From: Octopus bimaculoides
Taxonomy: Eukaryota
DNA length: 64,000 bases
NCBI RefSeq assembly: GCF_001194135.2
Contig: NC_068983.1
Location: 84,338,397 to 84,402,396 of the forward strand
Direction of reading: 5' to 3'
Position numbers and translations under genes: made by a program. The first letter of the stretch is position 1; every line of letters starts with the position of its first letter. Under the pieces are notes generated by a model that was given only the letters and a program-made list of their open reading frames with translations, searched no databases and was not told where the DNA came from. Positions 1 to 64,000 of the stretch are shown here, in pieces.

Positions 1-2520
1 GGCAAGCTTCAAGGATTGGATACCGCAAGACAGACTCGCAGTCGACGAAATGAAAACCGAGATAAGGCGATTACATCTACTCGTATGCACACACCACAGT
101 GAGCAGACTGAAAAGCCAACATCACCTCCAAACTGTTTGCTTTCACTGGAACAAAGCTAGATAGAACTCCAAATTGGCTTGCATTTTATGATTCCGAAGA
201 TGTCAATACTATCCTTCAGAACATTCTTAATTCAATCTCAGTCACATGCAAAGCATCAGTACTGTGTCAACATGTTAGAAACTCTGAAAGTGTAATATAG
301 GAGACTGTTGCTGTCCACCTTGCTGTGAAAGGATGAGAGATGCTGAGTGCAAATTCAAGTTACACAGAACAGAGAATAATAGAAGGCACAACAGTGTGTC
401 CAACCATATCATGCAGGTAACTAAAAAGGCAATACTTAAATTTGAACAATGCATAGCAACCAACCCAAATAGTAAAGTGTTCTAGAAATGTGTCTGTTCA
501 AAACACAGGCCTCACATTTCACTCAGTTCTCTTTGCAATCCTCACAAGTGTTAGATTATTAATGATCCCAAAGAGTTTGCAGAACTATTGCCAAATGCTA
601 TGCTGGTGGTTTTACTGTTGAAAATTTAGATAAACCATCTTCACCATTACTGACATTAAATTCCATAACAACAGTTGAATTTACTCCTGCACTGCTGTGG
701 TGCTACCTGAAGTACATGCACAATTGTGCCTCCTCTGGCCTTGATGGTGTTACTTATCTGCTTCTCGGATGTGATGAGCTCTTTTTACAGCAACAGTTTT
801 CACTACTTTCTTGATTCTGCCCTAACAACTGCATTACCTCAGAACAGTGAAAAATTGTCAGTGTTATTCCAACAACATATCACCTGTCAATTACTGTCCA
901 GTTGGTCTTACTAGCTGTATCACCAAATTGATGGAATCCTGTGTAAGAGAGACACTCTAAAACTCACATAATTTTATTCAACCCTTCCAATTTGGATTTA
1001 TCCCTAATTCCAACTGCCATGACCGACTAATCAAATCTCTTGAACTCATCACCTAAATCACAGATTGCAGCTCATGGGTGGATGTTCACTTTTTTGACTT
1101 CACCAAAGCCTTCCAATCTAGATCACACAAATAACTTATGGTGAAGCTCTCTGCAATGGGCATAAGGCTAATCTTTCTGACTGATTGAAGTCCTTCATTC
1201 TTAGTCATAAAGAAGTATTAAGTACAACGGCAACATTCTCAATCTTATGTAATGACATCTTGTACCCTGCAGAGATCTGTTCTTGGTTCCCAGTTATTTG
1301 TTGCATACTTTAATGAAATAGCTGTCAATGTGAAGAATGTTATTGTATTAAAATATGCAGATGACATCAAGTTGTATCTTAAGATAAAAAGATCAGATCC
1401 TATGAAATATAGCTTATTTCTACAATTTGACTTAGACACAAGACAGCAAATGATTACTTATTGAGAACTCAAGTTGTCTATATATTTATATATTTTGAGT
1501 GAAAAAACTCAGAATTTGACAACTCTCTCTACAACACCAATTTTAAAATGTATGCTGGACTGGAGAATGATATGGGCATTCATCATCATCCCCATCATCA
1601 TCGTTTAACGTCTGCCTTCCATGCTGGCATGAGTTGGACGGTTTGACTGAGGACTGGCGAGCCAGATGGCTGCACCAGGCTCCAATCTCATCTGGCAGAG
1701 TTTCTACAGCTGGATGCCTTTCCTAAAGCTAACCACTCCAAGAGTGTAGTGGGTGCTTTTACGTGCCACGAGCACGAGGGCCAGTAAGGCAGTACTGGCA
1801 ATGGCCATGCTCAAATGGTGTTTTTTATGTGCCACCTGCACAGGAGCCAGTCCAGCAGCACTGGCAACAACCTCGCTCAAATGTTGTTTTTCTCGTGCCA
1901 CCAGCACAAGTGCCAGTAAGGCGACGCTGGTAATGATCACACTGGCGACGCGATGCTGGTAACGATCACACTGGTGACGCTGGTAATGATCACACTCGAA
2001 TGGTGCTTTTTATGTGCCACCGGCACAGGAGCTAGTCAGCAGCCCTGACAACGATCACACTCGGATGGTGCTTTAACATTCCACTGACACAGGGCCAGTC
2101 AGGCGGTGCTGTCATTGGCCACATCAGCGAATTTGATTTTGATTGTGATTTCACAACTAGTCTTTGCAAGCAAAGTTTAGTGTCTAACGACAGAAAGGTA
2201 TGCAAAAGTAGGCTGGTTTCACCACTGGCATAGGCCACGGGTTATTGTTAACAATAATGTTTGCCTATAATGATATAGGCATTATTGTTAACAATAATCT
2301 GTGTTAGACAAACCACATTTCTAATGTTGTCAAAAAGTCTGAAGGTGTCTCAGCATCACTCAGTGAGACCTTTATCAGTCACTCACCAGCTATCTACTTA
2401 AAGATATATGCGACTATGGTACATCCACGCTTACAGTTTGCATCTCCAGTCTGGAACCACCATCTTGTCCAGAGTATCGACTGACTGCAATCACAGGCAA
2501 ATTGCAGCATGTTTGGTTTT
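1..2520 (+). mobile_element. Decayed CR1-group LINE (RT domain), interrupted by an RTE insertion at 1581-2241
   Basis: Remnant RT motifs with stops and frameshifts: VDVHFFDFTKAF, SVLGSQLFVAYFNE, KYADDIKLY, and after the insertion MVHPRLQFASPVWN. Confidence 0.75.
1581..2241 (-). mobile_element. 5'-truncated RTE-LINE 3' end with (GAT)n tail and 15-bp TSD
   Basis: Family 3' signature (+ strand catcatcgtttaacgtc...ggttggacg...). TSD aatgatat(g/a)ggcatt at 1566-1580 and 2269-2283. Confidence 0.8.
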
Positions 2521-3121
2521 CTGAATGTCATGCCTAATTTCATGAAAGAAATGATGTTTATTAAAAATGTGCTTCTTTCATTTTGTTTTCACTTGTTTTC
2601 TCACTCTCTCTCATTCAAAGCAGTTTGGAGAAGTTTGAGTTGAAAAGGAATAACCATTAAATATCTGGCTAACTTAACTTACTTGTTAATGCCCATTGCA
2701 TTGTGGGTACACCACTCAGAAAAATAAAAATGTCCATTATCACCAGTCATCCATTTAATTTTCAACATGTCTCAGAGTCAATTTGCAACCTTCCAATTTT
2801 CAAACACTTTAAATTGGCATCTCTACTCAGAGAACTACATCAATGAATAAAATCTATTGATATAACATTCAATTTCTGCTTTCACACTTGCAACTGTAAC
2901 AAGACATGTTGTCAGGTAGAATTGACAAAACTTTACTGTTGCTGGAGAGGAAACATTTTTTTTTTTTGTATAGCTAAATGAATAAATTAGAAACAAGTCT
3001 TACTACATTTTATGTACATTTTTATATTAACATTATCTCTCAATTTAACAGTGATCAATGAAATGATCTGATTGATAAATTTGCACCAATGAAAAAATAT
3101 AGTCATAGTAAAATCTTGATG

Positions 3122-4085
3122 CATCATCATATCATCATCATCGTTTAACGTCCGCTTTCCATACTAGCATGGGTTGGACGATTTGACTGAGGACTGGTGA
3201 AACCGGATGGCAACACCAGGCTCCAGTCTAATTTGGCAGAGTTTCTACAGCTGGATGCCCTTCCTAACGCCAACCACTCAGAGAGTGTAGTGGGTGCTTT
3301 TACGTGTCACCCGCACGAAAACGGCCACGCTCGAAATGGTGTCTTTTATGTGCCACCCGCACAAGNNNNNNNNNNNNNNNNNNNNNNNNNNNNNNNNNNN
3401 NNNNNNNNNNNNNNNNNNNNNNNNNNNNNNNNNNNNNNNNNNNNNNNNNNNNNNNNNNNNNNNNNNNNNNNNNNNNNNNNNNNNNNNNNNNNNNNNNNNN
3501 NNNNNNNNNNNNNNNNNNNNNNNNNNNNNNNNNNNNNNNNNNNNNNNNNNNNNNNNNNNNNNNNNNNNNNNNNNNNNNNNNNNNNNNNNNNNNNNNNNNN
3601 NNNNNNNNNNNNNNNNNNNNNNNNNNNNNNNNNNNNNNNNNNNNNNNNNNNNNNNNNNNNNNNNNNNNNNNNNNNNNNNNNNNNNNNNNNNNNNNNNNNN
3701 NNNNNNNNNNNNNNNNNNNNNNNNNNNNNNNNNNNNNNNNNNNNNNNNNNNNNNNNNGTGTGGCACTTTTTCACACAGCTATCCTCATCCATTCTCACCA
3801 CATGTCCATACCAGCGCAATCGTCTCTCTTGCACACCACAACTGATGCTTCTAATGTTCAGCTTTTCTCTCAAGATACTTACACTCTGACGGGTATTCAC
3901 ATTGACATTACACATCCAACGGAGCATACTGGCTTCATTCCTTGCGAGCTTACGTATGTCCTCAGCAGTTACAGCCCATGTTTCACTGCCATGTAGCATG
4001 GCTGTTTGTACGCATGCGTCATACAGTCTGCCTTTTACTCTGAGTGAGAGTCCCTTTGTCGCCAGCAGGGGTAAGAGCTCTCTGG
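3122..4085 (-). mobile_element. RTE-LINE 3' fragment spanning an assembly gap
   Basis: MLHGSETWAVTAEDIRKLARNEASMLRWMC...RRLRWYGHVVRM plus the same 3' UTR/tail family. Confidence 0.85.
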
Positions 4086-4994
4086 ATTATGAAAATATTC
4101 AATATTTTCCTTCAATATATGGATCAGACAGATATTCATATTTAATACATTGATTTTTCAAATGTTCATATTTTTCTTTTATTTATTCCATAATGTATCA
4201 TAGCAGCAGCATATGTTAATCACACTGTCACTGGTGATAATATATCAAGACTTTAATGTTTTTAATTATAGAAAAAATATCTTTTTTGCAAAAAGAAAAA
4301 TAAATCCATTTTTTCCCCATTTCTAAGCCATATGCTTATGCATATGGTCTTCTGTAACGAAATTGGCTGAGGTATCTTCACAAAAAAATTACCTTGAATT
4401 TTTTAGTAGTGTAGCCAACCTTATGATGCACCAAATCTCATGCAGTCCTCTACTCAAGAAAGGTTGCCCATTCCTGATCCACTGGAAGCTGTCCTGAAAC
4501 TTGCAACCATACAAATATCCTCCTTCAGCCATTACCATATCTTGAATGCCCTGCTTTTTTGGACCTTGACACAATGAAGTTTCCACATCAAGCAGCTGAC
4601 TTAGTAGAAGGCCACAAGATTAGCCACCATCCTTTCAAAAACTTTGGCTGCCTTTTTGAATTCAGTACCTTTACCATTTGTGGATATGCTTATAAAATAA
4701 AATAATAATGAAAAAACTGCAGTGCCCACGACTATTGGAAAAAATTTTTCATGCTCAAAATGGTTGAAGTATGGAAGAACATTGTATCCTTCCAAAATTT
4801 TCATGCTTTCTGAAATTTGCCAACATTTCTCCTGATGTATCTATGCACCCTTATCTCTTTATGGCTCTTTTACTGTTCCCTTTTCTGTCTTTTTTGTGTT
4901 TATTTTGTGTATTGTACTAGTACTTTTGGCTGTCATTGCTGCCCATCTTCATTTGTATGACTAATTCCTACTATCTGTCCCTTCTTTTACCATT

Positions 4995-5710
4995 CTCCAC
5001 CATGTAGTGCACCTGAGTACTGTAGTGAGATATGGGCCCTGAATGCAGAAGACATGCATAGGCTAGAGAGGAATGAAGCTAGTATGCTCCATTGGATGTG
5101 CAGAATCAGTGTGCATGTACAACTAAGTGCAAATGTGCTGAGAGAAAAGTTGGGCATAAGAGGAATCAAATGCAGCATGCAAGCGAGAAGACTACATTGG
5201 TTTGGACATGTGTTGCATATGAATGAAGATAGCTGTATAAAGAAGTGCTAATCACTTAAAGTGGATGGCACTCATGGAAGAGGGAGACCTAGGAGGAAAT
5301 GGGATGTGGTAGTGAGGATTGATCTCAGGATGTTGGGCCTCATGGAGGAGATGACAATGGACTGAGATGTCTGACAATATGAAGTTCTTGAGACGATCTG
5401 CTTACTTCAGTGAAACTGAGTTCTGGAAGTGCTGTGTGTTCCACACACATGTAACAACAAAGCATTTTTCACATACCCTCCCCTAATAAACCAAATTACA
5501 TCTCTTTGTCTTGCGAATTACTTGGTGACCCCACCAGTGCTACATAAAAAGTACCCAGGCTACCCTGTGAAGTGCCTAGTATTAGGAAGGGCATCCAGCC
5601 ATAAAAACTGTGCCAAAACATACAATGAAGCCTGGTGCAGTCTTCTGGCTAGCCAGCTCCTGTCAAACCATCTGACCCATACCAGAATGCAAAACAGGTG
5701 TTAAATGATT
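4995..5710 (+). mobile_element. Decayed RTE-LINE 3' fragment
   Basis: HRLERNEASMLHWMC...RRLHWFGHVLHM, followed by the family 3' UTR. Confidence 0.8.
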
Positions 5711-6149
5711 GTTGTTGTTGTTGTTGACTGAATGTTCTCTTTCTTTTTTCTTCTTTTTCCTTGTTACTAGTTATGAAAAAGCAAAACCTAATGATGCTAC
5801 TTTGTCTAAAAAGGAATGCAAGATATTCCTGTTCATATTTTGAATTTCTGTATTTCTGTGTATTTTCATTTTTCATTTTAAACCCAAGGAAGACAGACAT
5901 ATTGTTGAAATATTGTTCAGTTCAATAAACAGATTCAATCTCCATTTGTTACAAATCATATCACACTCTTCTTATTACTTATTATGATTATCATTATTAT
6001 TATTATCATTATTATTATTATTATTATTATTGAAGATGTCACACATATCCAGTATTGTGATGTTGTTGATTGAAGATATTGTGTGTACCAAGGATTTCTA
6101 CTTTCTGTCAAGTCACAACAAGGACCTCAGACAGACAGTACTTTACTCA

Positions 6150-6420
6150 GTATGCATGCAGTTCCAAGTAAAGCCAATTTTCACAACACACCAAGGTTGT
6201 AGAGTATTTCTAAAGTGTCAAGATGTTTCTTCATGTTGGTGGGGTATTGAACCCAATGCTCTGATGACAACAGGAACAATCTTTATGTTTGACTCTCACA
6301 GCTGCCACATTTTGGCAATCCCAGTTTCTGGGTCTCTATATTTGTTGACCATTTCTCTTTCTTTCATAATAATATGTTGATCTCTTGCCACTGCCATGTA
6401 AATTATTAGGCACTTTTGCT
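6150..6420 (-). mobile_element. R4/Dong-clade LINE endonuclease-end fragment
   Basis: Visibly similar to 7030-7260 of the larger R4-like copy (shared tctaaagt...gatgtttcttca...tattgaacccaatgct...gatgacaacagg). Confidence 0.55.
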
Positions 6421-6429
6421 TGTCCCTCC

Positions 6430-6625
6430 TAAAGGCTTAGCACATCGGACAAAATGCCTAGTGGTATTTCACCCGTTGCTATGTTCTGGGTTCAAATTCC
6501 GCCAACATTACCTTTCATCCTTTTGGGGTCACTAAAATAAGTACCAGTTGAACACCGAGATCAATATAATCGACTCATCCCCTACCCCAAAATTGCTGCC
6601 CTTGTGGGAAAATTTAAAAACCATT
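6430..6625 (+). mobile_element. tRNA-derived SINE, family A. Other copies at ~9898-10135, 13365-13560 (-), 58880-59735 (three copies) and 62490-62705
   Basis: A-box-like tggcagaatc(g/a)ttagc, B-box-like gttcaaatt, and shared body actttgcctttcatcc...ggggtcgataa...aagtaccag. Confidence 0.75.
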
Positions 6626-7029
6626 ATTATTATTATCATCTTGTTGTTGTTGCTTTGTTTTATATGAACCATTCCAAGATTCACCCAAAAACTTCAAGTA
6701 AGAGCAAGTAGGATGGTTTAATATGGGTGTTAGCTATGATTGGCAGTGATATATTGTTGGGACTACATGCTAAGAACAAAGATTCTGTTAAATTTGTTAT
6801 ATTTTGGCTTTGAAAGAATTTTAAGAGAATCAGATATTTTCAGGTTGACAGTTTTTTACTTAGGATGTGAACAATACCCATGAGAACAATTTTTTGTGGT
6901 TCTAATACTTTCATCCTTTCAGGGTTGATAGAATAAGAATCACTCAGATACTGGAGTCAATGTAATAGAATATCCCCTACTCCTAAATTTCAGGCCTTGT
7001 GCCTATAGTAGAAAAAGCCAATTTTTGCA

Positions 7030-9030
7030 ATACACCTAGATTGTAGGACACTTCTAAAGTTTCCAGATGTTTCTTCAGGTTGGGTAATATTGAACCCAAT
7101 GCTTCGATGACAACAGGGACAGCCTTTATGTTTCACTCTTGTAGTGGCCACATCTTGGTTATATCAATTCTCAGGTTTCCATATTTATCAATCTTTTCTC
7201 TTTCTTTCATGATAGTATGCTGATCTCCTGGCACTGCCATGTCGATTGTTAGGCTTTCTTGTTTATCCCTCCTAAAGATTACTATATCCAGCCTTGTCTG
7301 TCTGGAAGTCAAAGTCTCAGTGGATTTTTGCCTTTCCCTTTTTGACCATTACCTTTTTTGGTGTATGTTGGTACCAAGCACTCATTACCTCATGTTGCAT
7401 AGTAGCCAGTGAAGGTTTTGGGCAACCTTGAAATGTCTGCACTTGTGCTCTTTCTGTGCAAGACTTTCACAAGCACTAACAATGTGAGTCACGCTTTGGA
7501 CCCTTTTCCCATACATTCTGCAGAAGTTCATTGCACTTGTGTGATATATATCCCTTTTCACTGAATTGGTGTTCAATACCTGATCCTGGGCAGCAATGAT
7601 TAAGCTTCCAGTCTTCTTTTTTAGGTCATCTTTGCTGAGCCACCTCCATGATGCTTCCTGATTTTTAAATTTGTTAGTTTCATGGTGGAACTGACTATGT
7701 AATTTCATGTGAAGTAGAGTTTCTTCTCTCTTGTTGGCTATTCCTGATCAGAATTCATTAGCACTCTCAATTCCAATGTTGCTAAATCCTTCTGCATTAG
7801 CAGCATACCAACTATTCTGCCATGTTTCTTCTTTCACCGTTAATATACTCCCATACACTAATCAGCCCACATCCCTCTTTACACTTCTTCATGTAGAGCC
7901 TGTGTACATTCGCCTTAGGGTGGAGGGCACCATGTATTATCATTGTCTTTCGGGTAGTGTGATCGAGTTGGTTAATCTCCACTCATGTCCATTTCAAGAT
8001 GAGTGCACTATAGCAGGCTACAACAACAGCCCATATGTTGATGGCAGTCACAAGGTTACTTGAGTTGAGTTTTGACTTCAAGAGAAGTTTGAGATGCTTC
8101 AAATATGCAGTGATGACCTTGTCTTTCATTTCTCTGTGCAAGATATTGTCCAGGTACTTGTTACCATCATCATCCGAGTCTTCAATTCTCTGTGCAAGAT
8201 ATTTCCCAAAGTACTTGTAACCATCATCATCCAAGTCTTCTATTCACTCTCCATTTAGCAATTCTATGCCCCTACAATCCACTCTTTTCCCCCATTTTAA
8301 AGTGAGCACCACACACTTTGAGATACCAAATTCTGTAGATTGTGTTCCACAAGAAATGTATATATTTTCCCTGCAAAGATGCCTGTTAACACTTTCCATA
8401 AAAAGTTAAGACAAGTCATGGGTCAGTAATTACCAACCTCATTGCCCTTTGACCAATCGTTCATCAACAATGTTGTCTTTCCCTTTACAATCCATTCCAG
8501 AACTGCACCACTCTGTAGGCAGTTGACTAATTGCAACGCAGTTTGCTTGTGTGTTGACTTAAACCACTTGAGCCAGTCGCCTTGAATTCCATCTGGTCCT
8601 GTTGCTTTCCAGTTTGGCAGTCTTAATACCTCTGCAGTTATATCTTCCGTAGTTATACATATACTGGTCCTGTTGTGGAGATTCCAAGCAATGGAGTTTG
8701 AATCTCACAGGCAGAGATACAGAAGATAACATTCCTCCTGAAGCAGAAGAAATCCACCAATTTTGGAATAACATCTGGGGGCAAGAAGTTTCCCACAACC
8801 ATAATGCTGAATGAATTCATTCTGCCTGCAGGTAAATTATTTCTCAGGCAGAATGAATTCATTCAGCATCATGGTTGTGGGAAACTTCTTGCCCCCAGTT
8901 GTTATTCCAAAATTGGCGGGTTTCTTCTGCTTCAGAAGGAATGTTATCTTCTGTATCTCTGCCTAAGCTTTTAAAAAACTGCCTCTTGTTATTTGAGAAT
9001 AATTTGGTTACCAGCCAAGGCTTTAAGATG
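7030..9030 (-). mobile_element. R4/Dong-clade (RLE-type) non-LTR retrotransposon remnant
   Basis: NWKATGPDGIQG, GYKYxG, LKSKLNSSNLVTAINIWAV, SWRWL..LIIAAQDQ and the zinc-knuckle region CR..THIVSAC..RH..VA..LHWLLC. Confidence 0.8.
8709..8964. repeat. Inverted repeat: 120-bp arms, 16-nt spacer
   Basis: 8709-8828 versus reverse complement of 8845-8964 shows 5 mismatches. Confidence 0.95.
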
Positions 9031-9499
9031 CCAGGTTTGCCCTGTGTAACTTGCCGCAGGCCTCCCACAAATACAGGGGTTACACAGGGCAGGAGTGGCA
9101 CAAAATTCCCTGTGCTACTCACATGGACAGCCGCATACAGAATTACACTATGTGATGTATCCTTCCTCTGAGATGTTAGGTGTGATTTGAAAGCGATGTA
9201 ACTACTCTCTTTATCATGCTGGATGACTTCTCAAAGAGTCCATTGCACCCTTGTAATCTTCTTTAGTGGACAGGCTCAGCATATGAAAACCAAGATAGTT
9301 ACATTTGTCCCTACTTCTGAAGCCACAGTAAGTGTTTTTATCGTTGTTGTTTTTGTCACTAGCTAGGCTATGTTCTCTACCCACAGGATCTGAGTGGGAT
9401 GGGTTGGTTGGCAGGCTGTAGTTGCTTCCTGTGTTGTTGATACTGTTGCAGCTGCTGTTGTTTTTTATCTTTTATTATTATCATTATTATCATTATTAT

Positions 9500-9880
9500 T
9501 ATGAAGCAAGCGAAAGCGAAATTGTGATGGCACCTGTGCCCAGCGTCGCCTTTCTGGCACTTGTGCCCGCAGCATGTGTAAGGACTTTCGAGCGAGATCG
9601 TTGCCAGTACCCCTGGACTGGCTCTTGTGCGGGTGGCACATAAAATACACCATTTTGAGCGTTGCCGTTGCCAGTACCATCTGACTGGCCTTCGTGCAGG
9701 TGGCACGTAAAAGCACCCACTACACTCTGAGTGGTTGGCGTTAGGAAGGGCATTCAGCTGTAGAAACTCTGCCAAATCTGATTGGAGCCTGGTGTAGCCA
9801 TCTGGTTTCACCAGTCCTCAGTCAAATAGTCCAACCCATGCTAGCATGGAAAGTGGACGTTAAACGACGATGATGATGAT
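9500..9880 (+). mobile_element. RTE-LINE 3' end inserted in an (ATT)n tract
   Basis: Family 3' UTR ending cgttaaacgacgatgatgat. Confidence 0.8.
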
Positions 9881-11099
9881 GATTATTATTATTATTATTA
9901 AGGTGGCAAGCTGGCAGTATCGTTAGCATGCTGGGAAAAATGCTTAGCATTATTTCGTCTGCCAGTACGTTCTAAGTTCAAATTCTGCCAAGGTCAACTT
10001 TGCCATTCATTCTTTCAGGGTCGATAGAATAAGTACCAGATATACAAAATAAGTACCAGATGTACACTGGAGTCGATGCATTCGACTTAACCCCTTCCCC
10101 AAAATTGCTGCTCTTGTGGCAAAATTTGAAACCATTATTTTCATTATTATTGAGTGAGAGAGCAGTGCATGCCATCAAAGTGACACTGAAGTAAAATATA
10201 CAAAGCCCATTATACCCATAATGACTACCTGTCTGATAAGGGTACGCCAGGCACATGCATCACAACCATATGTGCGCGACATGGTGATCTCATATCAAGA
10301 TAAACAGCGCATGCCCTCGCAGGTGGGGCCCAGTTAGATCAGAACTGGTCTGGAACTAAAAAAATAGAAGGATGTCTGAAAACAAGATTTAAAAACTATA
10401 GGTCCTGTCCACTCTTGTGACTAAAATGTAATAAAAACGTTTGTTATTTCATTATTTACCATCAGTAACATAAGGTGTCCGAAGTGTCGCGTCTTGAGGC
10501 ATAGCGTAATACTTCTACACCACTGGAATTGGACCGGGAATTTGATATATTTTCCTTCAGATTTTTCGTTTGTATAAATTTATGATTTAAACGAGTGATT
10601 CGTAAGTTTATCTGTGGCGGAACTCTTATGCAATTTTTCAACAAACTGTGGGCCCTAATCTTGTCACCCTAATTTTGATAATACTTTAAAGAAAGCGAAG
10701 AAAATTTAGTCACGTTAATAAAAGCATATAAGTTATTATTATGAAAATGATATAATTTTCTACAAAATAAATTTCTATTAGATTTTATCAAAAGCGATTA
10801 TCTCGCTTTTAATAAATACGTGTTATAAAAAATAACGAAGGCAAATTTAAATTCAAGGGGGAATAACTAAAGTATTTACAAAATAGAGTTGTTTTTCATT
10901 GTCACAAATCTTGAGATCCCCAACCACCAAGTTGGGAAGCATTTGGTAGAAAGAAGAAACTTTTAGATTTTATTTATGTTTTATTGACTATCGTAGTCCG
11001 CAGGATATTTCTTCATTATAATAATTTTAAATGATATATTATGTACTTTATTGTGGTTTATTATGCGAGTGATCTGCTGATCCGGGCAAAAAAAAGGTT

Positions 11100-11745
11100 G
11101 ATGAACAGCTGATATACAGTGCTCAGGTGCACTACAATTCATCGGTAAAAGGTAAATGAGGGACAGAGAGGAGCAGCAAGTCATGTAAAGAAAACAACGA
11201 ATGCTAAAAGCCAACAAAAAACACACTCACACACACACTCAAAAATGACGGAAAAGAGAACAGTAAGTAAAAGTGAAAAAATAGTGGGTCCACGCGACAA
11301 AATAGTAAATTGGAGATCCACAATAGGCGTCTGTTCATAGAGGAAGTGCAAATTTGGTGTCGGGAGTCTGGGTTGCATGTAGATGGGGAAGATTAGAATG
11401 AAGGTATCATCTGCTAGGATTAGGCGTTGTTGGTGGTGACATCGTTGATGTTTAGGAGGGAAAGTGTGGGAAATACAGTATGAGTCAAAGAGAGCTCCAT
11501 CACCACACGCAGAGATGATGCTGACAGGAAACCTCCAATCCAAAAGACAAAAGACAGATGGAGCCTATAGACAGACGATCCACCCCAGAAGATCCACATA
11601 CTAGACACAGTCTGGCATGCAAGAACCAAGAAGTGTTATGACTGTTGCAGTCACTGAAGACATTAATTTCGGAGAGCGATGAAGTCAGATACATGTCTTC
11701 GATATAGGACATATTCCTGCCCTCATTGGTAGTTGGAGGGATTTG
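11100..11745 (-). mobile_element. LINE remnant with APE-endonuclease-like segment
   Basis: NVFSDCNSHNTSW resembles GDFNxHxxxW; frameshifted. Confidence 0.5.
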
Positions 11746-13426
11746 AGGAGTGGCAGAGGTAACTGCTCTATTTAGAGGAATGGAAAAGGGAGACTTTGAA
11801 CTAAAGGAAATGAAAAAGATTGAAAATAGGCAGCCAAACAGAAAAGGTCCATGGCTGTATTATATCACATTAATACTAATATTATTTTTTAACGTAAACA
11901 CAAAGTTGATAATCCTCAAAACACTAAGATATCAAACTAAGTTCACGTAAAGCAGCCAAGCTTAAATAATTTATTTTTCTAATAAAAAAAAGAGCAAAAA
12001 TTAATATCACGTGAACAGAGGAGTTTCTACACTGTCGCTCGGCCTGCTAGAAATAGCAGCCAAATCGTCCTTAACTTATCCCCTACCAAAAAAAAAACGA
12101 AAGGGATGGGGTGCATGTCCGACATCTCCGCGTTAATGGTTGAAATTTCATTCCCACTGTGTTATATATTTCAGTTTCAACACATGATCTCAAATCAAAT
12201 CCTTCGTCAAACATACATAACTTCGAAATATATAAAAGAAAAATAAACTTGAGCCAGCAACTGTCACTTTAAAATGGATAATAAACAAATTTATCTCCCT
12301 TCATGTGTTGGAACTCTCCAATAAGCGATTACTATTATTGAGGCGCTTCATTCAAATTTCAAAACTGAGCGACAAAAGTGTTTGAGACGGTTTGAGTGGA
12401 AAGGAGGTGAGTTGGATATATTTGTTATTGTTGAAAATAATTTTGGTAGAGATGGACTATATGTAATCTGAACCTTCCCCCCCCCTTATTTATTAATTTT
12501 TTTTACGGAATCCCATGTTTTAGGCTATGGAGATTCNNNNNNNNNNNNNNNNNNNNNNNNNNNNNNNNNNNNNNNNNNNNNNNNNNNNNNNNNNNNNNNN
12601 NNNNNNNNNNNNNNNNNNNNNNNNNNNNNNNNNNNNNNNNNNNNNNNNNNNNNNNNNNNNNNNNNNNNNNNNNNNNNNNNNNNNNNNNNNNNNNNNNNNN
12701 NNNNNNNNNNNNNNNNNNNNNNNNNNNNNNNNNNNNNNNNNNNNNNNNNNNNNNNNNNNNNNNNNNNNNNNNNNNNNNNNNNNNNNNNNNNNNNNNNNNN
12801 NNNNNNNNNNNNNNNNNNNNNNNNNNNNNNNNNNNNNNNNNNNNNNNNNNNNNNNNNNNNNNNNNNNNNNNNNNNNNNNNNNNNNNNNNNNNNNNNNNNN
12901 NNNNNNNNNNNNNNNNNNNNNNNNNNNNNNNNNNNNNNNNNNNNNNNNNNNNNNNNNNNNNNNNNNNNNNNNNNNNNNNNNNNNNNNNNNNNNNNNNNNN
13001 NNNNNNNNNNNNNNNNNNNNNNNNNNNNNNNNNNNNNNNNNNNNNNNNNNNNNNNNNNNNNNNNNNNNNNNNNNNNNNNNNNNNNNNNNNNNNNNNNNNN
13101 NNNNNNNNNNNNNNNNNNNNNNNNNNNNNNNNNNNNNNNNNNNNNNNNNNNNNNNNNNNNNNNNNNNNNNNNNNACATAGTAAATACTATATGCATAGAA
13201 AATTTCATTAAAAAATATTCATTTTTCTGAAAGTTATGACCTCCGAAAGTCTGGTGTGTAAAACCCTGTAGTTATGCCCATAAAACACCGGAGTTATTAA
13301 CTATGTTCGTGTTTATTAAATCAAAATATGTTATGGTTGTCTTGATAATTTATAGCGAAAATTATTATTTCTACTCTAGGCACAAGGCCTTGAAATTTTG
13401 CGGGGAAGGGGCTAGTCGATTACATT

Positions 13427-13528
13427 GACCCCAGTGTGTAACTGATACTTATTTCATCGACCCCAGTGCGTAACTGGTACTTATTTCATTGACCTCAGTG
13501 CGTAACTGGTACTTATTTCATCGACCCC
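13427..13528 (+). repeat. 32-bp tandem repeat x3 inside a SINE
   Basis: gaccccagtg(t/c)gtaactg(a/g)tacttatttcat(c/t), head-to-tail with no spacers. Confidence 0.9.
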
Positions 13529-16424
13529 AAAAGGATGAAAGGCAAAGTTGACCTCGGCAGTGTTTCAATAATATTGGCATAATGACTCTCCTTAGACGCA
13601 ACAGAAATTGTCTTCTGTTGTTTAATCCCCAATTCAGACAGAATTTTGTATATTCAGGACAACGCATGACTATACACTGCTGATTTCATCATTTAAAATG
13701 TTAAACGGCATTATTAGAACTTTGTTGGTACCCTTTTAATATTAATAACAGTAAATAAGGTTTGACAGAATAAGTTGGCCAACGGATAAAAATGCCATCA
13801 GGCATTCAGCTACGCTTTACTTTTTAATTTCAAATCTCACCAAGGTTAGCTTAGCTTCTCAATCAACTACAGTCAATAAAAATGAAGTGCCAATGATGTA
13901 CTGTGCCAGTGTAATCTCATGTACTCATCGCCTCTTATCTGCATAGAATAAAACAAAAGCCTTGCTGTGTTGTATAATTTCAAATACAGTCCTCGCTACA
14001 ATATTAAGAATTTTAATTAAAAAATACTGGCGGAGTTTCGGATCAGGACGCCCACGTAAGCTAGATTTTCTCCGTTTCGACTGGGATTTTTTCAATTTTT
14101 TATTCCTTTCGCTCCTGAAAATGATGTGGCGGAGGCAGCTTTTTTATGAAAAACATTTTTGAAAATTTATTTTATTTTNNNNNNNNNNNNNNNNNNNNNN
14201 NNNNNNNNNNNNNNNNNNNNNNNNNNNNNNNNNNNNNNNNNNNNNNNNNNNNNNNNNNNNNNNNNNNNNNNNNNNNNNNNNNNNNNNNNNNNNNNNNNNN
14301 NNNNNNNNNNNNNNNNNNNNNNNNNNNNNNNNNNNNNNNNNNNNNNNNNNNNNNNNNNNNNNNNNNNNNNNNNNNNNNNNNNNNNNNNNNNNNNNNNNNN
14401 NNNNNNNNNNNNNNNNNNNNNNNNNNNNNNNNNNNNNNNNNNNNNNNNNNNNNNNNNNNNNNNNNNNNNNNNNNNNNNNNNNNNNNNNNNNNNNNNNNNN
14501 NNNNNNNNNNNNNNNNNNNNNNNNNNNNNNNNNNNNNNNNNNNNNNNNNNNNNNNNNNNNNNNNNNNNNNNNNNNNNNNNNNNNNNNNNNNNNNNNNNNN
14601 NNNNNNNNNNNNNNNNNNNNNNNNNNNNNNNNNNNNNNNNNNNNNNNNNNNNNNNNNNNNNNNNNNNNNNNNNNNNNNNNNNNNNNNNNNNNNNNNNNNN
14701 NNNNNNNNNNNNNNNNNNNNNNNNNNNNNNNNNNNNNNNNNNNNNNNNNNNNNNNNNNNNNNNNNNNNNNNNNNNNNNNNNNNNNNNNNNNNNNNNNNNN
14801 NNNNNNNNNNNNNNNNNNNNNNNNNNNNNNNNNNNNNNNNNNNNNNNNNNNNNNNNNNNNNNNNNNNNNNNNNNNNNNNNNNNNNNNNNNNNNNNNNNNN
14901 NNNNNNNNNNNNNNNNNNNNNNNNNNNNNNNNNNNNNNNNNNNNNNNNNNNNNNNNNNNNNNNNNNNNNNNNNNNNNNNNNNNNNNNNNNNNNNNNNNNN
15001 NNNNNNNNNNNNNNNNNNNNNNNNNNNNNNNNNNNNNNNNNNNNNNNNNNNNNNNNNNNNNNNNNNNNNNNNNNNNNNNNNNNNNNNNNNNNNNNNNNNN
15101 NNNNNNNNNNNNNNNNNNNNNGGGCATTTTTATTCTGTAGCTTAAAACTAAAATAAACTGCCTTGATACCCGTCGCTTTGAAATAGTTTGCCCATTTAAA
15201 ATGCTACTTTTTAAAATATTCCGTTTAAATTGCTGTATTTTGAAAGCTAATAAATTTACCAACATTTTCATTTCCAGAAAAATAGATGGTAGACGCTTTT
15301 TAATTGGTTCTCAACTAAGTTTAATAAATGGAGGCGGGGTAAATTTGTAATGAATAATTTCTGATTTCTTGTTATTTTCTCCCTACTTGTTTTAAACATT
15401 GCAAATATTGCATCATCTTTGGGAGTTAAAATTGATCAGCATAGTTTTTTTTTTTTTTTTTTTTTGAGGTTGAAAGCTTGAAACATAGGTAGGTGACAGG
15501 TACATATTTTCAAGAAATTTTTCAACTTTGACCCGATTATAGTTGAGGTTGCAAATAAAATATCTGGATAATTTTTGATGTTTAACAATCAATATTTTTT
15601 TTACCTTAGGTTTCCAAGTCAATTTTTTTTCTACAATGTCTAATTTGATCATTTTCAGTTTAAAAAAAAAAATGTCTGAACTGGGGCAAAATGAGTAATG
15701 ACTAATTTCAATTTTTTCTCTTCAACTACATGATTAATATATTGTGAAGAAGCTATGGAGAATATTTTCTGTTGAGTTGTTTTAGATTTAGACGAGTTTT
15801 GTTAATTTCATATCATGTGCCATTTTTTGAAGATCCTCTTTCATTTGACTTAGATATTATAAATTTTTGTTGCATTTCTGATTTCTAAGAATGGATATTG
15901 ATGTGTATGTGTCTTTTCTCAAATGTAATTCTGGAGAATTGAAGGGGCAAATTTACCTTATCTTATTCATTTCGCCCTGGCTAAATTTGTCTTTTATATT
16001 CTCAAAGAGAATGGAGATAATTTTCTGAAATAGCATTCAGGTTATGTTATAATACTTTTAATGCATTTAGAAAAGGTCATTTGCTTAGCTGATTTAGTTT
16101 TTGTAAGGTACTGAACATTTGTACCAAAATAATTTTTTTTCTTAAAGTCAAACAGTAAATCTTATTGTGTCCCACTCCATCCCTAATCATTTGATATTGT
16201 TTTACTAAAAGCATTTATTTTTAAAATATTCTTTTTTCATATTCTGTAAACTTTGTATATACATTGTACAATATTTGCACTTATTTAAGATAACTTCCCC
16301 ATAAATTATATTCCTAATCAAGGTTCTGTTTTTGTGATTCATTTTGACTTGAAATTTGTCAACAAACTACTCAGCAATTTCCATGGACATATCGAAGTGG
16401 AAAGAGAAAGCTAATGGGCTGTAC

Positions 16425-16557
16425 ACGTGTGCTTGTTCCGTGTGTGTGTGTGTGCATGCATGTGTGCGTGCTTGTTCTTGTCTGTGTGCGTGCGCGTTCC
16501 TCTCTTCTCTCACCGGAAACCCCCTCCCTCACTGGTGGTATCCTCTATCATACCTGC

Positions 16558-16592
<35 letters not shown>
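16425..16592. repeat. (GT)n and (CT)n microsatellites. Others: (ATT)n 5980-6030, (TA)n 49818-49852, (TA)n/(CAGA)n 52040-52570, (CAT/GGT)n 57755-58880, (CA)n 63660-63702
   Basis: Read directly from the sequence. Confidence 0.9.
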
Positions 16593-16594
<2 letters not shown>

Positions 16595-16739
16595 GGGACA
16601 AATGCAACTAATTTAGCTAACGTTGGCATTTTGATATTCATATTCTCCTTTATCTATCTTTACTGATTTACTTACTTGTATCTGCAACACCAGTAATGCT
16701 TAAATTTACAATTTTACAATGTCCATAATACTTATACTT

Positions 16740-18415
16740 ACCACACCAGTAGGGGCAACAATCTTAACATGCTTGAATGTTTGAATGATGACAGGTTGAA
16801 AGTGAGAACAGGTGTAGCATGTCTATCAAATGAACACGAAAACCTTCTTCTTTTCAGGCACTAAATAACATCTCCCCTCCCCATGCTTTTTCCCACATTC
16901 CTTTCCTAGATTTTAGAGTTGGCACTATCAATGTAGGCACAGTGGGATTGTAGAGATGCTTGAACGGAGATGTGTTGATGTATGCTGCATACAAGAGGTA
17001 AGGTGGAGAGGAGCTTCAGCCAGGGTCCTCACAGGCAAGGTACAAAGGTATAAAATCTTCTGGGAAGGTAACAGTGATGGAGTAGGGGGTGTAGGCATAC
17101 ACCTTGTGGAGAAATGGTTGGATAAGGTCATAGAGGTAGTTAGGGTATGCGATAGCATGCTTAAGCTTAGGCTAGTCCTGCAGAATAGTATAGCTACAAT
17201 TATCTCTGCCTACGCCCCACAAGCAGGCCTACTAAATGATCAGAAGGACCACTTTTATGATACCCTTCTACAGGCTACCTCAAAGACGAGTTGCAATGAC
17301 CTCATCTTTGCAGCTGGAGATTTTAATGGTCATGTCAGACAGCAATCCAGTATCTTCCATGGTGTTCATGGGGGACATGGAATTAGTTCCCAAAATGAAG
17401 AGGGAACTAGGCTACTGGAGTTCTGTGATGCATGCAACCTATTAATCTGCAACACTAATTTCTGGAAGCTAGACAGCCACCTGATAATCTATCAATCAGG
17501 CGACTCTGCTAGCCAGATTGATTTCATCCTTACCAGACAGTGAGATACAAGGTTGCTCTTAAATGCAAAGACCCTCCCTGATGAAGAATGTACCCCCCCC
17601 CCCNNNNNNNNNNNNNNNNNNNNNNNCCCCCCCAGCATAGATTAGTTATTAGTGACTTTAGACTCGAGGCTAGAAGGATGTTAAGAAGCAGACTAATCCA
17701 GAAAAGAAGGATTTGGAAGCTAAAGAACCCTTCACATGGTCAGAGATTTAGGGGCATCCTCATTGAGAAATTTGATGAGAGGGAGGAGGACCTACAAACT
17801 TCGGACATAGAGGGTAACTGGAAATTCCCGTGGGACAGCTTACTGAGCACCACAGACCAAATCTGTGGCTGGTGCAAAGTCCTTTCCAGACCTAGAGTAA
17901 CGTGGTGGTGGAATAATACGGTAGATAAGGCCATTAGAGCAAAGAAACAGGCCTGGAAAGCCTGGAAGAGTCGGAGTAGCAGGGAACTGTACCAGATAGC
18001 CAGAAGGGAGGCTGGGTGACAGGTATACATTGCCAAAGGAAAAGCAGAAAAGAAGTTTGCCAATGTTCAGTGACATGAGGACCAAAGAACTAAAGTATTT
18101 CAGATTGCAAGACAGTGTGTGAGAGAAAATTGTGATGTCACAGGAGAGAAAGGTGTCCGCATGGGTAATGGTGCACTTACTTTTAATGATTCTGGAGAAG
18201 CCATTATGGAAGGCTGCTAAATGTGGAGAATGAATGGGAGGAAGAGAGCCTGCCAAATGTTGACCCAGTAGAGGGACCAGCTACCCAAATAGATAGCACG
18301 CTGGTAGATAAAGCAATTAAGGATATGATGTCAGGAAAAGCCTTCAGCCCATCAGGAATCACTGCTGAGATGCTTAAAATATCTGGTGGTGTGAGTCATG
18401 GCCTAGTCACCCGTA
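16740..18415 (+). mobile_element. RTE-LINE 5' part (APE endonuclease to start of RT), 3'-truncated
   Basis: VDVCCIQEVRWRG, IISAYAPQAG, AAGDFNGHV, SQIDFIL, PQHRLVISDF, RVTWWWN; stops and frameshifts. Confidence 0.9.
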
Positions 18416-19431
18416 TTTTATATATATAGATAATCAATGTTTTCAGGATTTTTTTCTTTTAATTTCATAGTTGTTAAACATGCACCACATCCCTTTACAT
18501 AAAAAAAAAAAAAAACAGAAGGTGGCATGCATGTTTAACATCTCTACTGAATCATCCAAGCAGAAATAACACAGTTTTACTGATTATTTTCTCAAAAGTT
18601 AGTAAATTCAAGTGGTAGAAGGAACTACATTCAATAAATTGAAATTAATTGTTTTACTGACTGAAGGTTTTAGTAAATCTGTTGCTATTTTTTAATTACC
18701 ATTTCTCTGTTTTATTTTAGTCTCTCCATCTTCGTCTTTTATTTGTTGTTTCTTTTTATCACTCAGTCCAGCTATTTCCAGTAGGTTAAGCAACCACTTA
18801 CAATTTCCTTAAGAGAGCCAGATAGGGCATTCAATGTATTGAGACAGTAGACAATATGTTGTCTGTTTTTCTAGATGCTCATCTTCTTTAAATGTGCCAA
18901 TCATGACCATCACATCCTTTTTTGGGCCTAAGTAACTGTTTTTAATAATGCATAATTTTGCATGTGCAAAAGGTTCAAGGAATCTATTTTCTGTTTGGAA
19001 AATTTTTCAGTTTTAGAGCTTAAACTGAAATATCCAATCATCCTTGATAGAGCATTTGAGAGAAGTATGAATGTCACAGCTGCATTTCCTCATCACTATA
19101 ATATCCTTTCCTTTGTAACCTTCAGAGAACTTGTAAGATACCAACTTCTGTTTTGATTCAAGAATATATATTTTATTGTGTTGTTTATGGTGTTTCGGTC
19201 AATTAGGTCAAACCCTGATCAAGCAGAAAATTGATCGCAGGCATTCTAGTTAACCACCTTGTCTTTTCCTTTTATTTTTAGTTGTAGTCATCTGAGATTG
19301 CATTATCCAATATTAAATAACGACATATTCTCATTTTGGCATAATATACATCCAAATATTCTTGGCTTTGAATAAAGTTTGCTGATCTGCCCATCTTAGG
19401 CTGGCATTAATAGAATGGTTTGTTCACTTAA

Positions 19432-19709
19432 CCCATTACCTCCCATAATTCTATTAACTGGAATTTTTTTTATGAAACTTTGATTTCTAGCATAAAACAG
19501 CCTTAGAAACACGCTAGAATGATCAAAATAACATTTTAAATAGAAATAAGTGAGATATTGAGTGAAAAATTAGCAAACCTCATTTGAATATCAGAGAAAT
19601 ATACCTAGTAGATATAGCAAAAAGGTTAGATATGTGTAAATATTGACAGATAATTACGAAATTTGTAATTTTTAAGTGATCTCATATGAGATCACTGGTA
19701 GGTAATGGG
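19432..19709. mobile_element. piggyBac-type MITE
   Basis: TTAA TSDs (19428-19431, 19710-19713) and 10-bp TIR cccattacct/aggtaatggg. Confidence 0.8.
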
Positions 19710-19909
19710 TTAAGCATTGCTTAATTGTTTGAATAAATGTCAATGTTAAGGTTTGCTAGATTCAAATTGAGTATATGAAAAATATACAGGAATCTTTCAG
19801 TCTATAACTGATTTTGATTTAACTTTTTTTTTTCAGTTTAATGAAACATTGTTATATAGCATTAACATAATGTTAATATTTTCTCTTATTGTATATCTTT
19901 TCAGTTAAA

Positions 19910-21739
19910 ATGAGTTTAATGGATGAATTAGTATCAGCAGGGGTTGACTCAAATGAGTTTTTGGGCAATCCTCTGAAGCATGACGATTTTGTTGCAACAA
20001 ATAATTTGGATGATTCTTCTTTGTCACATTCAGTTTGTGAGGACTTTACAGTGGACTTAACTGACATGAAAGATATTTACGCAAGCAGTAGATGTAAAAA
20101 TTTATATGGTAATGTTGACACAACTAACAAAAATAATTCTGTTTTGTTTGAAAACTGTGCCATGAATTTGGAGCAAGAACTTGAACAAGCAGTGACTTTA
20201 ACTGGTTCCTCAATGGCAACTACTTCAAATCAAGAGAGCTTTCAAGAATCCAACCTTGAAAGTAATTCTTTAAATGTAAGACAAGAACAAGTGCATGCTA
20301 TGTCCCAGTTAAGAGAGGAAAATATAAACCAAGTTCAAGAAATAAGTAGAACGCCTAAAGAAATTTTGTCATCAGAAGAAGAGCTTTCCCAAGCTTTCTC
20401 ATCAAATTCAAAGACTTGTGGAATTTTAGAGATGAATGAATCAAACAGTGATAATAGTTATAAAAACCAAGATGGTTGCAATATTGAAAACTATGATGGT
20501 AACATGAAGAATTGTGACAGTGAGGACACTAGTAACTATGAGAATAGGGTTAAGAAGATTCCTGACATTGATGCTGATAATTATGTTAGTGATAATGAGT
20601 GTGGTGATGATAATATTGTTGATCATGATGTTAGTATTAAAGACTATGACCCTGATGATATTGCTGATTATGTTAAGGATAACAAGGGTCAAGAAAATAA
20701 CGAAATTCATTACTATAGTATTAAAAACCATACCAACAATAACATTGTTAATTATGATAGTAATATTAAGAGCTATGATAATACTAATGTCAATGCAGAT
20801 CACTCAGTTACTAATATTAAAGACCATGATGGAGATAATATTGGTAATGATGTTACCAATGATAGTAATGACCATGGAGATAATGAAACTGGCAACAATC
20901 ATAACAATGATTATGGGGATGATGGCTCCAAATTCTTATGTGGAAATTTAGTTGATGAATATGATGTTACTGCAGAGACAGACAAAGATATTTCCAGTGT
21001 TGTAAATAACTTCAGTCTTGAAAGAAACGTGGAAAAAGAATGTACTTTGATAAAGGATGAAATTAATGATGGAAACAGTTTGGGATGTCATCATATTGAT
21101 ACAGAAAAGTCAAGACTTTCTACTGAAATTGCTGTTAATGTTGATATGACAGAGAGTCCTACTAAAATCGCCAATGATGTGGATATGATAAAGACCAGGT
21201 CCCCTACTGAAATTGACCTTGATGTGGATAGGATAGAGACTGAATCCTCTACAGAAATTGACATTGATGTGGAAAGGATAAAGACTGAATCCTCTACAGA
21301 AATTGACATTGATGTCGATATGATAAAGACTGAATCCCCTGTCAAAAATTCTAACACTGTAAATAGTTTTACTGCTGAAGAAACTCTCAATGCTAGTATA
21401 AAGACAGGGCCAGCTTACAAAGTTACCGTTGACTGTAACAATGCAAACAGTGCAACAATGTCATTTATGAAGAGCGAAACTGACCATACAAATAAAAGTG
21501 TAGTTGAACAATCGGCACAGGATTCACAGTTAGAGGTCTGTGAAACATTTGAAGATTTATATCTGCAAGAAAAGTTTTTAAAGAAAGAGAGAGAAGTGGA
21601 GTCTTTAACAAAGCAGTTAGATGATAAACAAAAAGTGATTCATCAGGCTGTAAATTTTGGTAAGCAACTTCTTGAAGAAAATGAGGAACTCAAAGAAAAA
21701 GTGGACAAACTTGAGCAGAAAATTATTACAATTGATGAG
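19910..21739 (+). CDS. SPDL1: Spindly coding exon 1 (610 codons): acidic N-terminal extension plus start of coiled coil with CC1 box
   Basis: Acceptor tttcag|TTAAAATG (exon from 19905), ATG at 19910, uninterrupted 1830-nt frame, donor GAG|gtaatg. The end of the exon, QAVNFGKQLLEENEEL, matches the AAxxG-type CC1 box (human AAQYGLQLVE). Confidence 0.9.
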
Positions 21740-22437
21740 GTAATGTATTCTTTAGATAATCATGAATAAAGGCATGAGTTTGCAGTACTGAAAGTATAGA
21801 GATGCTAGCAAATATACTCATTTTCTACACGCATACAAGTGCATGTATATATTAGTATTTAAATATTAGCATGTAGTTGCATGCGGAGTTATGTATGTAT
21901 GTTATAATTTTAGCATCAGATAGTATGTGCCGCATTTAAATGTAATACTGTGATTTGATCATTCACTAAATACTATTATCCATTCACTCAATTACTTTCC
22001 ACCATTTTCAAATATAGTAAAAAAATAAGGTCAAGTTTTGGTCTTTTTAGATTGTCTTAGCAAAGCATATTCTATACTGTTGGTAAAACTATTGTGTGTG
22101 TGTACATATATATATGTATATATAGAGTATGTAGCTTTCACCTGTTGACTTAAAGACTAGATCTACTTCTACATTGAATTCTTTACAGTTTTTTCAACTT
22201 CAGTTGATTTTTAGACTTGTTTCTATTACTTTTTTTTTTTTTAACAATCTCAGAAGTAATTTTTATCTACTAATTGTATCAATAATTTCAATTTATCAAA
22301 AGTTTCTCTGTGCACTACATTTGTGAGACTATCATATTTGGTGTTTAGTAAGTAGAATGCTCTTCTGAACATATTATTGATATTCATTACATTCCCTGTG
22401 TATGTATTTGTATGTGAATATATATATATATAAATAA

Positions 22438-22816
22438 ATACAAAAATGGGACAAGAACTCATAACATCCAGACAGACGATACAAAGAAAACAAGGATGGG
22501 TCATTCAGAGTTTTCTATCCTCAGTCAAGTTCCAGATTATCTTTGCAATTTCAGCTGGTTATACTCGAGATTGCTCCAATCTGGCCAGCCCCAAGGAAAA
22601 ACTAAGCTAAGAGCATTAGGTTCCTTGGAAGAAAGCAGCAAATGTATACAAAAACAAGGACGGAAAAAAACAGAGAAATGTTACATGAATACAAAGGCAA
22701 TTAACAGGACAAAACAACAGGTGTTTTTCGACTAAGGACGAATTAAATTAAGCTGGCGCATGTTGAAATATCACCTGTCTGTCTGGATGTTTTGCGTTCT
22801 TGTCCCATTTTTGTAT
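22438..22816. mobile_element. MITE with ~40-bp TIRs, flanked by TA-rich DNA
   Basis: atacaaaaatgggacaagaac...aacatccagacagac is mirrored at both ends with 2 mismatches. Confidence 0.8.
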
Positions 22817-22892
22817 TTTTTTTATATATAAAATATAGCAGCATACGTACACCTCAGTCTCATATATATATTACACACACGCACACACACTC

Positions 22893-23108
22893 AATGGGGT
22901 GCTGAAAAGTTTCTGGCTTTGGGTAAAAGAAAATACAGGAGGATCAGCTAATTATGATTTTATTCAACATATTCCCCTCTCAGATTCACACACTTATTAC
23001 AGCTGTCCTTCAGTTTTTCTATGCCCTGTAAAAGAACTTGGAAGGATGGGCCTCCAACCAGGCTCTTTGCAATACCCTTAAAGCTAGGAACTTTTCACCA
23101 CCCCCTCA
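22893..23108. mobile_element. Mariner-like MITE
   Basis: ggggtgctgaaaagtttctggcttt versus aaagctaggaacttttcaccacccc; TA-rich flanks. Confidence 0.65.
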
Positions 23109-23304
23109 TATATATATATGAATTACTCTTAGTGTTACCATCTAAGTAGAATATGCTTTTCTGAAAAAAACTAAAACTAGTCTGTTGCGTTTATAAGTTG
23201 TTTTGAAAACCAGGTCTACTCTCATATTGAATTTCCATTATTCCAAAACATTTATTGATTGTATTGTAGTCTTTTTCCTCTTAGATTTTAAACGTCATTA
23301 GTGG

Positions 23305-23460
23305 TGTAGGCATGGCTGTGTGATTAGAAAGTTTACTTCCTAACCAGATTGTTTGGTGTTCAGTCTTATCACTTAGCCAAGTGTTTTCTACTCTGGCTCC
23401 AAGCTGACCAAGCCTTGTGAATAGATTCGGAAGACTGAAACTGAAAGGAGTGCATCATAT
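23305..23460 (+). mobile_element. SINE family B. Other copies at ~27330-27500, 33590-33775 (-), 37895-38035 and 63710-63860 (-)
   Basis: Shared gctgtgtg(g/a)tt...ggttca...gcaagtgt(c/t)ttct...aaagccttgtga...gaaactgaaag. Confidence 0.65.
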
Positions 23461-23479
23461 ACTTACATATATTATATAG

Positions 23480-23830
23480 AGACAATGATTCAAATAAACA
23501 GATAAAACCTTGAGTCTCAATATACAAAATATATATATATGTATACATGTAAAAAGTGACAGCAGATTTAAAATTTTCAGATGATTAACAATCCAGTATA
23601 AATATATACATATTTTTTAATAGACCAAACTTACTCAGATTACATAGACTCAAAGAATTAGAGGGGCAAAGGTGTTACAAGTTCGACAGCTGTTTCTGAG
23701 GGCTCAGAGTTACTTCATAATGTTGGCAGATGTAGGTCATCAGAAATTTGCAGCCTGTAATGGAAACAAATAAACATTGGTAAAATCCAGAGCCTCCTTC
23801 ATCAGGGTGGATAGATAAGAATCTACATTA
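23480..23830 (-). mobile_element. Penelope-like pseudo-LTR remnant with a hammerhead-like motif
   Basis: Minus strand has CTGATGA (23799-23805, 23737-23743) and GAAAC-AGCT-GTC (23685-23696). Confidence 0.5.
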
Positions 23831-24485
23831 TATATGTATGTGACTGTGTGTTTACAGTTTGGATTCTATGAAAGTTTCTCAATTCAAGTAGCGTTGTTGT
23901 TACTTCTATCTACAAATTGCCTGCTCCTTCACACCGAAGATATGTAAATTAGATATCCCTTACTTGATGAACAAGTAAGGATTAGCAAGGGGGTCATCTA
24001 GCTGAAAAACAATATCTTAATGATATAACCATCTAACTCATGCTAGCATATGAAAATGAACTGAGAGAAAGTTTATATCTATTGTATTGATAATCCCAGT
24101 TAATCTATTTTTCTGCTCACTATATTACATATGTGAGATCTACTTTACTTACTAGTCTTTGTGTGTGCTATTCTAGTTTGCTAAATCCGATTATATTCCC
24201 AGTTTTATTGAAATCTTTGATAGAAAACATAGCTACCTACTAACTACTCCCACACTGCATGAAGCCTTTCTTCAGAACATTCAGCTCATTTGTATACATG
24301 GAACTTAGAATGGTTTTGTTTCCAGTATCTTCCTTTCTCTTCCTTTATGGGCTGCAGCTGTGTATAAGAACTAAAGTAGTTGATTAGTATGATATCCACA
24401 AGATATTCTTGATCCACTTGTTGATTTAATCCTCAGATATATTGAAATATTTTAATTACTACATTCTATTCTGTTTGTCTTGCAG

Positions 24486-24647
24486 GAACTGAAAAATGAG
24501 AAACATTCTACAAAATTCAAGTTAGAATCCAAAGAGTACATGGAAAAGCAATATAATGAAGAAATTTCGCTGCTCCAAAATGAAATAACTCAATTCAAAA
24601 AAGAGGTGGAGTCATACCAGAAACAAGAAGCTACTTTGAAAAGAGAA
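24486..24647 (+). CDS. SPDL1: Spindly coding exon 2 (ELKNEKHSTK...QEATLKRE)
   Basis: tgcag| ... |gtaagt, 162 nt, phase 0/0, heptad coiled-coil; NEKH aligns with human QEKY. Confidence 0.9.
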
Positions 24648-25039
24648 GTAAGTTAAATAGTTTTGTATGTGAATATATATACTCCCAGAATTTTGTAAAC
24701 TCATCAGCTTCATGATTAATGATATACAGGTTTGTTTTGTGGGAGGAGAAGGGATACTTATGCAATCATATATGTGCAGAATCTGTAATGACCGGAACCA
24801 AAGTTTCACAGTGAGTATTATGAAAATTCAAGGAAGGTTGAAATCATGTGGTCTCAGCATTAGACATGGTGGGGATTTATCCTCCCACTAGCGATATAAG
24901 CAAGAATGCATTTTGCACCAAAAGCCAATACAAGAGGTTATCTCCTGCAGTATAATTTGTTCTAACAGAACATCCACGTTTAAGTGGGCATAAATATTAC
25001 TTTTCAGTATTGATATTGCCTCTGTTAATATTATGAACA

Positions 25040-26130
25040 TTATGCTTATAGCAGAACTGGATTTTGAAGTGTAGTGCCAAAGTGGTGTACAGAATAGACA
25101 AAGAACTTAGATTCTTGAGGCCTCACTAACAGCTCTGCTATACTAGAACATGGGTGACTAGGTGATCTGTATGTTGTGGTTGTAGAAGTATTCAAGTTAA
25201 AGTTAGACAAATTACTCGGGAAGAGCTTATCCATACCACCTATAATTCTGGAACCAAAGGAATAAGTTACATCTTCATACACTTCCTCTTCATCAAAAAC
25301 CAATCATTGTAATTTATACCTTTTCCAAGCTGGCATGAGAGAAATGAGTCTGCAGTACACCATATTGTTGCTTCTGTCAAATTTATGGTATTTTAGTTGT
25401 GAGGCATAACATACTGAGGTCCAATCCCACCATTTCTTCCCTTGACTTCCTTTATCTTTAGCATTTATCAAGTCATCATTACATATTCATACTAACAGTC
25501 CCCTATCCTGCACATGTTGATCAATGCTTTTAATGCCCAGCTGTTCCTTCAGCCAACTTGTTCTCAGCTTGTCAAGAAACATTTTTCATACTCAAATCAA
25601 TTCTCTGGCCATTGCAAATTTTCTGAATTGAATGCACATCATATTTCTTACATATAAAAAAGGTGGTTTATATAAAACCACTTTTTTTGTCTATATAAAA
25701 CATATGTACCTTGTTACCAACAAAAGTAACTCCAAATGAACCTCTTCCACCTCAGTCCTACTTTGACTACCATATTCTCATTACTCCAGCACAAAGTAAG
25801 TTACATATCTAACAAACCATCAGTTATATCTCTAGTGAGCCATGTGGGTACTATATGTACAACATTTCACTGATACTCCTATTCCTATCTTGCACAGCTG
25901 AAGTCTGGTTCTCTTGTTTATTTGCCAGAAATCACTATACTTTTTTGAGTATCCATTGCATGCATTGAGTACACATAAAGTTGCTCTCTACTCTCTTCTA
26001 ATATATTGAGCAAGGCCATTTTTCAACTGGTACTAGGATTTTGTGCTCCTTATTTATGATTAGTACTCTGCTTTATCCCATGTTTGCCTAACAATGAACT
26101 ACATTTGTGCTATGGTGAAACCATAGCTGG
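25040..26130. mobile_element. Heavily decayed LINE fragments: CR1-like 3' end (+) and RTE-like (-)
   Basis: EVFKLKLDKLL on + resembles the CR1 copy at 52.6 kb; LKEQLGIKSI on - resembles the RTE C-terminus. Confidence 0.45.
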
Positions 26131-26165
26131 AACACTGAAACCTATACAAAGTACAAGAAAGAATA

Positions 26166-26579
26166 CCGTAAATCCTCAAGTATAATCTGCACTTTTTCCC
26201 CAAAATTTAAAGGTCAAAATTTCTAGTGCGTACTATATACGAGGTTAAAAATGAAAAATATTTTCTAAGCAAAATTTTCTAAGTGATAAATATGTAAAGG
26301 CAAAATATTTATTTTTCACGGACGTTATTATTGTTATTTCTTTATTTTCTGCAAAGTGCACAAAAAAGCTATATGCTTGCATTATGTTATATATACAATA
26401 ATAATAAAGGACGTTACCATATATACGTTTACAAATCAAGGACGTTATATAGACCTCCTTGACTCAAGTTAGAGAAGGGGTGCATATTATACACAAGGTT
26501 TAGGTTTTTCAGAGGCACAGCCACCTAAAAATCCCCTGCGTATTATACTCAAGGGTGGACTATACTCGAGGATTTACGG
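26166..26579. mobile_element. Tc1/mariner (pogo/Tigger-like) MITE
   Basis: TA TSDs and 19-bp TIR ccgtaaatcctc(a/g)agtata. Confidence 0.85.
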
Positions 26580-27705
26580 TATATACCTACTTATTTAATG
26601 CAATCAAAAGTCTGTCCAAACTCAAGAAATTTTTACTGTTTGAGTTGGGAGAGTCATTAATGTTGGTAAAAATGGCTTCCAACATTTGCTCCAGCTTTTT
26701 ACATTCTGAATTCAAATCCTTCCAAGGATGATTTTGCTTTTTGTTCCTCTGGGGTTCAATGAAATTGAATACCTGCCAAGTACATGGGCTCTGTCATGTC
26801 AATCAACCTCTCTCCTAAAAATTGCTGTGCTTTATGCTTAAATAAGAAATCCTTGTTTAGTCTATAGAGATACAATAAAAATCCCCAACCTTTTGAGGAC
26901 TTCATTAATTGGGATATAGTAACAGTTGGGGTATGGCTATTCATGTTTAGTTTGGACTTCAGGAGGTATTTGGTGGTAAAAACACAAAGGTAGTGTGGGA
27001 AATTCCAGAAGAGTAATATTTCAAGGAAGAAAAATCTGACAACATGCCTAATTCTGAATCTGGTGAGATGTAGTTTGGGTAACTGGAGGAACAGAGATTG
27101 TCCAGATTAATTTAGGTAAGTTCGGAGGACTGGCTACTATAATAGCTGCCAACATTTTCAGTATATTTTACACAGCAGTTATGATAAATCTGATTGAACA
27201 CTTCTTTTTTTACACATCATAACACTGAAGAAAAAAATTGCATATTAGTCATCAGAGATATTTTTGTAGGATTTTACATCTCATAATTAATGATATGCAT
27301 TAGACATGAATAAATATGATAGGTGCTGGTGTAGCTGTGTGGTTAAGAAATTTGTTTTATGGCCACATGGTTCTGGGTTCAATTTCACTACATGGCACCT
27401 ATGGCAAGTGTCTTCTGTATCAAAGCCTCAAGTTTTACTCATTCTTTGTGAGTGAAATTTGGTAAGCAGAAACTACAGAAGTCTGTCATGTGAATGTATG
27501 TTTGCAAATTTTTTGTGGCATTTACTTACACCTGAAAAAGAGATTGAGTTTACTTTGAATTACATTTAATAAATCAATCAATAAAATGAGTACCAGACTA
27601 ATACTGAAGTCAGTATAATAGATGGAAACCTTTGAAGATAGTACCCCAGCATAGCTACAGTTCAGTTACTCAAATCAGTGAAAGAGTGTGTATTGATTAT
27701 TTTTG

Positions 27706-27862
27706 TGAGGACTGGTGAAACCGGATGGCAACACCAGGCTCCAATCTAACTCTGCCAAATCAGATTGGAGCCTGGTGTTGCCATTCGGTTTCACCAGTCC
27801 TCAGTCAAATCGTCCAACCCATGCTAGCATGAAAAGCGGACGTTAAACGATGATGATGATGA
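27706..27862 (+). mobile_element. Very short RTE 3' insertion with a 42-bp fold-back at its 5' end
   Basis: 27706-27747 is the reverse complement of 27762-27803 (1 mismatch); (GAT)n tail follows. Confidence 0.9.
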
Positions 27863-27945
27863 TATATATATATTGTTTGTTATTGCTGTAACATGAAATG
27901 CAATCTTTCTTTATATTTGCATACAATTTGAATTAAATGATGCAG

Positions 27946-28140
27946 TTGAGAAACAAAGATGACTTACTTGAACAGTCAAATTTAAAGGAAGAACAATTAA
28001 CTACAACAATTAAAAATTTAGAAAAACTGCTCCTTGAGAAAACTGAAGAAGTTTCACATTATCCATCTCAAAGTTTATGCGATGATAATCAACAGCAAGT
28101 TGTACTGGAAAAAGAGGTGTTAGAACTTCAAACTGAATGT
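27946..28140 (+). CDS. SPDL1: Spindly coding exon 3 (LRNKDDLLEQ...LELQTEC)
   Basis: tgcag| ... |gtaagt, 195 nt, phase 0/0, open coiled-coil frame. The acceptor pyrimidine tract is somewhat distant. Confidence 0.85.
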
Positions 28141-28639
28141 GTAAGTGTCCCTTTTTTTTATTTGAAACATTGGCAACTAAAGAACCATTGAGCATAATGT
28201 CATTCTTATTATGTAAAATATTACAGTTGAATAATCAAACAGAATAAAATCCAATAAGCCATTTGGGATTTGTTTATTTAGAAGCATTCGGAAGTTATTT
28301 AATCTTTTCATCATTGTAATACATGATGCTAATGAAAAGTCATTGATTATGGGACCAAGATTAAAAATAATAATTTATCAGTATCTTAAAATGAAACAGT
28401 AGTGGAGTAGGTCAAGACAATACAGTGTCAGATTAAATCTTAATGTGGTTATCACTTCTAAACCTATTATATCTTACCTTTAAATATTTGTCAGCTACTA
28501 CTGTTGGAAAAAAAAAACATTCCAGGTGTGAAAAAAAAGAGCAAATAAATGTTAAAATAAGATCTGCTTAGAAGTAATGTTTAAATATAATGACTTATAA
28601 CATATCTCTCTCTCTCTTTCGCTCAACATTGCTTTACAG

Positions 28640-28789
28640 ACAAATTTGAAAGCTCAACTTATCAGCAGTCATGCTAACACAAATCGAGTGGAGGAGGAGT
28701 TGTTGAGGGTTAAAAGAAGACTTGATGAAAAACAGCAAGAATATGAAGAAGTAAGAAGTGAAATGAACTCCTATCAAAAAACTCTTGAG
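28640..28789 (+). CDS. SPDL1: Spindly coding exon 4 (TNLKAQL...SYQKTLE)
   Basis: tttacag| ... |gtatgc, 150 nt, phase 0/0; SYQKTLE aligns with human SYYNALE. Confidence 0.9.
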
Positions 28790-28930
28790 GTATGCTTTGT
28801 AAAGCCATTTACTTGATGTAAAGAATTAATGAAATTAGCTTCATGAGTTTCATCATAAAATATCAACTTCATTTAAGTGAGTAGTTTGGTGAATTGCACC
28901 CTTGAAATTGAAGAAGTCATTTATTTTTAA

Positions 28931-29138
28931 CCCTTTAGCATTTAAACCAGCCATATCTGGTCCAAATATTCTATCTGTTTTATGTTCGAACTGACCAAAT
29001 CTGGCCAACCATGTCATTCTGAAAAATAAACAATTTCATTGACGACTTCTCAAAGATACAAGATAATGCATGATTAATTCAAAACAATGTGAATAAAATA
29101 ATTATAACATTTGACAGAGTAATGTGAATGCTAAAGGG
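28931..29138. mobile_element. piggyBac-type MITE
   Basis: TTAA TSDs and 12-bp TIR ccctttagcatt/aatgctaaaggg. Confidence 0.85.
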
Positions 29139-29297
29139 TTAAAGTTTAATGACTGGTGATTTAATAAATCTAAATTACTCTTATAGTATCTCATATGTTT
29201 TGGTGTTATATCATTATCATCATAATTGTAATATGATATTCCTATTTTCCATGAAATTAGCTATATAATATTTAATTTTATATTTCTCTTATTGTAG

Positions 29298-29396
29298 ATA
29301 TCTCAAAGAGAAATCCTTGACTTAAAGGCTCAGTTGTATGCTGCTCAGATTGAGAACATGAATCGGCAAGACAGAGGCAATTCTCTTTTCTCTGAA
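29298..29396 (+). CDS. SPDL1: Spindly coding exon 5 containing the Spindly motif (…DRGNSLFSE)
   Basis: attgtag| ... |gtaagt, 99 nt; GNSLFSE matches the Spindly motif GNSLFAE. Confidence 0.95.
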
Positions 29397-30789
29397 GTAA
29401 GTACATTACAGCCTTATTAATTTATCTTGGGGATTTTTTTTTTTAGTCAATAAAAATTGAGTGCAAACGATTAGCTTGTAAGAAGTGTTCAAGCACTGTA
29501 TAAGGAAAAGCTGTTTTCTCTAATAGTTATTCTTGCAAAAAAAAAGTAAGGTCGTGTATGAATGAAATGTGAGTAATAGATGAACAGGGTATTCTAATGT
29601 GATCCACTGAATGTACTACAAGCTTCAACATTGGTAAATTGAGAGAATGATTATTGGTATTGCATATTAAAGGTTAGATATTAAATTGCACAGGTTAATG
29701 GTTGAAAGTGCATTAAATTGGAGATGAGTTGATGCAAGATTGAGACTTGTGTGGAAAAAAAAAACTTTTTCAGACTCTTTCAACCAGTTCAGCATAATAA
29801 AATGGTTATGATAATGATGTTAATGTTTGACATTGAGGAATTATATTTAAAACAAATTTTGTTGTATCAAATTTGTAATAAACTGGCTATTAATAGAATA
29901 TTATAGGCTATACTTAAATGTCACCATCATGTATTGTATGTTTTTGCAGCACGTTGATGACACCATGATGAGAGTCTTCCTGATTAACCATGAATTCTCC
30001 AATCACATAAAATCATAGTGTTACTTCATTCTGACTTTCATAGTATTTTCTTGGCAGAGATATTGGGATGGTTTGCCATTGCCTTCCACAACTGGATGGC
30101 TGTTAGCCCACAAGGAGCCCATCCACCCTTCAACAGGTCTTGTTTCTAATCTTATCAGGTGTCCGGACATCCTCATCACAAGAGTTGCAAGCTACTCGAA
30201 TTGAGGATCCAGTTCAGTTGCCGACTACTTGACCATAGAAGAGGTAGTACTGGTTTACATGGTATCCCTGACATGACTCATATAAATGGCTGTTATAAAA
30301 AATTAATGTAATCTTTTTATACGGTGTATTAGATCCATAATCCATTAAAGACTTAGTTGTTATACTGTGTATTTAGGATATCATCCAATCCCACTCTGTT
30401 ATAACCATGGGAAGTGTTGAATTGAGTATTTACAAGCTAGCCAACAAGAGTGTCTCTACTACATACTGTGAAACAGTGAAATGTTTCTTAAACCACAAAG
30501 TTACATAAGAAAAGGGAAGGACACATTAACTAAGGTATTCTTGGATACATTGTCCGAAAATCAGATGGTGTAGTTATAGCTAAAACTCTTTGATTATAGG
30601 TATTCTTGTTCAGAACTAACCTGGGGATAAACAAAACTCAAAGTATTAATAGTAGTGTGAATGTTGTATAATCAATGAGTACTTGTAATATTCACAACTA
30701 GGTGGACTAGGTCATTGAGTGTTATATCTCTGCCATTAACATGTCACAAGTGGTCACAGGTTATGAATTATTAATTGGTAGTCCAACTG

Positions 30790-32850
30790 ACCATCATCAT
30801 TTAATGTCCATTTTCTATGCTGCCATGGGTTGGACAGTTTGACAGCAGCCAGCAAATCTGTGTCAAGTTCAACTGTCTGCTTTAGCATGGTTTCTACAGC
30901 TGAATGCCCTTCCTAATGTTAACCACTCTACAGAGAATACTGGGTGCTTGCTACATGGCATCAGCAGCAGTAAAGTTGCCAAATAACTTATATGACTCTT
31001 CAAACTGAGTAGGAAGTAGTATTGATGTGAGTGGCTTTGTACCAAGTGATGAAAGGTTAGGATGTGAATAGAGTGACTGAAATAAGTATCTTGCAGTAAA
31101 GGAGACACATGGTTACTCCTCAGTAGGAAACAGAGGTGATTGGAGATGATGATGTGATGGTTGGGTACACTCAAGTTACAGGGTGGAGTATATAAGTGAA
31201 GTGGACCTAAGAATTGGATAGGCTGGGTAAGTTTGTGAGATTGCAAAAGGAGAGTGGGTGTTGGAGGGGAGAGAATATTGTGAGTGAACACAAAGGGAGG
31301 GTTTTATTAGGTAGGGACACACTGTGTGCTGGTAGGTTCGTGAGGGTACAAAGGGAGAATGGGAGATGGAGGGAATACAGTGAATGGTGAACTTAGGTGA
31401 GGAGATGTGGGAAGTGTTAGGAAGATGGGTTGTGCGGAAGAGATTTGTCAGGGACAGACTGTGCAGAATGTGCGCAAGGGCATGGGCATAAATGACCTAC
31501 CTTTATGACCTTCATTTTACTTAACTGGACTGGTCTTCTCAAGCACAGGAAATCACCAATCATCTCCCTCCTTTGTCATCTCTTCTGTAAGACTCAACAT
31601 CTGAAGATCATTTTTCACCACTTCATCCCACATCTTTGTGGTTCTTACTCTTCCACAGATTTCCTCCACATTTAGAGATCAGCATTTCTTTGTGCAGTTG
31701 CCTTCATTTGCATCACATGACCATACCAGTACTGTCTTCTCTCTCAACACATTGGTCTTTAACTCTGAGGTACTTTGATTCCAGTCATTGTTCTCTTCTT
31801 TACTTCTACTAAGATTCATCTATAAGAACAAGATTCATCAGCATAGAGAAGCTCCCATGGGCAACCAGCTTTAAATTTCTTTTATGGCCTGGAAGACTAT
31901 GATAAACAAAAAGCTAAGAACTGAGCCTTGGTGATCTACCTGCTCATTAAACTTGTTAACACACTCATTACTGACTTTCACTTTAATAATAACATCCCTG
32001 TACATGGCTTGGACAGCTTTCAGCATATCAATAAATACCAATTACAGCAGTTTATTTTTGGCTAAATGCTTTTGCTGTAGTTGCCTTACTTGGAAGATAG
32101 CATCAGTAGTGTTTATCCTGGCATAAAACCAAACTGCATCTCATCTAGGTTGACTCTCTTCCTAATTAGTTGAGCTATGACCCTTTTTGTAACTTTCCTG
32201 ACCTGGTCCAGAAATTTGATACCTCTATAATTACTTTTTTACCTTTGAGCAGTTAACTATGATACTGCTACTCCTTCCTGGATGGCATGATTAACTATAC
32301 AGGTGACTAGGCTGTATCCCACTCTGTCAGATATTTAAAGTATCTCAGTGGTGATTCCTGATGGATCAGGAACTTCCCCTTCATATCATTAATTATCTAT
32401 CATACAGTTGTCAACTTGGATAGCTGATCCCTCTGTTGGGTCCATATTAGGAAGGCCTTCCTTTTCCCATGCATTCCCCACAGTGAGCTGCCTTTCATAG
32501 GGACACTGCCTGGCCACTTCCTTTTCAGAGTCACTAAGTACAAGTGTACCAACATTCATTCAAACACACATCTCTCCTTCAACATCACAATTTTTTCTGA
32601 CTCACTGTTTTGCAATCCAAAACACCTCAATCCTCTAGTCCTCATACCGCTGACAAACTTTTTTCCTTTCTGCTTCTCCCCTAGCCAAGATTTACCTGTC
32701 ACGAAGCTTCTCTTCTAGCTACCTGATATAGTTCTTTGCTCCCCCAACCCTTCCAGTCCTTCCACACCTGTTTCTTTGCTCTTTGGCACTGTCTATTTCA
32801 CTGTTCTACCACCATGTTACACTAAATCTGGCTGGAACTTTACTCAAATC
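30790..32850 (-). mobile_element. Decayed RTE-LINE (RT domain to 3' tail) in Spindly intron 5
   Basis: Family 3' end at 30790; internal similarity to the RTE at 17.9-18.4 kb (the TWWN segment and the gatcccgtagagggaccagc-like segment). Confidence 0.75.
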
Positions 32851-34574
32851 CCTCCAGGTAATAAATGCCTTGACCCTTTGAAGAAAGACTCCTGTTGTAT
32901 ACCTTCATCAAATGAATATAATAGTTCAACATTTTCCAGATCATACTCAAGAAAGGAGTTGAATTTAGTACTACCAGCTAATTACTTTTTTAATTTTTAG
33001 CACTGCCACTCATTTTGGAGACTGTTCCCTCTAAGTTACAAAACTCGGTTGATTGGGCCATTTGCAAGTTAAGTGTCTTGTTCATACACAGAGGATATGT
33101 ATTGATAACATTTGCGGCCTTTCAGATTATTTAGTCTAATCTTATTAGATTAAATTAAAAGTCTTGTTCTATGTCAAGTTGTAGTTATCTCCCTTGGAAT
33201 AACAAATTGCAGCGAAAGTTTGCCGTATTTATTGATTCAGCAAGGGAAATATTTATTATCTACATCCAGCAAGAGAAATATTTATTACCCACATCATGTC
33301 AAAATTGCTGCTGTACCAAATTGATGGGGTCTCTAATCATTTACTACCTCTGATTATATTTATATAGAACAAGCAAGAGTTTGAATTTTGTTTTTGTATG
33401 ATTTTATAGACACAGGTTTGAGGTTATATCTTTTACCTTTTACTCGTTCAGTCATTAGGCTGCAGCCATGCCAGGGCACCTCCTAGAAATTTTAGTCGAA
33501 GGAATCGACTACTTTCTTAAGTCTGGTACTTATTTTATCAGTCTCACTTGCCAAACCGCTAGGTTATGGGGGTGCAAACAGACCAACACCGGTTGTCAAG
33601 CAGTCATGGGGGCTTAAACACAGACACATATACGACAGGCTTCTTTCAGTTTGTCTACCAAATCCACTCACAAGGCTTTGGCTAGCCCAAAGTTGTAAGT
33701 GGAAAGATGCCACAGAGTGGGACTGAACCCAGAACCATGAGATTGGGAAACAAACTTCTTACCACACAGCCATGCCTAATATATATTTATTAGTTATGGA
33801 GTTTTGAAAGGACAGTGAAATGGAATTGGAGTACTGAATGTAGGTATAAATCATTATAATGTAATGACCATGTTTAGAATTTCTAACTTACAGGTTTCAC
33901 TTGTCCAATCATCTGAACTACCTGTTCAATGAGTTTATGTGCAAATAGCTGACTATTCCACAGACGTAATCCTCAAGTGGATTCAATGTGACATAGCTGG
34001 ACTGAATTACAGGTAAAATACATCCAAAGACAGCCATACAGTTTCCATCTACCCAATATCATTCACTAAGTTTGGGTTGAACAGTAGATATGGTAAGACA
34101 CTTGCCTAAAATTTGCTGTAGTGAGCTTGAAACTGGGATTTTGTGATTGCAAAACAAACTTGTTAACCATTTGGCCATGATGCCTGTATATTAGGAACTT
34201 TAATGATGATTTAAGGTTTATTGAACAGATCCATGACTATTAGTAGTTGGGAACAAACATTTTTTTTTTTTTTTGCTTATGAAATCTTTTAATTCTGAGT
34301 TGGGAAAACAATTCTTATAATTTTTACAGGTCATAGATTGAAAGATAAACACAGTTGGAGTTCTTAACCCTTTAATATCAGAATTATAGGTGTTTTTCCT
34401 TTTCTCTCTTTTTTTTTTAAACCTACTGTTCTAACAATAGTGTTGGTAAAATCTACTCAGCAATACAAGCAGTTGTTTAGCTTGCAAAATGGATATCTTC
34501 AAATAAGGTAATAGTGACAGTCTCATTTGTTGCCCGAGATAAATTGTCATAAACATTTATTGACTTCATGAATG

Positions 34575-34609
<35 letters not shown>

Positions 34610-34888
34610 CTAAATTAAAGTACTAAAACTTGTAAAATGGCTCAACAAGATAAATGTGAGTTTCTTAAGACATAAAAGTCCATAACAGTTAATCTAAGAG
34701 CTATTACAAATGTATCCTAGGGTTCACTTTGGCAAAAATTGTCCACCCTTGTGATTTTATCTTTAAAATGTGACATTGTTGCAGATTTTACTGTCACCAC
34801 CAAAGAATTTTTTTTATTTTTGCTTATGGGCTTCTTTTTCATTTTTGATTTCAAAGCGAATGAAGAATGCAATTTATTTTCTTACTAG

Positions 34889-34999
34889 TTGGAAGATCGC
34901 CGAATTTCTGTTGAAAAAACATTAATGGCTCTACAAGAAAATTACCAAGTCTTGAAAGAGAAATATAATTTGGAAAAGCAACAAAATTATAAACTCAAA
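34889..34999 (+). CDS. SPDL1: Spindly coding exon 6 (LEDRRISVEK...NYKLK)
   Basis: cttactag| ... |gtatgg, 111 nt; LEDRR continues the motif (human VEDRR). Confidence 0.95.
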
Positions 35000-35319
35000 G
35001 TATGGAATAATGTTTTTATATTTTATGTTTAAACAGAGCAGAATGTTTACCTGTTCTTTAACAATAATGTAGGACAAACACCTTTCTTTGTATTTAAAAC
35101 ATTTCAAATATACTATTTTTTCTATAACTGTCCGATTGGGCATTCTGATTGTTTTCAGTACCATCTAACAACTCATTGAAACTTACAAATTAAGTATAAT
35201 AATTACTTTTTAAAAATTAAACAATTTGTATGTTTTACACATAGTCCTAATACATTTCATATTTATATTAACTATTTTTGGAGTGTTGGTTTTCATAATT
35301 TCCTCATTCTTACCAACAG

Positions 35320-35460
35320 ATGCAAACTATGTCATTATATCAAATGAACTCCAGCAAAGGAAATGAAACTGAACTGGAGTATCTCAATTGCAAGCTAACA
35401 CAATCACAGCATGAGATTAAACAGTTGCAAGAAAAAATTAAACACATGGAAAAGCATGAG
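35320..35460 (+). CDS. SPDL1: Spindly coding exon 7 (MQTMSLYQM...HMEKHE)
   Basis: caacag| ... |gtaagt, 141 nt; aligns with human LQIATLLQM...EIKHL...RNLEK. Confidence 0.9.
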
Positions 35461-36382
35461 GTAAGTTTAAGTCTAAAGATTTCTTTAATCTATTCATGGA
35501 AACCTTCTTATACCAAAGAATCATCATCGTTTAAAGTCCCTTTTTCCATGCTGGTATGATTTGGCATGAACAGACTAGGCAGAGGGCTGTGCCTGGTTGT
35601 AATGTCTGCTTTGGCATGGTTTATGCAGCTAGGAGCCCTTCTTGATGCCACCCACTTCACAGTGTACTTGGTGCTTGTTACATGACACCAACACTGAAAA
35701 TATATAAGTGGGCATTATTTAAATTAAATATTTGAGATCATGGAGCATTAAAATCTTGTATTTCTAATATCTACTTAAGTTAGGTAAACTAGATGACACA
35801 TTTTAATTTATTTTGAGGATTTAAGCTGGCAGATGCCAAGCTGATTAGTTAAAATATGACAATTCACTTTACCCCATAAGAGGTTTAAAGTCACTGTTCA
35901 CTTAATTGCAAATATGTTGCATAGTTAGGTAGAACTTACTGCTTACAGCAGTAGGGTTAAAATTCGTTTTTGTTTTATAGCTTAAGGACAAATGAGTGAT
36001 ATTCACAGTCTTTGCAACAACTCAAGGTGATGGTGACAAGGAAGGAAAAACTGCAACTCATCAAGTACTGTCCATCTGATGAACTTCTATACAATTTCCA
36101 CGATATGACTTGAGTTGACCTTAATTGTGATAGGTTACTTAACTGAAGTGCCACTTCAGACTAGTAACCGTGTGATTACTCAAGTACTTGACCATTCAGC
36201 CATGCTTGCACCCACCAGTGCCACATGCTGAAGAACTATTCAGCATGTGTCACTTTATTAATTAGCTTTTTAATTCATTTGAAATTATAGCTAGATAAAG
36301 AGTTTCTACCAGATGTATTACATGAAAATTTTGTTATTAATAGCATTCTTAGATTCTTCAGAGTACCCAACTGCTTCAATAA

Positions 36383-36738
36383 TTTACATGTGATCGTTAC
36401 CAGCATTGCCTTCCTGGCACTTGTGCTGGTGGCATGCGAAAAGACATTCGAGCGAGATCGTTGCCAGTGCCGCTGGACTAGCTCCTGTGCAGGTGGTATG
36501 TAAAATACACCATTTTGAGCATGGCCGTTGCCAGTACCACCTGACTGGCCTTCGTGTCGGTGGCACGTAAAATCACCCACGACACTCTCGAAGTGGTTGA
36601 CGTTAGGAAGGGCATCCAGCTGTAGAAACTCTGCCAAATCAGATTGGAGCCTGGTGTAGCCATCTGGTTCACCAGTCCTCAGTCAAATCGTCCAACCCAT
36701 GCTAGCATGGAAAGCGGACGTTAAACGATGATGATGAT
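36383..36738 (+). mobile_element. RTE-LINE 3' end (young-looking copy)
   Basis: Near-consensus 3' UTR with (GAT)n tail; possible TSD aat(a/g)attta. Confidence 0.85.
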
Positions 36739-36957
36739 AATGATTTAAGAAAATAACAACGGAAATCATCATAATGAAATGAAATATTGACAAACAGCTT
36801 TCAAGCAATCCCGAGTGACAGTATTTGAAGTTAACTATGACACCTTATTGCTATGCAAATTTTTAATGAGTTGTCTTTCATGCATTGATGAATATCTTGT
36901 AAATATGCTGTTATTTCTGTTTTGGGAAACATCTAGATGTTTATCTTTACTTTTTAG

Positions 36958-37058
36958 TCACAACAGATTGACAAACTAACAGATATTCAAAAGACATTTG
37001 GAACCAAAGAAAATCAAGGTTTAATCGACTTTTTGAAGTCTTTAAATGATAAAAAACA
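36958..37058 (+). CDS. SPDL1: Spindly coding exon 8 (SQQIDKL...LNDKK)
   Basis: tttttag| ... |gtaagt, 101 nt, phase 0/2. A second in-frame CAG 9 nt downstream is a possible alternative acceptor. Confidence 0.85.
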
Positions 37059-37399
37059 GTAAGTTGTTTTATGTCTATGCTTCCATTGTTGTATGCAATA
37101 AACAGGTCTGCTAAACTGCTGTTCTAATTTCCATGGTCATTGTATTTGTTAATTATAAACATAATTTCTGCCAATCCTCACTCTAGTTTTTATAATTATA
37201 TATTTTATATACATGTTTACATGAATACTAAAATTAACATAATATAATCAAATGTTTTGTTTTTGTTTTTTTTTCTGCAAATTCATGTTCCACTAAATTT
37301 ATATGCAAAATAATATATACTGCAATACCTTGGTTATGTAATTTAATCACATTATTTATGCTGTTAGGCACAACTTGTATCTGCAAATATCTCTTACAG

Positions 37400-37584
37400 G
37401 AATGACTTACAGGCTACTCAAGAAAGACTAAACAATCTAGAAATGCAGTATATACAAGAATCACATCAAGTTATTGACTATATCAAGAAATTACGTCTGG
37501 CTGAAGAGCAGATAGAGGCTTTAAGTTACAGAAACATGAAGTTGAAGCTACAAATTGATGAACTTCTCTCAAAATATAAACCAG
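37400..37584 (+). CDS. SPDL1: Spindly coding exon 9 (…RNMKLKLQIDELLSKYKP)
   Basis: cttacag| ... |gtattt, 185 nt, phase 2/1; matches human ENMKLRAKLDELKLKYEP. Confidence 0.92.
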
Positions 37585-38536
37585 GTATTTGAAATTTGTA
37601 TTTTGTTGGGGGTGGGTACTATCTCAATTTATACAAACTCTTATAAGTTCATACAGTGCAAAGCTTTATAAGTCATGAAATGTCCTACAGTAATATAGTA
37701 TTACACTATGCTTATTGTATTCTATTTACCTTTTCCATTTTTTACCAATTTTATTTCTAACATTTTAAAGTCCCTGGGCACCTTTAATCTGCATATTCAA
37801 ACTTTTCTTGAACAGTTTTTGTAATTTGAATAAATACCCTGATTCTTATCACTACTTGATGATGCATTTAATTACAAATCTTTTATAAAAGTGTGGGTAA
37901 GGTGCTTGCTTCCCAACCATGTGGTGTTGGGTTCAGTGCTTCTTCATGGCATCTTCACTGAGTGTCCTCTGCTATAGCTTTGGGCCAACCAAAGCCTTGT
38001 GAGAGGATTTGGTAGACAGAAACTGAAAGAAGCCCATTAGCCAAAGCCTGGTGCAGCCCCTTGCCTTACCAGCTCCTGTCAAACCATCCAACTCATGCCA
38101 GCGTGAAAGACAGACATTAAATGAGGATGTCTTTTTGTTTGTTCCCCACCACTGCTTGTAACTAATGTTGGTTTGTTTACATCCCTTTTACTTGGAGGTT
38201 CAATAGAAGATAGCAATTGAATAAGTACTGAGATTGATCTAATTAATTTGCCTCCTCACCCCACCCCACAAATTCTGGCCTTGTGCTAAAATTAAAAAGA
38301 ATTATTATTCATTGAATTTAATTTCAAAATATTTTTCTTTAATCAGTGCCAAACCTATAAAAGTTGGAAGAGGTTTCCTTTTCTTGCTTTGACAGATACA
38401 ACTGCTAGGTGTATATATAACCAGTTTAGCAATAGCCATGGCTCTGTTGTATTGATTCAGTTACAAAGACCTTTTCAAACTCTTAGAAATTTTAAAATTA
38501 AATAATTTTAAGGTATGTTTTCCTTTTCATTAACAG

Positions 38537-38958
38537 ATGAAATTGGTAAAGTTAGAAATGACCGGAAAACTAGAACTGAAAAGATCCCATTAAGTACTTC
38601 AGAGAATATTCCTGAAAAATTGAAATCTCAAAAAGAACCTTGCAAACCGGAACAAAAACTTCCTGCTCAAAACCAATCAAAGACCAACCGAAGAAAATTA
38701 GAGCTTGCTCGTTATGGTTTTATCAATCCAGTTGATTTCCTTGATGGTTCTCCAAAAGCAAAGAAAACAGTCAGCATGTCTCGTGATGTTGAAATAATTG
38801 ACCAGAATGGAAATAAGGAACAGAAACTTGCCTCAACACCCTCAGCTATTTCCCAACAAACAAAGAGGAAATCTAAAGGCAAACTTGCTCCTCGCAATAA
38901 AATTATTGAAGTAAAAGCTCCACCTGATAATAGTGGAATGGAATGTGCACAGCAATAG
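38537..38958 (+). CDS. SPDL1: Spindly terminal coding exon ending in CaaX motif ECAQQ*
   Basis: taacag|, phase 1 fits the previous exon. C-terminal CAQQ corresponds to the farnesylated CPQQ of human Spindly. Exon lengths sum to 3396 nt = 1131 aa + stop. Confidence 0.92.
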
Positions 38959-38964
38959 AATAAA
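38959..38964 (+). terminator. AATAAA polyadenylation signal directly after the Spindly stop codon
   Basis: Sequence TAG-AATAAA. Whether it is used cannot be told from DNA. Confidence 0.45.
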
Positions 38965-41900
38965 AATGTAATATATATATATATATAATGAAACATTTCT
39001 TTGAAGAAATTGTATATTAAAATCTATATTCACTATTTTAATAGTTGGCTTGAGTTTGCCAATAATGAAACAAATTTGGTTAAAGGAGAAACTAGCCAAA
39101 GTTACGCTAATATGTGTCAAAACAGAGCATAAGTATTTTGTCTGATAAAAGGATGTTGCCGATCACTTCAAATTCAGAAATTTGAGAGAAAGTTGAACTG
39201 TTGATAACTATTGTAGATATGGTATGAAGCTGCACAAGTGCTTTTTGTAAATTAAATGTAGGTTTATAAAATCGATTTTACATAATAAATTTAAATTACC
39301 AGGAATATTGCTTTGTTTGTTTGTCGAAGACAGGTGCAAGAGATGCAGTTGAGATTAGAATGGTTAATGCTTACAGATTTAGTCCAGGATAAATAATATA
39401 TGACAATTTTTTATGTGAAGTACTAGGATTTTTTATTAAGATTTAGATGGTGGAAACAAATGCATCAGGTAAGATTTTATTCGGACATTCCACCTTGTAA
39501 TCATAGCATTTAAACAATTTATCTTTGGAGGAGGGACATATGGATTTCTCAATGGTTTAGAGGCCAACAATCAGGTTTTGAGTGGTGAAACAAAGACCAT
39601 AGATTACATTTGTCTATGGTGTGTAAAGTATTCAATTTAATCCAATTAGTCTTTGTTTTAAGATATAAATTTTGGATGAACTTGATAAAATTTTCATAAA
39701 ATTGGTGCTTGCAAGACATTTAAAATTATATAGATAAGCCATTTTAGGTAGATTGGTATCAAAAGGGTAAGCATGACATCTTGTAATTAACCTGTGTAAA
39801 AAGATTTTTGTGCAAGCTATCCATCAGAATTATACAGGGTGTTAAGTAAACAGGACAAAGAAAAGCTGAATTTGGCACCACATGATTTAGTATTTAGAAA
39901 AAAAAAACTACATAAAGGTCCGACTGATGAATTGCAAATGCAGAGTATACTTCAATAGTGGTTGGTGGGTATAAATATGAAATGATCATATGCTTTCCTA
40001 AAATTATAAAGAATGTCAAGCTCATATTCATAACCTGGGATCATCCTTAATTAAGGATTAAAAGGCACATCTACCATAACCAGCTTAAAACAATGCATAT
40101 TTTACATTAATCGATCTTTAACCTTTTTGTTACCATATTTTGGTGGAAGGTTTTAGTTTAAACCCCAGAATTTGTATCCAAGATCATAAAATCAGTTAAA
40201 GATGGTGAAACATAATGAGGATTTGGTTGCAAATTCGAACTGGCAAAGTAGTCTGTTACCTCTCTCCCCATCTAAAGTAATAACACTTCAACAAATTTTT
40301 TAAAATGAAACAACTTCAGGCTAGTCTGGTGGGGTATCAATTGTATATTACAAATTTTGTCAAACCTTTAGTCACTAAAATACCATAGCCTATTTGAATT
40401 TACCAATTTGACAGGTTATGCAAATTGTTTAAAACCATCCAGTCATAATAAAATTTTTAAAAAAAGGAAATATAGTGTACACTGATTTTCTGACATCTCA
40501 TTCCAGACATTATCTGACAATTTTCAACTACCAAACCTTCACTATTAAAGCTGGAAACTTTCTGTAGATACAATTGTAGCAATATGCAGGTGAAAAACTA
40601 GCTTAAATCTAGTCTTTGTTTCAAGATATAAATTTTGGATGAACTTGATAAAGATCCCATTAAGTTCTTTTTTGTTAAGATGAATCAGAAAATCTTCACT
40701 GCTTTGAAGATAAGCTTCAAGATGGGCAACTATGAGGTTGCCATGTGCCTTCAGATTGTATTTTAATGTTTAACATTGAAAAAACAGGAGTGTGACAAAG
40801 AATAAAAATGGGAACAAGTTATGACTAGTAAAATAAAGTAATCTACTTAACCACCCACTTTCAGCTAGAATATATTAAATGAAATTAAAATGCATTTCCT
40901 CCTGACTATTTTCTTGTTAGGAGAATACTTAGAAGAGCAAGTTTACACACAGAATAGGGATGCTTGAAAAGATATGTCAACTATTGTTGATGTTTAAAAC
41001 GAGTCAAGTCTATGAGAAAAAGCTGCTGCTTGAAGTGCTTGCCAAACCTACCTTGTATTTTTATGCTCATGCTTCAGATATTAAAACAGTATTAGCCACT
41101 GTAACATTTGTCTATTAAAACAGTTACATTTTTACAGAATGTACCAATATAAACCTCATGTAGCACCTAGAAGTGTTGACCATCCTATAAAAGGAAATAC
41201 TATACACACTATGTAACAGCAACATTTCCTAATACATACTTCCTAAGTTTAACTACTTTTAGTGCAAATTTGAACACCCATAAGTTAGTTAAGAGGGATA
41301 CCTTTTAAGATTTTCAAAATGCAGCCCAGAGTTATTTGTACTAAAAGTGATTGCATTGGTGCCATTCCAAGTCCTAGTAAAGAGTACTCATTTAAAGCCC
41401 AAGTTTTATTCTTGTAATATCCAATTCAAAAAGTTAAATAGATTTTGCTTAAGTTATTCAGAGAGGAGTCGAATCATACACAGATGAATTGCATTAATGG
41501 ATTACTTTATAATCCTCAATCAGTATTGTTTGCATTGTGCTCCATCACTAATAGACACCAAGATGTTAACTAATTTCTAAAATTTTCTCTAACATAGAAA
41601 AATTTTATTAGCGCTTATTTGAAGTTGAGATCGGATTCCCTTATCTACCAGGTCTGAACTTCAAAACCTTGCAAAGTACATAGCAATATATAAATTGTCA
41701 AACATCTTACCTGGAAAATATAACTACAGACAAACCACAGAAGCTACAGCAGCTGAAAGTGGTGTTCAGTCTTAAGTTTACCTTGCAAAAAGGTCAAATT
41801 TTCTGAATTATAAATTTACAAAGTTGACAACTTCCAGTATATGACAAATGAAGCTAGGTTTGTGGCTGGTTTCAACTGAGGTGACAGTTCACTCACTATC

Positions 41901-43242
41901 TGCGAGTAGAAGACACTATCAGGATATTTAATCACGTCAATTCTGTCAAGATGTTTGTTCTCATAGCATTTACTCATCTAAGTATCTTTCTATTTAGAAA
42001 GGTCTTACTTGGAATTTCTCATTCTAGAATGAGCCACAAGGCTCTAAAAAAATGTGCTGCAGAACGTAGCTCAATATTGGTTAGGATACTGAGCATGTAA
42101 ATACCTGAAAGGTTTATCAAATTCTCAGTTACTCAAACACCTGGTTGTAGCAATAAAAATGGCATTTAAAACAAAAGACCTTTTTACCTATTGACTCCTT
42201 TATAGTTCTTAAAATAAGACTCAAAATATCTCAGAAACACATACCTTACACATCCTTTCAACTGAATTGTAGAGTACAAACCTTAAACATTAGAAAGTTA
42301 TGTGACTAGTAGCATTACCCACTACATTGGATGTCTAAACAAATTTCACTGCCATTTTATCAAAACAGCATGGATAAAAATTGTAAATTTTAGATGCTTT
42401 CCAGATGACTGAGCCAAGCAGAATATGCTAAAATGTTAAATTTAAATTTACTTTAGCATATTAAAGCTAATGGCATTATTTTCAGATCAATGAAATTGAA
42501 AACCAAACACCAAATTAATTATTATGCATTTATTTTTAGCAGGAATAGCTATTTGCCATAATTCAAAGCAACAAATGCAAAAAGCTTAAATCCATTTTAG
42601 TACTAAATACTCAAATTAGCAATACAACAATTTTGCAGATAAATTGAAGCCAATAACTTGAGGGACAGAGGGTAGAAAAAAAGAAATAACTTCACTAGCA
42701 TATGTAAAAACTGAAATGTGCTAGGTAGCTTACTTCTACACGAGCCATTTTAACAAAAAGCATCTGAGGATATTAGAAGTTGAAACACTGAATATTTTGT
42801 CAATGCAATGCTAATTTACAAATCAAGTTAAAATGCAATGAATTGTAAAATAGCAGTTAAATAAGTCAAATAAAGCATTTCACAAACGCTTTTTATGCTT
42901 TATTTCACTAAAAAACAAAAAATAATGTACACAGTAGCAAAGATGTGTCTATACAACTGTATACATTTTACTTCATACTCAAGCTGCTACAAAGCAGCAA
43001 TAATTCAAGTGAAAAAACATTCAGAATTTAAATCCAACAACCTAAGGTGCTTATAGCTAAGATCAAAATAAAATGACATCCTAAGTTACTTCAGAACCTA
43101 AAAGCATTAAGATTCTTTCAGAGAAATTCTAAGTTATGGGTCAATAGTTGTACTACCAATGCAAACAAAAGAAAACATTGATAAAACTAAAAAAATTATT
43201 TTGAAGAAAAAAAATAAAGCTTAATTCATGATATAGTTCAAT

Positions 43243-43248
43243 TTTATT
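43243..43248 (-). terminator. Candidate polyubiquitin poly(A) signal (a second candidate is at 42899-42904)
   Basis: AATAAA on the minus strand ~155 nt and ~500 nt after the stop codon. Confidence 0.4.
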
Positions 43249-43401
43249 TAAGCAAACATTAGATTTGCACAAAATAGACCTAGTCTGTGGAAAATTTATA
43301 TACAGAAAATCCACAGGTTAAAAGGATCAAATTTTTGTAAAGTCAAATGGGGGTTTTAGGCAAGTAGGGAAATGATTCTTTTAAAAACCACCTCTCAACC
43401 A

Positions 43402-45851
<2,450 letters not shown>

Positions 45852-47701
45852 TTACGAGAATAAAGCAAAAACTTTTACCATGTACGCATTACAAAAAAAA
45901 ACATTTACATAGAAATTCATTGTGCAAGATGGACGGACGTGGGGTGAAGCCTGTTTGAAAAACTAGAACGCATGATTTAATTTTAGTTTCAGTCTGCCAA
46001 GTTAGTAAATGTATCAATGTCAGTCATTTTAGCAGTAACAATTGTTTTCCGTAAAACATCTGCAGTTACCTAATATACTGTCATGACTTGCTAGTGGTCC
46101 AATATTTTTTATCCTTTGTTACTTTTAGTTGTGACGTAAAAATATCTAAGAAAAACGATAAGAATGCCGACCACTGATGTGTTGCACCAAACATTAGCCT
46201 TAAAGATTACGAATCGACTATATAATCTTGAAATAGCTGTTACTGTTTTTAAACTTTAAAAATTCAAGATATGCACCAAGTTTGTATGCTTTCAGTTTTG
46301 AACTAATTCTCACACGGGTAAATTATGGTAAATACCGGACACACTAACACGACTGCTAAAATGCAATGACATTTGGGTGGTTTAAAAACAATACAAAATA
46401 ATTTTCTAAACGCTTCACATGATGTGGAAAAAAAAAAATTAATATTGTTTGATCCAATATAGTAGAGACTGCTGTAATGAAGATAAAACAATCCTGTAGT
46501 AACTCAGAAAATCTGCAGTCACTATTTACAAGATTGGAACAAACGCTAACTTTAATATTTATACAATTACAGCTGTTATAAAAACATTCAAGTATACCGA
46601 TTCCAAGTACTATAAAAAATATGTTCGCGTTTTGTATTCTTCGTTTTATTACAGCCGTAATATAATAAAGAAGCGCCATTAAGTCTACACATTTCCACAA
46701 ATACATTAAGCCACAATCAAAGTGATCACAGAAAAATATTTAGGTTTGACCTTGCTGGGAGGTCACTTTAAAAACTCCAGCTGATTATATTGTTTAAAAA
46801 AGGTCCAGAGATTTTGCAGAAATCAAAATATTGTCATATGTCGCATGTGTGTAATTAACAGTTGGAATATTGAGAATATCTAAACGATTACGTCGCCTAA
46901 TATTCAGAGAATGGAAGCCATTGGACGGTGAACCAGTTTCGGCTGTTCCAACTGTTGAATAAAATTATCAATATATGGACTTCAAAACCAGTAGTAGTAA
47001 CTGTACTTAGGTGACATCATGGACTAGCTTTGCTGGCGCAGATTAAGACCAAGAAAACGATTCTAGTAGTTTCGTGTTTTAAACTTCAACGTATAAAGCA
47101 CCGACTTGGCAAATAAAAGCATGTCTACAAGGTTTCTTTCAGTGATGTAACTAAATGCAAGGGGGAAAAAATATAAAAACGCCCGATAGGACTATCTAAC
47201 TTTTTTCTAAGAGTTCTTGCAAGATTTTAAGTAAAGACAATTGCTTGAAAATATTTTACGCCGTTGAAAATGTTAGCCGAAAATATATGCTAACTACGTA
47301 ATCAAACAGAGTCAACTTTCATTAACAGCATCGCCATTTCAGAGTTCTTTAATGAACATAAATTTAATAAGATTCTACATTGCTTTTAGTAGCTTACAAT
47401 TTCAATATCAAATTTGTAGTTTAGCCCAAAGCCAGAATGACCAGACCTGTTATGAAAAAAGCGTGACCATCCCGACTTTGTACAATACTATCCTGGACGA
47501 AATTCTTTAATATGTCCTTTCTCGGGGTATAATTTGAAACTGAAATTTCTGCTACCAAGATAAAGGCTCCATAATAGTCCGTTAAGGAAAAGGTTCTACG
47601 ATTTCAAAAACTAATACTTTTGTTTTAGGTAATAAGTTATTTTTCATAATAAAATCATGGGCTACTTAGAAAAGCAGGAAATTGCAATACTTAATATGTT
47701 G

Positions 47702-47716
47702 CGAACATTCCAGAAT
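47702..47716. promoter_or_regulatory. Three-unit heat shock element (nGAAn-nTTCn-nGAAn)
   Basis: cGAAc aTTCc aGAAt in a CpG-rich block ~1.9 kb upstream of the polyubiquitin ATG. Confidence 0.5.
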
Positions 47717-49811
47717 TTTTCTTTGTCAATTCCGAGAAGCTACGACCAATTTTTTTCGTCAATAGTTGAAAAATGAACGCCAACAAGGATGCATATTCGA
47801 TGCCGGAATTAAAGCAAATGAAATATGGCTTAAATGTGGAACGATAAATGACATGGTTACAGAGAAATAACGTTATGTAAATCGGGTTGTAACTAATGGA
47901 ATGATTTATCGGTTTACACTAAGAACGAGAGTTTTACAAAAGAAAAAGAAAGGAAACCTTATAAATACACTTAGAATATACAAAAAAAGAGCCAAACCTA
48001 TAAAGTTATATTAAACTTCAAAGCGGTTTCTGATATGTTGCTAGAGAAAGTCGAAACACTAAACCAAACAAAACCAACAATGGACGCCCTTGGTTTCAAA
48101 AAAAGAAACAGAACGACCGTTGTCACTCATCACGTCCCTCGACATTTTAGTATCGCGAACATTTTACGGTATTCATCAGGTGCTTTTTGACGGAGAAATT
48201 TCCCTTCGATTGTTTTTTAATCCACCCATCCCCACTGTAGCTTTATCACTAAAATTTAAAAACCTAGAATGTTCATAATGAGCGGGTGAAGAACATCTAG
48301 TATTTTTATTTTCCTTCTGCAAGCTCCATACGTAACGAAACGAATTAATTTCTAAGTGATAATTTTAATTGCCCGAATATAAAGAATGTTTTTTTGCCCG
48401 TAACCGAGAAACAATGAAATTTACAATTACTAATTCTCTCATCAAGCTAGAGAAGATTTATCCAGCCATTTTGAATGGGAAGATACGAGGAAAGGAAGAA
48501 GAACGGCAAGCAGAAGTCTTGTTACAAACTATTCAGTTTCTTAATAAGCGTGTCAATTAAAATACATGTAACAAATGAAAGAGGGAATTCAATTAAATCG
48601 AAATGAATATATCAAATAGTTTTCCCTTTCGATACAATGAACAAATATGTCCGACTTATGAAGGGGGGAAAAAAAACAAAAAAAACGCAAGCAGGAAAAT
48701 AGTGTAGAGTTGCAGAAATACTTAAATACAATTATAACTGGTGTAGTTTCCTACCATTATAAAACAGTGAATCACACACATATTATATATATATTACATA
48801 AATACATAGCAATCTTTTACAAAAATCACTCCATTTCACAAATTATTTTAAAATAGGCGTAAAAAATTCGTTGAGTTGAAAATATTTTCTTTCATCTTTT
48901 AGAGGGAAAACAATATGGCTGAAATAGTCAAATAAATAGATCCAGAAAATTCTAGTCATACTTACAAGGACGTGAAGTGATCTTCTTGTTATAATTAATA
49001 AGAAAGCTGCAATTCTTCTTAACCACAATCCAAATTAAGCAATGGCCGATAGCAGTTGTATTTATATTATAAAGCCACTGTTCTGATTGGTTGATTTATT
49101 TCAAACACACACACATACACACATATAAGGGAGGTTTGACTTCACACACACTTCCACTGACATATAGATAAGCTTGAACGCAAGCAAATATACATAATCT
49201 GATAGGCGAGTTAGATGTAATGTGTACATACACACTCACTTTATATATACATATATAATGCAATCATATATTCACATGATCTGACGGACATATACACGTA
49301 ACCTCATACACATATAATAAAGACACACACACACCCAGATGATGCAGCAACTTTCTAGAAAACACACACATACATATACGCACTTATACACACACACACT
49401 GACCTACGTAAACGCATCTATGTACACACCTACATCTACTGATGACTACTTATCGATATCTACGTTCTCACACAACTTCTAGATAACACCTCGAACGTTC
49501 ACTCATTTGATTGTTTGGGTTTTATTTTTAAAAAAGAACTGGAGTGGGTTGAGATGGATAAAAAGAGAAACACCAAGCTTGCTTTGTTTTGATTTATAAT
49601 TAACGTCAATGACCGTGACTATTGGGCTTACGTAATACTTTTTTTCCTTTTGACACCTGCTAGTTGATTCATTATTTTTGAATATATATTTACGTAAACA
49701 AATATGCCTATAAATAATTAAAACTATAACTTCGTTACTCAAACACTACTCTGGTCTCAGATTAAAAGTGTCTAAAAATATACGATGGGCCCCTACATAG
49801 ACTGATAAAAG

Positions 49812-49862
<51 letters not shown>

Positions 49863-50555
49863 AGAGGAGACGTGCTGCCATTCGATCTTCTAGAAATAGC
49901 TCCCATATCTCCCTAAAGACATACCCTACTACCTTCAAAAGGAGAAAGGTGTTCGATAATGTAGTCCTAGATAATGATATCCTTTAAAATGCGGATTCNN
50001 NNNNNNNNNNNNNNNNNNNNNNNNNNNNNNNNNNNNNNNNNNNNNNNNNNNNNNNNNNNNNNNNNNNNNNNNNNNNNNNNNNNNNNNNNNNNNNNNNNNN
50101 NNNNNNNNNNNNNNNNNNNNNNNNNNNNNNNNNNNNNNNNNNNNNNNNNNNNNNNNNNNNNNNNNNNNNNNNNNNNNNNNNNNNNNNNNNNNNNNNNNNN
50201 NNNNNNNNNNNNNNNNNNNNNNNNNNNNNNNNNNNNNNNNNNNNNNNNNNNNNNNNNNNNNNNNNNNNNNNNNNNNNNNNNNNNNNNNNNNNNNNNNNNN
50301 NNNNNNNNNNNNNNNNNNNNNNNNNNNNNNNNNNNNNNNNNNNNNNNNNNNNNNNNNNNNNNNNNNNNNNNNNNNNNNNNNNNNNNNNNNNNNNNNNNNN
50401 NNNNNNNNNNNNNNNNNNNNNNNNNNNNNNNNNNNNNNNNNNNNNNNNNNNNNNNNNNNNNNNNNNNNNNNNNNNNNNNNNNNNNNNNNNNNNNNNNNNN
50501 NNNNNNNNNNNNNNNNNNNNNNNNNNNNNNNNNNNNNNNNNNNNNNNNNNNNNNN

Positions 50556-50590
<35 letters not shown>

Positions 50591-50794
50591 GGTGGAGGTT
50601 ATGTCTCCATAACTTAGCATAAGAAACCAATGGGATAAGTACCAGGCTTAAGAAATAAATCCTGGGGTCAATCTTTTTCAACTAAAGTTTTTCAATGTGG
50701 TGCCCAAGCATGACTGCAGTCTAATGAGTGAAACAAGTAAAAGACCTCTTCTTTAACTCATATATGTATATGTGTATATATATATTAGAACTAG

Positions 50795-51090
50795 TAGACA
50801 GCTTCTGTTACCCAGGTGACCAAGTTAGCAGTGGAGGAGGAAGTTCTGAAAGTGTAGTTGCTAGAATAAGAACAACCTGAGCGAAGTTCAGAGAGTTTTT
50901 GGTAACTAAGGGTCTCTCCCTCACAGTGAAAGGCAGATTTTATGATGCCTGTGTACGAATAACTATGTTACGTGCTAGTGAAACATGGACTTTAACTACA
51001 GAGGATTTGCGAAGACTTAAAAGAAATGAAGTTAGCATGCTCTGCTAGATGGGTAATGTCAGTGTGCACACAGAATAGAGTGTAAATGAT
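50795..51090 (+). mobile_element. RTE-LINE RT C-terminal fragment
   Basis: KGRFYDACVRITMLRASETWTLTTEDLRRLKRNEVSML. Confidence 0.75.
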
Positions 51091-51668
51091 TTAACCTTCT
51101 GGCTACCAATGGGTCCAGAGGACCCATTTCAGTTTTTTCATTTGCTTTTTCTTACTGTTTGTATTATTTGATTCTGCTGATTTCTTGAGACTTATTTTTT
51201 CTTGACTCTCTTTTATTTGTCAAATGGGAAATTTTCTGCACATTTATGAAACCTAGAAATGTTCACTTTATACATTAATTAGCATATGGGTCTATTGGAT
51301 CCTCGAATTAAATTCAAACAATTTTCTTGTCATTCTAAACAATAAAAGTAGTATCAAATATTATTTTCCTAGATATTATCTATATATATAAAACTGAGAA
51401 TGTGTGTCTGTCTTTCTGTCTGTATGTATGCGTGCATCAGTCAACAGATTTCATTCAAATTTTACACATGCCCTACATAGGGTCCATGCAGTGTCATGGG
51501 CCAAAAAAAATTTCAACTTCTTGCCTAATGCAAACCCAGTGCAATCTCTTATCACTTACACTATTTCAGTATTACGTGTCAAAAGTGAAACAATAACATC
51601 TCTATTGTAATACTTTCACTATTATATACTTTCATTATTATCTCACATATATACATGCATAATCACAA

Positions 51669-51709
<41 letters not shown>

Positions 51710-51724
51710 CATATATATATAAGA

Positions 51725-52025
51725 GCACTACAAGGGTCCCAGCTGATACAATTAACGGAACAGCTTGCTAGTGAAATTAATGTGTAAGTGGCTAAGCACT
51801 CTACAGACACGTTCACCCATGACATAGTTCTCAGGGAGATTAAGTGTCACACAATGTGTGACAAGGCTGACCTTTTGAAATACAAGAACTACTCATTTTT
51901 ACCAGCTGAGTGGATGGGAGCAACATGAAATAAAGTGTCTTGCTCAAGCAAACAACACGTTGCCGGGAATTGAACTCACGACCTTACGATCATGCGCCAA
52001 ATGCCCTAACCACTAAGCCACGTGT
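51725..52025 (-). mobile_element. SINE family C. A second copy is at 61450-61772 (+)
   Basis: tRNA-like head gcttagtggttagg...gtgagttcaatt and core gtgtccttgagcaagacact; the two copies are reverse-complement homologues. Confidence 0.7.
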
Positions 52026-52054
52026 ACTCACACATGTATATATGTATGTATGTA

Positions 52055-52103
<49 letters not shown>

Positions 52104-52109
52104 AAATCC

Positions 52110-52285
52110 TCATCATCATCGTTTAACATCCGCCTTCCATGCTAGCATAGGTTGCATGATTTGACTAAGGACTGGCGAACCAGAAGGCTGCACCAGGCTC
52201 CAATCTGATCTGGCAGAGTTTCTACAGCTGGATGCCCTTTCTAACGCCAACCACTCCGAGAGTGTAGTAGGTGCTTTTACATGCC
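52110..52285 (-). mobile_element. RTE 3' end. Other short copies at ~38040-38130 (+) and ~63020-63150 (-)
   Basis: catcatcatcgtttaacatccgccttccatgctagc signature. Confidence 0.75.
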
Positions 52286-52345
52286 AAGTCAGGCATATGT
52301 ATATATACATATATATATTTATATATTATGTCTATATATATATAT

Positions 52346-52382
<37 letters not shown>

Positions 52383-52525
52383 GTCAGAGATATGCATGTA
52401 TATATGTGTATATATACATCTGCATATATATATATGTAGATATATAAATGTATATGTATACATGTATATGTAAACATGCATATGTATAGATGTATATGTA
52501 TAGATGTATGCATATNNNNNNNNNN

Positions 52526-52574
<49 letters not shown>

Positions 52575-52639
52575 TATTTTTTCTTTAATGTTTCAGCTGC
52601 AAAGCTGCAATCATGCTGGAGCACCACCATTATTTGGAA

Positions 52640-54695
52640 CCTTCTCTGATATGTGGCATTTGGTCAATGAGGGTGTTTGGTGCTGCTACCCTCATCTGTG
52701 TTTCCTGCTGGGAGATAGGCTTGTCTGGAACACGTATCAGGAAGAAATCCAGTTTTGTTTTAAAGACACTTACATCCAAACTATGCAGGTCTCTCAGGCA
52801 TTTTGGAAGGATATTAAAGAGCTGTGGGCCCTTGAAGCTCAAGCTTTTACAGTATCTGGTCCTGTGTTTTGATGGCGATGTTGGGATCCTTGGCACGATG
52901 CAGTGGCACCTTGTTCTGCAGTTTGAGTAACTTTCAATGCCAAAGTTTGGTACAAGGCCTCTAGGATTTTCCAGATGTATATCACTGCATATCTCTCCCG
53001 CCTTCATTCCAGGGAGAAGAGTTTTAATTCTTTAAGTCTTTCCCAGTAGCTGATATGTTGCATAGAAACGATTTTCTTAGTGTAGCTTCATTGGATTGCT
53101 TCAAGTTCCGCCGTGGATTCTTTATTTGTGGTGACCAAAGTTGGGAATAATAGTCTAAGCAGCTGAGAACGTATACCCTCCTAAAGATCATCAATGTCTC
53201 CTTTTCTCTTCTCTTGAAAGTTCGGAGGATCCAGCCAGCCAGCCATCTGCATTTTATTACCAACTTGGTAATATGCACTTGGAAAGATGCATCATTGCTC
53301 ATGTCATTGTCCAGGTCATGCACTGATTTTGATTCAGTGATTTCAATTCCTCCTGGGCCAGTGTATCCTGTCTGCATGTTGTTTAGCTTTGTGTGCTGAA
53401 AGCGTAGGGCCTGGAATTTTCCTGCATTAAACTGCATGTTGTTGTCCTCAGCCCACCTGTATATTGCGTCCAACTCCCGTTGCAGATGTACAATATTTTC
53501 AGGATTTTGTATTGTCTGAGAGACTTTTGTGGCATCTGCATATGTGGCCAGGGTGGCTATCTGAGCTGCTGAGGGCATGTCAGAGAGGGCCACTATGAAC
53601 AGCAGTGACCCTAAGACAGTACCTAGTGGGACACCACTTGCTATTTGTATTTCCTTGGAGGTGGCTCCATTGGCCGCTACTGCCTGATGTCTATCTTTTA
53701 GAAAGTCGTGCAGCCACTCTCCAATTTCCCACCTATACCGAGATCATGCAGTTTGTGACATATCATACCATGGTTGACTTTATCAAGGGCTTTTGCAAAG
53801 TCGAGATATATCACATCCACATTTGAGTCATTCAGCAGCTGTTTTAGCACCCAGTTGTAGTATTGCAGGAACTGTGTTTAACAGCTTCTACCTGGGTGAA
53901 ATCCATGTTGGGTGTCAGTCAGCAAGTCATTTACTTCAAGGAATGCAACTACTGTCTTGTGGACTATTCATTCCATGACATTGCTGATGTGTGATGTCAG
54001 AGAGATAGGCCTATAATTTTTAGCATCTGCCCTGCTTCCTTCCTTATGGATAGAGCATATTATCCCTTCCTTCAGTTTGTCTGGGAGCTTACCACTTCCA
54101 AGGAAGCTCTGAGAGAGAAGCTGCAGTGGTTTTGCAAGAGCTTGTTTGCATGATTTTAGAAGGACCACTGGAACTCCATCAGGGTCAGCAGCTGAGTTTG
54201 TATCAACCTCATCCATGGCCAGCAATACATCTTCTTCTTCAATGTTTATGTACTCAATTTTGTCCTCTTTGGTTACAGGTGAAGTGGCAAACAATTCTGT
54301 TGGTTTGTTCCCCTACCTGTGTCCCAGCGGTGTAGTGAACACACTTTGGAACTGTTTGTTCAGTATTTCATTTATCCTCATGAGGTTTCCTGTGAGGGAG
54401 CCATCTTTCTGGGAGAGGGGTCCTATCTATTGGCATACTGAGGCTGTTTCTTTGGCAAACTTAAAAAAAAGCTTTAGGGTTTGACTTGATATTTTCTCTA
54501 ACCCAAGCTTCTTTAGATGCTCTCTCCTTTTTATGAGACTGATGCAGACTCTTCTCAATCTCCGATAGTGCTCTCTCCAGGTGAGATTTCTCACCACTTT
54601 TGGAGTGCTTGCTCAGGTGATTTGCAATCTTTTTCTGTCGTCTCATAAGAATCTTCCTTTCTCTGGGGATCCTGTTTTTGTGTATGTTGACCTTG
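52640..54695 (-). mobile_element. CR1-group LINE, 5'-truncated, RT to 3' end
   Basis: KSNPKAFF, ADPDGVP, NYRPISLTSHI, YADATK, RWAEDNNMQFNAGKF, FKTKLDFFL; several stops and frameshifts. Confidence 0.9.
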
Positions 54696-54714
54696 CACAA
54701 AAGAGACTTTAAAC

Positions 54715-55089
54715 CAATGGTTCTCAGTCAGGGTCCATATAAGATAGGTAGCTGGGGGTCATGCAAATAAAATAGCAAATTAGGAATCCACAGTAGTATT
54801 TTAAGGGTCCATGAAGAAAAAGTTTGCTTTAGATGTATTAACTGCAAGAAACAGCTAGGTCTTTTTCTCTAATATTTTACATAGTTTAACATGTTTCTAG
54901 CAACTGAAACATGTTCTGTAGGAGAGAACTATTGCAAACCTGTACAAGTGAATGTGTGAAAAACAAAAAAGGTATTTTGAAATAAGTATCTATAAAACTA
55001 GCTTTTAAACACTGAATGGCTACAGGGGTCCATCAGAATAAAATAGTAACCAAAAGAGTCCATAGGTAAAAAATGGCTGAGAACCACTG
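54715..55089. mobile_element. hAT-type MITE
   Basis: 13-bp TIR ca(a/g)tggttctcag and 8-bp TSD c(t/c)ttaaac. Confidence 0.85.
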
Positions 55090-57169
55090 CCTTAAACCAA
55101 TGTACCTGGTAGTTACTGTTGCTGAGATCCAAGTGAGAGTAGAATCTATGTACAAGCAGAGACCACTTTTCAGAGCAAAGGAGATCTTAATAAGCACACA
55201 CACCACCTTTTTGAAAGAAGTTATGATATAATAGCGCCTAGCCTGGGCAGCAGAGATTATTTAAGGTAAAAGATGAGAGATGTGTGTCTTGTAAAGGCAT
55301 TGAACATCTGATTTGTGTGTTAGTAGGTGGTCGAGGATAAGATCTTCATAGAGGATGGATATTTGCAGAGGAGATTGGGGCATTATCCAGTAGATTTAGC
55401 TAGTATGGTAATTTGGAACTAGATTTCAGCCAAAGTATGAGTACCATAGCAATGGAATAGTGCATCTAGTATATCTAAAACACATGGTGAAGTATAAATA
55501 AAAGACAATAAGTTGCAAGTACAAACTAAATCTGCAAATAAATCTTTATTCACAACTTCAGTTCTTTAAGTTTACTACATTTCTAATATCTTCTGATAAA
55601 GGTATTAATACTACAAATGCTTCCCTCTATCTTTAATGTCAACAGAGTAGATTACTTAACAATGGACACATTTAATTAAGAATTAGGTAGACATAAGCCA
55701 TGGTTGCTCACAAACACCTACAAATTAAATTTTAGAACATTTACAAATTAGATTAATGTTATTCACCTTTTAATCAAAATCTCTCTGAGAACCTCTAAAA
55801 GTGGCAGAAATTTTTATCACATAACTGGGAGCATAAATAGTGGTGAGAGAGTGTCTCACCCCAGCAGTGACAATTTATGAAGAAGCATTGGAAAGTTCTT
55901 GTATTAGAGAGAAAGATGCTGTGAATAAGGCCTCATTATTTCACTGAGACTAAGTGACTAAAGATTCCACATGGCTATAATCATCTGGTTTCAAACTGAA
56001 CTTAAGAACCTAGTCAAATTCTGAAGAAATTTGCAATTACAGAGTAAACAACATTTTTAATCAAATTCGTTAAGTCTCCACCTCATGGCCATGAAACAGA
56101 CACTGATATAAAAAAAAAACAGTTAATTGTTGAGTCACGTTTCTTTTTTCCTTTCTCTGTCTGTCTGTTTTTGTTTTGTTATTTCTAAATTTTTTTTAAA
56201 TACATATAACTGTGTCTATCTGACTGTTGCCTCTTTCACCTCCTCCTTCTTTCTATGTTTCTTCGTTTCTTAACTGCTGCTGGGAGGTGATAAACAATTT
56301 ATTATATTGGTATAAGGTGACAAATTTGACTGAGTGTAATCAATTCAATTCCTCAGAGCATGTACTGCTGACTCCAGAATGACAAAAAGTAAAACCACCT
56401 TTGATGTGATTTAAATTGAGCATGTTAGGAAATAAAATTGAATACAGACATCCTCAACATTATAGAAGCATAATGTTACTGAAGTCTTACATTCTAAGAA
56501 GAGAAAACTGGATATAGTGATTACTTGGATTGGGGCTGACAAAGGATTGGACATAACAAAGGTAGTGAGGAAAAGAGAGATGAATGAGTAAGAAATACCT
56601 GAACAGAGGTTGCAAAAAACCACCCAACTCCGCAGAGCAAATACAACATGCAATAGAGGGGAAAAAGTGCAGATTGAGAGATAGACTTATTATAATCCTA
56701 GATCACAAGTTGTTTTGATTCCCTGTTGATGGCTATTCACTTCATTTTCTGCCACAATATCAATAAAAAATAATCATAAGATAATTGCAAATAATGAAGT
56801 GATGTGTGTTGCCTGATAAAGTTGAGGATATCATTTAGGGATTTTGCTGAGATTTGGAAATGAAGATAGTTGCTGATTTGGTTAGTCAGACTCTTACTAC
56901 ATATAACTATGGCACATATCAAAGAAATATATATTTATCTATCCTATGTAATGGCGCAGTAAATAGAGTTAGTTGCTTGATAATTGGTAGTCAGCCAGAG
57001 GTATGTATCAATGAGTGACCTGACCAAGTCCCCTTTTACAAGTTAATTTGGTATTTATTTCCAATGACAACGTGAACTGAAGTAATGTAAAAAATAAAAT
57101 GTCCAACCCATGATGGAACAAATTGCCTGCAACATATTTGAACTTATGACCTACGAGCAATTACTTTAA

Positions 57170-57375
57170 CCCTTTAGCATGCCAAGCATTCTATCAGATG
57201 CAGAGCTTATTTATTCAGATTCTTTGAATTATGCATGATCTCATAGCTTTGAGATCTCAATGATGTAACTGTTTACTTTTAGAATGACATTGTAGGGCAA
57301 GTGTAAGAGGCTGGATCTGTCCATAAAACAAGTTGAATATTTAGGCCAGCTATGGCTGCTTTAAATGCTAAAGGA
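57170..57375. mobile_element. piggyBac-type MITE, inverted copy of 28931-29138
   Basis: TTAA TSDs, TIR ccctttagcat, and internal reverse-complement similarity. Confidence 0.8.
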
Positions 57376-57869
57376 TTAATATCATATTCATTTAGCTTTT
57401 TCACCTCTGCTCGGTGATACATATATGGGAGATTGAGATATAGGTTTCCTTTCAAGATCTCTCATTATTAGCTAAAGAACTTTCCTTTGTTGATGAATAA
57501 CCATGTCTTTTTTTTTTTAGTAAAAGAAAAAGAAGAATCCTTTTTCATTGCTTATCCCCAGGTTAATGATAGTTGAGGAGACATATGCTCAAAGCATTCC
57601 AACTATGATCATCCAATAATTCCTTCTGCTTTTTAACACAGTAATGAGTAATTTGGCTCTATTCTTGACTGATCAATCGTCCACATAGAAAATTCTAAGA
57701 AGAGTTACCATATGCTATTCTGGCAGCAAGATGATAATGGTATTTAGACAACACCATTATCCTCCTCACCACCATTACTATGCCACCCCACCTCTGCCAC
57801 CACCTCCTCCACCATCATCATCACTGTCGTCATTGCTGTTGTCATATCATCATCACCTAAAAATCATCT

Positions 57870-58160
57870 CTTGCTCACTATTAGGCTGACTTCTACCTTG
57901 CGACAAATATGGACAACTCTTCCATATCCACCAGCAGCTTTTCTTCACCAATAATTGATGAAGATAGGCGAGAGTTCTTCTGTTCAGATTTAGTTTTTGA
58001 GAAAAATCTTCAATCCACCACACACATATGGGATCTTTGCAATACCACACATCAGTAAGGGACTATAGAAGCTCTACTGAGACAAGGTGAGAATCTCTAA
58101 TAAAGTTTGCTTGACCAACAAGAAAAGGCAGTCAAATCTCCATCAACTCACACTCTGCAT
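57870..58160 (+). mobile_element. Old RTE-X-like LINE remnant
   Basis: FLRKIFNPPHTYG...KLY*DK resembles LRKIFGP...ELY. Confidence 0.35.
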
Positions 58161-60989
58161 ACTGTTTTACAAAACAAATGGATACATTAAATAATATAGT
58201 CCTAGATGCACTATGACTAAAGCAAAAAAAAACAAAAAAACGGGATGGTCACACTGAAATGCCTTTTATCACATGTCTGCTTAGAGCTGATCAGAGATTA
58301 AACAACAGCACTATGGAATTATCATACTAGTCAGACATAGCAACACACAATACCATAGACATTCTGAACATCATTAGGATGAGACAGAAAGAGATGCAGG
58401 AGCAGACAGGTGAAAATTAAGCTACATATTGCAGCAGTAGCTGTGGGAATGTTGTAGATGTTGATGCTGCTGTGTCTACTGATGTTGCTGCAGATGATGA
58501 TGTTGATCATCATGATGGTGGTGGTGGCGGCAGTGGTGGTGGTGGTGGTGGTGTGATGATGAGTTAGCAGTGTTTGGGTTTCCAAGTTTCAAGTAGACTG
58601 TTTGGTAAAAAGCCAAGTTAATTACTTGTCTCGGAAATATTATGTTTGCCATAATCCAAAGGCCGACTAAGTCATCAGAAATGTCAATAACTTCCTTCTA
58701 TTTTGATTTGTTAAAACTTCAATGATATTTAGGCATCTATATGTGTATATAAATTGTATGTGCATTTATCTACATGTACTTTCATACACATGCACAAATA
58801 TTATTATCCTCATCATCATCATCATCATCATCTTCGTTATCATCGTCATCATCATCATCATGATTATTATTATTATTAATGCAGCGAGCTAGCAGAATCA
58901 TTAGCACACCAGGGAAAATGCTTTGTGGTATTCGCCTGTCTTTATGTTCTAAGTTCAAATTCTGCTAACATCAACTTTGCCTTTCATCCTTTCAGGTTCA
59001 ATAAATTAAGTACCAATGTAATCAACTAGTACCCTCCCCCAAAATTTCAGGCATTGTACCTACAGCAGAAAGGATTATCCTTATTGAGGCAGCAAACTGG
59101 CAGAATCATTAGCACTTCAGACAAAATATTTAGCAGCATTTCTTCTGCCACTTTATGTTCTGAGTTCAAATTCTGCCAAGGTCAATTTAGATTTTCATCC
59201 TTTCAGGGCCAATAAGTATCAATCTAGTACTGGGGTGAATGTAATCAACTTATCCCATACCCTCAAAATGTTGGCCTTATGCCAAACTTTATTGTTATTA
59301 TTATTATTACTCTTTATTTATAAAGGCACTTAGTGCAGATAAATGGACCCGATTGCTTAAGTTTTCTGAAGTGATCTCTCTTTTTGATGGACGAAACAGT
59401 CAAGTATATTGATTCCAAAAAGATGAAAGACAAAATGAACTTTGGTATAATTTGAGCTCAGAATGCAAAGTGCCAAACTAAATGCTTTGAGGCATTTAAA
59501 ATAACACTCTAAGAAGGCAGTAAGCAGGCAGAATCATTAGCACACCAGGGAAAATGCTTAGCGGCATTTCACCTGTCTTCATGATCTGAGTTTACATTCC
59601 GCCAAGGTCAACTTTGCCTTTCATCTTTTTTTTGTGGGGGGGGGGATAAAATAAGTACCAATTGAGCACTAGGGTTGATGTAATCAACTTACACCCTCCC
59701 CCAAAATTGCTGGCTATGTGGCAAAATTTGAAACCAACGTTACTATCTTAATGTCCAATACACTTTAACAATACCAAAAGGCTTAAAGTCTGACACTCCA
59801 ATAGTCCTGTCATATTCACTTTAAAGCACTATATTGGCTGAGCTTATCCAAAGTTACTAAGTTTGGAAAGTGCAACAGTAAGTTTTTGGGTTTTCAGTCA
59901 TTTGGCAATGTCTATCAAATTCATTTGTTTCTATATCTCTGTTAAAATAACTTGCTAAGCTCATACCTCCATACTATGTTATAATGATCCCCCATATAAC
60001 ACTGTTTCATTTAGCACTCATACAAATGTATCTTGAATTCTAACTGAAGTACAACTGTAACTTTTTTTCATTTTCTGACAGAAAAAATATCTCTGGCAAG
60101 AGGAAACTAACTAGAATGAGAACACTGAAGTACACTTATCACCAAACACACTTAACTGAGGAATATGCAGTTTATATCCTTTCATTCATAATGAGCTGGG
60201 ATCCATGATAGACACTTAGCTCTCAAAGGAATCTGTCAATGTAAGTTAAGCATGAACTAACCAATGGAAACACTGATGACAAACTAGGAATTTTCTCAGT
60301 TACTTCTTTAGTTAGCTCAACTGATCATACTTCTTAATATGTTAGGAATGCTTTGTTAGTATTATTCAATTTTTTAGTTCTCTTTTGTTATTATCTTTTT
60401 GCCAGGAAAGAAATTTAAGGAAGAGATAAAAATATAAGTGGTCTATAGTTGTATTCAAACTAAGATTAATCAAAATAATGGTCTCTTATGCATTGAATTA
60501 TAGTATCCTGGATTTACAATACAGAGCTATTGATGGATGGATAAATATAAATATAATTGCATGAACTCAAATACACAATTTCTTCTTCCCTCCCCACTCT
60601 TTCTCTATCTGAATAAACTGTCCTACCTAAAGGATATATGATTAATTACTTTTAGATACACAAAGCCTCAAAGTTTTAAAAGATATGAGATTTTATAATT
60701 CATGCACATTCCAGGAGAATTACCTTTTTAATTGAAATTAAATCAAATGACTACAACTGAGAATGAAAATTGGGTCATTAACTTCACTTTGACACAAATG
60801 CATAATACTTTTCACACTAACAGTATCAAATTAATAAGATTAATTTCAAGTTTAATCAGTCATTACCAATGTAACCTTTGAGCTTCTTAGTAAACAGCAT
60901 TTTCTCTAGAAAACAACTTTATGTAAGAGATTTCTGCATGTAAAACATTCAGTTATAATTCAGTGCCATCTATATATCAAGAAATGATC

Positions 60990-61330
60990 AGCTTTACTGA
61001 GCTCTTTCCAGAAAACCTGACACTTATCTATGACTGCTAGATAAACAGAGGTAGTGAATAAAGTGAATGACCTGAAAATACACTGAAATAATTTCAGTGG
61101 GTTTAAACTTGCGCTCTACTTGCTCCAACACTATAAATTCAGCCAATTCACTTTTTTGTTGAAAATTACTGAAGCTGCTAAAACATTTTATACACTTCAT
61201 AGTCTGTTTGGAAATATAAAGTTGTTGTTTGGCTGCACCAGGTCAATCCTGATTGAACAGGTTTTAGATCAAAAGATATTCCATTTCTGGTCAGACCAAT
61301 TTTTACTTACGTATAACTTTCCTTTTTCTG
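60990..61330 (-). mobile_element. Possible decayed Tc1-type transposase remnant
   Basis: KNWSDQKWNIF*S, FQQ and tttaaacccactgaaatt resemble the W..IFSDE, FQQDN and LNPIEN blocks. Confidence 0.3.
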
Positions 61331-61899
61331 CTAGCTCTACCTTTGGAAATCATTATAAAATTTGAAAAAGACCTTTTTTGACTATTAACACAAAACTTGA
61401 TACATACAAAGTTGTTATAGTGATAACACAGCTTTATGAATGTGAAGTAAAAGCATGCAGCTTAGTGGTTAGGAGTATTCAGTTCACGATTGCAAGGTTG
61501 TGAGTTCAATTTCCAGCAACGCATTGTGTCCTTGAGCAAGACACTTTATTTCATGTTGCTCCAGTCCACTCAACAAAAATGAGTTGTACCTGTATTCCAA
61601 AGGGCCAGCTTTGTCACATTCTGTATCATACTGAATCTCCCTGAAAACTACGTTAAGGATACATGTGTCCATGGAGTGCTCAGCCACTTGCACATTAATT
61701 TTTTCACAAGAAGGCTGTTCTGTTGATTGGATCAACTGGGACCCTTGTTGTTGTAACCAATGGAGTGCCAGTTTTATGGATGTGAACTTGGACAGTTTAT
61801 CAAAGTTTACTTAACATGTCTATGAAAAATTCTCACCATCAACTGGCAGAATAAAATTCCAAATACTACTGTGCTACAGAGAGCTAATATGTCAAGCAT

Positions 61900-62330
61900 G
61901 TATGTATGCTTTCCTAAGTAAATTCCAGCTACAGCAGTGTGGACATGTAGTGCTCATGCCTGACTCCAGACTCCCTAAACAGATTTTCTTAAATGAACTA
62001 GCAGTTGGCTCTCAGTCATGTGGTGAACCAAAGAAGAGACACAAAGACTCTCTCAAAACAAATGTGAAAAAGGTATAACTTAGAGCAGTCTACTTGAGAA
62101 CATCTTGCTCAAAATTGCTCACTGTGGTAGTGCTGTGTACTCTAGAATACATCACTCAGAATCAGAAATGATCAGAGAAACAAAAGAGAAGAGGGCTGCA
62201 TGGAAAGCAAGTGTCCCACCAGGTCCTAACTCTGCTACTATGTGCTCCCACTGTACTCATGGATTTTATGCCTATATTGGCCAAATAAGCCACCTTAGGA
62301 ATAAAGAGTAAAGCCACTAATCTGTAATCA
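61900..62330 (+). mobile_element. RTE (BovB-like) LINE 3' fragment
   Basis: GHVVLMPDSRLPKQIF...KKRHKDSLK...CSHCTHGFYAYIGQISHLR. Confidence 0.75.
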
Positions 62331-63153
62331 TCTTCAATGACATGAAGAATGAATGTCAGATGTAAATTGAGGGAAACTTGAGTACTATTTCTATCAGGTG
62401 AAGCGCTTTCATAGATGCACTCTTGTTGGTACAGAGTAATAAAGTTATTAGTATAACTTTTTCATATTATAATATTCTATTGTTAAAAGGTAGTGAGCTG
62501 GCAGAAACGTTAGCATGCTGGTCGAAATGCTTAGCGGCATTTCGTCTGTCTTTACGTTCTGAGTTCAAATTACGCCAAGGTCGACTTTGCCTTCATCCTT
62601 TCGGGGTTGATAAATTAAGCACCAGTTGCGTACTGAGTCGATCTAATCGACTGGCCCCCTCCCCAAAAATTTCGGGCCTTGAGCCTAGAGTAGAAAAGAA
62701 TATTCTATTGTTAATTTGTTTTGTTCTTTTTTTCTCTATTTCTGTTGTTCAGAATCACAAGCCAAGAAAGAGCATGAGAATGATTGAATATTAGTCTGAC
62801 ATAGTTTACATTCTTATTTGTTAATAGGATTTTGTCAATAACAAATAAGAATGTAAACAATGTCAGACTGTAATATTCAATCATTCTCATACTCTTCCTT
62901 GTCAAGAAACTACACCCAAAGGTTTTATTTTATTCAATGGTAAATAATGTTTGTCATTGTTGTCGTCGATGTCATCATCATCCTCATTGTTGTCGTCATT
63001 GTCATCGTCGTTGTTGTTATTATCGTATTAACATCCACATTTCTGTATTTGCATGAGTTGGACAGAGTTCACCGAGACAGATTCCATTCTTGTTACTGAT
63101 CTTCACCTGTTTGCAAGCGAGATAATATTTCCCCATGGCCAAACATGTTTTTA

Positions 63154-63393
63154 CAGCATTATCTCTTCCAACCTGTGGTGTTTGAGACGTTCGGAGGGAC
63201 TGGGCCACTAATTGCAAAATTCTTGTCAATGTTGGCAGCTCACCTCACATAGGAGTCAGGTGATGCCCGTGAAGGTGCTCGGCTTTCCCAACGCCTTAGC
63301 CTCACCATCACCAGCATACGAGTGTGCTGGCTTGTTTCAGTAGGTTCCCTTAAACCATGTGGTGTGCGACCAGTTGCTGTGATAAAAAAAAAT
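63154..63393 (+). mobile_element. CRE-like non-LTR retrotransposon 3' end with A-tail
   Basis: YLFQPVVFETFGGTGP..AKFLSMLAAHLT*ESGDAREGARLSQRLSL resembles the C-terminus of CRE-type restriction-like endonucleases; A-run at ~63383-63393. Confidence 0.55.
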
Positions 63394-63669
63394 TCCCCAT
63401 AAATGGTTTCAATAGTTTTAACAGAAAGTTTTGGAAGAATTAGATTAAAGTTCTCCAGTAATTTTCTTTCATGTAAATAAATGTTTATGTTAATTTAAAA
63501 ATTTGCCAGCAAATTCTTGTAAAATGACAATGTTCTAAAAGATGTACATGTTTATATGTTATATAGGAAAATAAAAATTTTATATTAAAATTGGAAATGA
63601 GTGACACTACTTATGTGATGGTAACACATTTCCAACTGCCACATGATGTCAATACAGAGACACACACAA

Positions 63670-63705
<36 letters not shown>

Positions 63706-64000
63706 GGCATATACACTGGGTTGCTTTCACATTCTGTCTACCAAATCTACTGGTGAAGCTTCAGTTGTCCTGGGGCTATGGTAGAAGACATTTGCTTAAG
63801 ATTCCATATAGTGGAACTGAACCTGGAATCATGTGGTTGGGAAGCAAACTTCTTAACCATACAGAAGAACCAACTTTTATGCTTGGAGATTAAAAAAAAA
63901 AGACCTGCTAGATGAAGCACTGTAACAAGGGTCAGGCATTCTATTTCTAATGCAGAGTTATCAGCCAGCACCTTACTACAGCTATTATGTTCAATTTGTC

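Follow-up and report, generated by a model that had tools for sequence, protein, structure and literature searches.

A long, variable and predicted disordered spacer ahead of the CC1 box in the Spindly orthologue of Octopus bimaculoides and other coleoid cephalopods

In this study, we report that the Spindly (SPDL1) orthologue of Octopus bimaculoides carries, ahead of its first coiled coil (CC1), a region which by sequence comparison is real, coleoid-wide, fast-evolving and predicted to be disordered, with a few conserved short motifs. Rather than an N-terminal extension, it is best seen as a spacer, long and variable, which separates a conserved N-terminal motif from CC1. This architecture is present in public gene models yet undescribed, and a literature search for Spindly/SPDL1 in cephalopods, or for Spindly with an N-terminal extension, found nothing relevant. 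All coordinates are positions in the window, which is the whole stretch of 64,000 nt of contig NC_068983.1 that was analysed. The coleoids sampled were O. bimaculoides, O. sinensis, O. vulgaris, the Logan octopod, Argonauta hians and two decapodiform genomes.

An open reading frame on the forward strand (19889..21769) contains an ATG at 19910, whose context reads TTAAAATGA. The first coding exon (19910-21739) is a single stop-free frame followed by a GT donor, and it holds both the extension and the start of the CC1 coil, as had been proposed. Using a splice-aware model against O. sinensis Spindly, a gene of 10 coding exons (19910-38958) was rebuilt, in which every intron is GT-AG and the product is 1131 aa long. 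The product length and the position of AVNFG at residue 580 given in the preliminary description were thereby reproduced. The features of the gene are listed in Table 1.

Table 1. Features of the Spindly gene and its upstream acceptor in the window
Feature	Residues	Position	Strand	Basis or remarks
Polypyrimidine tract and CAG acceptor		19889..19903	+	Ends 6 bases before the ATG; tcttttcag followed by T(T/C)AAAATG also in O. sinensis, the Logan octopod and Argonauta
Acidic, N/S-rich, predicted disordered region	1-546	19910..21547	+	Stop-free frame, periodicity, pLDDT, dN/dS
Start and N-terminal motif MSLMDELVSAGV	1-12	19910..19945	+	AlphaFold helix at residues 3-9, pLDDT ~68
MNLEQELEQA motif	85-94	20162..20191	+	Single-copy in octopods, repeated in decapodiforms; alignment
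Low-complexity D/N/Y-rich block, 573 nt (191 codons)		20229..20801	+	Missing in frame from O. sinensis and O. vulgaris
Island SKFLCGNLVDEYDVTAETDKDISS	340-363	20927..20998	+	Identical or near-identical in three Octopus-group species
Tandem 15-residue repeats, D-V-D-M-I-K-T-x-S-P/S-T-E-I-D type		21155..21346	+	Core array of 45 nt x 3.6 at 21175-21337 (Tandem Repeats Finder)
Start of CC1 coiled coil	547-610	21548..21739	+	AlphaFold helix 547-609, pLDDT 86-97; conserved to cuttlefish
CC1 box AVNFG	580-584	21647..21661	+	AAxxG type, Val at position 2; dynein light-intermediate-chain binding motif
Nine further coding exons		24486-24647, 27946-28140, 28640-28789, 29298-29396, 34889-34999, 35320-35460, 36958-37058, 37400-37584, 38537-38958	+	tblastn of O. 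sinensis Spindly, splice-aware model
Spindly motif GNSLFSELEDRR	806-817	Spans 29376-34903	+	226 residues after the CC1 box
C-terminal CAAX box CAQQ		38944-38955	+	Gene-model translation

Judged by sequence, the gene is a Spindly orthologue and, apart from the extension, encodes a canonical adaptor; the identity first proposed was confirmed by homology and by the presence of the CC1 box, the Spindly motif and the CAAX box. Over 587 aa, the core shares 89% identity with O. sinensis Spindly, it matches Bufo bufo Spindly with E = 7e-24 and 91% coverage, and the phmmer matches down to 1e-50 were named Spindly proteins (Haliotis, Lingula, Mercenaria, Patella). In local Pfam scans, neither the exon-1 protein nor the full-length product (1131 aa) was assigned to a family, so the family assignment is based on homology, motifs and the PF28219 matches precomputed for the orthologues P0002, P0003 (the cuttlefish model) and P0013. 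Neither the core nor the extension matched any PDB entry by sequence. In the human protein, farnesylation of the CAAX box is needed for RZZ binding, and the box is absent in fly and worm. Human Spindly is farnesylated at Cys602 (PMC9058546), and the CAQQ box of the octopus protein is a predicted farnesylation site.

Comparison with metazoan Spindly proteins, including the human one (SPDL1/CCDC99, 605 aa), revealed homology across the whole core. Shared features are a CC1 box of the AAxxG type (as defined in PMC9481740), a spacing of about 226 residues from this box to the Spindly motif (GNSLF[AS]E[VL]EDRR), a core of coiled coils and a basic, disordered C-terminal tail that terminates in CAAX (CAQQ here, CPQQ in Bufo). 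The spacing ranges from 214 to 232 among homologues. The metazoan proteins differ in having no counterpart of residues 1-545 and in the second residue of the CC1 box, which is Val rather than Ala in the window protein; AA was found in 41 of 55 homologues, and Val occurs also in Haliotis (AVEVG). A580 and G584 are invariant in the coleoid alignment, and AVNFG sits inside the confident AlphaFold helix 547-609, with light intermediate chain (LIC) binding predicted.

The region ahead of the coil is very probably a translated, conserved and disordered part of Spindly, and it is from evolution only that we infer its translation. Residues 1-557 comprise 69 Asn, 65 Asp, 60 Ser and 52 Glu, Asp and Glu together making up 21%, and the net charge of -76 agrees with the acidic character previously described. 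The probability of finding no stop in 557 codons was 6e-22 given the base composition of the segment and 3e-18 given that of the window, and the other five frames of the segment contain 23-119 stops. Codon-position periodicity gave chi2 = 255 (p = 3e-52) for the extension and 118 for the core, against 5.4 (p = 0.49) for intron 1. Relative to O. sinensis and the Logan octopod, 10 of 10 exon indels were multiples of 3, compared with 0 of 6 in the flanks. The dN/dS of the extension was 0.40 against O. sinensis (bootstrap 0.23-0.77) and 0.53 against the Logan octopod (bootstrap 0.37-0.78), which is not above that of the Spindly core (0.64), and its dN of 0.036 was lower than the intronic substitution divergence of ~0.054-0.07. 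No stops were found in the region in the coleoids compared. The coding constraint argued earlier from the long open frame is thus supported by the frame itself, the periodicity, the indels and the dN/dS values. At the nucleotide level, the exon is 95.6% identical to O. sinensis, hardly more than its immediate flanks (94-95%), so the constraint on substitutions is weak.

AlphaFold gave pLDDT values below 50 for residues 19-543, consistent with the disorder suggested previously; a short N-terminal helix precedes these residues, and the CC1 helix, predicted with confidence, follows them. As the CC1 helix begins at about residue 547, the non-coil extension is about 545 residues long, so that the long non-coil stretch of the preliminary description stands, and its length of ~557 residues has to be shortened. 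Residues 1-545 had no Pfam, PDB or non-cephalopod homologue.

The splice acceptor is conserved in four octopods, and the decapodiforms have cag followed directly by ATG. Because the acceptor lies just 5' of the ATG, the exon would not be the first of the transcript, and one or more exons, of 5'UTR or coding sequence, are expected upstream. The 16-residue upstream exon of the 968-aa isoform of O. vulgaris (MASNNGDDVGLQQF) had no match in the window; its O. sinensis counterpart lies in a duplicated 3.7-kb segment, which the window does not contain. Residues 1-11 are the best-conserved part of the extension, which argues that translation begins at the ATG at 19910. Alignment of four octopods and the cuttlefish showed M1, L3, M4, D5, E6, L7, A10 and G11 to be invariant, and the motif of the second decapodiform reads LSLMDELANAGFG. 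The N-terminal motif was also compared by eye with known short motifs, and no convincing match was obtained to an LIC helix, FFAT, LC8 TQT or nuclear export signal. The AT-rich sequence offers many GT/AG pairs. One pair was chosen by eye as an equivalent of the internal splice in the cuttlefish model, and this single pair (GT at 20109, AG ending at 21529) would remove 1421 nt and is out of frame.

Within the extension, MNLEQELEQA was matched by BLASTP to the cuttlefish repeat NVGLNLEQELQQA, and the cuttlefish array consists of 4.4 copies of 132 nt. The Logan octopod lacks a 180-nt part (~60 residues) of the low-complexity block. Both Argonauta and the Logan octopod align to the first half of this block, which points to a deletion in the O. 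sinensis/O. vulgaris lineage, and the losses of 191 residues in O. sinensis and O. vulgaris and of ~60 in the Logan octopod indicate that much of the length is dispensable. The tandem repeats, whose copy number varies between species by whole units, carry two S-P-x-K sites (SPTK at 416 and SPVK at 476); the homologous 45-nt array of Argonauta has 22.6 copies with SPNK in every unit. An Octopus island (SKFLCGNLVDEYDVT) lies inside the region, and two further islands (LYTDPV..LNFSDVDDITSFNEK and LNTLEYLGF..ERLKS) are shared between the two decapodiforms.

The preliminary description knew of no other Spindly protein with this architecture; the implication that it is peculiar to the gene is contradicted by the models of three other octopods and by two decapodiform genomes. 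The extension is present in O. sinensis XP_029633598.1 (952 aa) and isoforms X2-X4, which differ by 15 or 30 residues within the repeat, in O. vulgaris CAI9719836-8 (CAI9719837.1, 952 aa) and in Argonauta hians GAB1600604.1 (1408 aa). These models have the same start (MSLMDEL...), single-exon layout and conserved islands as the window protein, together with the homologous 15-residue repeat and a CC1 box of AVNFG or AVNLG. Compared with O. sinensis and O. vulgaris, the window protein keeps the 191-residue block and has one repeat unit fewer. In A. hians, the exon measures 2652 nt and encodes ~22 repeat units; 830 residues precede the coil, and CC1 lies at residue 854.

The decapodiform loci, one in the cuttlefish Acanthosepion pharaonis (L005) and one in ENA assembly ERZ21867824 (L006), resemble the window in having the acceptor and ATG, the LMDELxxAG motif, some 600 stop-free codons in the CC1-coil exon, NLEQELQQA and a disordered-type composition. 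From the N-terminal motif to CC1, the stop-free frames span 657 and 639 codons, and the pair is 54% identical over 601 aligned residues. Between octopods and decapodiforms, alignment of the extensions is limited to the N-terminal motif, NLEQELEQA and the segment before CC1, and the bulk of the region is unalignable; the decapodiforms further differ in a repeat unit of 44 rather than 15 residues and in a canonical CC1 box (AAELG). The region is missing from the published cuttlefish model (670 aa), in which 1665 nt of it (L005 23500-25164) are spliced out as an in-frame intron. Gastropod, bivalve and brachiopod Spindly proteins lack the extension, and the CC1 box lies at residue 7-39 in ~40 non-cephalopod homologues, compared with 580 here and 373-854 in other octopods. 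Between 490 and 830 residues ahead of the coil are kept in every coleoid sampled, and the occurrence of the frame in octopods and in two decapodiform genomes indicates a coleoid-wide trait.

The AT-rich, low-complexity DNA and the assembly gaps elsewhere in the window might raise the suspicion of an artefact: an ORF arisen by chance, an error of assembly, or Spindly joined to a transposon or a foreign insertion. Comparisons across species refute this reading: the same exon occurs in five other genomes, and collinearity with the O. sinensis chromosome extends over the entire gene. The chance probability is ~1e-18 or lower, no N runs fall within 19910-38958, and neither a second copy of the region in the window nor a homologue outside cephalopod Spindly was found. 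A different concern is that the main product could be a Spindly of canonical size, made by removal of an in-frame 'exitron' or from an internal start and a downstream ATG (e.g. M517, window 21458), leaving the long form rare or tissue-restricted. In the cuttlefish model P0003, the N-terminal motif is indeed joined directly to the pre-CC1 segment over a GT..AG interval whose length is a multiple of 3, and O. sinensis isoforms X2-X4 suggest small spliced intervals inside the exon, so that some processing within it may take place. The cuttlefish donor, however, is merely the Leu-Tyr codons TTG-TAT, and the isoform differences correspond to one or two repeat units, a pattern better explained by repeat-number alleles or misaligned reads than by regulated splicing. 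As an intronic or upstream interval would not stay stop-free, 3-periodic and free of frameshifts in six coleoid genomes, and the O. sinensis, O. vulgaris and A. hians gene models keep the extension, we consider such bypassing very unlikely.

The extension might instead be translated yet neutral, a repeat-prone spacer drifting in length since the coleoid ancestor, of which the frame and the N-terminal motif alone are maintained, protecting the core downstream. Selection against frameshifts ahead of an essential domain would by itself explain the multiple-of-3 indels. In keeping with drift, the gene persists despite large in-frame deletions (of 573 nt in O. sinensis and O. vulgaris and of 180 nt in the Logan octopod), repeat numbers range from 3.6 to 22.6 units, octopod and decapodiform extensions align in a few segments only, and the exon identity is close to that of the flanks. 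Against it, the bootstrap upper bounds of dN/dS lie below 1 and the values do not exceed that of the core, islands are conserved within the region in Octopus and in the decapodiforms, and the long stretch has been retained, not lost, in all coleoids sampled. Neutral drift therefore seems rather unlikely to us, though by no means negligible.

The best explanation, which we consider likely, is that positions 19910-21547 form the 5' portion of Spindly's first coding exon, are translated and encode a disordered linker. About 545 acidic disordered residues would connect the short conserved N-terminal helix (MSLMDELVSAG) with CC1, the coiled coil responsible for binding the dynein LIC. The region would be ancestral in coleoid cephalopods and would evolve by in-frame indels and by growth and shrinkage of tandem repeats (45-nt in octopods, 132-nt in cuttlefish), while short islands stay. 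It may act as a flexible tail that extends from the adaptor at its LIC-binding end and carries short linear motifs, namely the N-terminal helix, NLEQELEQA and S-P-x-K repeats that fit a proline-directed (CDK-type) kinase consensus. Such motifs could dock partners or be phosphorylated, tuning access to the CC1 box or autoinhibition; the core dynein-dynactin-RZZ adaptor mechanism would be unchanged.

The N-terminal coil of Spindly binds the dynein LIC and is also part of the closed, autoinhibited state. Sizeable non-coil N-terminal segments occur in the CC1-box adaptors TRAK1/2 and HAP1, which still engage dynein-dynactin. To our knowledge, these belong to other families without sequence relationship to Spindly, and their N-terminal segments are shorter and not acidic or repeat-bearing. 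Consistent with tolerance of N-terminal bulk, human Spindly with an N-terminal mCherry tag retained kinetochore localisation and dynactin recruitment, and truncations in human cells revealed that the N-terminal coil end controls opening (PMC9481740). A specific regulatory role of the extension, suggested by motif resemblance, appears unlikely. The effects on autoinhibition, corona assembly or cargo range put forward in the preliminary description are hypothetical. More speculative still, and distinctly improbable at present, is a coleoid-specific regulatory module composed of the LMDELxxAG helix and the acidic linker with its S-P-x-K sites. It could act as a phosphorylation-controlled intramolecular lid or pseudo-ligand for the CC1 box or the basic C-terminal tail, gating LIC binding and autoinhibition, or as a docking arm for an extra, non-kinetochore partner.

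For annotation, the omission of the region from the cuttlefish model suggests that homology-guided gene predictors are likely to omit it in other cephalopods too. Should the region turn out to be neutral, the finding would amount to an oddity in which disordered sequence has grown in one lineage. The retention of 490-830 disordered acidic residues directly before the coil since the octopod-decapodiform split offers a natural experiment on how far appended sequence is tolerated or exploited by the LIC-binding end of an activating adaptor.

The gene model was built by mapping the O. sinensis Spindly isoform X1 (P0002, XP_029633598.1) to the window and then refining the junctions. It comprises 10 coding exons (19910-38958), with every intron GT-AG, and encodes 1131 aa. 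The first ATG (context TTAAAATGA) of a continuous plus-strand open frame (19889-21769) lies at 19910, and no upstream Spindly exon was found in the window. Judged from homology, the CC1 box (the AAxxG-type motif binding the dynein light intermediate chain, LIC), the Spindly motif (dynactin pointed-end binding), their spacing (226 in the window protein, 214-232 in non-cephalopod homologues) and the CAAX box, the gene is a Spindly orthologue. The place of the CC1 box sets it apart from the canonical layout, to which the rest of the adaptor conforms. The extension (residues 1 to ~546, 19910-21547), which immediately precedes the LIC-binding coil, is a conserved, frame-constrained, acidic stretch of Spindly coding sequence with predicted disorder; residues 1-557 include N 69, D 65, S 60 and E 52 and have a net charge of -76. 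The rebuilt model reproduced all numbers of the preliminary description and its placement of the extension, as one stop-free frame, in the exon of the conserved coil.

Features of the Spindly gene and of the window
Feature	Position	Strand	Remarks
Polypyrimidine tract and CAG acceptor	end at 19903	+	sequence
GT donor	directly after 21739	+	sequence
N-terminal motif	M1, L3, M4, D5, E6, L7, A10, G11		invariant octopus to cuttlefish
MNLEQELEQA	residues 85-94		single copy in octopods; core of 132-nt x 4.4 repeat in cuttlefish
Conserved islands, e.g. SKFLCGNLVDEYDVT	within extension		alignment
15-residue tandem repeat	21175-21337		45-nt units; 3.6 in window, one more in O. sinensis, 22.6 in Argonauta
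CETFEDLY segment	leads into coil		conserved element
CC1 box AVNFG	residues 580-584, 21647-21661	+	gene model
Spindly motif GNSLFSELEDRR	residues 806-817	+	gene model
C-terminus CAQQ (CAAX box)	end of 1131-aa protein	+	gene model
N runs (assembly gaps)	3366-3757, 12537-13174, 14179-15121, 17604-17626, 44438-45395, 49999-50555, 52516-52525		outside Spindly gene
Dispersed ~220-bp repeat, five copies	1586-1801, 3127-3315, 9666-9885, 36523-36743, 52106-52286		87-89% identity to O. sinensis genomic sequence L003 17295-17518

No assembly gap falls within the Spindly gene, and the N runs account for the very low GC in the composition profile of the window. Downstream of Spindly, a minus-strand polyubiquitin gene (~43494-45794) is broken by the gap at 44438-45395, and the long "ORFs" there are partly N runs; its O. 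sinensis counterpart encodes 803 aa of ubiquitin repeats (L003 32348-34759). The dispersed repeat, one copy of which lies inside a Spindly intron, is probably a SINE-like element.

The argument that so long an open frame implies coding constraint was borne out, with five lines of evidence that the frame is no product of chance. A run of 557 codons lacking a stop has a probability of 6e-22 under the segment's own composition and 3e-18 under that of the window, and the remaining five frames carry 23-119 stops. Codon position has a strong effect on base composition in the extension (chi2 = 255, p = 3e-52), a weaker one in the core that is undisputedly Spindly (chi2 = 118) and none in intron 1 (p = 0.49). 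All ten exon indels relative to O. sinensis and a third octopod represented by Logan contigs (3, 573 and 45 nt; 6, 3, 180, 12, 3, 6 and 9 nt) are multiples of 3, against none of six in short flanks in the same comparisons. Constraint on the reading frame is absolute. dN/dS of the extension, computed by Nei-Gojobori with bootstrap ranges, was 0.40 (0.23-0.77) against O. sinensis and 0.53 (0.37-0.78) against the Logan octopod, compared with 0.64 (0.41-1.06) for the core against O. sinensis. The dN of the extension (0.036) is below intronic substitution divergence (~0.054-0.07), the window being ~5% diverged from O. sinensis at neutral sites. Substitution constraint is thus modest, yet no weaker than in the rest of this fast-evolving protein. 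An artefact, chance or transposon origin of the frame is refuted by comparison with the other genomes, by the chance probability (at most 3e-18) and by the lack of any assembly gap in the gene.

The architecture had been described as not known in other Spindly proteins, but public databases already hold gene models that include the extension, namely O. sinensis isoforms X1-X4 (952, 937, 922 and 922 aa), O. vulgaris CAI9719836-8 (968, 952 and 752 aa) and Argonauta hians GAB1600604.1 (1408 aa, CC1 box at residue 854), in which a single 2652-nt exon holds both extension and coil. No description of it was found in the searchable literature. A 573-nt segment (20229-20801, 191 codons) is missing from the O. 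sinensis genome itself, so that a model intron was rejected as its explanation; since the first part of the block can be aligned in the Logan octopod and in Argonauta, it was the O. sinensis/vulgaris lineage that lost the segment. The difference between X1 and isoforms X2-X4 (P0007, P0006, P0009) is exactly one or two of the 15-residue repeat units, a pattern suggestive of alleles with differing repeat number or of misaligned reads rather than of regulated splicing. The 968-aa O. vulgaris isoform has 16 additional N-terminal residues, MASNNGDDVGLQQF, coded twice in O. sinensis (L003 5676 and 7794). The 3.7-kb segment holding the two copies (L003 4968-8693) is missing in the window (junction ~18419-18420), although part of it matches repeats at window 32238-32841 (minus strand).

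At first sight the annotated cuttlefish protein (Acanthosepion pharaonis P0003, CAE1320291.1; 670 aa) is a short form, with the CC1 box within ~50 residues after the N-terminal motif SLNLMDELANAGFG. The "intron" between these parts is, at the genomic locus L005 (23500-25164), 1665 nt of in-frame, stop-free sequence, and the frame that starts at the acceptor|ATG stays open through the rest of the CC1 exon (657 codons). Most probably the model mis-splices the extension. The first exon of P0003, which codes for 47 residues and lies 20 kb upstream, is without equivalent in other coleoids and is probably a second error of the model. A second decapodiform genome (L006, ENA ERZ21867824) has a matching frame, which counts 639 aa when read from an internal Met and has 'cag|ATGAACAGAAATCAAGGTAAAACCTTAAGCCTT' ahead of it. 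Over an alignment of 601 residues it shares 54% identity with the cuttlefish frame, and islands of conservation stand out clearly. Together, the octopod models and both decapodiform frames indicate that the extension is ancestral to coleoid cephalopods.

Of the 112 hits obtained when 1.84 billion representative proteins were searched exhaustively with phmmer, only octopod proteins matched residues 1-545; all other homologues aligned their own residue 3-25 with query position ~560. Where both motifs could be located, the CC1 box lay at residue 7-39 in ~40 non-cephalopod proteins (including Haliotis, Patella, Mercenaria, Sinanodonta, Batillaria, Pinctada, Lingula and Bufo), and Spindly of gastropods, bivalves and brachiopods lacks the extension. 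One apparent exception, P0125 (MetaClust UPI00078A449E, 1669 aa), clusters with Lingula Spindly. Its CC1 box is at residue 970, probably because an older gene model was fused rather than because a second lineage carries an extension.

The suggested disorder prediction was made with AlphaFold2 on a five-sequence coleoid alignment, giving a short helix at residues 3-9 (pLDDT about 68), pLDDT below 50 over residues 19-543 and a confident helix at 547-609 (pLDDT 86-97), which sets the non-coil part at ~545 residues. The octopus (DVDMIKTRSPTEIDL) and Argonauta (IEDMTKLCSPNKTAT) repeats have a D-M-x-K-x-x-S-P core in common. Octopus extensions contain 2-3 [ST]-P-x-[KR] sites and the Argonauta extension 20; the ~575-residue core has none in any of these proteins. 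The octopod CC1 box AVNFG varies to AVKFG in the Logan octopod and AVNLG in Argonauta; Haliotis has AVEVG, and AA occupies the first two positions in decapodiforms and 41/55 homologues. Since the human A23V/A24V double mutant serves as a LIC-binding negative control (PMC9481740), the natural Val at the second position in octopods is noteworthy for LIC binding.

The CC1 box binds the LIC helix and, in the closed autoinhibited state, also faces CC2; human Spindly 33-605 opens, and 22-605 remains closed (PMC9481740). In the same study an mCherry tag at the N-terminus of Spindly prevented neither kinetochore localisation nor dynactin recruitment, so bulk ahead of CC1 is tolerated. RZZ binding in human needs the farnesylated CAAX cysteine (PMC9058546). 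The coleoid extension may be a flexible tail carrying short linear motifs, whose most plausible use would be docking or multisite proline-directed phosphorylation tuning access to the CC1 box, a tentative reading that we hold loosely. The main functional alternative, that most of its length is a tolerated spacer, is about as likely, well short of even odds. The 191-residue and ~60-residue deletions among octopods and the near-neutral nucleotide identity of the exon fit a spacer, whereas the dN/dS values and the conserved islands speak against it. That the long frame is mostly bypassed, whether through exitron splicing of the kind modelled in the cuttlefish or through use of an internal start, is improbable as the dominant situation, being hard to square with an interval that shows no stops or frameshifts and retains 3-periodicity in six genomes. 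The extension is a real, somewhat surprising lineage-wide feature of Spindly, so far without demonstrated consequence.
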